DNA of 64,000 nucleotides from Candidatus Latescibacterota bacterium. Lineage in GTDB: Bacteria; Latescibacterota; UBA2968. Location of the stretch: positions 5,440,001 through 5,504,000 of the forward strand of contig OZ220741.1 of assembly GCA_965116885.1 (NCBI GenBank), read 5' to 3'. Position numbers and translations under genes: made by a program. Positions 1 through 64,000 of this stretch are shown here, piece by piece; positions within the stretch are counted from its first letter, which is position 1, and each line of letters begins with the position of its first letter. The notes below the pieces were generated by a model. It ran no database searches. It was given only the letters and a program-made list of their open reading frames with translations, and was not told where the DNA came from.

Positions 1-515
1 GGCAAATCTGTCGTCTGCAAATACGCTTTGAAATGCTTCCATCCCCCAATCCAGTGATCAAATCCACTGCGGGGGGCATCCTCGCCCGTACCGCCCTCCA
101 CCTGTACAAACTCAAAATCGCGCGCACTATCTACCCGCTTTTGTACCCAGCAATCGTCAAACGGACCGCGCCCTGTAAGCCCGCGGTACATATTTCCCCC
201 CAAATGCCACTTCCCAATCCACGCGGTTTGATAGCCCGCATCGCGAAATGTATTGCCTATAGACGGCAACGCGTCATCCAGTTCCACATTATTGGCCACC
301 ACCCCGTGGTTGTGCGTATAGCGCCCGGTCAAATACGTCGCCCGAGACGGCGTACACGGAAACGCCGCGATATAAAAATTGTCAAACCGCATGCCCTCGC
401 GTGCCAGGCGGTCTTGCGCAGGTGTCTCAACAACCGAATTGCCATAACAACCGATAGTCGATACCGGTTGCTGATCCGTCATAATCAAAAGCACATTTGG
501 ACGATCACCGGACAT
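1..515 (-). CDS. Sulfatase (arylsulfatase family); runs off the window start, so the 3' part is missing
   Basis: Manual translation from ATG 515: MSGDRPNVLLIMTDQQ...TPAQDRLAREGMRFDNFY..FPCTPSRATYLTGRY..GYQTAWIGKWHLG. Contains the CxPxR formylglycine motif and GKWHLG. Absent from the ORF track because no stop codon lies in the window. Confidence 0.92.
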   Translation of the reverse strand, partial: MSGDRPNVLLIMTDQQPVSTIGCYGNSVVETPAQDRLAREGMRFDNFYIAAFPCTPSRATYLTGRYTHNHGVVANNVELDDALPSIGNTFRDAGYQTAWIGKWHLGGNMYRGLTGRGPFDDCWVQKRVDSARDFEFVQVEGGTGEDAPRSGFDHWIGGWKHFKAYLQTTDL

Positions 516-530
516 TTTAATCCCCTCCCT

Positions 531-1601
531 CTACACCAAAAACTTCAGGCAAACGGGCATGGGCACTTCCGCGACATGCCGTGTCTCTGCCAATTTCCCG
601 GTCTCGTGGTCGATGGCAAAAGAAACAATCGTATCGCTACTTTGATTCTCTGCCAGCAAGTAATTGCCATCGGGCGAAAGCGCGATATTGCGAGGCGTTT
701 CTCCACCAGTGGAATGAATATCGACCGGCGTCAAGTGACCGCTGGACTCGTCAACCGCAAAAATGGCGACACTATCGTGCCCGCGATTTGACCCATACAC
801 AAACTTGCCATCGGATGAAACGTGAACATCCGCCGTATGGCTCGTATCTGAAAAATCCCCGGGCAACGTGGCGATAGATTGCAACTCGGTCAACGCGCCC
901 GTCTCTGCATCACAGGCGTACGCATTGACAGTATTGCCTATCTCATTGATCAGATAAGCGTATTGTCCCCCGGGATGAAAAGCAAAATGGCGCGGCCCCT
1001 CACCAGGCGCCACAGAGACGGATGGCGGATCATTCGCAAGGAGTTTGCCATTTTCGAGATCAAGCTCAAAAATCAACACCTTGTCCAAACCGAGATCGGC
1101 AACATAAACGCGTTTATTATCCGGCGAAATATTCGCAGAATGGGCGTGGGGACCTTGCTGCCGTTGCGGATTGACACTGCTGCCCTCGTGCTGAATAAAA
1201 TCCGACGCCGCACCCAACGCACCGTCTTCCCCAATGGGCAAAACACAGGTGCTCCCCCCACCGTAATTTGCCACCACAGCATAGCGACCCGTCGCATCGA
1301 TATTCAAATGACAGGGACCCGTTCCTACTGTCGATTGACGGTTGATAAACGCGAGATCTGCGGCTTCTGCATCAACAGCATACGCGCTAATCGCCCCCGC
1401 GCTCTCGCCATTGTATTCACTGATCTCATTGACCGCATAGAGAAATTGTCCATTGGGATGAACGGCGAGAAATGTCGGATTCTCACTCTCGATACTATTA
1501 GCCGGAGTGAGTTCACCCGTCTCGGTATTGAATCGGTGAACGTAAATACCTTTGCTACCAGTGCGGGTATAAGTACCAATAAAAGCGATGATATTGCTCA
1601 T
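531..1601 (-). CDS. pgl: 6-phosphogluconolactonase / lactonase family beta-propeller
   Basis: FIGTYT, GPCHL, ANYGGG, PHAH, DLGLD, GPRH, SNRGHDS and TPRN motifs. Confidence 0.9.
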   Translation of the reverse strand: MSNIIAFIGTYTRTGSKGIYVHRFNTETGELTPANSIESENPTFLAVHPNGQFLYAVNEISEYNGESAGAISAYAVDAEAADLAFINRQSTVGTGPCHLNIDATGRYAVVANYGGGSTCVLPIGEDGALGAASDFIQHEGSSVNPQRQQGPHAHSANISPDNKRVYVADLGLDKVLIFELDLENGKLLANDPPSVSVAPGEGPRHFAFHPGGQYAYLINEIGNTVNAYACDAETGALTELQSIATLPGDFSDTSHTADVHVSSDGKFVYGSNRGHDSVAIFAVDESSGHLTPVDIHSTGGETPRNIALSPDGNYLLAENQSSDTIVSFAIDHETGKLAETRHVAEVPMPVCLKFLV

Positions 1602-1613
1602 AGTAAATCTCCT

Positions 1614-2708
1614 TTAACGACTCAAAATATCGACGACCATATCGCCAAAATCGCTGGTCGAAAGAACATTCTTGGGATCGGTTATTTCTGAGGCGAGTTC
1701 AGAAGTGGCATATCCTCTCTCGAGAATATCGAACATAGCGTTCCACAAAGCGTCGGACTCCTCTTTCAGACCCAGACATTTATCCAGCAAAAATGCAATA
1801 CTGCCAATCATCGAATAGGGATTGGCGATATTTTGCCCCGCGATATCGGGTGCCGACCCGTGCGCCGGTTCCACATAGCCCTTTTCTGGCCCCATACACG
1901 CCGAAGGCATCAAACCGAGAGAGCCGAGTAAGCCCCCCGCCTGATCGGTCAGAATATCGCCCTGCATATTTTCCAAAAGCATAACCCCATTGAATTGCGT
2001 GGGATCTCTGACGAGTTGAAAAGCCGCATTATCGACGATAATCGATACGCATTCGACATCGTCGTATTCTTTTGCCATCTCTTCGATAATCGCATCCCAA
2101 AGCCGGGATGTCGCCAGCACATTGGATTTGTGGACATGGGTCATCTTGACGCCGAGACGTCGGGCTTCGTCAAACGCAACCTTTCCAATAGCGCGCACCT
2201 GCTCTTCGGTATAAACACAATCGTCGCGCGCGTATTTCATACCCGTAGCAGTACCTTCTTCTTTCTCCCCAAAATAAATACCACCCACCAGTTCCCGAAT
2301 CATGAGAATATCAATACCCTCTCCAATAACGCTATCGCGCAAAGGTGAAAATGACGCGAGGGATTTGGGCAGCCTGACCGGGCGATAATTGGCATACGTA
2401 TTAAAACGCTTTCGCAAAGGCAGAATAGCACCGAGTTCCGGGCGCAACTCCTGTGGGATTTTCTTCGTCTCTTCAATGGAAAGCCCCACCGGACCTTTGA
2501 TAATCGCGTCTGCCCGATCGCACAGGGCTTTTGTCTCATCGGGAAACGGACTGCCCTCGTCAAAATACGACACCGCACCAAAAGGCGCGTATTCCAGCAC
2601 AAACTCGTGATCGAACTTCTTTTCAATCGTGCGAAGCGCTTTAATCCCTTCGTGCATAATCTCGGGACCAATGCCGTCGCCTTCAAGCACGGCGAGGGTT
2701 TTTTTCAT
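1614..2708 (-). CDS. leuB: 3-isopropylmalate dehydrogenase
   Basis: GDGIGPE, LRK..YANYRP, RELVGGIYFG, KSNVLATSRLW and EPAHGSAPDIAGQNIANP. Confidence 0.92.
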   Translation of the reverse strand: MKKTLAVLEGDGIGPEIMHEGIKALRTIEKKFDHEFVLEYAPFGAVSYFDEGSPFPDETKALCDRADAIIKGPVGLSIEETKKIPQELRPELGAILPLRKRFNTYANYRPVRLPKSLASFSPLRDSVIGEGIDILMIRELVGGIYFGEKEEGTATGMKYARDDCVYTEEQVRAIGKVAFDEARRLGVKMTHVHKSNVLATSRLWDAIIEEMAKEYDDVECVSIIVDNAAFQLVRDPTQFNGVMLLENMQGDILTDQAGGLLGSLGLMPSACMGPEKGYVEPAHGSAPDIAGQNIANPYSMIGSIAFLLDKCLGLKEESDALWNAMFDILERGYATSELASEITDPKNVLSTSDFGDMVVDILSR

Positions 2709-2734
2709 AGTAAACCTTTCTGTTTAATGAAAAA

Positions 2735-3481
2735 TTACGAGTTAAGAGCCGGGCTAACTTCCGACGACGCCTCTCTATCTAAAATAAACGTACAATCCGA
2801 ATGTGTCTGTAAAAAACTCGCCGGACAGGATGGATGAGGAGCACCCTGAACAGCGCGAGCAATCGCTCCCGCCTTATCCGTACCCGTCGCCAGAAGAAGA
2901 ATCCGCCTCGCTTCACAAATCGTGGCAATCCCCGCAGTAAGTGCCTGTTTGGGCACATCGTCAACTCGCTCGAAAAAGCGACTATTCGCCGCAATCGTAC
3001 TCTCGGTCAAATCGACCAGACGGGTGCGAGAATCGGGCGCACTGCCAGGCTCGTTAAAAGCAATATGTCCATTGCGACCAATACCGAGCAACCACAGATC
3101 CACACCACCGCACGCCCGTATCCTGGCTTCAAAAGCCTCGCACTCGAGATCGGCATCCACTGCCATGCCATTGGGCACATGCGTATTCCACAGTTGAATA
3201 TCAGTACCGTCAAAAAACGTGTGATTCATAAAATAACGATAACTCTGCGGATGCCCACCATCAAGCCCCCAGTACTCATCGAGATTAAAAGTAGTCAAAC
3301 GCGAAAAACTCAGCCCCTCCCGATTCATCCGCACGAGTTCGGCATACGTCCTCACCGGCGTTGACCCCGTTGCCAAACCGAGCACAGCATCTGGCTTCTG
3401 GCGAATAAGCGCGGCAATTACCGATGCAGCGGCGCGGGCCACATCGTCGGGCGTATCGCAAATTTTCACTTGAATAGGCAT
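2735..3481 (-). CDS. nagB: Glucosamine-6-phosphate deaminase
   Basis: LGLATGSTP, TFNLDEY, LGIGRNGHIAFNEPGS and PASFLQTH; start set at ATG 3481. Confidence 0.93.
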   Translation of the reverse strand: MPIQVKICDTPDDVARAAASVIAALIRQKPDAVLGLATGSTPVRTYAELVRMNREGLSFSRLTTFNLDEYWGLDGGHPQSYRYFMNHTFFDGTDIQLWNTHVPNGMAVDADLECEAFEARIRACGGVDLWLLGIGRNGHIAFNEPGSAPDSRTRLVDLTESTIAANSRFFERVDDVPKQALTAGIATICEARRILLLATGTDKAGAIARAVQGAPHPSCPASFLQTHSDCTFILDREASSEVSPALNS

Positions 3482-3483
3482 AA

Positions 3484-5028
3484 TCAAACGCGGCGCAGCA
3501 CCTGACCGGGCAACGCACCTGTTGGTTCCCCATTGGCAATGACGGACTGTCCGTTGACAAAAACATATGAAATACCGACTGGCGGCAGCGTGGGATTTTC
3601 AAAAGTAGATCTCGCAGCCACCGTATCGGGATCAAAAACAACGAGATCAGCGGCCTTGCCCACAGCGAGTTCGCCCCGGTCGGGGATATTGAAACGCTGT
3701 GCGGGAAAACCGCTCATTTTGTAAATCGCCTCCTCAAAAGTCAGCAACTCGCGCTCGCGCACAAAATGACCCAGCACGCGCGCAAAACACCCAAAACCCC
3801 GCGGATGCGGATGCGGAATATTAAAAATGCCATCACTGGCAATCATCATACGCGGATGAGTAGCCGTGCGCGTCACGGTCTGCTCCGCTACTTCGGGATC
3901 AACCTGCCACGGAAAAATAACGGCATGGTGTTCGCGCTCCTGAAAAATCAGATCGTAGGCAAAATCTTCAAGAGATGTATTTGCCCTGGCCGCGAGATCG
4001 CACAGGCGTTCTCCCGCGTACCTGCCCGAGCCAGTATAACCAACAATCTGATCGCCGCGCCCGAGCCAGGTCTTGAGTTCGGCGACGGACTCAGCGCGAA
4101 TCCCCAGGTCTTCAAGGCGCGCATTGACCTCATCCGGGCTACCGACCTGAAACTTCATGGGCAGCATCATATACAAATGCGTCATCCCGGCCGGATAGAG
4201 ATAAGATTCAAAAGTCAGATCGATATTTTCGCGCTCAATTCTATCCAGCAAATCGGCATTCTCGTCGTTGACCCGCTCGTGCGAAATGTGAACCGGGATA
4301 TTTGCGGCGCGGGAAAGCGCAATCGTCTCTTCCCATGCGGCAACGCGCCCAATCGTGTGATAGCGCACATGAGCCGCGTAAATACCCCCGTATTCCGCCG
4401 TAACTTTGCAAAGCGCAACAAGCTCCCGAAAATCCGCATTCGCACTCGGCTGATAATCGAGACCCAGATTGAGCGCACCGGCCCCCGCCTCCATCCATTG
4501 GCGCGTGAGATCCGCCATCTGTGCAATCTCATCATCTGTTGCCGGTCGCGCATCCCACCCACATGCAGACAAGCGAACCGCGCAATGCGGAACTTGCGGA
4601 TACACATTTGCCGCGCTGTTATTGGGAAAAAGACTCAAATAATCCTCAGGCGTTTGCCAGCCAATCGGCATATCGACCTCGCCAACGGAAAAGCGCGTAT
4701 ATGTCCACAACTCGCGCGTGCGCTCGGGCGAGAGTCCCGTCCACCCAAACCCATCGGGCGTCAGAAGTTGCGTCGTAATACCCTGCTGCACCTCGGCATA
4801 GCGATGAACACCCGTGAGCAGGGCAATCTCCGAATGAACATGCACATCGATAAAACCGGGACAAACGATATGTCCCGTCGCATCGATAACCGTATCGGCC
4901 TCTGCCTGAGACAAATCGCCAATGGCCTCAATGCGATCCCCGAAAATGCCAACATCTGCCTGAAAACCGGGCGTTCGCCCTGTGCCGTCAATTACTGTGC
5001 TATTGCGAATAATGAGATCGAAAGTCAC
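3484..5028 (-). CDS. N-acyl-D-amino-acid deacylase (D-aminoacylase) family amidohydrolase
   Basis: VIDGTG, PGFIDVHVHSE, PHPRGFGCFARVLG and ADLVVFDP. Confidence 0.88.
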   Translation of the reverse strand: MTFDLIIRNSTVIDGTGRTPGFQADVGIFGDRIEAIGDLSQAEADTVIDATGHIVCPGFIDVHVHSEIALLTGVHRYAEVQQGITTQLLTPDGFGWTGLSPERTRELWTYTRFSVGEVDMPIGWQTPEDYLSLFPNNSAANVYPQVPHCAVRLSACGWDARPATDDEIAQMADLTRQWMEAGAGALNLGLDYQPSANADFRELVALCKVTAEYGGIYAAHVRYHTIGRVAAWEETIALSRAANIPVHISHERVNDENADLLDRIERENIDLTFESYLYPAGMTHLYMMLPMKFQVGSPDEVNARLEDLGIRAESVAELKTWLGRGDQIVGYTGSGRYAGERLCDLAARANTSLEDFAYDLIFQEREHHAVIFPWQVDPEVAEQTVTRTATHPRMMIASDGIFNIPHPHPRGFGCFARVLGHFVRERELLTFEEAIYKMSGFPAQRFNIPDRGELAVGKAADLVVFDPDTVAARSTFENPTLPPVGISYVFVNGQSVIANGEPTGALPGQVLRRV

Positions 5029-5031
5029 TTT

Positions 5032-6960
5032 TTACCACCTGTTGAGTTTGTGCCCATTGCCCGGAAAAAAAAGCGCATCTACAACAACACCCAATGCAAT
5101 ACCGGCAATTTGACCAGCCAGCATACCCAGAAACAAAGGCGCGATTTTGCGATAGTGTTCAAGACCGCCAAATTTGAGGATGAGCGTTTTGATCGCCCAG
5201 CTAAAAAAAATAGAAAATAAGCTACTCCGCAAGACGCCCGACGATGAAATCGTAAACCCAATCGGATGAAGCGGAAAGTGGGGAAAACGATAGCGAATAT
5301 AGAGCAAAATACCTGTAAAAGCAGCACCAATACCCAAAAAACGCACGCGATTCCAGTCCGTACTCATCGTCCCGGCGTGTACGCGGTTGGCGGTATAAGT
5401 CCACGAACCCACGGCACCGTCACCAGACCCATTAAAACTAACCACCCCAAAATTATAACTGCCAATACCGTAATAACCCTGATAGAGAGTAAAAGCAATA
5501 ACAGTAGTTGCGCCGATCAAGGCACCAGCGGCAATCGCGGGAACAAAAGCGCGGCGGCGCTCGGTGGGCACAACCGCGGCCAGACGCGGGACATGTGCAA
5601 GCGTTGTAATCGCAAATGTCTTGGCATCGCAAAAAAATGTATAAGTCAGCCCCAGTGCAACCGCACTCGGTGCCCCCATACCCGCAATACCCAGTACGTG
5701 CCAGGTAAATGCCTGAGCAGTAATAGGACCGCGCAAAAAAACCAGACCGCTTTCGGCAATAATATGCGAAAGGCCGAGATAGAGAATCAGCGTAGCACCC
5801 CAAAAGGTGAGTAAAGTAACGGCATTCATACCCGATTGCACGAGAAAAAAGATCGTGTACACACTGCACAAGAGCAAAATAATAAATGCCGTACGATAGG
5901 ACAAAAGTTCTCCCGCATCATCTATCTGCGCGTTGCGAGACCGCACCTTGTGCCAAACATCGCGCAAATGTGTGCGCGCCATCCACAGCCCCCACAGAAC
6001 GAGAATAATAAACCCTCCAAAACTCTGCCACCCAATCGCCGGTGCCATAGAACACCACATATCGGAACCGCCAAAATCCAACCCAAAACGATTGAAAATA
6101 CCAACCTGAAGAATGGCGAGCAGGTGAAAAAACCAGATGCTGTACAACACATCTGATTTCGTGAAATAGGCAAATGCAATCGTCATCGGCTGAAATAGAA
6201 ACCACAGTGGAGGAAAACCCCGACCAATGGGGATATTGATCTGCCTCATAACATCCAGACGGGGCAAAGCCGTAATGAACCATGAGGCGACATTCCAGCA
6301 AAAAACGCCAAAAATGAGTGCAAATCCAATCTGAAAAAAGCGCGAGCGAATAAGATTGGCAAACGCATCTTTCGAATCACCCGTACCCGTCAGTTCGAGA
6401 AGTGCCGTAGCAATGGGAAAAGAGAGCCGTTCGTGCTCCATCCACTGTTTGCGTAAAAGAATAACCACACAGAAATTGGCGAGAAATACAGCACCCAAAA
6501 AAAGGATCCAGCCGGGAAAAAGCGCGATCCACGCATCCCAGGGAAAAGGGGCACCGGGCGGTAGCCCTTCGTAAAACCCCGTAGCCGCAGCGCGGTCTGT
6601 CAGCACATTCCAATCGGTAAAATGTGGCCACAGCCTTTCATCCCACATATTCTGCGTTGAAGCAAAATAAATAGGCGCAGTAACAACACCGAGAAAATAA
6701 CCCGAAAGCCACTCGCCTTGCATATTGGCAGCCACCATGCCAATGCTACATATCGCGATAAGTTCAAAGGATGAGAGGCCCTTAAATCTATGCGAAAAGA
6801 CGTAATTGAAAGCGAGCAAGGCCAAAAAGGGAATGAGAAAAGCCACAGACAAATGGGCAAAATCCGCGCGAGAAGAACGCAGAATCAGGCTGCTATACGC
6901 AGGCCAAAAATTCACCCAAACAGATAGACAAAGGCCAATGATGATCGCGCGAATGGTCAT
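5032..6960 (-). CDS. Polytopic membrane protein, probable peptide/OPT-like transporter (DUF6785/DUF6784-like)
   Basis: Many TM segments; LRKQWMEHERLSFPI and FPLHPIG motifs; start moved to ATG 6960. Confidence 0.65.
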   Translation of the reverse strand: MTIRAIIIGLCLSVWVNFWPAYSSLILRSSRADFAHLSVAFLIPFLALLAFNYVFSHRFKGLSSFELIAICSIGMVAANMQGEWLSGYFLGVVTAPIYFASTQNMWDERLWPHFTDWNVLTDRAAATGFYEGLPPGAPFPWDAWIALFPGWILFLGAVFLANFCVVILLRKQWMEHERLSFPIATALLELTGTGDSKDAFANLIRSRFFQIGFALIFGVFCWNVASWFITALPRLDVMRQINIPIGRGFPPLWFLFQPMTIAFAYFTKSDVLYSIWFFHLLAILQVGIFNRFGLDFGGSDMWCSMAPAIGWQSFGGFIILVLWGLWMARTHLRDVWHKVRSRNAQIDDAGELLSYRTAFIILLLCSVYTIFFLVQSGMNAVTLLTFWGATLILYLGLSHIIAESGLVFLRGPITAQAFTWHVLGIAGMGAPSAVALGLTYTFFCDAKTFAITTLAHVPRLAAVVPTERRRAFVPAIAAGALIGATTVIAFTLYQGYYGIGSYNFGVVSFNGSGDGAVGSWTYTANRVHAGTMSTDWNRVRFLGIGAAFTGILLYIRYRFPHFPLHPIGFTISSSGVLRSSLFSIFFSWAIKTLILKFGGLEHYRKIAPLFLGMLAGQIAGIALGVVVDALFFPGNGHKLNRW

Positions 6961-7002
6961 AGGACACCGAAATATGAAAAATAAACAAAAAATCGGGCGT
7001 CC

Positions 7003-7031
7003 ATAATAACACCGAGAACCGTCTCGGTCAA
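7003..7031 (-). promoter_or_regulatory. sigma70-type promoter for the leftward operon, with an 18-bp palindrome over the spacer
   Basis: Minus strand TTGACC-N17-TATTAT with TG extension; ACCGAGA-accg-TCTCGGT at 7011-7028. Confidence 0.6.
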
Positions 7032-7064
7032 GCTGCGTACTATTATTATTCCCATTCCGACATC

Positions 7065-7093
7065 TTGACATGAGAGTAATGGCGACTTATCAT
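7065..7093 (+). promoter_or_regulatory. sigma70-type promoter for the rightward operon
   Basis: TTGACA-N17-TATCAT. Confidence 0.65.
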
Positions 7094-7139
7094 GAGCGTT
7101 CCATCATTCATAGAGTATCACACATAGCCGAGGCTTATT

Positions 7140-7919
7140 ATGCACCAGACTTTCTCAGGCATCCTGGAAGAAATGACCATAGACGACGTGCGATCTCTCA
7201 CACCCAATGTAGCGGTCATCCCCATAGGCTCCACCGAACCGCACGGACCTGCATTGCCCTATGGAACGGACAACTTTCAGGTCGAATACGTCGCTTACGG
7301 AGGCACGCGCAAAGCCAATGAAATGGGCGGGCGCGTCGTGTGTTTGCCCACACAGCGGGTGAGCTTAAACAACAACTTCCGCGCTTTCCCATTCGCCTGC
7401 CGCATGCAAGTCCCCACATTTATGAACCTGTTGAAAGACCTCGTGGCAATGTGCCGCGCGGAAAATGTACACCGCATTGTATTCATCAATGGTCACGGCG
7501 GCAATCCCGACGCCCTCCGCGCAACACAGCGCGATTTAGCCGCACAAGATAACCTCTTCACATGCTTGATCAGCACGGGATCCTGTGCATCGGAAGACGC
7601 AAAAGCCTTATGGGAAAATCGCAGCGATCACGCAGGCGAAGAAGAAACCTCCCAAATCCTGTTCTTGCGCCCCGAACTCGTGCGCGAAGATCTGATAGCC
7701 AACAACCCTCCCCAGTATCCCAAATTGAAAACACTGCGGGAATTTGACATCCACTTTGTGCGTCCCTGGCATTTGTATTTGCCCATATCCGCTGGCGGCG
7801 ACGCGCGAAAAGCATCGGCGCAAAAAGGCGAGACCGTCTTAAACTCAGCCGTGGAAGGAACCGGGCGATTCCTTGCTGAACTATCACAGGCAGAGGACTC
7901 AGAGACATTTCCCTATTGA
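7140..7919 (+). CDS. Creatininase-family amidohydrolase
   Basis: PIGSTEPHGPALPYGTD, NGHGGN and DHAGEEETS. Confidence 0.9.
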   Translation: MHQTFSGILEEMTIDDVRSLTPNVAVIPIGSTEPHGPALPYGTDNFQVEYVAYGGTRKANEMGGRVVCLPTQRVSLNNNFRAFPFACRMQVPTFMNLLKDLVAMCRAENVHRIVFINGHGGNPDALRATQRDLAAQDNLFTCLISTGSCASEDAKALWENRSDHAGEEETSQILFLRPELVREDLIANNPPQYPKLKTLREFDIHFVRPWHLYLPISAGGDARKASAQKGETVLNSAVEGTGRFLAELSQAEDSETFPY

Positions 7920-7931
7920 AAGGACCACAGC

Positions 7932-9020
7932 ATGATCACCTATGACACACTCGGCGTAAAACCATTTATCAACGCGAGTGGCACAATTACCACACTCGGC
8001 GGCAGCTTAATGCCAGATGAAGTACTGGAGGCGATGTGCGCGGCGGGAGGGTCATTTGTCGATTTGAACGACCTGCTCGTAAAAGCGGGTGAATATCTGG
8101 CAGACCGCATTGGCGTACCCGCAGCCTTTATCTCGTGTGGTGCAGCCAGCGGTGTACAATTATCCGCTGCGGCGTGTTTGACGGGACCCGACATAGCAAA
8201 AGCGCGCCAGTTGCCGCATACACAGGGATGGCAAAACGAATTTATAATCAGCCTCGTCGATAGCCATACGTACATCCATCAGGGCATTGAAGTCTGCGGA
8301 GGCAAACTCGTGCGGGTTGGCAGCAAACAAGCGGTAACCAGTGAAGACCTCATCGGCGGAATCGGTGAAAAAACAGCGGCTGTGGTGCATTTCTTGGGCA
8401 AACAAAGCAAAGAGCAACTCGCAGAAGTCATCGCAGGCGCCGACAAACAAGGCGTACCCGTCATGGTGGATGCGGCTGCGCAGTTGCCTCCTCGCTCAAA
8501 CTTAACCGAACTCGTCGAAATGGGTGCGAGCCTGGTGACATTCAGCGGAGGCAAAGGATTGTGCGGACCTCAAAACAGCGGTCTGGTCGTTGGAAAAGAG
8601 GATTGCGTAGAAGCCGTGCGGATCAATGCCAGTCCCCACTCGGCCATTGGACGCGGCATGAAAGTCGGCAAAGAAGAAATCCTGGGATTAATCGTAGCTG
8701 TAGATCTATTTTTGAGCCGAAGCGATGACGAAGACTGCCAGCGCTGGCACGGGCAAGCTCGCGTCGTGGTAGATGCAGTAAAAAATATCGCAAACGCCTA
8801 TGTCATGACCGACGGACAGGATGCCGCGCCCGAGATTGCGCCCCGCGCATACATAGACCTGCCGGATGGACAGCGCGATGCCGTGATACATGCATTGAAA
8901 GAAGGCGAGCCATCAATTGTCGTGCGGCGAAGTCCCAGAGGTATTATGATCGACCCCATGACCATGCAAATAGGTGAAGAAGCCGTAGTCGCAGAAAAAT
9001 TGCTGGAGGTACTGACATGA
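7932..9020 (+). CDS. SelA-like / DgaE-like PLP-dependent enzyme
   Basis: INASGTITTLGGS, VDAAAQLPP, FSGGKGLCGPQ and IGRGMKVGKEEI. Confidence 0.85.
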   Translation: MITYDTLGVKPFINASGTITTLGGSLMPDEVLEAMCAAGGSFVDLNDLLVKAGEYLADRIGVPAAFISCGAASGVQLSAAACLTGPDIAKARQLPHTQGWQNEFIISLVDSHTYIHQGIEVCGGKLVRVGSKQAVTSEDLIGGIGEKTAAVVHFLGKQSKEQLAEVIAGADKQGVPVMVDAAAQLPPRSNLTELVEMGASLVTFSGGKGLCGPQNSGLVVGKEDCVEAVRINASPHSAIGRGMKVGKEEILGLIVAVDLFLSRSDDEDCQRWHGQARVVVDAVKNIANAYVMTDGQDAAPEIAPRAYIDLPDGQRDAVIHALKEGEPSIVVRRSPRGIMIDPMTMQIGEEAVVAEKLLEVLT

Positions 9021-9844
9021 TCGACGCGCATTTACACCTCACGCACAACGGCAGATCGGTTGAAGAAACCATCACACATATCGAAGCCATCGGCGCGGAA
9101 AAAGCCGTCATGCTACCCATTGAAGATGGCGACGACGAATTTGGCTGGATGACCGAAGACATAGTAAAGGCGCATCGGGATTATCCGGACACCATCATAC
9201 CCTTCTGCCATGTAGATGTCACGCGGGAAGACGCCGTGACCGAACTGGAAAAACGCGCCGCCAGCGGCGTATTTAAGGGCTATGGCGAACAAAAACAGCA
9301 CCTGCGACTGGACGATCCGCGATTGGAAAACATATTGACAATCTGCAATGAATTGAACTGGCCCGTAACCTGGCACTTTCAAGAAGGCGAGCGGGGATAT
9401 AACCAGGGAATTGAACACCTCGAAGTGCTCCTGAAAAAATTCCCCAATACTAAATTCATCGGCCATGCCCAATCGTGGTGGGCGCATATCAGCGCCGCCG
9501 TACCCGCCCCCGAAGAGACCCTGTATCCCACAGGCGCGGTCAAACCCGGCGGCTTAATAGATCGGCTATTGGCAGACTATCCCAATATGTTTGCCGATTT
9601 ATCCGCGGGTTCGGGTCTGGGTGGCCTGACGCGGGACGAGGACTTTACCGCGGGATTCCTGGCGCGGCATGGCAAAAAATTGATGTTTGCCACGGACTGT
9701 CCATGTAGAGATGGCAAAGGTGAGGGCCTCTCCCGCGGCGCGTGTTTCGCGCAATTGAGTCTCCCATTCCTCAACCGCATGCTCGCTCCCGATGCACTGG
9801 AGGATATCTTGCACAACAATGCAGTGAGGATTTTAAACCTGTGA
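9017..9844 (+). CDS. Amidohydrolase_2 family metal-dependent hydrolase
   Basis: IDAHLH, FIGHA, ADLSAGSG and FATD. Confidence 0.85.
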   Translation: MIDAHLHLTHNGRSVEETITHIEAIGAEKAVMLPIEDGDDEFGWMTEDIVKAHRDYPDTIIPFCHVDVTREDAVTELEKRAASGVFKGYGEQKQHLRLDDPRLENILTICNELNWPVTWHFQEGERGYNQGIEHLEVLLKKFPNTKFIGHAQSWWAHISAAVPAPEETLYPTGAVKPGGLIDRLLADYPNMFADLSAGSGLGGLTRDEDFTAGFLARHGKKLMFATDCPCRDGKGEGLSRGACFAQLSLPFLNRMLAPDALEDILHNNAVRILNL

Positions 9845-9872
9845 GAACCAGACTATCCTGCAGGAGCATAGT

Positions 9873-10784
9873 TTGAAAAAAGTTTATGTGTTGCTGACAA
9901 TGGACTGCGAGACGGCCAGATCCGACGTGACCCCACATGCGCGGCAAATGTCGGGCAGTGGCCCTGCGGATTACCGGGAGAGTGAACGGTCGATCTATTT
10001 TTACTTTGAAACGGCAAAGACGTACGGGTTTCCGGTCACGTTTTTTGCACACCCGGAAGTAGCGCTTGAGAATGCGGACCTGCTTCAGACGCTACAGGAA
10101 CAGGGCGCGTGTTTGGGGCTGCATTTGCATCCATACAAACTCAGTGGAGGAAGATACAAATACGATCTGGGCGCATATTCTGCGCATGCGCAACGCGAGA
10201 TTATTCAAGAGGCAATGGAGATATGGGCGTCTGCGCTGGGCAAGGTGCCCCGTTATTTCAGGGCGGGTTATTTTTCGGCCAATGATTGCACATTCGACGT
10301 GCTGAGCGAACTGGGATTTGTGGGCGGCAGTCTTTCAAATCCGGGGCGGGTTCTACCCGCGCACTGCAGTGTTTGGGCCGGTGCAGAGTCCTATCCCCAC
10401 CGGGCGCATCTGGGATTTCGTTTGATTCGAGGAAATAGCGACTTTATCAATGTGCCGGTATCCGCAGCATTTGGCAGGCCGGTTGCGAAGGGCCATGCAG
10501 GCGAGCAGGGCTATGAATGGTCCTATGTCCCGCACACGTACGACCACAGGGCAATTATTCGGGATGTACTGAATCGTTTCCGAACCGAAAATCCCCGGTT
10601 TGGCACCCTTGTGACGGACAGCCATAATGACCAGGATTATTCCGACCCCGGGCATCCCGCAAGGCAGAACCTGGAGTTGATACTCAGATCGATTGGGGAC
10701 TTCTGCGGACAGATGGAGATGATCCCCGTGGGGATTACGCTCGATGCCCTGTGTGAGCTTGTTCTGAAGGAAAGACCGACATGA
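9873..10784 (+). CDS. Polysaccharide deacetylase-like protein
   Basis: TMDCE, GLHLHP and FRAGYFS (NodB-like fold motifs). Confidence 0.7.
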   Translation: MKKVYVLLTMDCETARSDVTPHARQMSGSGPADYRESERSIYFYFETAKTYGFPVTFFAHPEVALENADLLQTLQEQGACLGLHLHPYKLSGGRYKYDLGAYSAHAQREIIQEAMEIWASALGKVPRYFRAGYFSANDCTFDVLSELGFVGGSLSNPGRVLPAHCSVWAGAESYPHRAHLGFRLIRGNSDFINVPVSAAFGRPVAKGHAGEQGYEWSYVPHTYDHRAIIRDVLNRFRTENPRFGTLVTDSHNDQDYSDPGHPARQNLELILRSIGDFCGQMEMIPVGITLDALCELVLKERPT

Positions 10785-13582
10785 AAAGCGCGTACAAACC
10801 CCAGGATATCGAAAACGCCCGGCAAAATCTATCTCGCTACAGTTGGGCGCAGGAAATCGTGAATGGCTGGGCGCAAAGCGTCGCATTTGCCATGCAGCAA
10901 GATCGGGCGTTTTTCGACACAATGATCCCCGAATTGACCCCCGGCACGCATTACGGTCAGAACTGTCCGAACTGTGTGGGCAAGCAATCGCTAATGGGCG
11001 GCGGACTCTTTGACTGGCACATTGACAGCCCGGATGAGATTACCTGTCGCGCCTGTGGCGCAGTTTACCCCAACGCGCAGTACCCAGAGACCGGCGTACT
11101 GGTATGCCCGCGGATGGGTCAACAGTTCACCTATTACGAAACACCTGAAGAAGTGGCCGATCCAGAAAATCGCGCAAAACACGCGCTCAAATGGCTGGGG
11201 GACCGCCCCACAATGACGAGTTTTAGCGGTCATATTCGAGATCGCAAAACAGGCTGGGCGCGAAGCCAAGCATTGACACTCGCCAAGCTGTACGCAGTAA
11301 CAGATGAAATTGGATACGCGGAACGCGCAGTGTGGATCCTCGACCGAGTCGCCCGGGTATTCCCGAATTACCTCTACCATTCCTATGACGGAAGTATTGC
11401 AGACTGGCCACCTGCAGAGGTGGCGGCCAACATGGGCAAAGAAGAGGCCGAAGGTGGCCCTCGTGGGGGACGCTTTCCAAAAGATGCGATCTGCCATGCT
11501 TACGGTTTGCACCAATTTGAGGATTATTCGACACTAAATAACGGATTCTGGGGCGCGGGCCGCATGAATGTCCACGGAAAGGGAAGCGATGCCGGGGCGC
11601 TATTTGTATTAACTGTTGCCTACGATCTAATCCGCAATGCAGAGTACGCGCCTGGTCGCCGATTGCTGGACGGAGATACGGAGCGACGGATAACAGAGGA
11701 CTTAATTCTGGCCGGATGTGCGGACATGATGCACTGGAACTCTCTAAGCAACAAGGGCACAGCGGTTTTCGTACTAAGCGCTGCGGTAGGAACACTTCTG
11801 AATCACCCACAGAAAGTGCGGCACGCGCTGGATGGCTTCAATCGGATGCTGGCAGAACGGTATCATCACGATGGCTTTTACTCGGAATCGCCCGCCTATT
11901 CTGCTCACAACCTTTCCAACGTGCATGAACTGGCCGACCTGCTACACGGATATAGCGACCCCCCTGATTATCAGCCAGAAGAAGGCGAGCGGATCGAGCA
12001 GTTAGACATGTTTTCAAGCGGCCGTTACCCCCTCTCTCTACTATCTCTAACAAAAATGCTCGCACCCGGCAACCGCATGCCAATAATTGGAGATACGAAG
12101 TATGATACCGAAGCAAATCTCCTCGCCGCTGAAATCCTCGCCGCTCGCCTCGGTGGTGCGTATGCTGGCTTGCTGGAACTCATTCAGGGAGCGCCTTTAT
12201 CCAAAAAAGGCGGAGAATACGCGCTCTGGTACCGTCCTTATGATCTACGGGCAGAGACAGCGACACTACCCCTGCATACCGAGTGGTTCCCCGGCTGGCA
12301 TGTGGGCGTCTTGCGCGGCGGTCGAGATGACACCGCGCTTTATTTAAACGGCAATGAGCACCAGTGGACCTTGCAAACCAGTCACCGGCAGCAAGATATC
12401 TTAAGCCTGAGCTATTACGCTTATGGGGAGGAACTCGCCTCGGACCGCGGTTATTTTTCCGGCAGCAGCCAGCAACTCCCAGACGGCCGCAGCGGGCAGG
12501 TCTGGGTGAAAAGCAGTCTATCGCACAACCTGGTAGTAGTCGATGAGGAAGAGCAAAACAACACGGCTTGCGGTTCCAACCTGGAATTATTTGGCACAGC
12601 ACCAGGCATTGAAGTCGTACAGGCCTCGGGCGTGAATGTGTACCCCCAGTGCCGAGAATATCGGCGCACCTGCGCGATGGTGACAACGCCGCAGGGACAA
12701 ACCTATAGTGTGGATTTTTTTCGGACCAAAGGCGGGCGGATCCATCAATACAATTTCCACTGCAATGGCTCACCAATGGGTATGAACCCGACAACGCCAT
12801 CGCCGCAGACAGTAGCTCTGGGAGACACCTGGGATATGTGGCTCGAAAATCCTCAGGCGATTGCGCCCCAGGGACCGACCACATTTACATGGCAATTTCG
12901 GAATGTGAATCTGGATCTGATGTTGTTAAATGCACCAGACCGCATTATTCTCGCAGATGCGCCTGGCTGGCGGGTTGGAACACCTGAGGAATTGGAAAAA
13001 CCATCAATCAGACAAATTTTCGCGGAGAACCGCGCTGGGGATGGCAATGAGACACTTGCAAGCCAGTACGCCGCCGTAATTGCGCCCTACGAAACTGGAG
13101 CATCTCCACTACTTAGCGCGCGATTGCTCGCAGATGACCCAGACGCCGGTGTTCTCGCAATTGAAGTAAAACTACCGGACCGCACCGATTATATTATTTC
13201 AACGAAAGACCAACAAGAGCGACAATTCGGCCCCGTAACCGCTGCCGCTCAATTCGCATTTGTATCGGTAAATGATCAAGGCGTACAGGGCTATTTGCTG
13301 AACGGCACAGTATTGTCGTGTGGCAATCTAAAAATTTCACTAACAGAGCCAAGTACCACACTGAAGGTACAGTCGGTAGAGAAAAATGTATTTCATCTCG
13401 CAGAACCATTACAAAACCCACAGGCAGTCATCGGCTCTTATTTACTCGCCGGAGAGTCACCCCAGACCGGTTTTGAAATTGCATCGGCCACAGAAAACGC
13501 GATTACCGTGCGGGACTATCCCGCGATTATTTGCGACAAAATCAGAATCTTAAATTCCGCCTGGGCGCATGTCGCGTCTTAA
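10781..13582 (+). CDS. Heparinase II/III-family polysaccharide lyase-like protein
   Basis: DGFYSESPAYS, H..QDILS, DRGY and SHNLVVVDE; Cys-rich N-terminal segment. Confidence 0.8.
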   Translation: MKSAYKPQDIENARQNLSRYSWAQEIVNGWAQSVAFAMQQDRAFFDTMIPELTPGTHYGQNCPNCVGKQSLMGGGLFDWHIDSPDEITCRACGAVYPNAQYPETGVLVCPRMGQQFTYYETPEEVADPENRAKHALKWLGDRPTMTSFSGHIRDRKTGWARSQALTLAKLYAVTDEIGYAERAVWILDRVARVFPNYLYHSYDGSIADWPPAEVAANMGKEEAEGGPRGGRFPKDAICHAYGLHQFEDYSTLNNGFWGAGRMNVHGKGSDAGALFVLTVAYDLIRNAEYAPGRRLLDGDTERRITEDLILAGCADMMHWNSLSNKGTAVFVLSAAVGTLLNHPQKVRHALDGFNRMLAERYHHDGFYSESPAYSAHNLSNVHELADLLHGYSDPPDYQPEEGERIEQLDMFSSGRYPLSLLSLTKMLAPGNRMPIIGDTKYDTEANLLAAEILAARLGGAYAGLLELIQGAPLSKKGGEYALWYRPYDLRAETATLPLHTEWFPGWHVGVLRGGRDDTALYLNGNEHQWTLQTSHRQQDILSLSYYAYGEELASDRGYFSGSSQQLPDGRSGQVWVKSSLSHNLVVVDEEEQNNTACGSNLELFGTAPGIEVVQASGVNVYPQCREYRRTCAMVTTPQGQTYSVDFFRTKGGRIHQYNFHCNGSPMGMNPTTPSPQTVALGDTWDMWLENPQAIAPQGPTTFTWQFRNVNLDLMLLNAPDRIILADAPGWRVGTPEELEKPSIRQIFAENRAGDGNETLASQYAAVIAPYETGASPLLSARLLADDPDAGVLAIEVKLPDRTDYIISTKDQQERQFGPVTAAAQFAFVSVNDQGVQGYLLNGTVLSCGNLKISLTEPSTTLKVQSVEKNVFHLAEPLQNPQAVIGSYLLAGESPQTGFEIASATENAITVRDYPAIICDKIRILNSAWAHVAS

Positions 13583-13599
13583 AATAGGGAGGGAATCAC

Positions 13600-14640
13600 A
13601 TGCAAATCTTCGATCAATATTCAGATCTCCTGCAGCAGATTGAACAGAAAGGCTATCCATCCCAGGTACTCGGACATACGCCGGATGGGGCACCGCTGGT
13701 ATGTATCAGAACCGGAGGAGAAAAAACACCGGCTATTTTTATCAGCGCGGGCAGTCATTCGACAGAACAGGCCGGAGTCGGAGCGGCAATGGGACTTCTG
13801 GACGTACTCGACACAGAACACCAGGTCTATGTGATACCCACCCGCGATCCAATGGGAATGAACGGATACGCGTACGCGCTGAGCTTGAGCCTCGGCGAAG
13901 AGCCGGAATTAAACTCCGTAGAAGATGTCGAGAAAATTCTGCGAGCACACGGCGAGGTACTCTACGAAGAGGATGAAACAGTAGTCGCAATCATAGGCGA
14001 ATACGGGTATTCGACTAAGGGAATTTTTGGAAAATTCGAGGTGGGAGTTAATTTTATAGAACCGCTCTTTGGACGGCGCATTTTCTTTCCATCAAGCGCC
14101 GAAGGCATTGAAGGCACTGCCCTCTGCCAGCGAGCATATACCCTGATTGTAAGTCCAGAAGGCGAGATATTGCACATCAATCGCTTTCACGATACAGCGT
14201 GGTCGCCCGTGGAACCGCGTTGCACGCGCAATTTAATGGCCGAAATTCAGCCCGGACTGACACTGGACCTCCACGAATACGGAGGAGACGGCTTCTGGTT
14301 CTCCGCCCGTCACCAGCGCAATGCAGATGATGAAATGTGGGAAAAGCGGATGGCAGATGCAATAATTCGAGCAGTTGCCGATTCCGGAGCCAAACTTGCG
14401 CCAGAAGGTTATTCGCCCGGATCGTTTTTTGAAACAGGAGAACGCGGCGTATTCTGGTTGATCGCCCAGGAGCGAGGAGAGGGTCTGAATCTGGCCGATT
14501 ACGGGGCGCATCAATACGGTCCGTCGTTCACAATTGAGACGGGAATGACCATGCAGGGCGGGTATCAGGAGCGCGTGCAAACATCTATGCTGGCAGCGCA
14601 AACCGCGATCTCGGTTTTTGAAGAACGATGGGTTAAATAA
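13600..14640 (+). CDS. M14 zinc carboxypeptidase / deacylase-like protein
   Basis: AGSHSTE (HxxE), DPMG, DLHE and TIET. Confidence 0.7.
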   Translation: MQIFDQYSDLLQQIEQKGYPSQVLGHTPDGAPLVCIRTGGEKTPAIFISAGSHSTEQAGVGAAMGLLDVLDTEHQVYVIPTRDPMGMNGYAYALSLSLGEEPELNSVEDVEKILRAHGEVLYEEDETVVAIIGEYGYSTKGIFGKFEVGVNFIEPLFGRRIFFPSSAEGIEGTALCQRAYTLIVSPEGEILHINRFHDTAWSPVEPRCTRNLMAEIQPGLTLDLHEYGGDGFWFSARHQRNADDEMWEKRMADAIIRAVADSGAKLAPEGYSPGSFFETGERGVFWLIAQERGEGLNLADYGAHQYGPSFTIETGMTMQGGYQERVQTSMLAAQTAISVFEERWVK

Positions 14641-14665
14641 GGCGTTTACATGCTCATGCAGGAGA

Positions 14666-14887
14666 TCACGATTCTGAGATTAATGAACGGAGTGCTTTAT
14701 TTACAGAATTGGAATCGGGGAAATGTTGTTTTACATCTGGGTCTAACATAATAGAACCGTCTTCCTCTGTGAAACAGCGGGTTTCTATTGAGCCATCCTC
14801 TTTTCTTATTTTAACCGTATGCCCTTCACGGTAAGCCTTAAAATGTTTTCCCTGAACCCCGTCAGCGAAATCGTATTCTGATCGCAT
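14666..14887 (-). CDS. BrnA-like antitoxin (orphan)
   Basis: MRSEYDF..G..GKH...LDPDV..FPDS.SVN.ALR.LI pattern. Confidence 0.7.
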   Translation of the reverse strand: MRSEYDFADGVQGKHFKAYREGHTVKIRKEDGSIETRCFTEEDGSIMLDPDVKQHFPDSNSVNKALRSLISES

Positions 14888-14991
14888 GTTCTTGTTTTTT
14901 CTCCATTTTGCTTGATTTATTACATTTGTAATATTTCAATAATAGCCAAATTTCACGCGTACTACAAGAGAAGAAATCTAAAGGACGAATA

Positions 14992-15306
14992 ATGGACAAT
15001 ATCTTCACAGGTATTCCGAAAACTCTGGAAAATGAATTTTTTGAAGTCTTGCTAACGGATAAAAGCCTGAAAATAGAGCGCATTGTCTCACGCGGACATC
15101 GCTCGCCTGCTTCGGGCTGGTACGACCAGGATCAAAACGAATGGGTGATGGTCGTACGCGGTAAAGCCATCATCTCGTATAAAGACGGCTCGTCAGTCCA
15201 CCTCAAAACAGGAGACCATATTCACATACCCGCCCACACCGAGCATCGAGTGGCGTGGACGGATCCCGACAATGATACGATTTGGTTGGCCGTGCATTAC
15301 CCTTGA
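14992..15306 (+). CDS. Cupin domain protein
   Basis: IERIVSRGH, WYDQDQNEWV, HIPAHTEHRVAWT and WLAVHY. Confidence 0.88.
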   Translation: MDNIFTGIPKTLENEFFEVLLTDKSLKIERIVSRGHRSPASGWYDQDQNEWVMVVRGKAIISYKDGSSVHLKTGDHIHIPAHTEHRVAWTDPDNDTIWLAVHYP

Positions 15307-15319
15307 GGGGAACCACGTT

Positions 15320-16636
15320 ATGAATTTAATCCAAAAAGTTGCATTGTGTGTTTTTGTCACGCTTATTGCGTGTGGTGATAAACCCACAGAACCAGAAAAT
15401 GGAGATAATCCCACAGATAGCGGTCTGGATGCACACCGCTTTGATATTACGGAAAATCAGACCAGCGATTTCGGGATGAACACGCCTGGAGGACGCGGGG
15501 GCAGGGTCATTCGGGTGACAAATCTATTGCCGAGTGGACAGGGATCGCTGGATGCGGCACTATCTGCATCGGGACCACGTATTGTAGTATTTGAAGTGGG
15601 AGGGGTAATTGACCTGAACAAAACGCGGTTGAACATCCGCGAGCCGTTTGTAACTGTGGCGGGACAAACCGCACCGAGCCCGGGCATTACCATCATTCGC
15701 GGTGCCATTTTCATTCAGACACACGATGTAATTATGCAACATATTCGCGTGCGACCAGGCGATGCGGGAGAACCCAGGAGAAGTGGATGGGAGCCGGATG
15801 GCATCTCCACAGCGGGTGCTGATGCGTACAATATATTGATCGATCACTGTTCGATTTCATGGGCAGTAGATGAAAATTTGAGCGCGTCTGGTCCAAACAC
15901 CGAGGGACCAGATGCAACTTCCCGTCGCATCGCATTTGTCAATTGCATTATCGCCGAATGCCTGAATGATGCATCCCACAGCAAAGGCCCGCACTCCATG
16001 GGATCGCTGATTCACGACTTCTGCCGGGAGATCGCCATCATCGGCAATTTGTATGCCCACAATGCAAATCGCAACCCGTATTTCAAAGCATTTACAACCG
16101 GGGTGATCGTGAACAATTTGATCTACAACCCGGGATCCCGAGCGATTCAACTGAGTTTTTCAGATGCCGAATTTAGCGACACCAATCTCGTTCCGCAAAA
16201 TGCACGCGTGAGTGTGGTCGGCAATGTCATGATTCACGGAGGAAATACCCGGTCGGGGCTGGCACTGGTATCCTCAAAGGGCGATGCCTACCTCGAGGAT
16301 AATATCGCGCTGAATCGAACCGGTGCTAATGTGCCTTTGACCTCGGGCAATATCCGCATTTTGGAAGAGAAGCCCATCTGGGGCAACATCACGCTATTAC
16401 CCGCATCTGCGGTTGTAGAACATGTGGTGCAAAGCGCTGGTGCGCGTCCAAAAGACCGCGATGAAATAGATCAGCGGATTATACACGAATTTCGCGCGCG
16501 CGAAGGCCGGATGATAGATAGCCAGCAGGAGGTGGGTGGATATCCTCAAATAAAAATAGTCAGACGACCGCTGAATATTCCCGCAGATGTGGATGCGTGG
16601 TTAGCGCGACTGGCAGCAGAGCTTGAAGGACAATAA
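15320..16636 (+). CDS. Pectate lyase (PL1-like) lipoprotein
   Basis: Lipobox LIAC; GGRGGRVIRVTNL, GPRIVVFEVGG, AGQTAPSPGI, IDHCSISWAVDE and RNP. Confidence 0.88.
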   Translation: MNLIQKVALCVFVTLIACGDKPTEPENGDNPTDSGLDAHRFDITENQTSDFGMNTPGGRGGRVIRVTNLLPSGQGSLDAALSASGPRIVVFEVGGVIDLNKTRLNIREPFVTVAGQTAPSPGITIIRGAIFIQTHDVIMQHIRVRPGDAGEPRRSGWEPDGISTAGADAYNILIDHCSISWAVDENLSASGPNTEGPDATSRRIAFVNCIIAECLNDASHSKGPHSMGSLIHDFCREIAIIGNLYAHNANRNPYFKAFTTGVIVNNLIYNPGSRAIQLSFSDAEFSDTNLVPQNARVSVVGNVMIHGGNTRSGLALVSSKGDAYLEDNIALNRTGANVPLTSGNIRILEEKPIWGNITLLPASAVVEHVVQSAGARPKDRDEIDQRIIHEFRAREGRMIDSQQEVGGYPQIKIVRRPLNIPADVDAWLARLAAELEGQ

Positions 16637-16753
16637 CCATTATGACCTCGACGACTTGATTTTCGCAATGGCTCCGGTCCCTGTGCGCTCACGGCCCCGA
16701 TAGAACGGCCGACACCTGTTGGACTTGACCCATTTCGGTGGGACCCTTAATGT

Positions 16754-17053
16754 CTAACGCGATTCACTTGCTTCCTTAAATGCCTTCAGAACCGCGTTGA
16801 TTTGCGTCTGATAATGTGTATAATGCGTGCGATACCAGTTCAAGACTTCCGGTTCCATTCGCAGAGAAATTGGGACGCGCTTTTTTGGATAGACGACCCG
16901 TAACTGTGTCATATCGCAGTCATCAAGCGTGAGGGTATCGGGATCGTCTTTTATTGCATTGTCGATCTCCTCATCTGTCACGCGATCCAAATAATCAAAG
17001 TCTGTCCGCGACTTCTCGTTTTTAGACTTTCGACCAGTAAATCTCTCGTTCAT
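16754..17053 (-). CDS. brnA: BrnA antitoxin
   Basis: TDFDYL..TDEEI..AI..DPD, ISLRMEPEVLNWY and YQTQINAVL; overlaps the upstream toxin gene. Confidence 0.85.
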   Translation of the reverse strand: MNERFTGRKSKNEKSRTDFDYLDRVTDEEIDNAIKDDPDTLTLDDCDMTQLRVVYPKKRVPISLRMEPEVLNWYRTHYTHYQTQINAVLKAFKEASESR

Positions 17054-17288
17054 CTTTTCTTGCCCTCCTTGCTGAAATAAGACGTATGTCATCGCCGCGC
17101 CATGTATAAACGACTGTGATCTCACGTCCTGAAAGCAGTCCGATTGCGAGTTCTCTCTTCTCAGCGCGCACCTGCTTAGATGGAATAATAATATGGAAAT
17201 CGAAGAAAATATTTCGAGCATCTCTGAAGTCAATACGGTGATTTTTGATATTGATTTCGTTCTTATCACTATCCCATTGAAATAACAT
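17022..17288 (-). CDS. brnT: BrnT ribonuclease toxin
   Basis: FQWDSDKNEINIKNHRIDF and VVYTWRGDDIRLISARRARKDER. Confidence 0.9.
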   Translation of the reverse strand: MLFQWDSDKNEINIKNHRIDFRDARNIFFDFHIIIPSKQVRAEKRELAIGLLSGREITVVYTWRGDDIRLISARRARKDEREIYWSKV

Positions 17289-17542
17289 GCAAAGAATACA
17301 CAATATGTATATACAAAAGTCAAGAAAATAATTAAGGAGGTGATATAATGGGCTTTCAAAAAAATTCGCTAACATATTTCTTTTATAGACTGGACCGCAC
17401 TGGCGATACCGGAAGTGTGAACCGCCCCCATAACCTCTTGCCAGACACGCAAAACTTTGGCATCATGAAAAAAGAGAGCGTTGGAATCTGGGTCAAGCCA
17501 GATCTGACAAACAACCATCCTTAAAACAGGAAGGAACTTATC

Positions 17543-17968
17543 ATGCTCAAGCAAATAGTCGGTGCAATTCTCACTATTGTAGGGGTGGCGGTTGCCATCC
17601 ACACCGTAATAGAACCGCTCTATCATGTCTCCACCGACGAGCAGCTATACAGCTCGTTTTGGGGCATCCTGAATCCGTTGATGGTGCTATCAATTATACT
17701 GGGCTTAATATTCGGATACATCCGCAAAAAAGGCGTCGCTGGTGACGATGCGATTACCCGCGAATACCTCGCCGCCAACATCCAGTTCTACGGCCTATTA
17801 TTCGTCGGCATCATGTTCTTCTGGAACTATTTCAACTACTATTATGGCCCTAAATTTACCGCAATCGGAGCCGACACCCAATCACTCGTGTGGATACTCA
17901 TCGACGCCAGCCTCCCGCTACTTTTAGGCGCAATGGGCATATCTTTGCTACGCAGCAGCGACGAGTAA
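17543..17968 (+). CDS. Hypothetical membrane protein (4 TM)
   Basis: Hydrophobic segments, SD AGGAAGG, immediately upstream of crcB. Confidence 0.7.
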   Translation: MLKQIVGAILTIVGVAVAIHTVIEPLYHVSTDEQLYSSFWGILNPLMVLSIILGLIFGYIRKKGVAGDDAITREYLAANIQFYGLLFVGIMFFWNYFNYYYGPKFTAIGADTQSLVWILIDASLPLLLGAMGISLLRSSDE

Positions 17969-17969
17969 A

Positions 17970-18338
17970 GTGGCGCAGTTACTATTCATAGCCGGTGGGG
18001 GTGCTCTGGGAGCCTTATTGCGCTACGGGATGTCCATAAGCATACACATCCTGTTCGGACGCGGCTTTCCCTATGGCACGCTCACGGTCAACGTCACCGG
18101 ATCGATCCTCATGGGACTCCTTTACGTATGCCTGTCTGAATATATGGACATGCCCTGGCGCGATGGCCTGCTAATAGGTCTCCTGGGGGCGTTCACAACT
18201 TTTTCGACCTTTTCCATCGAAACCCTGCACCTGCTGGAAACGAGTCACCCTTTACTCGCATTGCTGAACATCCTATTAAGTGTCACCCTCTGCATTGCGG
18301 GATGCTGGATCGGCATCGCAATCGGGCGCGCACTATAA
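17970..18338 (+). CDS. crcB: Fluoride efflux channel CrcB/FluC
   Basis: GGALGALLRY, FPYGTLTVN and GLLGAFTTFSTF. Confidence 0.95.
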   Translation: MAQLLFIAGGGALGALLRYGMSISIHILFGRGFPYGTLTVNVTGSILMGLLYVCLSEYMDMPWRDGLLIGLLGAFTTFSTFSIETLHLLETSHPLLALLNILLSVTLCIAGCWIGIAIGRAL

Positions 18339-18449
18339 AGGGATTTATCATACTAAAAAAATTAACTCTGAAAGAACACTCTGACCAATGGCGTGTATAA
18401 ACAGCACAGACAGAAGACAGTTACAAACAGTTACACAAAGGAGAATTTC

Positions 18450-19673
18450 ATGGTCAAACGCATCATCGCCATTGGCATCATCTTTTTCTGCATCGCAGTA
18501 GGCTGGATTATTCTGAGTGCCACCACCTACATACGCACTGAGGAACAGGACGACAAACTCAAAAATGCTGTGGGGCAACTCTGGGGCACAGCGCAGACCC
18601 AGAAAGCTCCGCAAATCTACTATCTGGAGCGCGTCACCCATATCGAAACCATCGACGGCAAGTCTGTCTCACGCACAGCAGATGAAAAACACTTCCTGAA
18701 TCTCAAAGCCAGCCGCATTGAAGTTGACCTGTCTCTGGATCACCGGCGCAAAGGCCTGCTGTGGTATTCCACCTATCAGGTGCAATTCGCAGCCTCGTAC
18801 ACCCTGATCAATCCCACCGACCAGAACCGGCACCTGTCCTTCGACCTGGAACTGCCCGCCCCGAATGCAGTGTACGACAACTTCACCTTAACCGTTGACG
18901 GCCAATCCATTGCCGAACTCCCAATCCGCAACGGTCATTTAATCCAACCCATCGAACTATCACCCGGGCAGGAACTCTCCATTGATCTCTCCTATCACTC
19001 CCAGGGCCTGGATCAATGGCGGTACAGTTTTGGGGACCACGTCAATCAGGTATCGGACTTTGAACTGGTGATGCACACGGACTTCGCCGCCATTGACTTT
19101 CCCCAGGACAGCATGTCTCCCACCTCAAGGACCCGCGATGGCGACACCTGGACCCTGACGTGGAAATACAACCATCTCCTCACCGGCATTGATCTGGGAA
19201 TGATCCTCCCTGCCCGTCTCAATCCCGGGCCCTGGGTTGGCAAAGTCGTTGCCGCCGCCCCAATCTCCCTCTTTCTTTTTTTCTTTTTGCTCTTTATCTT
19301 TTCCATAGTGCGCGGCCTCGACCTGCACCCGATGCACTATTTCTTCATCGGTGCCGCCTTCTTCAGTTTTCACCTGCTACTGGCTTATCTGGTTGACCAC
19401 CTGATCATCCACTACGCCTTTGTCCTATCTTCGGCGGTCTCCATTGTCCTCGTCATCTCGTACATGAGACTGGTCCTGGGCACGCGCCTGGCCTTTGTCG
19501 AAATTGGTCTGGGGCAATTTGTCTATCTCGTGCTCTTTTCCTACACCTTTTTCTTTCCCGGCTACACCGGACTGGCCGTCACCCTCTTGTGCATCACAAC
19601 CCTGTTCGCCGCCATGCAATTTACTGGCCGCATTGACTGGAACACAGTATTTAATAAGGGACCATCTCAATGA
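18450..19673 (+). CDS. CreD-like inner membrane protein
   Basis: N-terminal TM, soluble domain, C-terminal TMs with LHPMHY and HLLLAYLVDH. Confidence 0.7.
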   Translation: MVKRIIAIGIIFFCIAVGWIILSATTYIRTEEQDDKLKNAVGQLWGTAQTQKAPQIYYLERVTHIETIDGKSVSRTADEKHFLNLKASRIEVDLSLDHRRKGLLWYSTYQVQFAASYTLINPTDQNRHLSFDLELPAPNAVYDNFTLTVDGQSIAELPIRNGHLIQPIELSPGQELSIDLSYHSQGLDQWRYSFGDHVNQVSDFELVMHTDFAAIDFPQDSMSPTSRTRDGDTWTLTWKYNHLLTGIDLGMILPARLNPGPWVGKVVAAAPISLFLFFFLLFIFSIVRGLDLHPMHYFFIGAAFFSFHLLLAYLVDHLIIHYAFVLSSAVSIVLVISYMRLVLGTRLAFVEIGLGQFVYLVLFSYTFFFPGYTGLAVTLLCITTLFAAMQFTGRIDWNTVFNKGPSQ

Positions 19674-21106
19674 GCATTTCAGTAGAGAAAATCGACCTCA
19701 ACGTTTTGAACATGCACACGCGATTTCCGTTTAAATACGGAATAGCATCGCTCGTGGCATTGCCCCATTTATTTGTGCGAGCGCGAGTCAACGTCGATGG
19801 AAAAACAGAAATTGGACTGGCTGCAGAGGGACTGCCGCCAAAGTGGTTCACCAAAAATCCCGACGCGCCGTTTGAATCTGATCTCGATGAAATGCTCACC
19901 GTTATTCAAAATGCCTGTGATATCGCCCTGCACAGCGATGCGGAAAATTCAGTATTTAATCTCTGGCAAACGATTTATGCCAAACAGAGCGCGTGGGCAA
20001 AAACAACGGCCTATCCACCGCTCCTGTGGTCATTCGGCGTCAGCATGATCGAACGCGCAGTGATCGACGCCTTTTGCAGGGCAAAAGGCGCGACATTTGC
20101 ACAAGCTGTAAAAGAAAATGCATTGGGCATTCGCCTGTCCGACATCCACAGCGAATTGCGCGGCAACGAACCCGGAGACCTCTTGCCACACGCGGCGCGG
20201 CGATCAATCACCGTGCGGCACACCGTGGGCCTCGCCGATCCATTAACCGATAAAGATATCGCAGACGAAGATCGCGTAAATGACGGCCTGCCGCAGTCAT
20301 TGGCCGCAAATATCGAAGCCTATCAATTGACACATCTAAAAATCAAACTGTGCGGCGATGCCGAACAGGACCTTGCTCGTCTTCGGCAAATCGCGGGCCT
20401 GATGCCCGATCAATGCGCCTTCACACTCGACGGCAACGAACAATACACAGAGGTCGAACCCTTTAGAAAACTCTGGAACACCATCCAGGGCGATACCGTA
20501 CTCTCATCTTTCATGGAAGGACTGATCTTTGTCGAGCAACCACTCCATCGCGACATGGCCCTCAGCGCAACCGTCAAAGCCGTATTGACAGATTGGACCG
20601 ACCGCCCCCCGATGATCATCGACGAATCGGACGGCGCGCTCGACAGTGCAACGCAGGCACTCGATTGCGGCTACGTGGGCACGAGCCACAAAAATTGTAA
20701 AGGCATTTTCAAGGGCATTGCCAACGCGTGCTTAATAGCCCATCGCCAACAACACGACCCCTCGGGAACTTATGTCTTAAGCAGTGAAGACCTCGCCAAT
20801 GTCGGCCCCGTGGCTCTGTTACAGGACCTCGCGGTACTGGCTGTATTGGGCGTAGATCACTCAGAGCGCAACGGACATCACTATTTTGCGGGATTGCACA
20901 TGTATCCCGATGCAGTACAGAAACAGGTGATGGCGCATCACAGCACCCTTTATCGCCAACACGCGCGGGGCTTCCCCATTCTAAATGTACACAATGGCAC
21001 CCTCAACGTAGAAAGCGTCGTCGAAGCACCATTTGGTTATGGCTTTGAACTGGACACCCTTCAATTTACCCCCCTTGCGGACTGGACCATAGATGAACTC
21101 GCCTGA
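19670..21106 (+). CDS. Enolase-superfamily (mandelate racemase-like) protein
   Basis: KIKLCG, LDGNE, EQP and IIDESD metal-ligand motifs. Confidence 0.75.
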   Translation: MSISVEKIDLNVLNMHTRFPFKYGIASLVALPHLFVRARVNVDGKTEIGLAAEGLPPKWFTKNPDAPFESDLDEMLTVIQNACDIALHSDAENSVFNLWQTIYAKQSAWAKTTAYPPLLWSFGVSMIERAVIDAFCRAKGATFAQAVKENALGIRLSDIHSELRGNEPGDLLPHAARRSITVRHTVGLADPLTDKDIADEDRVNDGLPQSLAANIEAYQLTHLKIKLCGDAEQDLARLRQIAGLMPDQCAFTLDGNEQYTEVEPFRKLWNTIQGDTVLSSFMEGLIFVEQPLHRDMALSATVKAVLTDWTDRPPMIIDESDGALDSATQALDCGYVGTSHKNCKGIFKGIANACLIAHRQQHDPSGTYVLSSEDLANVGPVALLQDLAVLAVLGVDHSERNGHHYFAGLHMYPDAVQKQVMAHHSTLYRQHARGFPILNVHNGTLNVESVVEAPFGYGFELDTLQFTPLADWTIDELA

Positions 21107-21117
21107 AAGTTAAAACA

Positions 21118-22479
21118 ATGACCATAAACTGGCACCACATCGAAAAAGAAGTAACGAATTTCTTACAGCACCTGATTCGGTGTAACACGACCAATCCCCC
21201 GGGCAATGAAATCCTGTGTGCAAATTATATTGCCGAAGCATTGAAGCGCGAGGGCATTGACCCCACGATCACAGAATCAGAACCCGGGCGCGGAAATGTC
21301 ACAGCGCGCTTAAAAGGTGGAAACGCGCCCGCGCTCATGCTATTGGGACATACAGATGTCGTCGCTGTAGAACCCGATAAATGGTCGCGCGACCCCTTTG
21401 GTGGAGAATTGCACAACGGCTATATCTGGGGGCGCGGCGCCCTGGACATGAAAAACATGGTCGCGGCAGAACTCATGGTCTTCTTGCTCTTAAAACGGCA
21501 GGGTGTGACCCTGAACCGCGACGTAATCTATGCGGCAACCGCAGATGAAGAAGCCGGCAGAGGAAACCACGGCATCGGTTGGCTCATCGATCACCATCCC
21601 GAACAAGTCAATGCAAAATACGTATTGACGGAAGGCGGAGGCGGTGATTTTTATGTAAATGGAAAACACTTTTACACATGTCAAACGGGACAAAAGGGCA
21701 TTTTTCGCTTTCGCCTGAAAGCAAAAGGACGACCAGGACACGGCTCCCGTCCACACCGCGACAATGCCGTCGTCAAACTCAGCCGTGCCATTGCTGCTTT
21801 GGGACAGGCAAATCTTCCCATGCACCCCTCTAAAACACTGCGCGCATTCTTAGAAGGCATTGCAGCGACACAGGACGATGAGACCGCACAACAGTTACGC
21901 CGCGTACTCGATGAGACAGACAGCGAGAACGCATTGCAAAAATTGCCCCTCGCGCCAGATATGATTGCCTCACTGCGTGCCCTATTGCACAATACGATTT
22001 CGCCGACGATTTTGGAAGCAGGCAGTAAAATCAATGTCATACCCGCCGAAGCAACTGCGCGGATTGATGGCCGGCTCGCGCCCGGTCAGACCGACAAAAG
22101 CTTTGAAGCCGAAATTCGATCCTCGATTGGCGACGAGATTGAGCTCATTGTGGACCAGTATAGCCCACCTTTAGAAGCCAGTACAGATTCGCCCCTATAT
22201 GAAACCATCGTCCAGGTAATGGGAGAACGCGACCCAGACGCCACCGTAGTTCCCGCGCTGATGAGCGGGGGCACAGACGCCAAGCATATTTGCCCGCGCT
22301 GGCCCCATGTACAGGTTTACGGATTTATGCCCCACCGACAAGTGCGGGAAGAAAAAGAAATGAATCTGATACACGGTCATAACGAACGCACATCAGTCGA
22401 AAATCTCGTCTTTGCAACGCGCATTTTATACGATATTATAATGCGATTTTGCCAATCCTCACCGGGAGATAACGCATGA
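21118..22479 (+). CDS. M20 family metallopeptidase / deacylase
   Basis: GHTDVV, GRGALDMK, ADEE, GHGS, GGTDAK and HGHNER. Confidence 0.92.
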   Translation: MTINWHHIEKEVTNFLQHLIRCNTTNPPGNEILCANYIAEALKREGIDPTITESEPGRGNVTARLKGGNAPALMLLGHTDVVAVEPDKWSRDPFGGELHNGYIWGRGALDMKNMVAAELMVFLLLKRQGVTLNRDVIYAATADEEAGRGNHGIGWLIDHHPEQVNAKYVLTEGGGGDFYVNGKHFYTCQTGQKGIFRFRLKAKGRPGHGSRPHRDNAVVKLSRAIAALGQANLPMHPSKTLRAFLEGIAATQDDETAQQLRRVLDETDSENALQKLPLAPDMIASLRALLHNTISPTILEAGSKINVIPAEATARIDGRLAPGQTDKSFEAEIRSSIGDEIELIVDQYSPPLEASTDSPLYETIVQVMGERDPDATVVPALMSGGTDAKHICPRWPHVQVYGFMPHRQVREEKEMNLIHGHNERTSVENLVFATRILYDIIMRFCQSSPGDNA

Positions 22480-23444
22480 AAATTCTGGTGACAGATTATG
22501 CCTGGGCAAATTTAGACGTCGAAAAAAGCGTCCTATATGAAATTGGTGCCGAACTCATCCCCGCACCCGATGGCGAAGAAGAAACACTTGTCCAATTGGC
22601 GCAGGGATGCTGTGGCATCATGACATGCTGGGCGCAAACAACGCGCGCGGTCATCGCATCCGCATTGCCCGATTTGAAAGTAATCGTGCGATACGGCGTA
22701 GGACTGGACAATATCGATGTAGCCTATGCAACAGAACAGGGCATTCCCGTAGCCAATGTACCCGATTATTGTTTTATCGACGTAGCCGAACAAACCATGG
22801 CCCTGCTCCTGGGACTTTCGCATAAAGTCGCACAATTTGACCGACTTATCCGCAGCGGCACCTGGGATATCCAAGCGGGCTTGCCCCTGCGGCGTTTGAC
22901 CGGTCAGGTACTCGGCCTGATCGGATTTGGGCAAATTGCGCGCGAGGTCGTTCCCCGCGCCCGGGCTTTTGGGCTGCACGTATTGGCCTACTCCAGGTCT
23001 TTGACGCCAGAACAAGCGCGCGCCTGTGGCGTCGAATCCACAGATCTGGACACCCTGCTTCGCGCATCGGATTTCGTATCGCTTCACTGCCCATCTACCG
23101 ATGAAACGCGAGGCCTGATCAATGCCGATAATCTCGCCAAAATGAAGCCGACAGCGTGTTTGATCAACACATCGCGGGGCGATATCGTCGATGAAGCCGC
23201 ACTCCTCGCGGCACTGGAAAATAACACCCTTGCGGGTGCTGCCCTCGACGTGCGATGCCACGAACCGCCCGAAACAGGAGATCGTTTAATCCATACAGAT
23301 CGGGTAATTCACAGCCCGCACTCGGCTTTTTATTCGGAAGAATCGCTCGTAGAATTGCAAAAAAAAGCCGCCTGGGAAGCGCGGCGAGTCCTGACGGGAA
23401 AAGCACCTGTGCATCTGGTCAATCCGGAATACGAGAAACAGTAA
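22476..23444 (+). CDS. D-2-hydroxyacid dehydrogenase (CtBP-like)
   Basis: RYGVGLDNID, GFGQIA, INTSRG and PHSAFYS. Confidence 0.9.
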   Translation: MKILVTDYAWANLDVEKSVLYEIGAELIPAPDGEEETLVQLAQGCCGIMTCWAQTTRAVIASALPDLKVIVRYGVGLDNIDVAYATEQGIPVANVPDYCFIDVAEQTMALLLGLSHKVAQFDRLIRSGTWDIQAGLPLRRLTGQVLGLIGFGQIAREVVPRARAFGLHVLAYSRSLTPEQARACGVESTDLDTLLRASDFVSLHCPSTDETRGLINADNLAKMKPTACLINTSRGDIVDEAALLAALENNTLAGAALDVRCHEPPETGDRLIHTDRVIHSPHSAFYSEESLVELQKKAAWEARRVLTGKAPVHLVNPEYEKQ

Positions 23445-23460
23445 CCAAAGGAGTATCAGT

Positions 23461-24450
23461 GTGAGCAAACCAAAAGTCGGTATTGTAATTCGGAAATCTC
23501 TCAGAGAAAGAATCTTGAGCGATTGGGATTTGGAAACATTGGAAAATTTTGCAGAAGTAACCATAAACGATGAAGACCGCGATATCGTAGATGGTGAAGC
23601 GGCTGAATTTCTGAACGGAATGGACGGGGCGATGACGAGTTGGAATTCGGGAGATTTGACACCTGCCATTCTGGAAGGCGTGCCAACGCTGAAAATCTGG
23701 GCTTATGGCGCGGGCACTGTAAAGGGAAAAATCTGCGATGAAGCCTGGGAAAAAGATATTGTGGTAACAAGTGCCGCGCCCGCAATAGCCGATGATGTCG
23801 CAGAAATGACCATGGGATTCATGACCATGGGATTGCGCCGGGTATTTTCCCATTCGCGCGCCATGCGAGAAGGCGAAAAAAAACCGGACAAGACCGAATC
23901 CCGCTCTCTATATCGACGCAGCGTCGGCGTCATCAGCGCCAGTCAGGTCGGGCAGCGCGTGATGCGGTTGTTGCAACCCTATCAGACGCGCACATTGCTC
24001 TACGACCCCTTTGTGACGCCAGATCGCGCAGAGGAATTTGGCGCAGAGCTCGCAGACCTGGAAACAATAGCGCGCGAGGCAGAAGTCGTAACCGTTCACG
24101 CGCCCAAATTGGACGCGACATATCACCTCTGGAATGAGACGCATTTCAAACTCATGCGCGATGACTGCGTATTTATCAACACCTCGCGCGGTGCCAATAT
24201 CGACGAAGCCGCGCTGATCGCAGAATTGCAAAAAGGGCGATTCTTCGCCTTTTTAGACGTAACCGATCCCGAACCCCCTGCTATGGACAGCCCACTGCGC
24301 CGTTTGCCCAACGTGGTCTTAACACCGCATTGTGCCGGGCTGCAATCCTATCGCATCGGCGCACTGGTAGTCGAAGAACTGCGGCGATTTTTTGCGAACA
24401 AAGACCAACTGTTTCAAGTCAAACGAGAAATGCTGGATCGGCTGGCATAG
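23461..24450 (+). CDS. D-2-hydroxyacid dehydrogenase
   Basis: [21 protein letters not shown] and LTPHCAG. Confidence 0.88.
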
Positions 24451-24460
24451 AAAGGATATA

Positions 24461-24949
24461 ATGCAAAAACGCGTAGATTATTTATCCTGGGATGAGTACT
24501 TTATGGGTGTGGCCCTGCTATCGGCACAACGAAGCAAAGACCCCAATACCCAGGTAGGAGCCTGTATTATTAACGAAAAAAAGAAAATCGTGGGCATTGG
24601 TTACAACGGATTGCCCATTGGATGTTCAGACGATGAGTTTCCCTGGAGCAGAGAAGGCGACTTTCTCGACACAAAATATCCCTATATCTGCCATGCAGAA
24701 TTGAATGCAATCTTGAACAAAATCAGCGCAGACTTACACGAATGTACGCTTTACGTCACCTTATTTCCGTGCAATGAATGTGCAAAAGTAATTATTCAGT
24801 CGGGCATTCGCGAAGTGATCTATCTGGCGAATAAATATCCAGAGTCCGACTCCGTAAAAGCCACTTGCCGCATGTTTGACAGTGCGGGTATTCGCTATCG
24901 CGTTTTAAAAGAACATCGAGAGCGCATTGTCCTTGATTTCAGGGTCTGA
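24461..24949 (+). CDS. dCMP deaminase
   Basis: [25 protein letters not shown] and PCNEC. Confidence 0.93.
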
Positions 24950-24952
24950 GTC

Positions 24953-25978
24953 ATGGCATCTCCAACACTTCAAGATAGCATGGACACTAAGGCATTGCCA
25001 GGCGCGACCGATTTGAAACGCGCACTCGTCGATATTTTATATCGCAGGCAATTTGGTGCATTGCTAATTTTTAGCATTGATTCCCTCAATCAAGCACCTG
25101 GGGACAATGTGGGGCAGGCACTTAAAGTGCTAAATTCCATTGTTATTCCCACCCCCGAAAGCTTTCACATAATAGAAGACAAAATCATCGTACTTTTTGA
25201 TGCCGATGAGGCGCGTGTTTGTGAAATCCCATCATCTCTGCCTGCCGTGATTGCCGAGCAAACAGGACACCGCGTATCTTGCGGTGGTGTTAAAATTTCG
25301 AGCGAAGATTATGGCCTGCACCCCCAAATGTCCGAGATGATCTTTTCCACTGCCCAATGCGTACTCGCCCGGGCGCAACAACACGCAATCCCGCATGTGG
25401 TCTGGTTGACCGAGAAATCCGCAGAGGATATATTATCGGATATTTCCCTGAACTTTTTTCGAGAAATTGCGCGTATCAACGCCGCGCGAGTGCAAAGAAT
25501 GACATTGGAATCGCGCACAGATTTTTTGACTGGTCTTTACAATCGACGCGGCTTTGAAGCAGTATTTACACGTATGGTGCGACGCGCAATTAGCAATGGA
25601 AACCCCCTCGCGCTCTATTACATAGATTCCGATTCGCTCAAAGCGGTTAACGACAGCAAAGGGCACGACGCGGGCGACCGATTTATAGTAGATTTGGCAC
25701 AAGTATTGAATGACATGCTGCGCGCATCGGATTTGTTATCGCGGTGGGCGGGAGATGAATTTGCTGCGGTGGTTGAAAATACGCCGAGAGCGCGAGCTTA
25801 TGCAATAGCCCGCCGTCTGAATCGAGCCGTTGATGAGCGCACAGAAGGCACGATATCCATTGGGGTTTATCACGGCGTGCCCGAATCGACAGAAGACGCG
25901 CTCAGAAAAGCAGATGCCGCTCTTTACCGTGTAAAAAACCGAGGAAAAAATGATATAGAACTGGCTGACCCGGTTTAG
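24953..25978 (+). CDS. GGDEF-domain diguanylate cyclase (AGDEF variant)
   Basis: DFLTGLYNRR, VND..GHDAGD, RxxD I-site, RWAGDEF and ADAALY..K..GK. Confidence 0.88.
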   Translation: MASPTLQDSMDTKALPGATDLKRALVDILYRRQFGALLIFSIDSLNQAPGDNVGQALKVLNSIVIPTPESFHIIEDKIIVLFDADEARVCEIPSSLPAVIAEQTGHRVSCGGVKISSEDYGLHPQMSEMIFSTAQCVLARAQQHAIPHVVWLTEKSAEDILSDISLNFFREIARINAARVQRMTLESRTDFLTGLYNRRGFEAVFTRMVRRAISNGNPLALYYIDSDSLKAVNDSKGHDAGDRFIVDLAQVLNDMLRASDLLSRWAGDEFAAVVENTPRARAYAIARRLNRAVDERTEGTISIGVYHGVPESTEDALRKADAALYRVKNRGKNDIELADPV

Positions 25979-26006
25979 AAACCCCAAAAGGGGTTGCATC
26001 GTCTTA

Positions 26007-26150
26007 GTGATTACTCCCAACGATAGAGCAGTTGGGCTTCTTGGCGGTCAAACCACCTGACTTTGTAATCCCAAAGTCAATATGTTTATCGCTGCATTGA
26101 GGTCTCTGTCTGCTGTATAGCCACACTTCTTGCAATGATGCACACGATCA
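26007..26150 (-). ncRNA. Putative TnpB omegaRNA scaffold (5' limit uncertain); guide follows at about 26006-25987
   Basis: Established: omegaRNA overlaps the tnpB 3' end and the right end. Seen: hairpin GACTTTGGGATTACAAAGTC and the right-end hairpin ending TCAC. Confidence 0.6.
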
Positions 26151-27166
26151 GAGAGGGCTTTCTTTTCGCGGTGCCCACATGCAGAGCAATCTTGTGACGT
26201 GTATTCAGGATCAACGGCCTTGAATCTAATACCAGCTTCTTCCGCTTTGTATTCGAGACAATGCCGAAACAGTGACCACGCTGCGTCTGAGATGCTTTTT
26301 GATAAACGACGATTCTTTTGCATCTCTTTAGGTTTTAACTTTTCTACGACGACAAAGCCGTATTTATTCACGATCTTTCGAGACGCTTGATGCACAAAAT
26401 TATGTCGTCTATTACGGATACGCTCATGCACTCTGGCAACAGTCTTACGCGCTTTCTCTCGTTTCTTTGGCGACGCTTTTTTTACTTTGTCCCACTTGCG
26501 TTGTGCCTTGGCAAGCGCCTTTTCCTCTTGCCGAAGAAAGCGAGGATTTGCTATCTTTTCTTTATCAGAAAACATAGCAAAATTATCAAGTCCCACGTCA
26601 ATACCAACGGCGGGGCCAGCGTCTGTTTTTTCAGGTGTATCGCCTATGTCACAAGAGATAGTAGCGAACCACTTGCCCGTGGCTGTACGCGTGACGGTGC
26701 AAGACTTAGGCATACCCTCAAGTGGTCTGTGCTGGACAATGCGAATACAGCCTATTTTGCCCATTCGCAAGCCCTTATCGTCCAGTCGGCACCCATTGGA
26801 AAACTGCGGATAGGTGATAGAATCATAGCGATTCTGACCCTTGTATCTGGGAAAGCCTGCTTTCTCGCCCGTCTTTGCCCGCTCTTTGAGACGACGAAAG
26901 AATGCTTTGAACGCCCAATCTACTCTCTGGCATACTTGCTGAAGAACTTGAGAATAGACAAGAGAAAAAGATCTATGCTGTTGTTTCAGCATTGGCAATG
27001 TCGCTTGTTGCTTATAGCGCGACAAACTTTTTTTATTCTTTTCCCATGCTTGCACTCTCGCACAGACAAGTTGGTTATACAGCAAGCGACATTCTTCAAT
27101 TTGCGCCAGTAGGATTTTCTCCTGTTTTTTCGTCGGGTACAATCTGTATTTTAAGGACTTAAACAT
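26048..27166 (-). CDS. tnpB: RNA-guided endonuclease TnpB
   Basis: KYRLYPT, RuvC D (GIDVG), E (VVEKL) and D (DRDLNAAIN); zinc ribbon CSAC/CKKC. Confidence 0.96.
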   Translation of the reverse strand: MFKSLKYRLYPTKKQEKILLAQIEECRLLYNQLVCARVQAWEKNKKSLSRYKQQATLPMLKQQHRSFSLVYSQVLQQVCQRVDWAFKAFFRRLKERAKTGEKAGFPRYKGQNRYDSITYPQFSNGCRLDDKGLRMGKIGCIRIVQHRPLEGMPKSCTVTRTATGKWFATISCDIGDTPEKTDAGPAVGIDVGLDNFAMFSDKEKIANPRFLRQEEKALAKAQRKWDKVKKASPKKREKARKTVARVHERIRNRRHNFVHQASRKIVNKYGFVVVEKLKPKEMQKNRRLSKSISDAAWSLFRHCLEYKAEEAGIRFKAVDPEYTSQDCSACGHREKKALSDRVHHCKKCGYTADRDLNAAINILTLGLQSQVV

Positions 27167-27172
27167 AAGTAA

Positions 27173-27201
27173 AATATATACTTATGCGTATATTTTGTCA
27201 A
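27173..27201 (-). promoter_or_regulatory. sigma70 promoter of tnpB (probably gives a leaderless mRNA)
   Basis: TTGACA-N17-TATATT ending 6 nt before the ATG; no SD. Confidence 0.7.
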
Positions 27202-27425
27202 CCTATTTTTCGTGGAATTAGCGGACGAATCTCAATGACTCACCGCCCACATCGCCTTGAGCGATGTGACCCCATGCTAAAGCACCGTCCCATAAGCATG
27301 TCCCTGCGAAAGCAGGGAACCGTAAGCCCTCCGCCATGCGACCCAAAGCTAAAGCAGTTGGGACTTGCGGGCTATTTGTTAAAGATTATGAGAAGGATCT
27401 ACCCGTTCATTTGAAGGAGAAAATC

Positions 27426-27965
27426 ATGCCAAAAAAGAAACGCTATGGAATGAATAAATACCAGAAAAGAGCAAAAAAGGTAGGCGAACTTCGGTTGCGG
27501 CGGGAAGACATTCCGCATTATCTGGCACTGGCAGAAAGCGACGACCCGGCAGACCGGCACGAAGCCGCTGCCAATTTGTGTCCGTGCCATGTGCGGCATC
27601 CCGTACCCGAAATACAGACCGCGCTCTTCAAGCTCATGGAAGACCCGGATCCAAATGTGCGCGCCCGCGCCTGGCACACGCTGGAAGATGGCGGCGTACC
27701 CGACGATCCGAGAATGGACGAAATTTTTGAACGCGCCCGTCAAAATGAAACCAATAAGACAGTCCTGAACTTTATGCGACAGGTGCAAAACGAAAATTAC
27801 GCGCACAAAGAACGCACCATGCTCAAAGTCGCAGCCCAATCGGAATACGATCGGACTGGCAGATGCGATTTTTGCGGAACAACCGGCAGGGTAAAAACAG
27901 ATTATGACACCGAAATACCCGATGGCGGGCAGATGCGCTTTGCATTGGTATGCGAAGATTGTTAA
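27426..27965 (+). CDS. HEAT-repeat protein with CPCH motif and C-terminal Zn-ribbon-like CxxC pairs
   Basis: SD GAAGGAG; EDPDPNVRARAWHTL; CDFC...CEDC. Confidence 0.7.
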   Translation: MPKKKRYGMNKYQKRAKKVGELRLRREDIPHYLALAESDDPADRHEAAANLCPCHVRHPVPEIQTALFKLMEDPDPNVRARAWHTLEDGGVPDDPRMDEIFERARQNETNKTVLNFMRQVQNENYAHKERTMLKVAAQSEYDRTGRCDFCGTTGRVKTDYDTEIPDGGQMRFALVCEDC

Positions 27966-27986
27966 TAAGAATTGAGAGGCTTTTTT

Positions 27987-28241
27987 ATGCTCGAAAGACA
28001 ACCAGAAATTGAATATCCGTGTTTATGGAATTTTAAGATCATTGGCCGCGAAGAAAAACACATGCGTCGGGCGATTGCCAAAATTGTGGGCGATAGCGAT
28101 TATACTCTGACCTTTTCCAATCAGAGCAGGCACGGAAAGTATCGCAGCCTAAACCTGGACATGGTCGTCCTCGACGAATCCCACCGCCTCAATATCTATG
28201 AGGCTCTCAGACATCATCGCAGTATTCAAATTGTACTTTAA
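27987..28241 (+). CDS. DUF493/YbeD-like protein
   Basis: IEYPC.W.FKIIG, S..GKY.SL and IYEAL..H..I..VL. Confidence 0.85.
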   Translation: MLERQPEIEYPCLWNFKIIGREEKHMRRAIAKIVGDSDYTLTFSNQSRHGKYRSLNLDMVVLDESHRLNIYEALRHHRSIQIVL

Positions 28242-28378
28242 ATCCGTCCGTTTTTCCTATTTTATCTTGACAATCCACGCCATTTCTTGCACTATTTACG
28301 GCTTGCAACCTTTGCTTATTACGGCGCTATTTGAATTCAAAAAAGCCCCCATCCCTTGGGACTTCTATATGGTAATCT

Positions 28379-28651
28379 ATGTACAATTTTAACTTTAACG
28401 TGCAAAATATTGAAGACGGTCAGGGCATGGGCATTGCGCTGACCGGGATGATCATTGTATTCTGCGTTTTGACATTGATCAGCGTATTTATTGTAATATT
28501 GCCCAAAATATTGGCTGTTGTAGCAAAGAAATTTCCCGAATCTGCAGGACACCATGGTGTGCCCGTACAGGATGAAGACGACTCTGCCCTGGCCGCAATC
28601 GGTTATGTCATGCACATGAGGCGTAGTACCGAAATCAAACAGAAAGTTTAG
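28379..28651 (+). CDS. oadG: Na+-translocating decarboxylase gamma subunit
   Basis: GMIIVFCVLTLI TM, AAIG motif, position upstream of oadB. Confidence 0.85.
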   Translation: MYNFNFNVQNIEDGQGMGIALTGMIIVFCVLTLISVFIVILPKILAVVAKKFPESAGHHGVPVQDEDDSALAAIGYVMHMRRSTEIKQKV

Positions 28652-28671
28652 AACAGTTTCTAAGGTATTTG

Positions 28672-29799
28672 ATGGATATATTTTACGATTTTTTGAATAC
28701 AACTGGATTTGCCAACTTGAGTTGGGGCAATGTCATTATGATCGCAATTGGCATTGTGTTTATCCACCTGGCGATCACCAGAGATTACGAACCCCTGTTG
28801 TTGCTGCCAATTGGTTTTGGCATGATCGTGGGAAACATCCCCGCTATTCCGAGCATGGCCCTCGGCGTTTACGACGAGGGCAGTGTATTGCGCTATATTT
28901 ACTTTGGCGTGACATCGGGCCTGTTCCCGCCGCTGATTTTTTTGGGAATTGGCGCAATGACAGATTTCTCCACACTCCTATCCAATCCCAAACTGGTACT
29001 ATTGGGCGCAGCGGCGCAAATGGGCATATTCCTGACCCTGATCGGTGCGCTCTATCTGGGCTTTTCACCTTCCGAATCTGGAGCCATCGGAATCATTGGC
29101 GGTGCTGATGGCCCGACGGCCATTTTCTTATCGGCCAAATTGGCCCCTCATCTTTTGGGCGCCATCGCCATCGCCGCGTATTCGTACATGGCACTCGTCC
29201 CGGTAATTCAGCCGCCAGTTATGAAACTGCTGACCACAAGACGCGAGCGCCTGATTCGCATGCCCGAACCGCGCAAACCCTCCAAGCGCGAACGCATCAT
29301 CTTTCCGATAGCTGGCTTCTTGATTGCAACCTTAATTGCACCGGGCGCATTGACCCTGCTGGGCATGTTGTTCTTCGGCAACTTGTTAAAAGAGAGCATG
29401 GTCACAGACCGATTGGCAGAGTCCGCACGCACGGCAATGGTCGATATTGTGACAATCTTGCTCGGTTTCTCCGTGGGTGCCAGCACAGAAGCACAGACAT
29501 TTTTGACCCCTGATTCGCTTTTGATTTTTGGCCTGGGCGCGCTATCTTTTGCAGTGGCTACGGCCAGTGGCGTCCTGTTTGCAAAATTGATGAACGTATT
29601 GACAAAAGAAAAAATCAATCCCCTGGTAGGTGCCGCAGGCGTATCGGCAGTACCCGATTCTGCGCGCGTCGTGCAGATGGTGGGACAACAAGAAGACGCA
29701 CACAATTTTTTGTTGATGCACGCCATGGCACCCAATGTAGCTGGCGTGATCGGCTCAGCTGTTGCCGCGGGAATTTTGTGGTCGGTACTGGTTCAGTAG
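28672..29799 (+). CDS. oadB: Na+-translocating decarboxylase beta subunit
   Basis: EPLLLLPIGFG, IGIIGGADGPTAI, AAGVSAVP and HAMAPNVAGVIGSA. Confidence 0.95.
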   Translation: MDIFYDFLNTTGFANLSWGNVIMIAIGIVFIHLAITRDYEPLLLLPIGFGMIVGNIPAIPSMALGVYDEGSVLRYIYFGVTSGLFPPLIFLGIGAMTDFSTLLSNPKLVLLGAAAQMGIFLTLIGALYLGFSPSESGAIGIIGGADGPTAIFLSAKLAPHLLGAIAIAAYSYMALVPVIQPPVMKLLTTRRERLIRMPEPRKPSKRERIIFPIAGFLIATLIAPGALTLLGMLFFGNLLKESMVTDRLAESARTAMVDIVTILLGFSVGASTEAQTFLTPDSLLIFGLGALSFAVATASGVLFAKLMNVLTKEKINPLVGAAGVSAVPDSARVVQMVGQQEDAHNFLLMHAMAPNVAGVIGSAVAAGILWSVLVQ

Positions 29800-29826
29800 G
29801 CACCGCATTTGGCGAAGGATTTAATT

Positions 29827-31617
29827 ATGGCAAAGAAAAAAGTAATATTTATGAATACAGCATTTCGCGATGGCTTTCAGTCCGTTTATGGCGCGCGAGT
29901 GTTCACACCCGACTTTTTACCTGCGGTAGAGGCCGCACGCGAAGCCGGAATTGATTATCATGAAGCAGGTGGCGGGGCGCGATTTCAGTCCCTGTACTTT
30001 TATTGCAATGAAGATGCATTTGCAATGACCGATGCCTTCCGAGAAGCCGCAGGACCTGAGGCCAACTTGCAGACCCTCGCCCGCGGTGTGAATGTAGTCG
30101 GATTGGAATCACAGTCGAGTGACATCATCAAGCTGCACGCCGAATTGTTCAAAAAACACGGCATTACGACCATCCGCAATTTTGACGCCCTCAACGACGT
30201 CAACAATTTGATCTACAGCGGACAATGTATCGCAGAAGCGGGATTGCACCATCAAGTATGCGTGACATTGATGGAATTGCCCCCCGGCTGCACCGGGGCA
30301 CACGACGCGGATTTTTATGAACAAACACTCCGCGAAATTTTAGATGCCGATATACCATATCACTCCGTGTGTTTCAAAGATGCTTCAGGTACAGCCGTTC
30401 CATCAAAAGTATATGAAACCATTAAACGGGCGCGCCAACTGCTGCCCGACGGCACATTTATCCACTTTCACACCCATGAAACAGCCGGAATCAGCATCCA
30501 GGCCAATCTGGCTGCGCTGGAAGCGGGAGCCGATGCCATCGACCTGTCGTTGGCACCTTGTTCCGGGGGCACATGCCAGCCCGATATCCTGGTCATGTGG
30601 CACGCTCTTCGCGGCACAAATTACGATCTGGATATCGATATAGAAAAAGTCCGCGACGCCGAAGAAGTATTTAAGGAATGCATGGCGGATTACTTTTTGC
30701 CACCAGAAGCCACGGCGGTTGAACCCATGATCCCCTGGAGCCCAATGCCGGGTGGCGCGCTCACGGCCAATACGCAGATGTTGCGCGACAATGGCATCAT
30801 GGACAAATATCCCGACATGATCAAAGCCATGGGCGACGTGGTGGAGCGGGGTGGTTTTGGCACATCTGTCACACCCGTATCGCAATTCTATTTTCAACAG
30901 GCGTTTAACAATGTGATGTTTGGCCCCTGGGAAAGAATCGCCGAACCCTATGGGCAAATGGTACTCGGTTATTTTGGCAAAACCCCTGTACCGCCCGACC
31001 CCGAAGTTGTGAAAATCGCGTCAAATCAGTTGGGACTTGACCCCACAGATCAACCACCTCTCGAACGCAATGATGCCGATCCCGAAAAGGGAAGAGACGC
31101 CGCAAAGAAACTATTGGACGCCGAGGGAATTGAGGCGACAGATGAACATATCTTTATCGTAGCGACGTGCGGCGATAAGGGAATGGATTTCTTGAAAGGC
31201 GATGCCGAAATCGGCGTGCGGAAAATTGAAAAACAGGATGCTGCACCCATACCAGTTGCCGACGGTGCAGCAGAATATAAGCTGCAGGTCAACGGCAAAT
31301 CCGTGCGCGTGCAAATTGACGGCAATATCGCCACCGTAAATGGCACAACTTATACAGTGGATATAGAAGATACGGTATCTACACAGGCATCAACACCCGC
31401 CAATGCCGAACCCGTAAGCGCGCAAATGCCCGGAAAAGTCATTCGGATATTAAAACACGCAGGGGATCAAGTCCAGGCGGGCGAATCGATCCTCATTCTG
31501 GAAGCCATGAAAATGGAAGTCCAGATCACCTCTCCAAATGCTGGCACAGTAATCGAAATGCCCGTCAACGTCGGCGATCAGGTATCCAATGGTCAGACAC
31601 TTGCCATGGTGGGATAA
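29827..31617 (+). CDS. oadA: Oxaloacetate decarboxylase alpha subunit (carboxyltransferase plus biotin carrier)
   Basis: RDGFQS, HTHET, MPGG, VTPVSQ and C-terminal EAMKME. Confidence 0.92.
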   Translation: MAKKKVIFMNTAFRDGFQSVYGARVFTPDFLPAVEAAREAGIDYHEAGGGARFQSLYFYCNEDAFAMTDAFREAAGPEANLQTLARGVNVVGLESQSSDIIKLHAELFKKHGITTIRNFDALNDVNNLIYSGQCIAEAGLHHQVCVTLMELPPGCTGAHDADFYEQTLREILDADIPYHSVCFKDASGTAVPSKVYETIKRARQLLPDGTFIHFHTHETAGISIQANLAALEAGADAIDLSLAPCSGGTCQPDILVMWHALRGTNYDLDIDIEKVRDAEEVFKECMADYFLPPEATAVEPMIPWSPMPGGALTANTQMLRDNGIMDKYPDMIKAMGDVVERGGFGTSVTPVSQFYFQQAFNNVMFGPWERIAEPYGQMVLGYFGKTPVPPDPEVVKIASNQLGLDPTDQPPLERNDADPEKGRDAAKKLLDAEGIEATDEHIFIVATCGDKGMDFLKGDAEIGVRKIEKQDAAPIPVADGAAEYKLQVNGKSVRVQIDGNIATVNGTTYTVDIEDTVSTQASTPANAEPVSAQMPGKVIRILKHAGDQVQAGESILILEAMKMEVQITSPNAGTVIEMPVNVGDQVSNGQTLAMVG

Positions 31618-31641
31618 GTGTGAAGTCCGCCCCCATTTCCC

Positions 31642-31669
31642 AATTCTTAATTTTTAATTTTTAATTCTC
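31642..31669. repeat. Heptamer tandem repeat (AATTYTT-like) x4
   Basis: aattctt aattttt aattttt aattctc; an inverted copy lies at 58132-58159. Confidence 0.7.
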
Positions 31670-32411
31670 AAATCGCCGCGACATCGCCTGCCCAAATCTC
31701 ACTTATCTGACCGTCTGACCTGCGCAACAAAAGCTGGCCGCAGTCGCCAAATCCCGCGAGAACACCCGTTTTTACATCATCGCCCTCGCCAACCGAAATC
31801 TCCTCACCGAGATAAACACAGCGATGCTCCCACGCTGTGCGAAGAGCGGCAAAACCCTCGCTTTCCCAGCGATCAATCCACGGGGCAGTGGTCGAAAGGA
31901 TTCGCGCGAGCACCTGTTCGAGACCGTATTCGCGTCCCGTTTCAAGACGCATAGAAGTGACGGGACGGTCGATAAGAGCCGCAGTCGTCGCATCCATATT
32001 TACGTTGAGACCAATACCAACGACAATAGCCGTGCCACCGGGCTGTTTTTGGTCGCTGCGCTCGAGAAGCATACCGCAAATTTTGGCGCCGTCGATCAAA
32101 ACATCGTTGGGCCACTTGGTTCGCGTACTTATACCATAAGTTTTCAGCGCATCGGATACACCCAGAGAAATAGCAATGGGAAGGGATGTCAGTTGGGAAA
32201 ACGCGGCTCTTGTAATAAGAAGAAAGGAAAACGTCAGATTCTCATTGGCCTGCGCGATCCATTGACGCTGGTAACGTCCCCGCCCAGCGGTTTGCTCCCG
32301 CGCGGCGATGACAAAGCCAGAGGCAAGCCTCTCATCTCTATATAGACGCTGAAGAAGGTGCGTATTGGTCGAAGCGAGTTGATCGTGCCATTCGGGCGTT
32401 AGAAAATTCAT
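31668..32411 (-). CDS. birA: Biotin-protein ligase (no N-terminal HTH)
   Basis: STN, QTAGRGR, KWPND, KICGML and GIGLNV. Confidence 0.93.
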   Translation of the reverse strand: MNFLTPEWHDQLASTNTHLLQRLYRDERLASGFVIAAREQTAGRGRYQRQWIAQANENLTFSFLLITRAAFSQLTSLPIAISLGVSDALKTYGISTRTKWPNDVLIDGAKICGMLLERSDQKQPGGTAIVVGIGLNVNMDATTAALIDRPVTSMRLETGREYGLEQVLARILSTTAPWIDRWESEGFAALRTAWEHRCVYLGEEISVGEGDDVKTGVLAGFGDCGQLLLRRSDGQISEIWAGDVAAI

Positions 32412-32485
32412 AAAATAAAACCTGATCTCGTATGCTCAAGTCTATTTCATAGGACAGAACCCGTATATCTCCCCACCACCGTATC

Positions 32486-32514
32486 TTGACAATAGAATGG
32501 AAATAACACATACT
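32486..32514 (+). promoter_or_regulatory. sigma70-type promoter of the yej operon
   Basis: TTGACA-N17-CATACT. Confidence 0.55.
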
Positions 32515-32528
32515 TCAAAAGGGCAGAC

Positions 32529-32555
32529 GTAGAGGCGAACCTGTGTGTCTGTCCT
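32529..32555 (+). repeat. GTAG-type REP-like palindrome (degenerate)
   Basis: GTAGAGGCGAACCTGTGTGTCTGTCCT. Confidence 0.5.
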
Positions 32556-32588
32556 CCTTCTTGAACATTTTACAACAGGAGCCTGCTC

Positions 32589-34421
32589 ATGAAAACTATT
32601 TTATTCGCGCTGGTATTGAGTCTATGCGTTGCTTTACCCATAGCGTCAGATCAGCCCAATTACAAGGGTCACGCGATCTCAATGTACGGCGATTTGAAAT
32701 ACGGGCCTGACTTCAAACACTTCGACTATGCCAACCCCAACGCCCCCAAAGGCGGCGCTGTAAAAATGAGTGCCAGTGGCACCTATGATTGCTTGAATCA
32801 ATTCATCCTCAAGGGCGTATCGGCTTATGGATTGGGGTTGATCTACGATTCATTGACAGAGGGCTCGCTGGACGAGCCTTTTTCCGAATACGGTTTGCTC
32901 GCAGAATCGATAGAAGTGCCGCCTGATCGTTCATGGGCGCTCTTCACACTGCGCTCTGGGGCGCGCTGGCACGACGGCAAACCCATTACTCCGGAAGATG
33001 TCGTTTTTACTTTTCAAACAATTCAAACCAAAGGTAGCCCCAGATATCGCAATTATTATGCAGATATCAAACAGGTTGAAAAGATTGGCGAACGCCAGAT
33101 AAAATTCACATTTGGAGGAAAGGACAATCGGGAATTGCCCCTCATTGTCGGTCAAATGGCGATCTTGCCCAAACACTATTGGGAAGGCAAAAACTTCGAA
33201 GAAACAACACTGGAACCGCCCCTCGGCAGCGGACCTTACAAAATTGAGGCACATGACCCCGGGCGTTCGATCACATACCGACGTATCGAAAATTATTGGG
33301 GTGCAGATTTGCCATTGAACAAAGGGCGTTATAATCCAGATGTCATTCACTACGATTATTACAAAGACAGAACCGTTGCAACCGAAGCGCAAAAAGGCGG
33401 CGAATTTGATTTTGACCTGCAAAACAATTCCAAGTCGTGGGCAACAGCGTACGATATTCCGGCTGTAGCCGAAGGCAGATTGATAAAGGAATTAATCCCG
33501 CACGAAAATGGCACCGGGATGCAGGGATTCTGGTTTAACACGCGACGCAGCAAATTTGCCGATCCCAAAGTGCGACACGCCCTGGCTTATGCATTTGATT
33601 TTGCGTGGACCAATACCAATCTATTTTACGGACAATACGCGCGTTCGACGAGTTATTTTTCCAACACAGAACTCGCCTCGTCGGGACTGCCCCAGGGACA
33701 GGAACTCGAAATATTAGAAGCATTTCGCGGACAGATACCCGAGGAAGTATTTACTGCAGAATACAAACCGCCCACAACAGATGGATCGGGCAATATTCGC
33801 CAGAATTTGCGCATAGCCACACGGATGTTAAAAGCAGCCGGGTGGTCCGTAAAAGAAGGGAAGCTTACCAACGATACATCGGGCGAAACCATGATAATTG
33901 AATTTTTAATTAACAATTCGCCCTCCTGGGAGCGCATTGTAGGTCCGTACATTCAAAACCTGGAGCGGCTCGGTGTGGAAGCAACAATTAAAATTGTAGA
34001 TACATCGCAATATCAAAATCGCATTCAAGAATACGATTTTGATGCTATTGTAAGCCTCAGAGCACAGTCGCTAAGCCCCGGCAATGAACAGCGCTATTAT
34101 TGGACATCGGCAGCTGCGGATGAACCCGGTACGAGAAATTATGCGGGCATTAAAGATCCCGTCGTAGATGCGCTGGTAGATCAGCTAATCAACGCACCCG
34201 ATAGAAAAACCCTCGTGGCGACCACCCGGGCACTGGATCGCGCCCTCTTGTGGGGTCACTACGTAGTGCCGCATTGGCATATCCGCGCGCACCGCGTAGT
34301 GTACTGGAACAAATTTGGCAAACCCGATATTTCGCCCAAATACATGCCGCAACCCTGGCTGTATTTTCCCGATACATGGTGGGTTGATGCTGCAAAAGAA
34401 GAGGCATTAAAGAAAAATTAA
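32589..34421 (+). CDS. yejA: ABC peptide transporter substrate-binding protein
   Basis: Signal peptide; [28 protein letters not shown] and SPGNEQ. Confidence 0.9.
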
Positions 34422-34426
34422 GTGTC

Positions 34427-35533
34427 ATGGGATCCTATATATTAAGACGCTTTTTGCTATTCTTCCCAACGCTACTCGGCGTCATGGTGATCAATTTTCT
34501 GATCATTCAAGCCGCGCCCGGTGGGCCTGTTGAGCAAGCCATCGCACAGATACAGGGCCACGATGTGGATGCGTCTGCCCGCGTAGGCGGCGATGGGGGA
34601 GAACTATCCTCATCTCAAACCCCGCGACAGCGCAGTGAAGGATCAACGAGTAAATACCGCGGCGCGCAAGGGCTTGACCCCGAACTAATCGCGGAATTGG
34701 AGCGGATGTATGGCTTTGACAAACCGGCTCATGAACGCTTCTATCAGATGATCGTGCGCTATTTGCAATTCGATTTTGGCGAGAGTTTTTATCGCGACCA
34801 AACCGTTGTCGATATCGTCCTGGACAAAATGCCCGTATCGATCTCCCTCGGCTTATGGACGACATTGCTCGTTTATCTCATCTCCATTCCACTGGGCGTG
34901 ACCAAAGCCGTGCGCGACGGATCCAAATTCGACATATGGACATCGGGCGTGATCGTCATAGGCAATGCCGTGCCCGGATTTATGTTTGCAATCTTCTTAA
35001 TCGTATTATTTGCCGGTGGCAGTTATTTCGACCTTTTTCCACTGCGGGGATTGACCTCCCCCGAATGGGATCAGTTTGGCCTATTTCACAAAATCACCGA
35101 TTATTTTTGGCACCTCGCACTGCCCATCGCCTCCATGGTAATCGGTGGATTTGCCGGGTTGACCCTCTTGACAAAAAATTCGTTTCTGGACGAAATCAAC
35201 AAACAATACGTCATGACGGCACGGGCAAAGGGATTGGAAGAGCGTCGCGTATTGTACGGACACATTTTTCGCAACGCGATGCTCATTGTGATCGCGGGGT
35301 TCCCCAGCGCATTTGTCAACATCTTGTTCACGGGTTCACTACTGACCGAGATAATCTTTTCGCTCGACGGCCTGGGCCTCCTGGGCTATGAAGCCACAGT
35401 CAACCGCGATTACCCGATCATGTTTGCCACACTTTACTTTTTTACCTTGCTGGGATTGGTGATGCAATTGGTAAGCGACCTGACCTACACACTGGTAGAT
35501 CCGAGGATTGATTTTGAAAGCAGAGAAGTGTAG
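34427..35533 (+). CDS. yejB: ABC peptide transporter permease
   Basis: [25 protein letters not shown] and VDPRIDFE. Confidence 0.92.
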
Positions 35534-35556
35534 GGACAGTGCCCCCGTGCCTGTCC
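35530..35556 (+). repeat. GTAG-type REP-like palindrome
   Basis: GTAGGGACAGTGCCCCCGTGCCTGTCC. Confidence 0.55.
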
Positions 35557-35591
35557 ACTGTAACATCTTTCTGCGATATCGAGAATAAACT

Positions 35592-36680
35592 ATGGATAAA
35601 CAGGATCTTGTGCGCGAAGATCAATTTCTGGGTTTTCGAATCTCGAGTCTCACGCGCCGACGCCTGGACAATTTTAAGGCAAATCGACGCGGCTATTACA
35701 GCCTGTGGATATTTCTCGTCCTGTTCGGGTTGAGCTTGCCCGCAGAATTTATCGCCAATGACAAACCCCTTTTGGTTCGACACAAGGGGGCGTTTTATTT
35801 TCCAGTATTAAAAGCCTACCCCGAAACGCTTTTTGGCGGCGACTTTGAAACCGAAGCTGAGTACCGAGATCCATTTGTAACAGAATTAATTGAAAAAGAC
35901 GGATGGATCATCTGGCCTCTGGTGCCATTTCGCTACGATACGATCAACTACGACCTCAAGCATCCAGCCCCTGCACCACCTTCTATACAAAACTATCTGG
36001 GCACCGATGATCAGGCACGCGATGTAACCTCGCGATTGCTCTACGGATTTCGGTTATCGGTCTTATTTGCCCTCGCGCTCACGGTATTCAGTTCCATAGT
36101 AGGCATTGCAGCCGGGGCCGTACAAGGTTATTTGGGGGGGTGGGTCGATCTTATTTTTCAAAGATTTATCGAAATTTGGGGCGGGTTGCCCACCCTGTTT
36201 ATCCTCATTATTATCGCCAGCATTATTGAGCCAACTTTCTGGACGCTCTTGCTGATTATGCTGCTATTCTCCTGGATGCGCCTCGTCGGCGTGGTGCGAG
36301 CCGAGTTCTTGCGGGCGCGCAATTTTGATTTTGTACGCGCCGCACGCGCTCTGGGTGTCAATGACTTGACAATTATGTGGCGGCACGTTTTGCCCAATGC
36401 CATGGTGGCAACCCTGACCTTCTTGCCCTTTGTACTGGTGGGATCTGTCACGGTATTGACCTCGCTGGACTTTCTCGGTTTTGGCCTTCCGCCCCCCTCT
36501 CCCTCGCTGGGAGAATTGCTCAATCAGGGCAAGCGCAATCTGCAGGCTCCCTGGCTGGGTCTATCCGGATTTTTTGTCCTGGCAATTATGTTATCGCTAC
36601 TTGTATTTATCGGCGAGGCCGTGCGCGATGCGTTTGATGTCCGCAAGACCCTGTCGCAAACGGAGGGTAAGAGCGCGTGA
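35592..36680 (+). CDS. yejE: ABC peptide transporter permease
   Basis: FKANRRG, LGTDDQARD, RAARALG and GEAVRDAFD. Confidence 0.92.
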   Translation: MDKQDLVREDQFLGFRISSLTRRRLDNFKANRRGYYSLWIFLVLFGLSLPAEFIANDKPLLVRHKGAFYFPVLKAYPETLFGGDFETEAEYRDPFVTELIEKDGWIIWPLVPFRYDTINYDLKHPAPAPPSIQNYLGTDDQARDVTSRLLYGFRLSVLFALALTVFSSIVGIAAGAVQGYLGGWVDLIFQRFIEIWGGLPTLFILIIIASIIEPTFWTLLLIMLLFSWMRLVGVVRAEFLRARNFDFVRAARALGVNDLTIMWRHVLPNAMVATLTFLPFVLVGSVTVLTSLDFLGFGLPPPSPSLGELLNQGKRNLQAPWLGLSGFFVLAIMLSLLVFIGEAVRDAFDVRKTLSQTEGKSA

Positions 36681-38302
36681 GCTTGTTAGACGTTCAAAAT
36701 TTGGGCGTGCATTTTCAACTCGAAGACCAGGTCGTCGAAGCTGTACGCGGCGTATCGTTTCACATTGAAAAAGGTGAAACCGTCGCACTCGTAGGCGAAT
36801 CGGGATCGGGCAAATCCGTCTCGGCACTTTCCGTAATGCAATTGCTGCCCTATCCGCGCGCCTCGCATCCACACGGCAGCGTACAATTTGACGGAGAGGA
36901 AATGCTGGGCGCGTCGCAAGACCGACTGCAACAACTGCGCGGCGACCGCATTGCGATGATTTTTCAGGAGCCGATGACCTCACTGAATCCGCTGCATACA
37001 ATTGAGAAACAGATCGGCGAAACCCTGATGTTGCACCGCAAAATGACGCGAGAGCAAGCGCGTGAACACACGATAGACTTATTGCAAAAAGTACACTTGC
37101 CCGATCCCGAAACGCGCCTCAAATCCTATCCCCACCAGCTATCGGGTGGTCAGCGACAACGCGTAATGATCGCCATGGCCCTGGCCAATGAGCCGGATTT
37201 GCTCATTGCCGATGAGCCTACAACTGCGCTGGATGTGACCATCCAGGCACAAATTTTGAAATTGCTCAAAGACCTGCAAGATGAATTTGGCATGGCAATT
37301 TTGCTCATCACGCACGACCTGACAATCGTGCGGCATGTAGCGGATCGCGTTTATGTAATGACCCAGGGAAAAATTGTAGAAGAAGGAGACACCGCGCGCA
37401 TCTTCGATCAGCCGCAACACATCTATACACAAAAACTTCTAAATGCACAGCCAAAGGGGACGGCATCCGCGCTGAATGGATCGGCACCCATTGTGGTCGA
37501 GGCGGATAATCTGAAAGTGTGGTTCCCCATTCAGCGGGGATTGTTGCGGCGAACCATCGGGCATATAAAAGCCGTAGATGGCATTTCAGTAACCATTCGC
37601 GCCGGACATACCGTCGGCGTTGTCGGCGAATCCGGATCGGGCAAAACAACATTGGGATTGGCCCTGTTGCGATTGCTGAGCAGTCAGGGACCGATTGAGT
37701 TTAATGGACAGGGCATTCAGAACCTGCCGGGCAAAGTACTCCGCCCCTTGAGGCGAGAGATGCAAATTGTTTTTCAAGACCCCTTCGGGTCCTTAAGCCC
37801 CCGCCTATCGGTCTTTCACATTATCGCCGAGGGGTTGCGGGTTCACAACATGGGAGACAGCGATCACAAACGCCGAGACCTCGTAGCAGAAATAATGGAT
37901 GAAGTCGGGCTTGAACCCGAAATGATGGACCGGTTTCCACACGAGTTCTCTGGCGGCCAACGGCAGCGCATTGCCATCGCACGCGCCATGGTATTGCGCC
38001 CCCAATTTGTGGTCCTGGACGAACCCACAAGTGCGCTGGACATGACCGTACAGTCCCAAATCATCGACTTGCTCCGGCGCTTGCAAAAAGACCACGATCT
38101 GGCTTATTTATTCATCAGCCACGACCTGCGGGTCGTGCGCGCACTCGCCAATGAACTCGTCGTAATGAAGGACGGCGTCGTTGTAGAACACGGCGCCACA
38201 GAAACCGTATTTGCAAATCCACAAACAGATTATACGCGGGAATTGATTACAGCGGCATTTGATATTGATGTTGTTGAAAGAGACACAGATGGAGGCGGAT
38301 GA
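36677..38302 (+). CDS. yejF: ABC peptide transporter, fused double ATPase
   Basis: Two GESGSGK Walker A motifs, [16 protein letters not shown] and DEPT. Confidence 0.93.
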
Positions 38303-38363
38303 TAGGCTTTAGAAAGGTAATAGCGCAACCATCCCCGTCTCTCAAAAACTATCGAACATCTAT

Positions 38364-40196
38364 TTAGCCGCCAAAATAATCGATAACAATTTCGGCCATC
38401 TTTTTCGAAGCCTCATTGTTCTGAATATCTACGACTGATATAGCGTGTTTTCTTCCAAGAGCATCCACTCTATCCCTATTATTTTCTACAACGAGCAAAA
38501 TCGTAGCAGATTGACCCATTATACGCAGTGCCTCTATCGCATCTTGAATATAGGCATCCGAATCACAGGCATTGACAATTAAGATAGAGGCATCCGGTTT
38601 CAGCCCCATCAAGAGACCAATGGATTGAAAAAGCGAAAGGTGGGGGCTATAAATATCATCAGGAATTATTGTTGATCGGGCCGAAAACAAAACGAGATCA
38701 GGCCGCTTTGTGCGGTATAGTTCGTGTAAATTGTAGCTGAGATATGATGTATAGTGCTGCTCAGACATCTCGAGTTTATCTGCCGAATCAATTGGAAATA
38801 CGAAATCCAAATTGAAGAGGTCTGCATATCTCTCTGTTCCAATCTGACTCACTTTATATCCTATTTGAGTAAGCTCTTTGAACAACTTGATCTGAATGCG
38901 AAATGTATCACAATGTGCCTGTGTGCCAAAAATACCTATGACTGGCACATCCACAGCTTGAAAATAAAAATAGCCGTTGGCAACATCCTCTATGTTCAAT
39001 TGAGGATTGAATATCTTTAACCCCTTTTTATTTGCTATCGCAAAGAGATCGTGATTGTATTTGGGTGGCAAACAACTGAAAATGTTGACATTATTTGCTA
39101 AAGTACGATACATAACTTCAGTCAATACATCTCGCCGGACAACGCGACTCAACGGACTCATATCGCCTATGATGAGCGTGTCGGCATTTTTCAGCACATC
39201 CCGAAGACACGCGCTTAGTTCAGAATCTAAGAGGACCGCTCGACCACTGCCATCATATCTAAACAGTCTCTCTTCCAGTGGATCGACAACACGATGTATA
39301 TCGAACTCGAGTAAATCCTCAAAACGCTCTATATTTTTCAGCTCTTTGTGAATCGCAAACAGGGTTGCTCGCCTAATACAAGGATATTGTTGAATCTCTT
39401 TTCTTTTTTTTTGTGATATTGGTTTTTCAGTAATTGGTAATACGACATCATTTTGAATTGATTCTACAGGTTCCGGAAGGGATTGCAGCGATAGAATTTC
39501 CCTTGTCGCATTTAGAGAGGCGCAAGGGTAAATTTGCCGAATCAAACAGACGATCCCTGCAATACGAGATGCGGCAAAACTCGATCCTGCCGTAATGACT
39601 TTAGACGAATTTTTCCAACACAAAATCTGTTCGCCGCCATGCGCGACACATTCAATGTGATTATTTTTTCGGAAATAATAATCATTGAGCTTTTGCAGCG
39701 GCTTTCCCTGCACGCCAATGACATCTGGGAAAATAGCTGGATAACTTTCGATTCCTCTGTTGTGAGCTGCTGCAACGAGAATGATATCTTCTTGGGCAGC
39801 TTGCCGACACAATTCTTGGATAGGCTCAAAATACTGACGATCCGTTGTGCCCAAACTCAAATTGACAACATCTATCCCGCGATCTATGACCCACTGCAAA
39901 GCTGCTATTAACAATTTGCCATCCGCAACCAAAGATTGTTCGAAAATGCGGATAATATAGATTTCAGCATCAGGCGCGATTTGGCGAATGATTCCCGTGC
40001 AAGCAGTGCCATGGCCTGATCGATCCGCATAATCAGTTCCCCAAATAATCTGTCCATCGGAATCTATTTTGATATCCATACCCTGAGTAATAGATCCGAT
40101 TTCGGGATGTTCATAATCGACCCCACTATCGATGATTGCTATTTTGACGTCCTGCCCCGTCAATCTGCCAAAATCCAGCTTATCCGTGTCCTCCAT
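38364..40196 (-). CDS. Cytoplasmic S8 (subtilisin-like) protease fused to a DUF1611/TIGR04066-like C-terminal domain
   Basis: IIDSG, HGTAC, NLSLG, AAAHN and GSSFAA; C-terminal VPVIGIFGT...GYKVSQIGTERYADLF; no signal peptide. Confidence 0.8.
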   Translation of the reverse strand: MEDTDKLDFGRLTGQDVKIAIIDSGVDYEHPEIGSITQGMDIKIDSDGQIIWGTDYADRSGHGTACTGIIRQIAPDAEIYIIRIFEQSLVADGKLLIAALQWVIDRGIDVVNLSLGTTDRQYFEPIQELCRQAAQEDIILVAAAHNRGIESYPAIFPDVIGVQGKPLQKLNDYYFRKNNHIECVAHGGEQILCWKNSSKVITAGSSFAASRIAGIVCLIRQIYPCASLNATREILSLQSLPEPVESIQNDVVLPITEKPISQKKRKEIQQYPCIRRATLFAIHKELKNIERFEDLLEFDIHRVVDPLEERLFRYDGSGRAVLLDSELSACLRDVLKNADTLIIGDMSPLSRVVRRDVLTEVMYRTLANNVNIFSCLPPKYNHDLFAIANKKGLKIFNPQLNIEDVANGYFYFQAVDVPVIGIFGTQAHCDTFRIQIKLFKELTQIGYKVSQIGTERYADLFNLDFVFPIDSADKLEMSEQHYTSYLSYNLHELYRTKRPDLVLFSARSTIIPDDIYSPHLSLFQSIGLLMGLKPDASILIVNACDSDAYIQDAIEALRIMGQSATILLVVENNRDRVDALGRKHAISVVDIQNNEASKKMAEIVIDYFGG

Positions 40197-40214
40197 TAAA
40201 ACCTCATCGGTTGA

Positions 40215-41918
40215 TCATCCATAAAGCTGACTATACACTTTACCATGATGTATAAGTTCATCATGAGTGCCTTGTTCCGCCACCCGATGATCTTCAATGA
40301 CCAGGATATGATCCGCATGTCTGATTGTTGAAAGTCTATGAGAAATAATAATCGTTGTTTTCTCTTTCCTGATCTCTTGTAAAGCTTGTAGAATTTTTGT
40401 TTCAGATTCCGTATCCAGGGCTGAAGTCGCTTCATCCAGAATCAGAATGGGTGTATTGCGAAGAATGGCTCTGGCGATCACGATCCTCTGTTTCTGTCCC
40501 TGTGACAACTGCGCGCCTCGTTCTCCCACCTGGGTCTCATACCCTTCTGAAAATTCTTGGATGAAATCATGGGCATGTGCCAACCTTGCTGCCTTCTCTA
40601 CTTGCCACGTTTCCACTCTTTTATTTCCCACGGATATATTTTCAAATACCGAGCCGTAAAACAAAAATGGATCCTGCTGCACAAGCCCAATTTGTCCTCT
40701 CAGAGATGAGAGCCTCATCTGTCTTATATCATATCCATCAATAGTAATAGCACCTGCCTGAGGATCGTAAAATCTCGGGATCAATTGGACGAATGTCGTT
40801 TTGCCATTGCCACTTTTTCCCACAATAGCTGTAGTCTTTCCTCTCTCAATCTCGACAGTGACATCGCTGATAACGGATTGTGATTCTCTATATGAAAAAG
40901 ACACATTGCGAAATTCAATGTGTCCTTCAAGTGGAGGGCCTTCGGGTAATTCTGGAGTCTCTTTTATCTCTGGAACAATGTGGTGAACCTCGAGAAAGCG
41001 ATCAATGTGGACAATAACCGTGCGAAAGTCCATCAGGAGACTCAGCAAACCTTGCATTGGGCCGGAGAGGTAGCCTACATAAGCAGTAAACGCCAAATAG
41101 CTACCCAGACTCATATCACCAGAGAGAATCTGCGTCCAGCCATACCAGCCATACAAAAGCGTCCCACCAGCATGAAGGGCATTAATTAGAAAGCCCGATG
41201 CACCCTGCCAGCAATACATGTTCAGTCGTATCCTTGCTGCTCCTATGGTGGGGTTCTTGATTCGCGAAAACATATAATCTTCGATATTCAAAGCCTGGAT
41301 GGTTCTGATCCCCGAAATAAACTCGATCCTCTTTGCAGAGGCTTCGGCAGTTGTTTCAGCAATTTCTCTGGTTTTTTTAGCCGTATATTTCGACATGAAC
41401 CACGATATCACAGCATCAAATGGCAATACTGCCATACTCAGCAAAGCCAACTTCCAGTTCATGTAGAACAAGATAGGTGGAAACAAGAGCAGCGTCCCCA
41501 CGCTCATAAACGTTGTGCCAATGATACCCATAATTCCAGCTACTGATGATAGGGCATCTCGTGATCTCGATATAATCTCACCGGCTTCTCTCTGATCGAA
41601 AAAACTGAAATTGAGGTATCCGATATGATGATAAAATCCCAGCCCCGTTTTGAGACTTAATCTCATGTTGAGATTATCAGAAAAATATTCATTTAGTGAA
41701 GATATCAGATTGGAAAAAATAGAAATAAAGGCTGTGGAGACGAGAACGACATAAAGTAAGTTTGCGTCTTTGGTGTGATAGACATTATCGATGAGAACTT
41801 TTGTAAAGTAGGGTGGGAGAAGAGAGAAGAAAATCAGAAAGGCACTGACAAACAATGTCTGTATGATCATCTTTCGATGTCCACGCAGCAATAATAAGAT
41901 ATGGGCAAGCTTCTGCAA
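40215..41918 (-). CDS. ABC exporter (TMD plus NBD) lacking a C39 peptidase domain
   Basis: About 6 TMs, GKSGNGKT, LSQGQKQR, LDEATSALD and HRLSTI; TTG start with SD AGGAGG. Confidence 0.92.
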   Translation of the reverse strand: MQKLAHILLLLRGHRKMIIQTLFVSAFLIFFSLLPPYFTKVLIDNVYHTKDANLLYVVLVSTAFISIFSNLISSLNEYFSDNLNMRLSLKTGLGFYHHIGYLNFSFFDQREAGEIISRSRDALSSVAGIMGIIGTTFMSVGTLLLFPPILFYMNWKLALLSMAVLPFDAVISWFMSKYTAKKTREIAETTAEASAKRIEFISGIRTIQALNIEDYMFSRIKNPTIGAARIRLNMYCWQGASGFLINALHAGGTLLYGWYGWTQILSGDMSLGSYLAFTAYVGYLSGPMQGLLSLLMDFRTVIVHIDRFLEVHHIVPEIKETPELPEGPPLEGHIEFRNVSFSYRESQSVISDVTVEIERGKTTAIVGKSGNGKTTFVQLIPRFYDPQAGAITIDGYDIRQMRLSSLRGQIGLVQQDPFLFYGSVFENISVGNKRVETWQVEKAARLAHAHDFIQEFSEGYETQVGERGAQLSQGQKQRIVIARAILRNTPILILDEATSALDTESETKILQALQEIRKEKTTIIISHRLSTIRHADHILVIEDHRVAEQGTHDELIHHGKVYSQLYG

Positions 41919-41965
41919 GAAAACCTCCTAACACTGCCAAAAATCCCATCCTAACCTGAAAAAGG

Positions 41966-42349
41966 TCATTTGATTTTTTCATCCTTCGTATCAGTTTCAG
42001 TCTTAGTCTCAAGGGTATCCATGTATCTATGAGCCATATCCCATACCAGGTATGTCAGCATCTCTTCCCAAATTTCACCCACTTCCTCCTTCTGGATTTC
42101 ACTCTGAATTTCACTCTGGGTAATAACCAAATTGTGAACAAGCGTGGTATCTGTATAGGTTGTATCTCGACCATCGTTTGTAATTTTACCCCGCATTACA
42201 GTACCACTGACTCTGACAGAATCTACATGATGTGCTATAGTCATATTCTCAAGCCTTACCACTATGATACCCGATGAATCATGATCATCGCAACTACCAA
42301 GCAGAACTAAACCAGCGATCATATATAGAATAGATATTCGTTTCCGCCT
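41966..42349 (-). CDS. Small predicted lipoprotein, paralogue of the 44587-44910 core; the homologous start codon reads AGG (first in-frame ATG at 42322)
   Basis: SD GAGGAG 7 nt before AGG; (R)RKRISILYMIAGLVLLGSC lipobox; DSVRVSGTVMRGKI, DTT and VGEIW similarity. Confidence 0.7.
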   Translation of the reverse strand, partial: RRKRISILYMIAGLVLLGSCDDHDSSGIIVVRLENMTIAHHVDSVRVSGTVMRGKITNDGRDTTYTDTTLVHNLVITQSEIQSEIQKEEVGEIWEEMLTYLVWDMAHRYMDTLETKTETDTKDEKIK

Positions 42350-42362
42350 GCTTAATCTCCTC

Positions 42363-44426
42363 TCAATTCGCGTGGGTAATAGAGTCTGTAACCGTATTGG
42401 ATTTTATGATTAGAAAGCTAAAGTTAGCTTCTCCACGCTCCAAATTCTTCACCAACTCTACATCGACAGCAGTTCCCGGTTTATCCATAGCCTGAAGCAA
42501 GTCATTACTCGCCTGTTGTCTTGGATCATCTTGGGGCAAGAGAGCCAAAATTTGATGCAGAGATTCTTTTGTTACTTCAGGCTGTTTATACAAGATGCCT
42601 AAACCTGTGTGTTTTTTAAGGGCTTGAAATTTTTCCTCTAATGTGGATGATAGTTCTATAAGCTCTTGATTTGCTTCAATGGCTTTTCCATAGTTTTCTA
42701 AAAAAATATAGCTCACCAAGAGCCCGGTATTGATTTGCTTTTGATCGCGACAGTAAGTTGTTCGGTTACAGTGTTCTTTTTGCTTTTCCAACTCAATCAT
42801 TGCATTGGCATAATCTCGAAGTTTAAGATAGTGCGAGGCCAATTCTTTACGCAGTGCATGAGCATTTGGATAAAGTTCCAATCCCTTTTTGAATATAGAA
42901 GCTGCTTTTGCGTTTTCATTGCGGATGCGATAAAATATCCCTGCTTGTAACAAGGTGGCACCATTTGTGGGGCCCATTGCGAGGGCTGTTGAAAGATATT
43001 GATCTGCTTGTGCATTTTTTACCGGATCATTTTCATTTGCATAAAGTTTGGCGAGCAAGGCATAAGTGCCTGGCAAGGGCGGCTGATTCGATACTGCTGC
43101 CTCAAGTTCCCTGAAAGCATCTTCTTTATTTCCCTCGTCGTATAGAAATCCACCTCTGTCAGTTTGTAGACAATTTTGTGCATAAATATTTGTTTCGAAG
43201 TTATGAGGCAAATCAACACCTATAGGAAAGATGAATAGCGAAGATTGGTCATAAAAATTCCAGGCATGTTGAAAATCGACAGTGGGAATTTCTCGGTTAT
43301 AAATCCAGTGAAGTACATCATAAGAAATGATAATGTCTTTAATTTCGTCATACCCCACAACCAATGTGAAATGCCCATAACCGTATTCGGGTTCAAGAAT
43401 GAGTACAAGAACTGGGTAGCCTCGATTGACCCAATATTTAATTTTAGGAAGGTCTGCTACGCCCAAATAGGCTTGAAATCCTCTTTCAACAGCAAAATTC
43501 CACAGGGCATAAGGAGTAGTGCCAGCATCATCTCCTATTTTCTTTGCGATCGATTTCTGGGAGACCGAATCGTTGAGAAAATTTAATACCATTTTGAGGG
43601 TTGCAGAACCGCACGCACCCAGTGTCTGCACGATGTAGCCCCGAGGGGGAAAGGGAACACCATCGATGATTTTTCTTTTTGCATCATCAGGCACATTATT
43701 TAGCGATTTTATGTAGTGTTGCGCTTGTTGATAAGTGGCTTGATTATGTTCCAACTCAATCATAGAATAATTCTCAATGGCTTTGCCATGTTTTCCCATT
43801 GCATAATACACATCACCGATCTTGAGCCTTGCTTTAGCCAACAGTTCAGGCGTTTTTTCCGTTTTGATAATCCGATTAAACGCATCTATCGCCTGCTCAT
43901 ATCGCTGCAATCTCATAAGACATATCGCAAGTACCCGTAGAATGAAGGTATCTTCTCCTTTCAGACGCAGTGTTTCTTTTAAATATTGAATTGCCTTCTC
44001 ATATCGGCCTTGTCCTGCCAAAAGTAAGCCAAGATGTCCATTTACTTCCACATCCTCCGGTGAGAGCGCGAGCAGACTTTCGTAACAGCTAATCGCATCT
44101 TCATATCGCTCCAATCTTTTATACGCATAGATCAGTTGATGGTATGTAGTCTGATTATTAGGATTAGTTCTTAATATAGCCTTTCCATATGCAACGGACT
44201 GATCATAGTCTTCCATCCCAATAAAGGCGGCTTGCAGAAGCCCCAATACATCAATATCTTCTGGATTATTTTTTAAAACTTCTTGGAATAATTCAATAGC
44301 CTGTGGATAATTTTCTTGCTCATATAATTCGAAGCCTCTTTCTATTTTGCTATCCAGCTTATTTGAACAAGCAGAAAGCAGAATCAAACCTGCGATAATG
44401 CATAGAATAGATACTCGTTTCCACAT
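42363..44426 (-). CDS. Lipoprotein with N- and C-terminal TPR arrays flanking a C39-like cysteine peptidase domain
   Basis: MWKRVSILCIIAGLILLSAC lipobox; TPR helices; QTLGACGSATLKMVL, GYPVLV and GHFTLVVGYD...YD. Confidence 0.85.
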   Translation of the reverse strand: MWKRVSILCIIAGLILLSACSNKLDSKIERGFELYEQENYPQAIELFQEVLKNNPEDIDVLGLLQAAFIGMEDYDQSVAYGKAILRTNPNNQTTYHQLIYAYKRLERYEDAISCYESLLALSPEDVEVNGHLGLLLAGQGRYEKAIQYLKETLRLKGEDTFILRVLAICLMRLQRYEQAIDAFNRIIKTEKTPELLAKARLKIGDVYYAMGKHGKAIENYSMIELEHNQATYQQAQHYIKSLNNVPDDAKRKIIDGVPFPPRGYIVQTLGACGSATLKMVLNFLNDSVSQKSIAKKIGDDAGTTPYALWNFAVERGFQAYLGVADLPKIKYWVNRGYPVLVLILEPEYGYGHFTLVVGYDEIKDIIISYDVLHWIYNREIPTVDFQHAWNFYDQSSLFIFPIGVDLPHNFETNIYAQNCLQTDRGGFLYDEGNKEDAFRELEAAVSNQPPLPGTYALLAKLYANENDPVKNAQADQYLSTALAMGPTNGATLLQAGIFYRIRNENAKAASIFKKGLELYPNAHALRKELASHYLKLRDYANAMIELEKQKEHCNRTTYCRDQKQINTGLLVSYIFLENYGKAIEANQELIELSSTLEEKFQALKKHTGLGILYKQPEVTKESLHQILALLPQDDPRQQASNDLLQAMDKPGTAVDVELVKNLERGEANFSFLIIKSNTVTDSITHAN

Positions 44427-44464
44427 GCGTAAAACCATCACTTGTAACTCCAAATGTATATCTG

Positions 44465-44522
44465 AAAAATCGGGGCCTATATTTGAGGTAGGGTAGGTAA
44501 TCAAATTAATATAGACCCCGAT
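44465..44522 (-). terminator. Stem-loop with short U-run downstream of the precursor-like gene
   Basis: Minus strand ATCGGGGTCTATATT...AATATAGGCCCCGAT-TTTT. Confidence 0.6.
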
Positions 44523-44586
44523 AATGAATTTTAAGCCACAAGAAAAAGCGAAAAGACAGCATTAATGGAATGAGGTCAAGGCCGAT

Positions 44587-44910
44587 TTAAGTGTCATCAA
44601 TCTGATCCATTACCCAATCCCAGATTCGACCAACTATACCTTTTGTACCGAATGGTGCTTCTTTCTTCACATCCTCCTTGGTCGCGGTAATTTCAATCTT
44701 TTTTGGCTCTGACCAAGTTGTATCTCCCGGTGCCTCAACTCTACCTTGCTTGACCGTTCCCGTAACCTTAATGGTATCACCAGGAGTTTTAACGAAGGTA
44801 GTAGGCTCAGTCGTCTGATAAACTATGGTTTTTTCATCATCCCCATAAGCTTCAACACATCCCAATTCCAGATGATAAGATCTCTGCACGCGTTTCACAA
44901 GCGTTTTCAT
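44587..44910 (-). CDS. Putative exported precursor protein (22-aa leader ending VEAY plus 85-aa Thr-rich core)
   Basis: Strong SD AAGGAGG; MKTLVKRVQRSYHLELGCVEAY|GDDEK...; lies next to HlyD/ABC/S8 genes. Confidence 0.75.
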   Translation of the reverse strand: MKTLVKRVQRSYHLELGCVEAYGDDEKTIVYQTTEPTTFVKTPGDTIKVTGTVKQGRVEAPGDTTWSEPKKIEITATKEDVKKEAPFGTKGIVGRIWDWVMDQIDDT

Positions 44911-45078
44911 ACATCCCTCCTTGAAAGAGTGAAAACACGCTCTTTCCGTTTACATCGGTTTAGAAAGAGAGTATTCAAAAATTGACGGTCTTTCCTCTTC
45001 TCCTTGTGGTTATTTCAATTCCCAAAGGCGATGCGGAAGGCAACAGAAAAGTACTCCCAGAATTTCCTCCTTTCTTTT

Positions 45079-46287
45079 TTAATTCGCCTTTTTGGGATCG
45101 AAAATATAGAAATCATGTTCGGGAATTTTTCCCGCTGTGCGAAGAAACCTGTTCCATATCAGATCGAGAATTCTTCCCTTTTCCACGGCTATCTTCGCTT
45201 CAACGCTCATGCCGTAAGCAAGTGAATAGGTATTGCTATTTACAGAAATTTCGGGGTTCTGAATCGTTATTTTTATAGGATAAACTTTTGTCTCTTGATA
45301 GGGATTATCCGATACAGACTGTGCAGCAATTTCTGCGACTGTACCCTCAAAAATTTTGTATTCCATGTGAGGAAAGGCATTCACGAAAAGATTCACGGGT
45401 TGTCCGACTTGCACTTTGTGAATCTCTGTTTCTTTGATCATCACTTTTGCCTGCCAATCACCCAGGCGTGCAAGTTCCATTACAGCCTCTCCCATCTGGA
45501 GGTGGTCGCCAACGCGTCGTTCTAAATCGCCAGTTAAAACCGTGCCAGATACAGGCGCATAAACCACGGTGTTTTCTATTCGACGCAGCAAGACACGTTG
45601 GTCTTCTCTCAGTTTTTGGTTCATTTTTTTTAGCGTCTCAATTTCTCGGTGCCTGCGGTCAACCGTTTTCAATCTTTCCTGGTCTGTTTGTAATTTGACC
45701 TGCGCCTGTTTTAAAATGGATCTTTTTAGTCTTATGGGTAGCAACTGATCAATTCCTGATTTACTATTCACGAGATTGTATTTTTCAACGAGTTGATACT
45801 CCCGTTCTACTTGATCCAGTTGCAAACGCAAGGTCTCTATCTCGGACTGTGTTTGACGAATCTCACTTTGTAGAATTTTTTTTTCTGATCTCATCTGTTC
45901 TTCTATCTCTGCCATCCTGCTTCTGTTAATTTCTTGCTCTTTGCCGACTTTCTCCAATTCGGCTTCCCACTCCCTGCTTTCCAACTTAAAAAGAAGGCCT
46001 CCTTTTGCCACCTTGTCCCATCTATCGACATAGACTTCATGTATTATTCCCGAAAGCTTTGTCTTCACTTCAAAGCGACCTGAAGGTTCAACAACACCTG
46101 TCCCTTCCACATTTACATTCATTCCAATATTCCACACCAAAAAGAGGATACCTGCAATCAAAGTGATAACGGATAGCAAGATGAACAGGAGAAATCGTTT
46201 GACAAATCCAAAGCCTATTCCCTTAAAATCGTCTATAATGTCTATTGGGACTTTTGTCTGGTCGTTTTGAATAGCGGGGGACTTCAT
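45079..46287 (-). CDS. HlyD-family membrane fusion protein
   Basis: N-terminal TM, coiled coil, VYAPVSG, GQPV..VNAFPHMEY and GMSVEAKI. Confidence 0.92.
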   Translation of the reverse strand: MKSPAIQNDQTKVPIDIIDDFKGIGFGFVKRFLLFILLSVITLIAGILFLVWNIGMNVNVEGTGVVEPSGRFEVKTKLSGIIHEVYVDRWDKVAKGGLLFKLESREWEAELEKVGKEQEINRSRMAEIEEQMRSEKKILQSEIRQTQSEIETLRLQLDQVEREYQLVEKYNLVNSKSGIDQLLPIRLKRSILKQAQVKLQTDQERLKTVDRRHREIETLKKMNQKLREDQRVLLRRIENTVVYAPVSGTVLTGDLERRVGDHLQMGEAVMELARLGDWQAKVMIKETEIHKVQVGQPVNLFVNAFPHMEYKIFEGTVAEIAAQSVSDNPYQETKVYPIKITIQNPEISVNSNTYSLAYGMSVEAKIAVEKGRILDLIWNRFLRTAGKIPEHDFYIFDPKKAN

Positions 46288-46330
46288 TCTCTTGTCAGTG
46301 GCAAATTTTACACCGCTCCAAACGTTGCCT

Positions 46331-47608
46331 CTATAGGCTCGACAACAATTGCTCTGTACGCTCGGCTCCGTTTAGCAAAATGTTGTGTTTCATCCGGGGG
46401 CTTTCCAAACGCTCTAAAATTGCGTTTGCCATTCGCTCTAATGTCAGTTCTTCAGAGCGTATCATATCCGCTATACCTAATTCGGAAAGTTTCTCTGCTC
46501 GAGGTGCTTGATCAAGGTCTGTCTTTGCTGGAATCGGTACCAAAATAGCTTTTACACCTGTCTCAAGGACATTCATACACGTATTATAGCCCGCCTGACT
46601 GATAGACAATTCTGCGCCCTGCATCCACTGAAGAAAGTCGTTCGTGAACTTCGACAGATAGAAGAAATCTTCTGTACACATTTCTTCTATCGCATCATAC
46701 TCAGCGTCCTTCATAAAAACCCCAGCAAAGATCACCATCTTCATGTTTTGAACATAACCATTCTCGCAAAGTATCTTCCAGGCAGTTACCGCTGTTGTAA
46801 TCATGTCCCAACCGAGGATACCGCCACCAACACTGACCAAAACATAAGGTCCCTGTTTCTCTATCGTTTTTTGGGTATCGGAATCAAGGCTTTTCAATTT
46901 TTCAGAAACATATCCTGTATATTCAATTGGAATCTCGATATTCTCTATCCAGGGAAAAAATGATTCCAATTGAAAAAGTCTCGGATCACCGTGAATGAGG
47001 ACGTAATCAAAATATCGATTCAACACAGGAACAACGCGTTCGTAATACAATCGTGACAACCTTTTGTTTTTTTGGTCCTTACGCAAAAAAGAAACTGCAT
47101 ACCAAATCATCCTGGGTATGAAAAACAAAGTTTCCGGATGTGGCGGTTTCTTTGTAGAAAGCTCTTTTTCAGGAGTCTTTCTTATTATTTCACGTACGGA
47201 ACAGATCACCTTCACTTTTGGATTTACACTCTTTGCCTTTTGAATCGCAGGGATCAACTCTTTGTACAGTATAGATCTGGCAAATGGAAAAAGTTCAATC
47301 ACGAAAATATCTGGCTGTATCTGTGCAATTTTTTCGAGCAAAATTTGCCTGCGCTTCTCCTGAGCCTTCCGCAGACTGAATTTTGGGTCTTCACACACTA
47401 TGCGCTGAGACTCTAAATCCTTAAAGAGAGCTGGCAAACGAATGGTCGTAACTGACGGTATATCAATACGATGAATTTCGCGTCCCCCATCTACAAAATA
47501 GACTTTATAGCTTTTTGCCAATGCGCGAACGATCTGAAAATTTCTAAAATGATGACCAACACCTAACAAGTGTTGACTGAAGAAAACAATGCGTTTTTTG
47601 GATAACAT
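46331..47608 (-). CDS. GT-B fold glycosyltransferase (COG4671-like, GT28 C-terminal-like)
   Basis: SQHLLGVGH, ELFPF, HGDP, YTGYV, VSVGGG, SQAGYNT and DQAPRA. Confidence 0.88.
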   Translation of the reverse strand: MLSKKRIVFFSQHLLGVGHHFRNFQIVRALAKSYKVYFVDGGREIHRIDIPSVTTIRLPALFKDLESQRIVCEDPKFSLRKAQEKRRQILLEKIAQIQPDIFVIELFPFARSILYKELIPAIQKAKSVNPKVKVICSVREIIRKTPEKELSTKKPPHPETLFFIPRMIWYAVSFLRKDQKNKRLSRLYYERVVPVLNRYFDYVLIHGDPRLFQLESFFPWIENIEIPIEYTGYVSEKLKSLDSDTQKTIEKQGPYVLVSVGGGILGWDMITTAVTAWKILCENGYVQNMKMVIFAGVFMKDAEYDAIEEMCTEDFFYLSKFTNDFLQWMQGAELSISQAGYNTCMNVLETGVKAILVPIPAKTDLDQAPRAEKLSELGIADMIRSEELTLERMANAILERLESPRMKHNILLNGAERTEQLLSSL

Positions 47609-47641
47609 TTATCAGAATCCTCTGAGACCCATGATTTTGAT

Positions 47642-48085
47642 CTAAGAGCCACGTTCAGCCTCTAAATCTACACGGGATGAATTTTTTTGAATAAGGCTTT
47701 CGCATCTCACTTTTGCGCGGTAAGCAGTAAGAGACATGTCATTTACCTTCATAAACACCTCACAAAAATACTTTGAGGAATGAAATCCACACATGCCTGC
47801 AACCTCATAGGTCAACAGGGATTGTTCGCTTATTAAGTGCTTTGCATGGGCAATTCTGATCTCTCTCAATTTTTCTCGGAAAGGCTTGCCAACATGCTTT
47901 TTGAACAAGGCACTCAGATGCGTTCTGGAAAGTTTGAAATGATCTACGAGATCACTAAATTTGAGGTCCGGGTTGCTGTAATGCGCCTCCAAAAAGGCTT
48001 CAAACGCAATTTTCCAACTCGAATCTGATGGGATATAGGTTTTGACCTTCGCCAAAAACTTGCTCCTTTCAACTACACTATTCAA
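47642..48085 (-). CDS. Stand-alone AraC-family HTH regulator
   Basis: HYSNPDL, LSRTHLSALFKKHVG, RIAHAK.L and EVAGMCGF..SKYF. Confidence 0.88.
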   Translation of the reverse strand: MNSVVERSKFLAKVKTYIPSDSSWKIAFEAFLEAHYSNPDLKFSDLVDHFKLSRTHLSALFKKHVGKPFREKLREIRIAHAKHLISEQSLLTYEVAGMCGFHSSKYFCEVFMKVNDMSLTAYRAKVRCESLIQKNSSRVDLEAERGS

Positions 48086-48114
48086 ATAGATTTTTCACTG
48101 TTTAAACAGATATG

Positions 48115-48131
48115 TGCAATATGTGTGCCAA
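48115..48131 (-). promoter_or_regulatory. sigma54 (-24/-12) promoter of the island
   Basis: Minus strand TTGGCAC-ACATA-TTGCA matches TGGCAC-N5-TTGCW exactly. Confidence 0.85.
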
Positions 48132-48228
48132 TATGAACTTCTCAAGTAATAATGCTCATAAAGTATTGTTTTTATTTCGTATAAAAATTATTACCGAGCA
48201 AAAGACAGGTAGAATACCGAATTAAAAG

Positions 48229-48276
48229 GTGAAAACATCGTTCACTTTTCTCTTTTCGAGTGAACATTATGTACAC
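48229..48276. promoter_or_regulatory. Two 17-bp palindromic enhancer-like (UAS) sites
   Basis: GTGAAAACATCGTTCAC and GTGAACATTATGTACAC, 31 bp apart, 100-145 bp upstream of the sigma54 site. Confidence 0.6.
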
Positions 48277-48287
48277 TTTAATTCGCG

Positions 48288-48316
48288 TTGACAATCGCGT
48301 TCCGGATTGTTATTTT
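48288..48316 (+). promoter_or_regulatory. sigma70 promoter
   Basis: TTGACA-N17-TATTTT with TG extension. Confidence 0.55.
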
Positions 48317-48355
48317 TTACATCCTTCTCAAGTTCTCAGCTTGAGATATTTACCT

Positions 48356-48397
48356 GCCGCTGACAGTTGACTTGCCCGGTCTTGTCGGCGGCTTTTT
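48356..48397 (+). terminator. Intrinsic terminator-like hairpin
   Basis: GCCGCTGACAG...CTTGTCGGCGGC-TTTTT. Confidence 0.65.
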
Positions 48398-48531
48398 CAT
48401 ACAACAATAATGATAATACCAACCTTTCAGTCGCTGCAACAAAAAAAGATTCCACTTATGTCTTATCTGACCTCTTTATGTCTTATTTTTGGTATTTTTT
48501 TTCGAAATGTTGTTTTTTTTATTATTCCTGA

Positions 48532-49515
48532 ATGGAAGGCCAAATGAATCAACTCGTTAATCAAAACGGTCAAATTATTCCACTCTCTTCACTAACAGAA
48601 TGGAAAGAAAAGCGCGCGAAAATACTCGAATCAGCGCAGGAAATCATGGGTCCTTTACCGGGAGGTGAAAAGCGATGCTCAATCGCCGTAAATCTGGTAG
48701 AAGAAGTAGATTGCGGGACGTATATCAGGCGGATGATCACCTACGCCGCAGAACCCGGCGACCGCGCACAGGCGTATTTGCTAATCCCAAAACAGGCGTT
48801 GGATGGTCATGAATGTCCAGTCGTCTTATGTCCACACCCAACGCATGCGACATTGGGATACAAAACCGTCGTGGGACTGGGCGACCGCCCCAATCGGGCT
48901 TATGCCAGCGAATTGGCCGAACGCGGCTTTGTCACCATCGCACCGTCCTATCCCATGCTCGCGGAATATTGGCCCGATGTATTCGGTCTGGGCTATGAAA
49001 GTGGAACTATGAAGGCGATATGGGACAATATCCGAGCCATCGATCTTCTGGAAACACTGCCGTATGTAAAGCGGGGACCTGTCGGGACAATCGGGCACTC
49101 TCTGGGCGGGCACAACTCGGTCTATACCGCTGTTTTTGAACCGCGCATCGGCGTTGTGGTATCGAGTTGCGGGTTAGACTCCTACATAGACTACAAAGAC
49201 GGTAATCTCGCTGGATGGACGCAGGATCGGTACATGCCCAAATTGAAAAATTACGTCCATCGCCTGTGGGATATCCCCTTTGATTTTCACGACTTAATCG
49301 CGGCTCTGGCACCCCGGCCCTGTTTTATTGCCGCGCCTCTGCGCGACAGCAATTTCAAATGGCAAAGTGTAGATGCCGTTGTCAACGCAGCCGCTCGCGT
49401 GTACGCCCTTTACGATGCAACAGAAAATCTAATCGTCGAACACCCCGATTGCGAACACGATTTTCCCAACGCCATGCGCGAACAGGCGTATCAATTATTC
49501 GAAAAACACCTTTGA
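48532..49515 (+). CDS. Alpha/beta hydrolase (dienelactone hydrolase / acetylxylan esterase-like)
   Basis: GHSLGG nucleophile elbow, LAPRP and EHDFP. Confidence 0.88.
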   Translation: MEGQMNQLVNQNGQIIPLSSLTEWKEKRAKILESAQEIMGPLPGGEKRCSIAVNLVEEVDCGTYIRRMITYAAEPGDRAQAYLLIPKQALDGHECPVVLCPHPTHATLGYKTVVGLGDRPNRAYASELAERGFVTIAPSYPMLAEYWPDVFGLGYESGTMKAIWDNIRAIDLLETLPYVKRGPVGTIGHSLGGHNSVYTAVFEPRIGVVVSSCGLDSYIDYKDGNLAGWTQDRYMPKLKNYVHRLWDIPFDFHDLIAALAPRPCFIAAPLRDSNFKWQSVDAVVNAAARVYALYDATENLIVEHPDCEHDFPNAMREQAYQLFEKHL

Positions 49516-49530
49516 TGATTCGAGATCCCC

Positions 49531-50820
49531 ATGCAAAGCAAAGTCGCTGTCCTCCGCACATCGCCGCATACGGTCTTTGAAGACTACCATCGCCTGCTCA
49601 ATCTGGCGGATTACCAGAATATAATTGCCAAAGAGGTAGAAACCGCACTCAAGATCAACATTTCCTGGCACTTTTTTTTCCCCGGATGTTCCACAACGCC
49701 ATGGCAACTCGACGGTGTTATCCGCGCCATGAAACGAGATGGCTACGATCCCGACCTCATTCATGGCTGCCACAACCGAACCGTAGTCATCGACGCGCGC
49801 TTGGGCGAAAAAGAAAACAAACACCTCCCCGTCATCGAAGCACACGGCTTGAAAAATATACATCTCTACGAAGGCGAAGAATGGATCAACGTACGCGATG
49901 CCGTAGGCGACCTCACCGAAAAATTTCTCTGCCTGAACGAAGTCTATCCCAAAGGCTTTCACATTCCCAAACGCTTTATCGATGAAAACATCATTCATTT
50001 CCCCACAGTAAAAACCCACGTCTTTACCACCACCACAGGCGCCATGAAAAATGCCTTTGGCGGCCTGCTCAACGAGCGTCGTCACTGGACCCACCCGGTC
50101 ATTCACGAAACCCTCGTCGATCTGCTCATGATACAAAAGAAAATCCACCGCGGTGTCTTCGCAGTCATGGACGGCACCTTTGCAGGCGATGGACCCGGTC
50201 CGCGCTGTATGATCCCCCACACAAAAAACGTCATCCTCGCCAGTGCCGACCAGGTCGCCATTGACGCAGTCGCCGCCAAAATGATGGGCTTTGATCCACT
50301 TTCAATCAAATACATCCGCATAGCACACGACCTGGGCCTCGGATGCGGAGATCCCTCCCAAATCGAAATTGCGGGTGATCTATCCGCTGCAGAAGAAAAT
50401 TGGGACTTTGTCGGCCCGTACAAAAAAATGACCTTTGCCTCTAAAATGCAGCACAAGATCTACTGGGGAGGCCTCAAAAAACCCATCGAATGGTCGCTCA
50501 AAACCATTCTCGCACCCTGGGCTTATATGGCTTCGGTACTCTACCACGACAGTTTCTGGTATCCTTTTCATGCCAAAAATAAAATGCAAGATGTACTAAA
50601 CAGCGACTGGGGCCGCCTCTTCCGCAACTGGGAACACCTCACCCCCAACGCGCAAGGCTTCCCCGATGTGGGCGACGCCTCTGCCAAACTACAAAAAACG
50701 AATCTGCAAGCCTTATGGGATTCGCTCGGCATCTTGCGCGATTGCATTGTCGAAGCCCCCGAATTCATCCAGTCGCGCAAAAGAGAAAACACCCTGCATG
50801 CCCATGACCGAAAACATTAA
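49531..50820 (+). CDS. DUF362 domain protein
   Basis: LKINISW, PTVKTH..TTTTGAMKN and DQVAIDAVAAKMMGFDP. Confidence 0.85.
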   Translation: MQSKVAVLRTSPHTVFEDYHRLLNLADYQNIIAKEVETALKINISWHFFFPGCSTTPWQLDGVIRAMKRDGYDPDLIHGCHNRTVVIDARLGEKENKHLPVIEAHGLKNIHLYEGEEWINVRDAVGDLTEKFLCLNEVYPKGFHIPKRFIDENIIHFPTVKTHVFTTTTGAMKNAFGGLLNERRHWTHPVIHETLVDLLMIQKKIHRGVFAVMDGTFAGDGPGPRCMIPHTKNVILASADQVAIDAVAAKMMGFDPLSIKYIRIAHDLGLGCGDPSQIEIAGDLSAAEENWDFVGPYKKMTFASKMQHKIYWGGLKKPIEWSLKTILAPWAYMASVLYHDSFWYPFHAKNKMQDVLNSDWGRLFRNWEHLTPNAQGFPDVGDASAKLQKTNLQALWDSLGILRDCIVEAPEFIQSRKRENTLHAHDRKH

Positions 50821-51790
50821 CCACCTGTTCCGCGACAAATTGCCAGAACAGCGCATTGCAAAAATCGAACCGCTCTCCGAAACCCGGGCGCACGCAGTCT
50901 GGAAAGTCACGACTGACCGCTCGGTATTTGCTGTAAAACACCACCTCTTTGCATCGCTCACCCGCGGCAAACCATACCACTTACTCTCCGTTGAACAAAA
51001 AGTCACAAACCATCTCCTCGCCAATGGTGTCTCTGTCCCCCGCATAATCGCAACCGACCACGACATGGTCATCTACGAATGGTGCGGCAATCACACCCTC
51101 GACGACATCTGCCAGACCACTGACCCCAGACCATTCGCACCCACTGTCATCAACACCCTTTGCGCCCTTGAAAAAGCGTTTTACAAACGCAGCGCCAAAT
51201 TCATCCCGCACATTGCGCCCGGATGTAGCGCAGATGACCTGCGAGAACAGTGGCATAGCACCACCCAATCACTCACAGAAACGCTTCCATCACTCGTACG
51301 CGATCCAAATGCCCCAGATCTGCTATCGACCTGGGAAACCCTCGTAAATGAACTCATCCACGCACCGCCAGCACTCGGTCCCACCGACTACAACGCCCGC
51401 AACATCGCGTGTCCAAATCCAGAAACGGCAACCGTTCTCGAACTCGCCAAAATTGGCTATGACTGGCCCGAACGCCGCCTGATACAATACACGACATCGC
51501 TCGGCGCGCACAAGCCCCACGGCCGCATCATTGGCCTTCTCACACCAGCACTTGCGCGGCACTACGCCCATTTTGCATCAAAATTGTATTCGACTCCAAC
51601 CGAAACCATCCTCCTGCGTCTCGATGCACACCACCTCATCTATCACCTGTTCGCAGCCCATATATGCCTGACAACGCCACACTGGCAAAATATCAAAACC
51701 CGCATCGCACAACACCAAAGCCAGATATCCCAGCCCTTATCCGAACATCCCCTGACAAACAAATTCCGCACGTATTTTGAAAAAAAATAA
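50804..51790 (+). CDS. Phosphotransferase (APH/kinase-like) protein
   Basis: FAVK, VPRII, PTDYNARNI catalytic-loop-like motif; degenerate DFG. Confidence 0.6.
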   Translation: MTENINHLFRDKLPEQRIAKIEPLSETRAHAVWKVTTDRSVFAVKHHLFASLTRGKPYHLLSVEQKVTNHLLANGVSVPRIIATDHDMVIYEWCGNHTLDDICQTTDPRPFAPTVINTLCALEKAFYKRSAKFIPHIAPGCSADDLREQWHSTTQSLTETLPSLVRDPNAPDLLSTWETLVNELIHAPPALGPTDYNARNIACPNPETATVLELAKIGYDWPERRLIQYTTSLGAHKPHGRIIGLLTPALARHYAHFASKLYSTPTETILLRLDAHHLIYHLFAAHICLTTPHWQNIKTRIAQHQSQISQPLSEHPLTNKFRTYFEKK

Positions 51791-51818
51791 AGGCGATCCC
51801 ATTTCCTGGATCGCCTTT
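51789..51818. terminator. Hairpin between convergent genes
   Basis: AAAGGCGATCC-N8-GGATCGCCTTT, preceded by an A-run. Confidence 0.7.
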
Positions 51819-51844
51819 CCTATCCATCACACAATGCCCTGCCC

Positions 51845-54800
51845 CTACGCGATATTTACCACCCGCTCAAAAATCGCCCGCGTCTGTGCCATATCATTCT
51901 TCAAAACATCTTCAAACACCTCAGCCGTATCAAACCCCATAGCCCGGGCTACTGCTGTCAACGCGCGGTCTTCGGTGGGCAAATGGGTGCGTGCCTGCTC
52001 ATCCTGGCGCCTGATCACTTTTTCTACAGTACGCAAAAAAACAAATGCTTGCTGAAGCCGTTGTGCATCTTCTGCCTCTAAAAACCCGCCTTCTACCAAT
52101 CTTCTCAGCGCCTCAAGCGTATTGGCACTGCGCAACTCCGGATGATCTTTGGCGAACTTCAACTGCAAAATTTGTGCAACAAACTCAATATCTACAATCC
52201 CCCCCGCATCTGTTTTGATACTCAACACCTTACGAGATCTTTGCCCATCCTTGCGCTCCATCTTCTTGCGAATATCCAACATTGTAGCTACCTCTTCATC
52301 CGAAAACCCGCTACCCACGACAAAAGGCTCAAACAAATTCAGCAACTTTTCTCCCAGAGCCGCATCGCCAGCGACGACCCGGCTGCGAGACAATGCCATG
52401 CGCTCCCACGTTGACGCGCGCGTCTCCAAATAGCGACTATAAGATTCCAGAGACAGTGCCAAAAGCCCGCTTGCCCCCTCGGGACGCAACCTCGGATCCA
52501 CTGGATAGAGCTTTCCCTGTGGCGTATTCTGTTCCAGCATCGCGATCATCTGCTGCGCCAGATCGATGAAAAATTGCAAATTCCCCTGCGGCCTTGCGCC
52601 ATCTGTTTCGCCATCTTCACCATATACAAATACGATATCCAGATCCGAACCAAAACTCAATTCGCCCCCCCCCATCTTGCCCAGGCCCAGCACCACAAAC
52701 CCGACCTCCTCACCGCTGCGATTGCGCGGCACCCCGCGTTTTTCCACCAACCGCGCATAAACCACCTCATAAACCGCCTGCACAACCGCATCGACCAACA
52801 TCGTCAACGCCTCAAATGTTTCAAACGTATCGGTCAAGCCCACGAGATCGCGCGTACCAAAACGCAACAATTCCCGATTTTTTACAGCATTTATTCCCCC
52901 CACCAATTCGGGTGTATCGCCATACCGCTCAACCTGTGCGCGAAACTGTTCTCGCAAAGCATCCATACCCGGACTGAGATGCAGCACTTCTGCCTCTGGA
53001 TCCAGATACAAAACCTCTGGACGAACCAGCCAATCGAGCAATCCGGGGTTGCGCCTTATCACCTGCACCAGAAATTGGCTGCCAACACACAAGGACAGCA
53101 TCAGTTGGCGAAATCCCTGATTGGATGCCAAAATTCGGAAAAACATATCGCCTGCACCATAAGCAGACACCAGACTCTCCAGATTGCTCAACCCCTGATC
53201 CGGATCGGCGGACTCCTGAAGTGCTTGCATCAATGCCGGTGCCAGTTCTGTAAAGCTCTCACGCGCTCGTGTACCCCGAATCCGCGGCACATGTCCAAAA
53301 GCCAGATAAATGAGATTGCGATGCGCCTCGCCCGGACGATCAAACCCGATCTCTTCCAACAACCCGCTGGCCTCTGCATCGCCTATTTCCATATTTACCA
53401 GCGCGCCTATAGAACGACCCTCGCTTTCTCGCGCCTCCGCAAAGACCTGGGCATACACCTCCTGCACAGCCTTCAAATGGACATCCAGTATTTTGCGATA
53501 CGCCTCAGCAGATCCCATATCCATCGTGCGCGCCAATACACCCTGTTCATCCTCCCCTTCGGGCAGCGAATAATCACTGCGATTGTGCATCATCTGCAAT
53601 CGGTGTTCCAAACGCCTGAAAAATACATAAGCATCCCTGAGCTGATCGGCTTCCTTACCCGACAGCGCAGACACCCGTTGCAACTGCCGAATAGCCTCAA
53701 GCGTATTGTCCGATCGCGCATTCTCGTGTATGCGCCCCACCAGCAATTGCAAACACTGCACAATAAATTCGATATCCCGAATGCCACCCGATCGCAACTT
53801 CAAATGCGTTTCGCGCTGCCCCTTGCTTCCAATCTGATCTTCTATACGCGCCTTAATGCGGTTGATCTCCGTTGCCGGACTGGTGTCAAAATAGCGCGGA
53901 TAAACAAAGGGTTGTACCATCTTCAAAAATCGCTGCCCCAGAGCTTCAGATCCCGCACAACAACGAGCCTTGATCAGCATTTGCCGCTCCCACAACTCGC
54001 CCCGCCGCATATAGTAGCCCTCATATCCGGCAAGAGGCATCACGAGCGCGCCAGCCGCGCCATCGGGGCGCAGGCGCATATCCATACGATACAAAAACCC
54101 CTCTGGCGTCACTTCTGTTGCCGCACGCACAATTTGCTCACACAATCGGGAGAAAAACTCCTGATTGGTCACAGAACGTTCACCATCCGTATTGCCCTCG
54201 GCACTATAGACAAACATCAAATCGATATCCGAACTAAAATTGAGCTCCATACCGCCCAACTTACCCAGCCCAAAAATCGCAAAATCCACGGGCTGTCCCT
54301 CGCCATTTCGCGGCATGCCATAACGCGCTTGCAGGTCGGGCAACAAAATATCAATCAGCTTTTGCAAACACACATCTGCCAAAACCGACAAATCAGCCGC
54401 AACATATTGAATAGCGCGCCCACCGGCCAGATCGCCCACGCCAATACGCAACAACTCGCGTCGCGAACTTCGCCGAATAGCATTGAGCTTGTCATCGCGC
54501 GTATCCACAGCCTCGACAGCCCCACCAAAAGACGCCAGCAATTGCTCTTTATCACACGATTGCTCGAAGTGATCGGAGGCATCTGACAACCAGTCAAAAA
54601 TATCGGGGTCGCGCACCAGCATATCAGCCATAAAAGGGCTACCGCCCAAAACGCACAACAACATGCGACACAACTCGGGATGCGCTTTGAGCGTGTGCAA
54701 AAACGATGCGCGATCAGCCTGCACAATGCGCAAAAAATTATTCAGCGCCATATCGGGGTCGGGCGCATCAATTAACGCCTGAAAAAAATCATCGGGAAGT

Positions 54801-54922
54801 TGGCCCCCAGCCTCTGAGCCAGCTAATTCTTCGAGATTGTGCAACGCGCGTTCAACATCCCGAAATCCCGCCTGTACAAGCGCGCCTTTCGCGTCAGATG
54901 TGTTAAAATCAAAAAAATTCAT
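51845..54922 (-). CDS. glnE: Glutamine synthetase adenylyltransferase/deadenylase
   Basis: Two NT domains: GKLGGMELNFSSDIDL..RLRPDG and GKMGGGELSFGSDLD..RLRPEG; GGIRDIEF. Confidence 0.96.
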   Translation of the reverse strand: MNFFDFNTSDAKGALVQAGFRDVERALHNLEELAGSEAGGQLPDDFFQALIDAPDPDMALNNFLRIVQADRASFLHTLKAHPELCRMLLCVLGGSPFMADMLVRDPDIFDWLSDASDHFEQSCDKEQLLASFGGAVEAVDTRDDKLNAIRRSSRRELLRIGVGDLAGGRAIQYVAADLSVLADVCLQKLIDILLPDLQARYGMPRNGEGQPVDFAIFGLGKLGGMELNFSSDIDLMFVYSAEGNTDGERSVTNQEFFSRLCEQIVRAATEVTPEGFLYRMDMRLRPDGAAGALVMPLAGYEGYYMRRGELWERQMLIKARCCAGSEALGQRFLKMVQPFVYPRYFDTSPATEINRIKARIEDQIGSKGQRETHLKLRSGGIRDIEFIVQCLQLLVGRIHENARSDNTLEAIRQLQRVSALSGKEADQLRDAYVFFRRLEHRLQMMHNRSDYSLPEGEDEQGVLARTMDMGSAEAYRKILDVHLKAVQEVYAQVFAEARESEGRSIGALVNMEIGDAEASGLLEEIGFDRPGEAHRNLIYLAFGHVPRIRGTRARESFTELAPALMQALQESADPDQGLSNLESLVSAYGAGDMFFRILASNQGFRQLMLSLCVGSQFLVQVIRRNPGLLDWLVRPEVLYLDPEAEVLHLSPGMDALREQFRAQVERYGDTPELVGGINAVKNRELLRFGTRDLVGLTDTFETFEALTMLVDAVVQAVYEVVYARLVEKRGVPRNRSGEEVGFVVLGLGKMGGGELSFGSDLDIVFVYGEDGETDGARPQGNLQFFIDLAQQMIAMLEQNTPQGKLYPVDPRLRPEGASGLLALSLESYSRYLETRASTWERMALSRSRVVAGDAALGEKLLNLFEPFVVGSGFSDEEVATMLDIRKKMERKDGQRSRKVLSIKTDAGGIVDIEFVAQILQLKFAKDHPELRSANTLEALRRLVEGGFLEAEDAQRLQQAFVFLRTVEKVIRRQDEQARTHLPTEDRALTAVARAMGFDTAEVFEDVLKNDMAQTRAIFERVVNIA

Positions 54923-54941
54923 GTTGGATATCCAATACGAC

Positions 54942-54965
54942 GGGCGAAAGATCTTTCGCCCCTAC
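54942..54965 (-). repeat. GTAG-type REP palindrome, adjacent to ATCTGCG repeats (54969-54995)
   Basis: Minus strand GTAGGGGCGAAAGATCTTTCGCCC. Confidence 0.65.
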
Positions 54966-55002
54966 AATCATCTGCGTTCATCTGCGTCATCTGCGGATCA
55001 CT

Positions 55003-55789
<787 letters not shown>

Positions 55790-55796
55790 GCGAACT

Positions 55797-56366
55797 ATGA
55801 CTATTCGGGCCATCATCTTCGACATGGACGGTACACTCACAGAATCTTATATCAACTGGCCAGATCTGCGTTCAAAAATCAATTGTCCGCCCGAAAAAAC
55901 CATCATCGAACACATCGACAACTTACCCACAAAACAACGCAAACAGGCCACTGATATCCTTCTCCAAAAAGAATGGGAAGCAGCACAGCACGCCGCCATT
56001 CGCGCTGGCGCAGCAGAACTCATTGACGCACTGCGAGCGCGCAAGTACAAACTCGGCCTGGTCACCAACAACCACGGCGGCGCCATGCACTGCGTAATCA
56101 ACCGACTCAATCGCGCCTTTGACATCGCCCTCAGCCGAGACGACGGTCCCATAAAACCCAGCCCCTACCTCATCCACAAAACGCTCCAGGCCCTCGACAC
56201 TTCCCCAAACGAAGCCATAAGCATCGGCGATAGCCGTTACGATCTCATGGCCTCTGCCGCCGCCCACGTGCGCTGTATTCACTTCACCGATGGCGCATCC
56301 GACCTCACGCACGATCTCCAGGTCGCGTCACTACCTGCGATCATACCGCTCCTGGACCGGCTTTAG
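55797..56366 (+). CDS. HAD-superfamily hydrolase
   Basis: FDMDGTL, VTNN, KPSP and IGDS. Confidence 0.9.
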   Translation: MTIRAIIFDMDGTLTESYINWPDLRSKINCPPEKTIIEHIDNLPTKQRKQATDILLQKEWEAAQHAAIRAGAAELIDALRARKYKLGLVTNNHGGAMHCVINRLNRAFDIALSRDDGPIKPSPYLIHKTLQALDTSPNEAISIGDSRYDLMASAAAHVRCIHFTDGASDLTHDLQVASLPAIIPLLDRL

Positions 56367-57537
56367 CAGAAACTAACTTTTCTGCACACATTCGGATACG
56401 CGCCAACGCCTTTTCGATATTTTCCACAGAATTCGCGTAAGAAAACCGCAAATATCCCTCGCCGTATTCCCCAAAGTCCGACCCTGCCAGACACGCTACG
56501 TGTCCCTCATTCAAAATCACATCCGCAACTTCTGCAGACGACTTGCCCAATCCTTTGATATTTGGAAACGCGTAAAAAGCCCCCTCGGGCATCGGACATG
56601 TAATCCCCTCAATCTCATTCAACCCCTCTACAATAAGCGCACGCCGTTTGCGAAACGCAGCCATCATATCTCCAACCGCATCCTGCGGACCCTTCAACGC
56701 AGCCACAGCCGCCATTTGCGTAAACGCAGCCGTACACGAATTGCTATTGACCATCAGCCGGTCAAAATGCGGCACGAGATCCATCGGCATTACCCCATAA
56801 CCAATGCGCCAACCCGTCATCGCATACGTCTTGGAAAACCCATCGAGAATAATCAACAAATCGGCAATCCCCTCACACGCCGAAATACTGTGAAACGCAT
56901 CGCCATAGACCATCCGGGAATAAATCTCATCGGACAACACGGGAATCTGGTGCTCGACCGCCACCTCGGCAATCGCCTGCAAATCGCCTTCGGGAATTAT
57001 GCCTCCCGTGGGATTTTGCGGTGAATTTAGAATAATCAGCTTTGTGCGTTCCGTCACCAGATCGCGCAACTGATCCGCATTCAGGCTAAACCCGCGATCC
57101 TCCGTCAAAGGCACAGGCACGGGTTGCGCACCCGCAAAGCGAATCACCGACTCGTAAATCGGAAAACCCGGATTCGGATAAATCACCTCATCATCCTGCT
57201 CTGCCAATGCGAGAATAGAATAAAACATAATTGGCTTGGCACCGGGTGTCACCACCACCTGATCGGGGTGCACGTCAATCTGCCGCGTTGTCGAAATCTC
57301 TTCGGCTATTGCTTCCCGTAACTCGGGCAATCCCACGGGCGGACCGTAATGCGTAAATCCATCGGACAGCGCTCTTTGCCCCGCCTCGACAATATGCGCG
57401 GGCGTATCAAAATCCGGCTCGCCAATCTCCAGATGCACCACATCGTGCCCCATCGCCTCCAGCGCGCGCGCCTTTACCAGCACCTCAAAAGCCGATTCCG
57501 TACCCAACAGCGACATGCGATTTGCAATATTCATCAT
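56341..57537 (-). CDS. Class I/II PLP aminotransferase (aspartate aminotransferase-like)
   Basis: IGEPDF, NSPQNPTG, SDEIY and GFSKTYAMTGWRIG. Confidence 0.93.
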   Translation of the reverse strand: MMNIANRMSLLGTESAFEVLVKARALEAMGHDVVHLEIGEPDFDTPAHIVEAGQRALSDGFTHYGPPVGLPELREAIAEEISTTRQIDVHPDQVVVTPGAKPIMFYSILALAEQDDEVIYPNPGFPIYESVIRFAGAQPVPVPLTEDRGFSLNADQLRDLVTERTKLIILNSPQNPTGGIIPEGDLQAIAEVAVEHQIPVLSDEIYSRMVYGDAFHSISACEGIADLLIILDGFSKTYAMTGWRIGYGVMPMDLVPHFDRLMVNSNSCTAAFTQMAAVAALKGPQDAVGDMMAAFRKRRALIVEGLNEIEGITCPMPEGAFYAFPNIKGLGKSSAEVADVILNEGHVACLAGSDFGEYGEGYLRFSYANSVENIEKALARIRMCAEKLVSAKAGPGAV

Positions 57538-57550
57538 CTCACCTCACGCC

Positions 57551-58114
57551 TTACTTGATAACAATTGCGTGTGCAACTTCGGGACCGTGAACCCCCAGCG
57601 TCAACCGCATCTCAATATCTGCGGTTCGGCTCGGTCCAGAAATAAAAGTCGCCGTTGCATTTTCGGGATGATCCAGATAAAACTGGCGCAACGGCTCAGC
57701 CGCATCCCTCAAATTTGCCAGCAGTGTACTCGCCCTAAAAATACCGATATGTACGCGGGGCAATGTCGAAACAAGACGCACGGCATCATCCAGAGCAAAC
57801 TCGACGAGACTACCCGACTCAGCCACCGCAAAAACCGCCCAGGACACCCCCGCCTCGGCAGCATCAATCGCGTGGGGCAATTCGGAACTGTCAAAAGGCG
57901 GCACGCGCACATCAATCCCCGCATCCACACACGCGCGTTCAACAGCATCGTCTAACCCATCGGGCAACTCGGCAAACACAACCCGCTCACACCCCACCTT
58001 CCTGAGCACACTCACCACAATGGGCGCAACCGCATCAGCATCCTCAGCCACATGCGCGACACCGGATAAAGACGCGTACTTTTTCACAAAAGCATCGATC
58101 AATTCATCACTCAT
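57551..58114 (-). CDS. LutC/YkgG (LUD domain) protein
   Basis: AESGS, STLPRVH and ISGPSRTADIEMRLTLGVHGP. Confidence 0.9.
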   Translation of the reverse strand: MSDELIDAFVKKYASLSGVAHVAEDADAVAPIVVSVLRKVGCERVVFAELPDGLDDAVERACVDAGIDVRVPPFDSSELPHAIDAAEAGVSWAVFAVAESGSLVEFALDDAVRLVSTLPRVHIGIFRASTLLANLRDAAEPLRQFYLDHPENATATFISGPSRTADIEMRLTLGVHGPEVAHAIVIK

Positions 58115-58131
58115 AATCCACCTGATCAATT

Positions 58132-58159
58132 GAGAATTAAAAATTAAAAATTAAAAATT
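58132..58159. repeat. Heptamer tandem repeat (AAAAATT-like) x4
   Basis: gagaatt aaaaatt aaaaatt aaaaatt. Confidence 0.7.
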
Positions 58160-58383
58160 ATCCCCGCCCCCCAATTCGCGTTTTAATTTTCATTCAGGGG
58201 ACATTCATTGCAACGCTTTAATTTGCCATCGAAGTATCAAAGAACATTCAAATTAATGTGAAATACCTTTCCACGCAAGTACACATACAGAGTACACCAC
58301 TACTTTACCCTTTACCCTTTGAACTCTCCACTTTATCTTTACTCCATTCCGCACTTACTATCCATTGTTCACTGGAAACTACC

Positions 58384-59382
58384 ATGCACTCTCCAATACG
58401 CATCGCACAAATCGGCCTCGGGCCACTCGGCCAGATGCTCACCCCTTATCTGGCAAAACGATCGGGCATTGAAATCGTCAGCGCCGTTGACATTGACCCA
58501 TCCAAAACAAATCGCGACCTGGGCGACGTGAGCCAATGCGACCAACCCCTCGGCATAGCCATCACCGACGATCTCGACAGGGGCTTGGCCGACGCAGACC
58601 TCGCCGTAGTGACAACCGTATCAGAACTCCAACGCATCGCCCCCACATTAAAAGCAATTATCGACCGGGGCGTCAACATCGTCTCAACCTGCGAAGAACT
58701 GTCTTATCCCTGGACAACACACCCCGAATTATCCGCAACCATCGACACCTGGGCAAAAGAACGCGACGTCTCAGTCCTCGGAACCGGCATCAACCCCGGC
58801 TTCCTCATGGACTTCTTGCCCACAGCGGCCACGGGCGTGTGTCACACCGTGCAATCCATACGCATAGAACGCATCCAGGACGCCTCTGCGCGCCGCCTCC
58901 CCTTTCAGCAAAAAATAGGAGCGGGACTCACCGTTGAAGAATTTCAAAACCTCGTCGCCCAACAAAAAATCCGACACGTCGGCCTCACCGAATCCATGCA
59001 CATGATCGCGGCGCGATTGGGATGGCAACTCGACCACACCGAAGACATCGTAGAACCCGTCCTCGCAAAACCGGGACATTGTGCAGGCGTACTACAAACG
59101 GGACGGGGATACCATAACGGACGGGAAGTCCTCACCCTCATCTTCAAAGCAGCCGTCGGACAACTGATACACAACGGCGACTCAATCGAATCTCAGGAGC
59201 GCATCCAGATCAAGGGCACGCCCGCTTACGACCTCATCATACCCGGCGGCATCAACGGCGACATCGCCACCTGTGCGGTCATCGCCAATGCCATCCCAAT
59301 AGTCGCATCTGCCGCCCCCGGACTGCGCACCATGATCGACATCCCCCCGCTCTCCTGTGCCCAGGAAATCCCCGAGGGATAA
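58384..59382 (+). CDS. 2,4-diaminopentanoate dehydrogenase / DapB-like NAD(P) oxidoreductase
   Basis: GLGPLG, STCEELSYP, GTGINPGF, RHVGLTES and GDIATCA. Confidence 0.8.
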   Translation: MHSPIRIAQIGLGPLGQMLTPYLAKRSGIEIVSAVDIDPSKTNRDLGDVSQCDQPLGIAITDDLDRGLADADLAVVTTVSELQRIAPTLKAIIDRGVNIVSTCEELSYPWTTHPELSATIDTWAKERDVSVLGTGINPGFLMDFLPTAATGVCHTVQSIRIERIQDASARRLPFQQKIGAGLTVEEFQNLVAQQKIRHVGLTESMHMIAARLGWQLDHTEDIVEPVLAKPGHCAGVLQTGRGYHNGREVLTLIFKAAVGQLIHNGDSIESQERIQIKGTPAYDLIIPGGINGDIATCAVIANAIPIVASAAPGLRTMIDIPPLSCAQEIPEG

Positions 59383-61263
59383 ATGCCACCTCTTCTAAGC
59401 GATTTCGACCTGCACCTGCACAGCGAAGGCAATCACCACCACATCTACGATTGCCTCGGCGCACACCCCACAGAAAAAGGCGTACATTTTGCCGTGTGGG
59501 CGCCCAATGCTCAGCGCGTAAGCGTGGTTGGCGACTTCAACGCCTGGAATAGATGCCAGCACCCCATGCAAAACAGAGGCAGCACAGGTGTATGGGAACT
59601 ATTTATCCCCCACCTGACGCCCGGCACCCTCTACAAATACGAAATCAAAACCCAAAACGGCGATATCTTCACCAAAAGCGACCCCTATGCCTTCTGTATG
59701 GAACACCGCCCGCGCACAGCCTCTGTCGTGTACCAGCCCAACGACGCCCTGTGGTCCGATGCCGAATGGCTGCAAACCCGCCAGCAAAGAGACCCATACA
59801 CAGACCCAATCGCCATATACGAAGTACACCCCGGCTCATGGCGGCGCAACCCACAAGAAAACAACCGACCACTCACCTATCGCGAACTCGCGCATGAACT
59901 CGTCGAATACGTCCTCGAAATGGGCTACACCCACATCGAACTCCTCCCCATCATGGAACACCCCTTAGACGAATCCTGGGGATATCAGGTCACGGGCTAT
60001 TACGCGCCAACCAGCCGTTTTGGCACGCCAGACGATTTCAAATACCTCGTCAACCATTGCCACACCCACGGCATAGGCGTCATCCTCGATTGGGTACCCG
60101 CACACTTCCCAACAGACGCACATGGGCTCGCACAATTTGACGGATCTGCCCTGTACGAACACGCCGACCCCCGGCAGGGCACACACCCCGATTGGGGCAC
60201 CTTAATTTTCAATTACGGACGCAATGAAGTGCGCAACTTTCTCATCGCCAATGCCCTCTTCTGGATCGAAAAATATCACATCGACGGATTGCGCGTCGAT
60301 GCCGTTGCCTCCATGCTCTACCTCGACTATTCCCGCAAAGAAGGCGAATGGATCCCCAACCAATATGGCGGCAGGGAAAATTTAGACGCCATCGCCTTTA
60401 TGCACCAGCTCAACACCTTGATCCACGAAAAGTTCCCGGGCGTCTTGATGATCGCCGAAGAATCCACCTCCTGGCCCGGCGTCTCTCGCCCCGTCTATCT
60501 GGGCGGCCTCGGCTTTGGATTCAAATGGAACATGGGCTGGATGAACGACACCCTATCCTACATCTCCAAAGAACCGATCCACCGCAAATACCACCACGAC
60601 AACCTCACCTTTGGCCTCGTCTATGCCTTCCACGAAAACTTCATCCTCGTACTCTCCCACGACGAAGTCGTTCACGGCAAACGCGCCCTCATCGACAAAA
60701 TGCCCGGCGACCGCTGGCAAAAATTCGCCAATCTGCGCGCCTTTTACGCCTTTCAATACGCCCATCCCGGCAAAAAGTTGCTCTTTATGGGCGGCGAACT
60801 CGGCCAGTGGCAAGAGTGGAACTCACAGGAAAGCGTACACTGGCACCTGCTCGAAGACCCCGACCACGCGGGCCTGAAACGCTTTGTAAGAGACCTCAAC
60901 ACCCTCTACCGGGGAGAACCGGCACTCTACGAACGGGATTTTGAACCCGAAGGCTTTGAATGGATCTCGCTCCACGACGCCTCCAACAGCGTCCTATCCT
61001 TCCTGCGCCGCGCGCGATCACACAATGCCCCTTTAATTTTTGCCTGCAACTTTACCCCCGTCCCAAGAGAAAACTACCGCATTGGCGTACCCACCCCGGG
61101 CACCTACCGCGAACTCATCAACAGCGACGCCGAACGCTATGGCGGCAGCAACATGGGCAACCTCGGCACCGTCCACACCGAACCCATCGCAAGTCACGGA
61201 CATCCACAATCCCTGCAAATCACCCTCCCCCCACTCGCCGCTGTCATGTTCAAACCCGAGTAA
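59383..61263 (+). CDS. glgB: 1,4-alpha-glucan branching enzyme
   Basis: [36 protein letters not shown] and SHDEVVHGK. Confidence 0.96.
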
Positions 61264-61300
61264 AATGCAAAAACTGGGTATCAAGCGTCCCTGATTACCG

Positions 61301-61330
61301 TCCGTATATGGATTATAGTCCATATACGGA
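61301..61330. promoter_or_regulatory. Perfect inverted repeat built from CCATATACGG boxes (third box at about 61390-61401)
   Basis: TCCGTATATGGA-ttatag-TCCATATACGGA; ACCATATACGGT. Confidence 0.55.
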
Positions 61331-61500
61331 TGTTTATATATAACTATTTATTAATCAATAACATAAGAGCCAGTCTGAATTTTTTTGAACCATATACGGT
61401 TCAAAGGACATAAAATTCGGGCTGGTTTTTTTGTTGGCATATAAATTTTATCTCAAATAAAAATAATATCTTATGAGTATTTATTTGGATTCTGTTCACG

Positions 61501-61517
61501 TTGGCACGCTTTTTGCA
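61501..61517 (+). promoter_or_regulatory. sigma54 promoter
   Basis: TTGGCAC-GCTTT-TTGCA. Confidence 0.85.
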
Positions 61518-61534
61518 TTATATCCAAACATTTA

Positions 61535-61972
61535 ATGCCATACATACGTGAGGTGGCGGACAGTGCTGAAGATGAGATTTATGCCTACGGCGGCCTGGGC
61601 ACCACCAGTGAGCAGGACATCCAGGACTTTTCAATGAAAATCAGAGGCTCGACGGGAACCCTGAAAATTTGCGTACGTGACCACGAATGCGAAGATGGCG
61701 ATAGGATCAGGGTTGAGGTCAATGGCAGGAGCATATTTTCCGGAGAAATTGACAACGACTGGGACTGCTACACGCTGGATGTGTGGTCAGGAGAGAGCTA
61801 TGCAGTGGAATTGACAGCCCTCAACGGCACGGGATACAAGGGAGACTGTAGCTACCGAGACGAAAACACGGGTGAGATCCGCGTTACTGGGGAGAACACA
61901 GAGACGCAGGTATGGCGTCATCGTGGAGGAGCCGGATCGAAAGCGCGGATCATCGTGGAAACAGCGAGGTGA
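61535..61972 (+). CDS. Hypothetical beta-rich, Cys-containing protein
   Basis: Open 145-aa frame directly after the sigma54 site; CVRDHECEDGDRIRV and LTALNG. Confidence 0.6.
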   Translation: MPYIREVADSAEDEIYAYGGLGTTSEQDIQDFSMKIRGSTGTLKICVRDHECEDGDRIRVEVNGRSIFSGEIDNDWDCYTLDVWSGESYAVELTALNGTGYKGDCSYRDENTGEIRVTGENTETQVWRHRGGAGSKARIIVETAR

Positions 61973-62014
61973 GATCCAAATGTCGTTCAAAATATTAATG
62001 AAAGGAGAGCCAAG

Positions 62015-62830
62015 ATGTATCGTCACTGTATTTGTGCAGGTGTATTAATTCTTCTGAGCCTTCCCCTATGGTCACAACAGAACACCGGGGATAGTGTGCC
62101 TTCACCTGGGGAGACATTTCAAGACTGTGCTGAATGTCCAAAGATGGTTGTTGTGCCATCGGGAAGGTTCACGATGGGGTCACCCAAGCGTGAGGGGGGT
62201 GATGATGATGAAAAACCGATGCGCAGGGTGCGTATAGATTACCGGTTTGCGGTGGGTGTATATGAGGTGACCTTTGACGAATGGTATGCCTGTGCGGATG
62301 CAGGAGGTTGTGGAAGCTATGTGCCGGATGATGAGGGCTGGGGCCGCGGGAATCGTCCGGTGGTGAATGTGAGTTGGAAAGATGCCCAGTCTTATTTGCG
62401 TTGGCTGTCTGCCCGGACGGGTAAAACGTATCGTTTATTGAGTGAAGCGGAATGGGAGTATGTGGCACGCGCAGGCACAGAGACAGCGTATAGCTGGGGT
62501 GACAGCGTAGGTGTCAACCGCGCCAATTGCGATGGTTGCGGCAGTCAGTGGGATGATAAGATGACAGCACCAGTGGGATCTTTCGCGGCCAATGCTTGGG
62601 GCGTGTACGATATGCACGGGAATGTAGGGGAATGGGGGCAGGATCATTGGAATGAGAATTACAGGGGCGCACCTTTAGACGGTTCTGCGAGGGAGCCTGA
62701 GGATACCCTTTATCGCGTATTACGTGGTGGTTCGTGGCTCGACAGACCGGGGGACTTGCGTTCGGCGAATCGCGACAAGGGCTTCATCCGGTCCTCCCGC
62801 CGCGGTTTTCGAGTTGCCCGGTCTTTTTAA
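62015..62830 (+). CDS. Secreted FGE/SUMF1-domain (C-type lectin fold) protein
   Basis: Signal peptide; DCAECPKMVVVPSG.F.MGS, EVTF, RLLSEAEWEY, DMHGNV.EW and RGGSW..GFRVAR. Confidence 0.92.
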   Translation: MYRHCICAGVLILLSLPLWSQQNTGDSVPSPGETFQDCAECPKMVVVPSGRFTMGSPKREGGDDDEKPMRRVRIDYRFAVGVYEVTFDEWYACADAGGCGSYVPDDEGWGRGNRPVVNVSWKDAQSYLRWLSARTGKTYRLLSEAEWEYVARAGTETAYSWGDSVGVNRANCDGCGSQWDDKMTAPVGSFAANAWGVYDMHGNVGEWGQDHWNENYRGAPLDGSAREPEDTLYRVLRGGSWLDRPGDLRSANRDKGFIRSSRRGFRVARSF

Positions 62831-62873
62831 CTCGTGATTCTTTACAGAAACATCAACGAAAGGAAGGTGCGTC

Positions 62874-63713
62874 ATACAGAGCATAATCAAAGGCATTCTT
62901 TTTACAGTCTTATTGGGACTTTTCGCGGTTGCATCTGCCCAACTGCCGCACACCGGGGATAGTGCGCCTTCACCTGGAGAAACTTTTCAAGATTGTGCTG
63001 AATGTCCAAAGATGGTGGTGATACCATCGGGATCGTTCAGGATGGGATCACCCGCGCGTGAGAGGGGTGATGCTAATGAAAGGCCGTTGCATAGGGTACG
63101 TATAGATTACCGGTTTGCGGTGGGGGTATATGAGGTAACATTTGACGAATGGTATGCTTGTCTGGATGCAGGAGGTTGTGGAAACTATCTTCCGGATATT
63201 CCAGATAATAGCTGGGACCGCGAGAATCGTCCTGTGATCAATGTGAGTTGGGACGATGCACAGTCTTATGTTAGTTGGTTGTCAGACCGGACGGGTAAAA
63301 CGTATCGTTTATTGAGTGAATCGGAATGGGAGTATGTGGCGCGTGCTGGTTCAACGACGAAGTATAGCTGGGGAGACAGCATCGGTGTCAACCGTGTCAA
63401 TTGTGTCGCTTGCGGCGATCAGTGGGGTAGTAAGACAGCGCCAGCGGGATCGTTCGCGGCCAATGCTTGGGGCGTTCACGATATGCACGGGAATGTAATG
63501 GAATGGGTACAGGACTGTAGGAACGACAGTTATGAAGGTGCGCCTACTGATGGAAGTGCCTGGCTATCTGGAGACTGCGACAGGCGCATGTTTCGTGGTG
63601 GTTCGTGGTGCCTCGCTCCGAGTTACTTGCGCTCTGCAGAACGCTACGGGATCTCCACCGATGATCGGGAATTCGTCTGCGGACTCGGTTTTCGAGTTGC
63701 CCGGTCTTTTTAG
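62874..63713 (+). CDS. Secreted FGE/SUMF1-domain protein (paralogue); apparent ATA start
   Basis: Same motifs as the first copy; SD AGGAAGG 6 nt before ATA, giving the signal peptide (M)QSIIKGILFTVLLGLFAVASA. Confidence 0.88.
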   Translation: MQSIIKGILFTVLLGLFAVASAQLPHTGDSAPSPGETFQDCAECPKMVVIPSGSFRMGSPARERGDANERPLHRVRIDYRFAVGVYEVTFDEWYACLDAGGCGNYLPDIPDNSWDRENRPVINVSWDDAQSYVSWLSDRTGKTYRLLSESEWEYVARAGSTTKYSWGDSIGVNRVNCVACGDQWGSKTAPAGSFAANAWGVHDMHGNVMEWVQDCRNDSYEGAPTDGSAWLSGDCDRRMFRGGSWCLAPSYLRSAERYGISTDDREFVCGLGFRVARSF

Positions 63714-64000
63714 CTCCTCTCATCTAACAGATGCCCAAATGCTTCAAGACTGGACACCTGAATCGCCGCTCGGTGCAACTGCTTGAGGCGTTGCAGATCG
63801 TCGATAGCGGCAATGCGAGCAGATATGGGGTGTGACTCAGACATATCAAATCTCTAACACTTCGAGGATATCTTCAAGCGTGCTTTTTCTTTCCCCTTGC
63901 TCAAAACTTTCCTCTCTGCTTTGTTGGGTAAGGTGTTGAAAAAGAGATGATTCGCGAATGAGATCCATGTGGGCTTCTCTTTGTAAAGTTTTTATACTCA
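63710..64000 (-). pseudogene. C-terminus of an Rpn/transposase_31-like protein with a frameshift near 63848; the 5' part lies outside the window
   Basis: ...MDLIRESSLFQHL..EQGERK..EDILEVLEI* then, in another frame, FDMSE..IAAIDDLQRLKQLHRAAIQVSSLEAF. Confidence 0.7.

Follow-up and report, generated by a model that had tools for sequence, protein, structure and literature searches.

The question raised by this locus is what a swappable 10-kb gene island does in a sponge-associated Latescibacterota bacterium. In the window analyzed, a stretch of 64,000 nucleotides of contig OZ220741.1, the inserted island (38303..48531, minus strand, as are all island features below) lies between the genes for an oligopeptide-type ABC ATPase (36677-38302, plus strand) and a 327-aa alpha/beta-hydrolase (48532-49515, plus strand). 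The initial annotation had described eight co-oriented minus-strand genes, AT-rich and without radical SAM, YcaO or Lan enzymes. The ORF and domain scan recovered all eight as intact ORFs with the domains claimed, between 38364 and 48280, and none of the eight proteins matched a radical SAM, YcaO or Lan model. In the composition profile the GC content was 0.413 for the island vs 0.511 for the genome, and just 0.54% of 1110 10-kb windows across the genome were at or below 0.425. The genes are under purifying selection, with dN/dS against L010, the closest orthologous island, of 0.07-0.32 for seven of the eight, the precursor gene being the exception.

The insertion site itself is polymorphic. 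Among 21 genomes of the genus, the flanking genes abut directly in seven, leaving the site empty, the island is found in only three, and four others carry a different double-glycine/C39-ABC peptide-export island at the same site, which encodes a REC-AraC regulator, glycosyltransferases, GG-leader-like small ORFs, Rce1/CPBP proteins, a cNMP-C39-ABC exporter and HlyD. Because the island is present in so few genomes and shares a hot-spot with an alternative peptide-export island, the pattern is more in keeping with accessory competition genes than with housekeeping genes. With a probability of roughly 0.55, the locus is a cassette that varies between strains, has been exchanged horizontally and serves to produce, trim and export one small protein with a bacteriocin-like role. 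Leader-dependent processing and export, taken by themselves, are probable; a bacteriocin-like factor of inter-strain competition is the most likely role, assigned tentatively and at somewhat less than even odds.

Three species-level genomes maintain the architecture of the island, and some 20 protein clusters are 76-100% identical. In a sister cassette, L040, the glycosyltransferase, HlyD and ABC proteins are 84%, 84% and 90% identical to those of the window and the leader is the same, but the core is another one, the S8-DUF1611 protein is only 38% identical and has an intact P-loop, an acyl-carrier (ACP) gene is present and the lipoprotein paralogue is missing. Genome G085 carries an orphan copy of that paralogue with neither precursor nor S8 gene, and related islands contain CPBP proteins and DrrA-type ABC genes. 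Together with the insertion site and the alternative export island, the orphan copy and the CPBP and DrrA-type genes make up a bacteriocin-like context.

The putative product is encoded by a 107-aa ORF (44587-44910) having no family match. Residues 1-22 form a leader ending in VEAY (44845..44910), disordered in the AlphaFold2 model, and residues 23-107 plus the stop codon (44587..44844) form the core, which is long and Cys-free as proposed: the composition count gave 85 aa with 15 Thr and no Cys. For the core, a low-confidence model (pLDDT 54.7) predicts beta-strands followed by a C-terminal helix. Real relatives of the precursor are rare, just nine among 1.84 billion representatives, and in seven aligned homologues the leader is near-invariant and the core variable. 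The TIGR04065 model was unmatched even at E <= 10, so membership in that family was not upheld. A combined leader HMM, however, matched at E <= 0.01 in 13 of 46 S8-DUF1611 loci, six of them outside the seed set (L010, L011, L024, L027, L031 and L032), which bears out the expectation that ORFs with EAY leaders occur at homologous S8 loci and, together with the invariant leader and variable core, that the ORF is a leader-bearing precursor. The other 33 loci yielded weaker look-alikes (six loci) or nothing, and this limited share of matches counts against the preferred explanation. Among 106,062 frames of the bacterium's own 5.56-Mb genome, E values below 1 were obtained solely at the three S8-DUF1611 loci, namely the window locus and its paralogues A and B, the next best value being 6.9. 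An HMM made from the window's leader group alone missed the leader of locus B even at E <= 1000; what links the subgroups is therefore the combined model, together with the motif they have in common and the gene position. Outside the phylum the leader was found in none of 80 metagenome loci, most of which are S8-only relatives. These two results likewise count against the preferred explanation. Long cores, of 50-115 residues, are usual across the Latescibacterota family, and the repurposing for export of a small protein that the initial annotation proposed is thus nothing peculiar to this island.

The protease that would act on the precursor is encoded by an S8 fusion gene (38364-40196; PF00082 at residues 14-234), and the fusion is probably cytoplasmic because it has no signal peptide. 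Its subtilisin domain (39483..40157) conserves D23, H62, N112 and S206, with the triad intact, and the nearest solved relatives of a paralogue of this domain are subtilisin BPN' chains. Subtilisins prefer an aromatic P1 and a hydrophobic P4 residue, and the leader end V-E-A-Y would fit this preference. The fusion may thus recognize the precursor through its 22-residue leader and cut it after Tyr22.

Two lipoproteins could await the product in the periplasm. The first, called as an ORF at 42363-44504, probably starts at an internal Met before the lipobox LLSAC (42363..44426) and is a TPR and C39-like, PA2778-like protein predicted to be periplasmic. It matched PF13529 (39.4 bits, cut-off 24) and PF03412 (23.4 bits, cut-off 22) and scored 59 bits on NF033920, under the 150-bit cut-off; its motif residues Gln/Cys and His/Asp are conserved in the window, L010, L011 and L040. 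It might process or chaperone the product. The second was called as a 118-aa ORF (41966-42322) without family match. Its relation to the precursor, though weak, is genuine (29% identity over 59 aa by BLASTP, E 4e-6; precursor-family profile E 5e-5 to 2e-4 per genome). As for the membrane anchor proposed for it, the 12 other sequences of the 13 aligned open with an MRKR..SILC.. signal that includes a lipobox Cys. In the window strain the feature extends to 42349; an in-frame remnant of the signal peptide's n-region (42323-42349) is preserved there and the ancestral ATG reads AGG. The base restoring ATG was present in the strains of run X6 and a minority of those of X2, and X3 and X4 agreed with the window. 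This gene and the signal-peptide DNA of its TPR-C39 neighbor are linked by a 57-nt direct repeat (D1, 82% identical), and the paralogue is a chimera in which signal-peptide DNA of that neighbor is joined to a precursor-like core. In complex prediction, paralogue and core scored 0.39 vs 0.02 for the best of three controls, with at least 48% contact agreement between runs and partner pLDDT of at least 58. Of 157 solved complexes 116 pass the mark applied, as do 2 of 215 mismatched pairs, and scores of at most 0.60 account for 18 of the 157 and for both passing mismatches; the prediction thus lends weak support to a pairing, by which the paralogue might tether the product or confer immunity.

These partners could also be explained by self-directed biogenesis similar to that of QhpC, QhpE and QhpF, in which the small protein would be a subunit or building block of a periplasmic or outer-membrane structure of the cell itself. 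After folding or modification in the cytoplasm it would lose its leader to the S8 protease, leave through the ABC transporter and assemble with both lipoproteins. QhpE is the top NCBIfam match of the S8 domain (137 bits), the qhp system, as far as its available description goes, shares the logic of leader, cytoplasmic protease and ABC export, and two periplasmic partners, one of them weakly paired with the core in the predictions, would suit such an assembly. The core is hydrophilic and beta-rich, which agrees with a structural part and differs from typical membrane-active bacteriocins, a point against the bacteriocin reading. On the other hand, the 165-bit cut-off of QhpE was missed, the island encodes neither a radical SAM or flavoprotein partner nor dehydrogenase subunits, and the core contains no Cys. 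The strong variation of the core behind an invariant leader and the presence in just 3 of 21 genomes at a shared hot-spot also speak against this alternative, which we regard as unlikely.

Transcription of the operon may start from a sigma54-type promoter, as the initial annotation proposed. A perfect -24/-12 motif, TGGCAC-N5-TTGCA (48115..48130), precedes the regulator ORF by 30 nt; the window holds two matches vs 0.05 expected. Related loci, 993 kb in total, contain 13 matches, nine of which precede a REC-AraC or AraC gene by 17-346 nt. At eight related loci besides the window the motif stands before a regulator gene, and RpoN is encoded in the genome. In runs X3 and X4, near-identical contigs keep the motif, the sole change inside it, at 48120, falling in the spacer. 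The part of the proposal that fares less well concerns L010, where the motif is missing, and this absence counts against the preferred explanation. The AraC-family gene of the annotation (47642-48085, 147 aa; PF12833 60 bits, PF00165) was likewise recovered, but as an HTH-only remnant whose receiver domain is deleted. Regulators of homologous islands with both REC and HTH domains have 267-277 aa, and about 418 nt of REC-coding DNA present in L056 are missing from the window, whereas the DNA upstream is homologous.

Since REC-AraC response regulators head most related islands, the exported product could instead be a pheromone sensed by a two-component system that feeds these regulators. Peptide pheromones typically leave the cell by ABC export that depends on a leader. 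However, no histidine kinase gene was found within the island by the ORF and domain scan, the receiver domain is gone from the window strain, 85 residues is long for such a signal, and signaling is not needed to account for the hot-spot polymorphism; we consider this improbable.

The second half of the S8 fusion is degenerate too. Its DUF1611/DgcN-like domain (38367..39374) keeps the fold (AlphaFold2 pLDDT 84.1; top Foldseek matches 2g0t, 2obn and 7xrj, the N-acetyltransferase DgcN, E 7e-12 to 7e-11) but retains just 92 of 171 family-conserved columns; it has neither the Walker-type motif GK-F-T, which is replaced, nor a conserved segment of 9 residues, which is deleted. The P-loop is present in 43 of the 46 S8-DUF1611 loci, 36 of which have an ACP gene within 8 kb, and is absent only from the window, L010 and L011, all three also without ACP. 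In the tree the S8-DUF1611 protein of the window clade forms a long branch and does not group with that of L040. The island is a stripped-down derivative that has lost its acyl module: the ACP gene is gone and the P-loop dead while the fold is retained, so the ACP-dependent step of its relatives, whatever it is, has been lost here. The losses of P-loop, receiver domain and paralogue start codon count against the preferred explanation. Taken with the missing ACP gene, the AGG codon shared by X3 and X4 and the BtrH_N-like gene of L040, reduced to a mere 58-aa remnant, they could even mean that the locus is a decaying, non-functional remnant of an ACP-dependent system. This is a slim prospect, because all eight ORFs are intact, the architecture persists across species-level genomes and the low dN/dS values include the dead domain (0.31). 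The 0.59 of the precursor comes from few changes in a short gene, and the core amino acids are the same in the window and L010 (dN 0).

In the preferred reading, that of a trimmed and exported competition factor, the remaining genes would modify and export the product. The GT-B glycosyltransferase (46331-47608; Glyco_tran_28_C, PF04101, 52.6 bits) is a cytoplasmic, MurG/MGT-like candidate tailoring enzyme that may glycosylate the Thr-rich core. Its best PDB sequence match is MurG, at merely E 0.0014, its homologues occur in L010, L040 and five other S8-DUF1611 loci (L012, L015, L016, L042 and L046) as well as in the C-terminal half of an 843-aa glycosyltransferase of the alternative island, and dN/dS was 0.14. 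The product would then leave the cytoplasm through a C39-less ABC half transporter with TMD and NBD (40215-41918; PF00664 at residues 21-288, PF00005; dN/dS 0.07), whose top NCBIfam matches are HlyB-type, MsbA-like and bacteriocin ABC models, and through a HlyD-family periplasmic adaptor (45079-46287; PF16576, PF13437; TIGR01843 100 bits, missing the cut-off of 208; dN/dS 0.15). The adaptor had been taken to indicate diderm type I secretion, a conclusion that does not follow, as HlyD alone is no proof of outer-membrane passage and no TolC-type gene lies inside the island, the seven OEP genes of the genome being located elsewhere. The lack of an outer-membrane channel gene and of a dedicated immunity gene of known type within the island counts against the preferred explanation. 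That the ABC, HlyD and glycosyltransferase genes export a glycolipid or glycan with the small ORFs as bystanders is most improbable, for although the transporter scores nearly equally on MsbA-like and HlyB-type models and the nearest glycosyltransferase relatives are MurG-like, the transporter scores are all under family cut-offs, the S8 protease would have no role, and in paralogous loci, too, the leader-bearing ORF lies between HlyD/ABC and the S8 gene.

The S8-DUF1611 fusion occurs in 88 of 168 Latescibacterota genomes, and at least 657 proteins match it at E <= 1e-10, records named Gemmatimonadetes and Spirochaetales among them. In agreement with the proposal of a candidate undescribed system, the literature search turned up no account of it, and the large Latescibacterota family with S8-DUF1611, ACP, ABC and often HlyD is apparently undescribed. 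It is related to the Gram-positive CLI_3235/TIGR04066 peptide-maturation clusters; the composition of one CLI_3235-type cluster is given in PMC10731318. This link, drawn by the initial annotation, held: the window fusion matches TIGR04066 partially (60 bits at residues 327-504, below the 200-bit cut-off) and the paralogous fusions reach 120-136 bits. As for the qhp system, it is reported that a subtilisin-like protease in the cytoplasm removes a leader of 28 residues before ABC export to the periplasm, under an inducible regulator (PMC7876137).

The eight ORFs of the island (window 38364-48280, minus strand) are all present, with gaps of 18-168 nt between them, and scans with Pfam and NCBIfam confirmed the gene set and the domains named in the initial annotation. 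The encoded proteins are an AraC-type HTH protein of 147 aa, a GT-B glycosyltransferase (Glyco_tran_28_C), an HlyD-family adaptor, a 107-aa precursor and a 118-aa paralogue that match no family, a 713-aa TPR protein with a C39-like domain (PF13529 and PF03412 above cut-off; an internal start followed by a lipobox), an ABC half-transporter that has no C39 domain and whose membrane domain begins at residue 21, and a 610-aa fusion of an S8 domain with a region giving a partial TIGR04066 match (60.2 bits on residues 327-504; cut-off 200). As had been noted, no radical SAM, YcaO or Lan enzyme was found among the eight proteins by these scans. The AT-richness seen at first reading is also real: the GC content is 0.413 versus 0.511 for the 5.56-Mb genome, in which only 0.54% of 1110 ten-kb windows have a GC content of 0.425 or less. 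From gene content, homology and analogy we infer that the island works like a leader-peptide processing and export cassette, partly homologous to CLI_3235/TIGR04066 clusters and QhpC/E/F-like in logic; the processing, glycosylation, export route and biological role proposed below are likewise what we infer from sequence.

The nearest public relatives of the island lie on contigs of Candidatus Latescibacterota MAGs, and near-identical contigs were found in runs labelled sponge metagenome. The flank genes encode a BPD_transp_1-type transport permease, an ABC ATPase (by sequence motifs), an alpha/beta hydrolase and a DUF362 protein. No Rfam family was found in window 37500-49000 at E<=0.1. Between the regulator and the flanking hydrolase genes, about 230 nt of non-coding DNA (window 48270-48500) are 81-94% identical in the closest orthologous island, L010, and in the loci L055 and L056; this stretch holds a 16-codon mini-ORF and has no Rfam match. 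In L010 and in the second orthologous island, L011, the S8 fusion is followed by an additional gene for a GT4-family glycosyltransferase (L010 11894-12988 and L011 8026-9120), which the window does not have.

Three more genes for S8-DUF1611 fusions, 33-42% identical, are present in the same genome at loci A, B and C. These fusions give 120-136 bits with TIGR04066 and pass the Pfam cut-off for the DUF1611_C 'P-loop domain', and each locus has an adjoining ACP-like gene, a REC-AraC response regulator and an MsbA/HlyB-like ABC gene. Locus B (L013; G000:C1 1759100-1769100) has the S8-DUF1611 and ACP genes; locus A (L012; G000:C1 ~1831900-1847200) adds ResA-like, YknW-like and DrrA-type ABC genes together with the same type of glycosyltransferase, and locus C (L014; G000:C1 1933300-1946900) adds sugar dehydrogenase and sulfotransferase-like genes. 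All three loci are AT-rich (GC 0.43-0.45). Matches to the fusion family at E<=1e-30 were obtained in 88 of 168 Latescibacterota genomes, and a collection of 5.8 billion proteins contained at least 657 members at E<=1e-10; some of the records, from Gemmatimonadetes, Spirochaetales or Latescibacteria, are named just 'S8 family serine peptidase'. Literature searches directed at the system turned up no account of an S8-DUF1611 fusion family with leaders of this kind. A metagenome contig of 15.4 kb and low GC (L066) carries a fused S8-TIGR04066-like gene, ACP-like and BtrH_N-like genes, three ABC genes and a 439-aa ORF, and may be a link between the family in Latescibacterota and the CLI_3235 clusters of Gram-positives.

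In homologues of the 107-aa ORF, residues 1-22 are almost constant and end in ...VEAY, and identity in the core falls to 35-50%; a constant leader followed by a variable core is the pattern of a putative leader-guided precursor. A leader HMM was run over all frames of 46 S8-DUF1611 loci (the window and 45 fetched loci). An absence of EAY-leader ORFs from homologous loci, which would have spoken against the initial annotation, was not observed: such ORFs were found at E<=0.01 in 13 of the 46, several of them not seeds of the HMM, and weaker look-alikes in six further loci. The leader takes the form M-x-K-L-V-K, 6-14 residues, [V/I]-x-A-Y and then acidic residues. Among the 106,062 frames of the window's own genome, E<1 was reached at three places only: the window ORF, one ORF of 127 aa at locus B and another next to locus A. 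Locus C yielded no ORF with such a leader. An HMM made from the window's precursor subgroup alone retrieved nothing else in the genome, and locus B was not retrieved even at E<=1000.

Membership of the precursor in TIGR04065, considered in the initial annotation, did not hold. Neither the 107-aa ORF nor the locus-B precursor matched any NCBIfam family at E<=10, and the sole NCBIfam match of the precursor of L040, a sister cassette, was the unrelated IF-6 (E 0.064). The EAY leader is, as judged by profile comparison, a new leader family and not TIGR04065. When metagenomes were scanned with the alignment of the family, most of the loci retrieved were S8-only relatives, with the DUF part matched in only 5 of 80; none of these 80 loci (600 kb) gave a leader match at E<=1, and so the leader was not found outside Latescibacterota in a sample consisting mostly of S8-only relatives. 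Cores across the Latescibacterota family are 50-115 residues long, and that of the window is Cys-free. An AlphaFold2 model of the precursor (pLDDT 54.7) was too poor for a fold search, and the ESM Atlas contained no usable match for the core. One apparent relative of the precursor, P0147 (2162 aa, 28 stretches), was set aside as a spurious translation of a tandem repeat. In some family members the precursor genes are flanked by runs of three to five small paralogous membrane proteins of 100-125 aa with a zinc-ribbon-like N-terminus, CPxCG...CxxCG (L044 10935-12897, L047 7060-9045 and own genome 1831229-1833175); these are candidate immunity or accessory proteins.

The protease that would remove the leader appears to be intact. 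PF00082 matches the window S8 domain with 78.9 bits (cut-off 21.8), and D23, H62, N112 and S206, that is, the Asp-His-Ser triad and the oxyanion Asn, are conserved both in the window clade and in the main family. The domain evolves with a dN/dS of 0.29 relative to L010. Its best NCBIfam match is QhpE, at 137.4 bits and below the cut-off of 165. Since the fusion has no signal peptide, cleavage of the leader would be cytoplasmic, as that of QhpE on QhpC before ABC export. Subtilisins favour an aromatic residue at P1 and a hydrophobic one at P4. The residues before the presumed cut are an aromatic P1 and a hydrophobic P4, so that the sequence ahead of it fits the subtilisin preference.

The second half of the fusion is less well conserved in the window clade. 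Conservation was assessed over 253 columns conserved at 90% or more in 99 main-family fusions, against a window clade of 18 sequences that are 76-100% identical. The clade keeps 69 of 82 conserved columns in the S8 part and only 92 of 171 in the DUF1611 part (79 lost), where it has lost the Walker-type P-loop, a conserved segment of 9 residues and several further invariant motifs. The P-loop is intact in 43 of the 46 loci and replaced in the window, L010 and L011. An ACP gene lies within 8 kb in 36 of the 43 loci with a P-loop, and no ACP-like ORF was found in the three without one. The window domain has no match to PF07755 or to any other Pfam family; relatives of the fusion pass the PF07755 cut-off. 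An AlphaFold2 model of the domain (pLDDT 84.1, pTM 0.83) nevertheless keeps the two-domain fold of DUF1611/DgcN-like proteins, with a Rossmann-like N-terminal and a P-loop C-terminal part; for the C-terminal 356 residues the best Foldseek matches were 2g0t, 2obn and 7xrj (E 7e-12 to 7e-11, TM 0.53-0.65), the N-acetyltransferase activity of DgcN being taken from the title of PDB entry 7xrj only. The dN/dS of the domain relative to L010 is 0.31, close to that of the S8 domain and indicative of purifying selection. We read the window DUF1611 domain as a probable pseudo-enzyme kept for a non-catalytic job, most simply the binding of leader or substrate.

Many relatives carry a 343-aa protein with a weak BtrH_N match, and the presence of this protein and of ACP suggests a possible acyl-transfer step in the main family. 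The sister cassette L040, from another genome of the same genus, was compared with the window island. Identity to the window proteins is 84% for its glycosyltransferase, 84% for HlyD, 90% for ABC and 67% for TPR-C39, and it has the same leader; the core is different, and the S8-DUF1611 fusion is only 38% identical and has an intact P-loop. It also has an ACP gene and a 58-aa remnant of a BtrH_N-like gene, and no paralogue. In its gene content L040 shows what would be an intermediate state of the loss of the module. In a tree of the S8-DUF1611 proteins the window clade is on a long branch, away from L040, which may reflect either replacement of the gene or its fast divergence.

Paralogy of the precursor core and the 118-aa ORF, proposed at first reading, is weak and reproducible (BLASTP E 4e-6; profile matches E 5e-5 to 2e-4). 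The 12 other of 13 aligned paralogue sequences start with a full lipoprotein signal. In the window the lipobox Cys is present, and the ancestral start ATG reads AGG, which leaves 10 residues before the Cys. The base that restores ATG is found in contigs of sequencing run X6 and as a minority in X2, and runs X3 and X4 agree with the window; the AGG is therefore a real strain variant. The paralogue and the TPR-C39 gene have a direct repeat of 57 nt (82% identical) in their signal-peptide DNA, and for this reason the paralogue looks like a chimera in which the neighbor's lipoprotein signal precedes a copy of the precursor core. Prediction of a complex between the mature paralogue and the core gave a score of 0.39, which supports the pairing weakly, with 0.02 for the best of three controls; at least 48% of contacts agreed between runs and the partner pLDDT was at least 58. 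Of 157 solved complexes, 116 reach the mark used for such predictions, as do 2 of 215 mismatched pairs; with a score of 0.60 or less only 18 of the 157 reach it, together with both passing mismatches. The TPR-C39 protein itself matches PF13529 with 39.4 bits (cut-off 24) and the NF033920-type PA2778 equivalog with 59 bits, below the cut-off of 150. Its Gln, Cys, His and Asp residues are conserved in the window, L010, L011 and L040, and a PDB sequence search with this protein gave TPR matches only.

The two flank genes of the island were located in all 21 genomes of the genus. They abut directly in seven genomes and are 0.6-1.3 kb apart in two; a 10-12 kb S8 island separates them in the window's own genome and in G074, and a different island of 15-16.5 kb in four others (G085, G088, G080 and G073; loci L055-L058). 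In three genomes, including G075, which has the island, the flanks are on separate contigs, and in three more they are far apart. The alternative island, whose site corresponds to window 38303-48531, encodes a REC-AraC regulator, an 843-aa GT4::Glyco_tran_28_C fusion, a second glycosyltransferase, small ORFs with GG-type leader ends, Rce1/CPBP proteins, a cNMP-binding C39-ABC exporter, HlyD, a PpiC rotamase and a UDP-GlcNAc 2-epimerase. Judged by its genes, this island appears to be an independent system for exporting a glycosylated peptide. In G085 its edge holds a copy of the paralogue as an orphan gene. A search of the ends of the window island for att-like repeats found none. The 1.3-kb insert at this site in G077 (L060) has a sigma54-type motif at 2135-2150 ahead of a 288-aa sulfotransferase-like ORF, and the two may be what is left of an earlier island. 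Along the window island, synonymous divergence from L010 varies, being 0.03-0.17 in the precursor, TPR-C39 and paralogue genes (window 41966-44910) and 0.41-0.46 in the glycosyltransferase, HlyD, ABC and S8-DUF1611 genes; this unevenness suggests that the middle segment was recently exchanged by recombination. Polymorphic hot-spots with alternative leader-peptide export cassettes and orphan partner genes are known among bacteriocin loci. A role in competition is preferred here mainly because the polymorphic site, its alternative cassettes and the orphan partner gene resemble such loci. The occurrence of alternative export islands at one hot-spot also hints that sponge symbionts may engage in chemical warfare or recognition at strain level.

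The proposal that the island is sigma54-driven stood in part. A perfect TGGCAC-N5-TTGCA lies 30 nt ahead of the regulator ORF, and the window has two such motifs versus 0.05 expected; the second is at window 61502-61517 on the plus strand, outside the island. In 993 kb of related loci 13 matches were found, nine of them 17-346 nt upstream of a REC-AraC or AraC gene, and RpoN is encoded in the genome. L010, the closest orthologous island, has an intact REC-AraC gene and lacks the motif within two mismatches. Control of the island by sigma54 is thus plausible from its motifs for this strain and many relatives, and would not be universal. Compared with the full-length regulator of L056, one of the alternative islands, the window regulator lacks about 418 nt of receiver-domain DNA and its promoter region is homologous; G085 has the same truncation. 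The comparison with L010 had pointed to replacement of the REC domain by unrelated AT-rich DNA, a reading that this deletion supersedes. A scan for sigma70 promoters and terminators gave 27 promoter-like sites versus 24.9 expected, near the level of chance.

Taken jointly, these observations could be read as acylation of an exported small protein in the main family, its loss in the window clade and replacement there by a signal-core chimera, with the two copies pairing in the envelope. We give this joint reading a chance of about one in eight. According to it, the subtilisin domain may remove the leader in the main family, and the DgcN-like P-loop domain, ACP and the BtrH_N-like protein may then acylate the exported small protein, which would make ribosomal lipoproteins by a route independent of Lgt and Lsp. 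In the window clade the lost chemistry may have been functionally replaced by the new gene, made of the neighbor's lipoprotein signal and the precursor-core copy. If so, one fold would reach the envelope in two ways, by leader-dependent ABC export and by Sec/lipoprotein sorting, and the copies would pair there, either as a toxin with its immunity protein or as a subunit with its anchor.

If the main reading, of a leader-peptide processing and export cassette, is right, the window island is a natural knock-out of the DUF1611/ACP module, with a dead P-loop and no ACP and yet under purifying selection, and together with L040 it would offer a ready comparison for working out the chemistry. More broadly, diderms would have a widespread unannotated family of systems that export small proteins by means of a leader; it is present in half of the Latescibacterota sampled, with further records from Gemmatimonadota and Spirochaetota, and its key enzyme carries only a general peptidase name in public annotation. 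The poorly understood Gram-positive CLI_3235/TIGR04066 clusters would also be tied to a DgcN-like fold with an ACP partner, a testable idea on the function of TIGR04066.

Among known systems, type I secretion (HlyB-HlyD-TolC) shares with the island an ABC half-transporter and an HlyD-family adaptor in a diderm, and seven TolC-family genes are present in the genome. The island differs in having a predicted N-terminal cleaved leader instead of an uncleaved C-terminal signal, in scores far below the cut-offs of TIGR01846 (399 versus 725.55) and TIGR01843 (100 versus 208.65), and in having no TolC/OEP gene of its own. Double-glycine/C39-ABC (PCAT) systems, including the L055-L058 island, are similar in predicted leader-dependent ABC export, an HlyD-type accessory protein, variable cores and an accessory, polymorphic locus; the window and this neighboring island type also have the regulator module and a Glyco_tran_28_C-type domain in common. 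In contrast to PCAT systems, a C39 domain is missing from the ABC protein of the island, its leader has EAY and not GG at the end, a separate cytoplasmic S8 protease is present, and the C39-like domain sits on a predicted periplasmic TPR lipoprotein. By glycocin criteria only the GT-B, Glyco_tran_28_C enzyme was seen as a candidate tailoring enzyme, and to our knowledge the known glycocin transferases belong to another GT family. The C-terminal 356 residues of the S8 fusion resemble the DUF1611/DgcN family (2g0t, 2obn, 7xrj) in predicted fold, but are fused to a protease and lack a Pfam match, the P-loop and 79 of the 171 conserved columns.

In the Qhp system, according to the published account (PMC7876137), the subtilisin-like QhpE acts in the cytoplasm and cuts the leader of QhpC (the gamma subunit of quinohemoprotein amine dehydrogenase), and ABC export follows. 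QhpC/QhpE/QhpF and the island have in common a leader-bearing small protein, a dedicated subtilisin-like protease and an ABC transporter, which in the island are predicted from its genes. The island has no QhpD radical SAM enzyme, no QhpG, no dehydrogenase subunits and no Cys in the core; its protease misses the QhpE cut-off (137 versus 165 bits) and is fused to the DUF1611-like domain, and the locus is accessory and polymorphic. CLI_3235-type clusters of Clostridia and Paenibacillus, for example that of SacP23 as described in PMC10731318, comprise a TIGR04065 precursor, TIGR04066, the radical SAM protein TIGR04068, the ACP-related TIGR04069, a subtilisin-like protease and an ABC transporter. 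The window system departs from these in the fusion of S8 and TIGR04066 into one protein, in having no radical SAM protein (TIGR04068), in its cores of 50-115 residues, here Cys-free, versus about 42 Cys-rich residues, and in the unmatched TIGR04065 model. HlyD, TPR-C39 lipoprotein, glycosyltransferase and REC-AraC genes have been added, and the window clade is without ACP and P-loop. The TIGR04066 scores of 60-136 bits are below the 200-bit cut-off, although homology is clear, and the S8 protease, the TIGR04066/DUF1611-like protein, the ABC exporter and the short N-terminal leader, together with the ACP-like protein of the paralogous loci, are features in common with the CLI_3235 clusters.

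Follow-up and report, generated by a model that had tools for sequence, protein, structure and literature searches.

Two kinds of described systems come closest to the locus analyzed here. In the excerpts considered of two reports, one on Roseburia (PMC4573289) and one on Paenibacillus polymyxa (PMC10731318), the canonical CLI_3235/CcpM-type cassette combines a radical SAM (rSAM) protein of family TIGR04068 with TIGR04066 and TIGR04069 proteins, a subtilase, and an ABC exporter. According to the same part of the latter report (PMC10731318, Table 2), SacP23, a precursor of the CLI_3235 family, begins with MRKLVKR and carries a leader ending in ...TIEAF-G that is followed by a Cys-rich core; its product was lighter than predicted, with an N-terminus that resisted Edman degradation. 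In the second system, as outlined in the consulted excerpt of PMC7876137, QhpC loses its 28-residue leader to the cytoplasmic protease QhpE before the ABC transporter QhpF exports it. Our literature search for such systems in Latescibacterota found none, and the CLI_3235/CcpM-type cassette turned up in no papers other than the two named above. Leader-guided maturation is usually seen as a short-peptide device; at the locus described below, a protein of 85 residues without Cys appears to be handled in this way, and no rSAM is involved.

The stretch of DNA under analysis (the window) spans 64,000 nucleotides, positions 5,440,001 to 5,504,000 of contig OZ220741.1 of a Candidatus Latescibacterota bacterium, whose 5.56-Mb genome is a single contig. 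Near-identical DNA occurs mostly in sponge metagenomes from several studies, and the host is a sponge-associated bacterium of the Gram-negative-type Latescibacterota. With moderate confidence, we favor the reading that a small gene in this window encodes the precursor of a leader-guided small protein, cleaved by an S8 protease after Tyr22 and exported through an ABC/HlyD pump, and that this precursor is a Cys-free offshoot of the CLI_3235/CcpM type that resembles QhpC/QhpE/QhpF in its handling. By analogy, the cassette as a whole could be an rSAM-free, Cys-free derivative of a CLI_3235/CcpM-type peptide maturation system.

The precursor gene encodes a small cysteine-free protein behind a conserved leader

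The precursor gene lies on the minus strand at 44587..44910, with its stop codon at 44587-44589, and its assignment relies on an ATG start, the translation, homologues, and the difference in conservation between leader and core. Translation of this open reading frame gave exactly the 107 residues of the original prediction, divided into a leader (residues 1-22, encoded by 44845-44910) and a core (residues 23-107, encoded by 44590-44844). The strong Shine-Dalgarno sequence that had been proposed is present as AAGGAGG at 44916..44922 on the minus strand, five nucleotides before the ATG, and no ATG, GTG, or TTG was found in frame upstream within an open frame of 120 codons. In other genomes, precursors of families A and B (see below) are likewise preceded in frame by the residues (K)ED-x-M, and the Shine-Dalgarno sequence is thus conserved.

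The composition of the protein likewise agreed with the original prediction, since the 85 residues of the core contain 15 Thr and no Cys, the precursor includes two PGDT repeats, and its first 30 residues show neither a Sec signal nor a double glycine on inspection. The leader reads MKTLVKR...LELGCVEAY and holds the sole Cys of the precursor at residue 18; no N-terminal hydrophobic h-region of a Sec or lipoprotein signal was found in the translation. The cargo is acidic, Thr-rich, and predicted to be rich in beta strands. An AlphaFold2 model built on a 5-sequence alignment left segment 1-23 disordered and placed six strands between residues 21 and 77, followed by two helices (78-84 and 92-105), at low confidence (mean pLDDT of 59.6, with 68-75 in the core blocks and about 55-63 in the helix). 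The predicted strands and C-terminal helix are therefore plausible, as strands and helices are indeed modeled, and not firm at this mean pLDDT. Composition and the low-confidence model together support a small Cys-free beta-rich protein as the cargo and not a Cys-rich peptide. Pfam and NCBIfam scans assigned the precursor to no family, the ESM Atlas gave no usable match, and a Foldseek search of the model against the PDB returned no match at E<=0.001. The best hit in a wide VIA-align search was the juvenile-hormone-binding protein 2rck (Z of 5.8, 84 residues aligned, rmsd of 3.4), and next came Der p 7, CETP, and YceB-type folds, in which a sheet surrounds a helix; with a weak model and a Z below the level that the tool treats as meaningful, this possible likeness is a lead only.

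Several lines of evidence bear on whether the open reading frame is a gene at all. A word-based search of 5.8 billion proteins returned 4 close homologues, and 13 matches at E<=0.001 came out of a profile search against 1.84 billion representatives; 8 of these are small full-length homologues and one is a contig fragment that runs from the C-terminus of an HlyD protein into the leader. The other four, long repetitive proteins (P0012-P0015), were rejected as relatives, being low-complexity or Ig-repeat proteins that we take to match through their composition. Every indel among the precursor homologues keeps the reading frame and, together with the presence of homologues in protein databases, this places the open reading frame beyond chance: 44587-44910 is a real gene. 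Contigs from RNA libraries of two studies, from relatives at 90-95% identity, span the precursor gene and add weak support, as DNA carry-over is possible and they give neither strand nor level; the rest of the operon is sparsely covered by them, and the runs were picked with the precursor gene itself, so this coverage is uninformative on relative expression. A consensus scan 3' of the gene gave no convincing attenuator or terminator, and the 106-nt region there folded no better than shuffled sequences (z of 0.56). Among 168 genomes of the phylum, five gave matches, all from one genus; four of these, including the genome of the window, carry the precursor, and the fifth (G017) has only the paralog described below.

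A conserved leader and a variable core had been anticipated, and in an alignment of 11 sequences the N-terminus indeed behaved as a separate conserved module, with 69% mean pairwise identity in the leader columns (1-22) versus 37% in the rest. The leader was better conserved than the core in 46 of 55 homologue pairs, and insertions of up to 9 residues start directly after ...EAY. Residues M1, K6, R7, Y12, A21, and Y22 of the leader are invariant, and in the core the same is true of T28, D45, V49, D63, and T64. The C-terminus ends in ...DT in 8 of the 11. Cys18 is replaced by Trp in the relative G011 and by His in two metagenomic homologues, and it is thus not a cross-link site.

The leader resembles that of SacP23 in layout

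The leader had been described as CLI_3235-like. Compared by eye with a single published member, its layout is the same, MKTLVKR...VEAY-G against MRKLVKR...TIEAF-G of SacP23 (from the portion of PMC10731318 considered). The family model TIGR04065 remained silent: scoring gave no match to the open reading frame at E<=1 in the NCBIfam scan nor at E<=10 genome-wide, and a six-frame search of the whole genome with this 34-position model (cut-off of 26 bits) returned one unrelated 11-bit match. The partners expected of such a leader were found in part, with a 610-residue fusion of an S8 protease and a TIGR04066 domain adjacent to the precursor, TIGR04066 being the characteristic partner of CLI_3235 precursors (compare the consulted parts of PMC10731318 and PMC4573289), and no rSAM gene in the cluster.

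These observations bear on a reading in which the precursor is a true CLI_3235-type ranthipeptide or sactipeptide-like RiPP, with a core cross-linked by an rSAM enzyme encoded elsewhere. It could draw on the SacP23-like leader, as far as the excerpt of PMC10731318 describes it, on the adjacent TIGR04066 domain and subtilase, and on three SPASM-type rSAM genes in the genome that reach about 160 bits to TIGR04068. However, the core has no Cys to cross-link and the sole leader Cys is not conserved, the cluster itself has no rSAM, these best TIGR04068 matches fall far below the cut-off of 500 bits and lie megabases from the window, and TIGR04065 gives no match. We therefore consider this reading extremely unlikely.

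The precursor sits in a conserved export and processing cluster

All genes between 38364 and 48085 are encoded on the minus strand. At the head of the cluster is an AraC-type HTH regulator (47642..48085; HTH_18, HTH_AraC), the counterpart of which is longer in the relatives G001 (214 aa) and G011 (267 aa). It is followed by a GT-B glycosyltransferase (46331..47608; Glyco_tran_28_C, E of 7e-14, weak MurG/MGT-type matches), for which a PDB sequence search gave weak MurG/UGT matches only and which is a candidate modifier of the Thr-rich core. HlyD is likewise preceded by a GT-B gene in the clusters of G001 and G011, and at another S8-TIGR04066 locus, L014, a homologue follows an acyl carrier protein (ACP) gene next to a paralogous S8 gene. 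The HlyD-family membrane fusion protein, a periplasmic adaptor, is encoded at 45079..46287 (HlyD_D23, HlyD_3; 100 bits to type_I_hlyD, below the cut-off), directly before the precursor.

Downstream of the precursor, a 713-aa TPR-repeat lipoprotein (42363..44504) carries a C39-like cysteine peptidase domain at about residues 296-396. It matches Peptidase_C39_2 (E of 1.1e-9), Peptidase_C39 (E of 5.9e-5), and many TPR families, scores 59 bits against the PA2778-family model (cut-off of 150), and has a lipoprotein signal with the lipobox ...IIAGLILLSAC in its translation. A 118-aa paralog of the precursor core, recognized by BLASTP and profile matches and endowed with a lipoprotein-type N-terminus, occupies 41966..42322. 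The ABC exporter (40215..41918; ABC_membrane, ABC_tran) joins transmembrane and ATPase parts without an N-terminal peptidase domain; it aligns to bacteriocin_ABC and HlyB-type models only from about position 137-144, which indicates that it has no C39 domain. The last gene (38364..40196) encodes the 610-aa fusion of an S8 protease (about residues 14-238) with a TIGR04066/DUF1611-fold domain (about 262-610).

Family scans found no radical SAM gene among the cluster ORFs and no qhp partner genes among the neighbors, and no ACP-like ORF of at least 40 aa was found between 38302 and 48085. The order glycosyltransferase, HlyD, precursor, TPR/C39 protein, ABC exporter, and S8 fusion is preserved in the relatives G001 and G011. 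The G001 cluster has, after the S8 gene, a 91-aa ORF that is nearly identical, along most of its sequence, to the ACP-like protein of the paralogous locus L015. The ACP-like ORFs of L014, L015, and L016, the three that were scanned, show weak similarity to TIGR04069 (E of 0.005-0.1).

The S8-TIGR04066 fusion keeps its catalytic residues and has lost the GK of a P-loop-like motif

The S8-TIGR04066 fusion is present in four copies in the genome of the window, and 29 of the 41 related genomes contain matches to it. Its N-terminal part matches Peptidase_S8 (E of 5e-22), with QhpE (NF049966) as the best NCBIfam model at 137.4 bits, below the cut-off of 165, and its C-terminal part reaches 60.2 bits (E of 1.7e-16) against TIGR04066, below the full-length cut-off of 200 bits. 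The catalytic triad and the oxyanion Asn (D23, H62, N146, and S206) do not vary across an alignment of 20 homologues, the protein of the window among them. Because the translated N-terminus has no signal peptide, the enzyme is cytoplasmic, and we regard it as the candidate leader peptidase of the precursor. A complex prediction of the fusion with the precursor gave scores of 0.47, 0.15, and 0.22 against a mark of 0.32, which argues neither way on binding.

A model of residues 262-610, built on 20 sequences (pLDDT of 77.6), matched the DUF1611 structure 2g0t in Foldseek (E of 5e-10, TMq of 0.61), and also 2obn and the N-acetyltransferase DgcN (7xrj), whose shared fold combines a Rossmann-like and a P-loop-like domain; the Pfam model of DUF1611 matched this domain weakly (E of 0.033). 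A PDB sequence search with the fusion profile covered, among the matches listed, the subtilisin part alone. The domain contains a P-loop-like motif, GT..QGKFT, in 18 of 20 homologues, and the GK is lost in the protein of the window and in its G011 orthologue. These two proteins are also the ones whose clusters have no ACP gene following the S8 gene; in G001, where the precursor belongs to the same family (A), both the P-loop GK and the ACP are kept. In a maximum-likelihood tree, the enzymes of the window and G011 share a long branch of 1.95 changes per column and that of G001 groups with enzymes from clusters of families C and D. One family of leader and cargo therefore seems to be served by two divergent proteases. 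The loss of GK and the long branch could mean that the fusion of the window is partly degenerate, though its protease part retains the catalytic residues.

Bacteriocins exported by ABC transporters classically have their leaders removed by C39 domains, and a C39-like domain is encoded directly downstream of the precursor; by eye, the sequence surrounding the expected catalytic Cys (GACGSATL) and His (GHFTLVVGYD) is present in it. Residues 1-22 might then be a recognition signal for ABC/HlyD export that is removed outside the cytoplasm by this C39-like domain, or retained, with the S8-TIGR04066 protein otherwise employed, as its degenerate DUF1611-type P-loop would allow. Yet the leader contains no Gly-Gly or Gly-Ala/Ser and none is conserved in core families A-F, where the junction is V/I-x-A-Y; the C39-like domain belongs to a lipoprotein and is unfused to the ABC exporter; the paralogous cluster L015 has the same leader type and a TPR protein without a C39 domain; and the S8 catalytic residues are intact. 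Removal or retention along this second route thus appears rather unlikely to us, and cleavage by the S8 fusion remains the reading that we favor.

The same type of leader precedes unrelated cargoes

Leaders of this type were sought in 24 loci fetched around S8-TIGR04066 genes, so that counts from these loci cannot alone show specificity of the leader for this neighborhood; moreover, the leader expression and HMM were designed post hoc, after the first examples, and related sequences among the hits are not independent. A relaxed expression matched 16 ORFs in the 24 loci, of which 15 were credible and spread over 13 loci; the remaining ORF was dropped as internal to a 377-codon frame. An HMM built from the 15 ORFs added two in L041 (E of 8e-8 and 2.7e-4) and, as weak additions, two in L050 (E of 0.24 and 0.51). 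In 9 of the 24 loci, neither the expression nor the HMM found a leader ORF; for one of them, L014, such an ORF lies 10.3 kb upstream, beyond the fetched stretch. The specificity of the leader for this neighborhood was addressed only by a genome-wide scan of one genome, that of the window. The strict expression matched the precursor ORF alone, sister leaders requiring relaxed post-hoc patterns, and the relaxed expression gave 23 matches, five of them leader-like and all five at most 10.3 kb away from one of the four S8-TIGR04066 paralogs.

The leader-bearing ORFs, all from one bacterial lineage, span at least five unrelated cargo families, and six cores (A-F) can be told apart behind the leaders. 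The aligned leaders share the consensus M-(K/Q/R)-x-(L/I)-(V/K/T)-K ... hydrophobic-x-x-(V/I)-x-(A/G)-Y, after which come G/H/E/S and a stretch of acidic residues. Core family A is the beta-rich precursor family of this window, families B and E are Gly/Ala-rich, hydrophobic, and bacteriocin-like, families C and D are acidic and Thr/Asp-rich or helical, and family F consists of Cys-rich peptides.

A paralog of the core carries a lipoprotein signal

The 118-aa paralog matches residues 45-101 of the precursor (BLASTP E of 4e-6, profile E of 1.9e-6). Its orthologues in G011, G012, and G017 start with the lipoprotein signal MRKRLSILC...(F/L)ASC; in the window, AGG stands in place of the ancestral ATG and an internal ATG alone remains. 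The yej transporter genes next to the cluster of the window are directly followed in G017 by the paralog alone, and the counterparts of 38281-41953 and of all sequence past 42392 are absent there. This intact orphan, a single case, fits an independent role for the paralog, for example, in immunity.

The envelope signal of the paralog also bears on whether the cargo leaves the cell. The precursor has no signal peptide, and its fold was recognized by neither Foldseek nor VIA-align, both of which would suit a small protein with a cytoplasmic or regulatory role that stays inside the cell, is encoded within a transporter operon by mere position, and uses its N-terminus as a binding motif. However, the position of the precursor between the HlyD and exporter genes is kept in three genomes, sister cargoes with the same leader resemble Gly/Ala-rich hydrophobic bacteriocins or Cys-rich peptides, and the paralog of the core itself is sent to the envelope by a lipoprotein signal. 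An intracellular role is accordingly improbable in our judgment, and export of the cargo is retained in the model set out below.

Proposed route of maturation and export

In the route that we favor, the leader would be recognized in the cytoplasm by the neighboring S8-TIGR04066 protein and cut after Tyr22, with Val at P4, Ala at P2, and Tyr at P1. Subtilisins prefer an aromatic residue at P1 and a hydrophobic one at P4, as at the pro-peptide junction ...AHAY of subtilisin BPN'. The cut after Tyr22 is inferred from this preference, which suits the Val-Glu-Ala-Tyr junction, and from the boundary of conservation. The GT-B enzyme may glycosylate, possibly with O-linked sugars, the conserved (S/G)DT(T/I) motifs before export, and the cargo would leave the cell via the dedicated ABC exporter and HlyD adaptor. 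Beyond the inner membrane, the TPR/C39-like lipoprotein might act in handling or in a second cut, and the lipoprotein paralog as a partner or immunity protein.

A broader joint reading is offered tentatively, and we think it doubtful that all of its parts hold together. The leader of about 20 residues (M-x-K-L-V-K ... V-x-A-Y) might be a general, swappable, Sec-independent export tag in Latescibacterota sponge symbionts. A cytoplasmic S8-DUF1611 "gatekeeper" would cut this tag and, in its complete form, acylate the new N-terminus from the partner ACP, and the ABC/HlyD pump would export cargoes that range from Cys-rich peptides up to folded small proteins. The cluster of the window might then be a stripped-down version that has lost the ACP and P-loop and gained a glycosyltransferase. 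The 85-residue cargo could, again as part of this joint reading, be an antagonistic bacteriocin-like protein and the lipoprotein paralog its immunity protein, which would explain why G017 keeps the paralog alone after loss of the cluster.

If the tag suffices for cleavage and export, it would amount to a compact, portable secretion and processing signal, the TIGR04066 cassette would gain a simple protein substrate, and the factors with which uncultured sponge symbionts compete or communicate would come into view. A toxin/immunity hypothesis that can be tested directly follows, in addition, from the orphan lipoprotein paralog.

Comparison with known systems

The cassette itself is already known; what is new here is a leader of the CLI_3235 type that carries a protein-sized cargo devoid of Cys, without an rSAM. 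The locus shares with the CLI_3235/CcpM cassette a leader of about 20 residues of the form M-(K/R)-x-L-V-K-R ... (I/V)-E-A-(F/Y)-G (a by-eye comparison with one example from the consulted part of PMC10731318) and a subtilase, TIGR04066 domain, and ABC exporter adjacent to the precursor; an ACP weakly similar to TIGR04069 is encoded in sister clusters of the same genome. In contrast, a beta-rich protein of 85 residues without Cys takes the place of the Cys-rich peptide of about 40 residues, the cluster has neither an rSAM nor an ACP gene, and the S8 and TIGR04066 parts are fused, with the P-loop-like GK lost. The HlyD adaptor, GT-B glycosyltransferase, TPR/C39-like lipoprotein, and lipoprotein paralog are extra components, and the host is a Gram-negative-type Latescibacterota, whereas the known systems are from Firmicutes.

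With QhpC/QhpE/QhpF, as presented in the excerpt of PMC7876137, the locus has in common a small protein with a non-Sec N-terminal leader, a subtilisin-like protease in the cytoplasm, and a dedicated ABC exporter. QhpE removes the leader in that system, and the same role for the S8 fusion of the window is proposed by analogy. Unlike the qhp genes, the cluster has no QhpD rSAM, QhpG, or dehydrogenase subunits nearby, its S8 part scores below the QhpE cut-off, its leader has 22 instead of the 28 residues given in that excerpt, and its cargo is unrelated and Cys-free.

Double-glycine bacteriocins and microcins, finally, resemble this system in their precursors with non-Sec leaders and their ABC exporter and HlyD adaptor; the cluster also encodes a C39-like domain, and the Gly/Ala-rich hydrophobic sister cargoes B and E resemble class II bacteriocins or microcins. 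However, no GG-type cleavage motif occurs in residues 1-30 of the precursor, the C39-like domain resides on a separate TPR lipoprotein and not on the exporter, and the conserved partner of the precursor is an S8 protease.

Leader-bearing precursors and their neighbors in the same genome

The genome to which the window belongs (G000) encodes four additional leader-bearing precursors, which neighbor its three other S8-TIGR04066 paralogs and belong to cargo families B, C, and F, both F copies being Cys-rich. All four lie on the plus strand: one of 153 aa at G000:C1:1832009, one at 6063-6446 of locus L015, and two at 11524-11739 and 16085-16285 of locus L016. The S8 paralog that neighbors the Cys-rich family F precursors is preceded, at a distance of ~13 kb, by a SPASM-type radical SAM gene (G000:C1:1925274-1926461, plus strand), which scored 162.8 bits to TIGR04068 (cutoff, 500). 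A protein of ~343 aa is encoded on the plus strand close 3′ of the ACP gene in L015 (11051-12082) and in locus L014 (11721-12755), with a GT gene in between in the latter. The L015 protein weakly matched BtrH_N (E value of 8.6e-6), whose fold is that of an ACP-dependent acyl/aminoacyl transferase. Such a match near an ACP gene hints that, in complete cassettes, an acyl group may be transferred onto the peptide.

The TIGR04066/DUF1611 domain carries a P-loop-like motif, GT..QGKFT, which 18 of 20 homologues have kept intact. At this site, the S8-TIGR04066 fusion of the window (38364-40196, minus strand; residues about 423 to 434) reads GTQAHCDTFR, and that of the related genome G011 reads STQAHCDTFR; these are the two clusters devoid of an ACP gene.

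Variation at the precursor and in the lipoprotein genes

The core-coding part of the precursor shared 90 to 95% identity with RNA-library contigs from two runs of one study. These contigs depart from the window upstream of position 44855, within the leader-coding part, and some relative therefore has a different N-terminal part.

For the TPR/C39-like lipoprotein (42363-44504, minus strand), the true start probably lies downstream of the listed TTG: from an internal Met, the protein reads MWKRVSILCIIAGLILLSAC, a lipoprotein signal closely resembling that of the orthologues of the core paralog. This paralog, a lipoprotein-type gene on the minus strand (41966-42322, and up to 42349), begins with ATG CGG AAA CGA (MRKR...) in the related genomes G011, G012, and G017. 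In the window, the codon matching this ATG is AGG, so that an internal ATG is the sole start left and the signal peptide lacks a charged n-region. The AGG could reflect a gene in decay, a noncanonical start, or an assembly error.

In G017, by comparison with the window, the S8, ABC, TPR/C39, precursor, HlyD, and GT genes are absent, and the paralog lipoprotein is retained alone beside yejF (locus L052, G017:C1:2646000-2665999; 9377-9829, minus strand). This pattern, seen in a single case, resembles that of orphan immunity genes.
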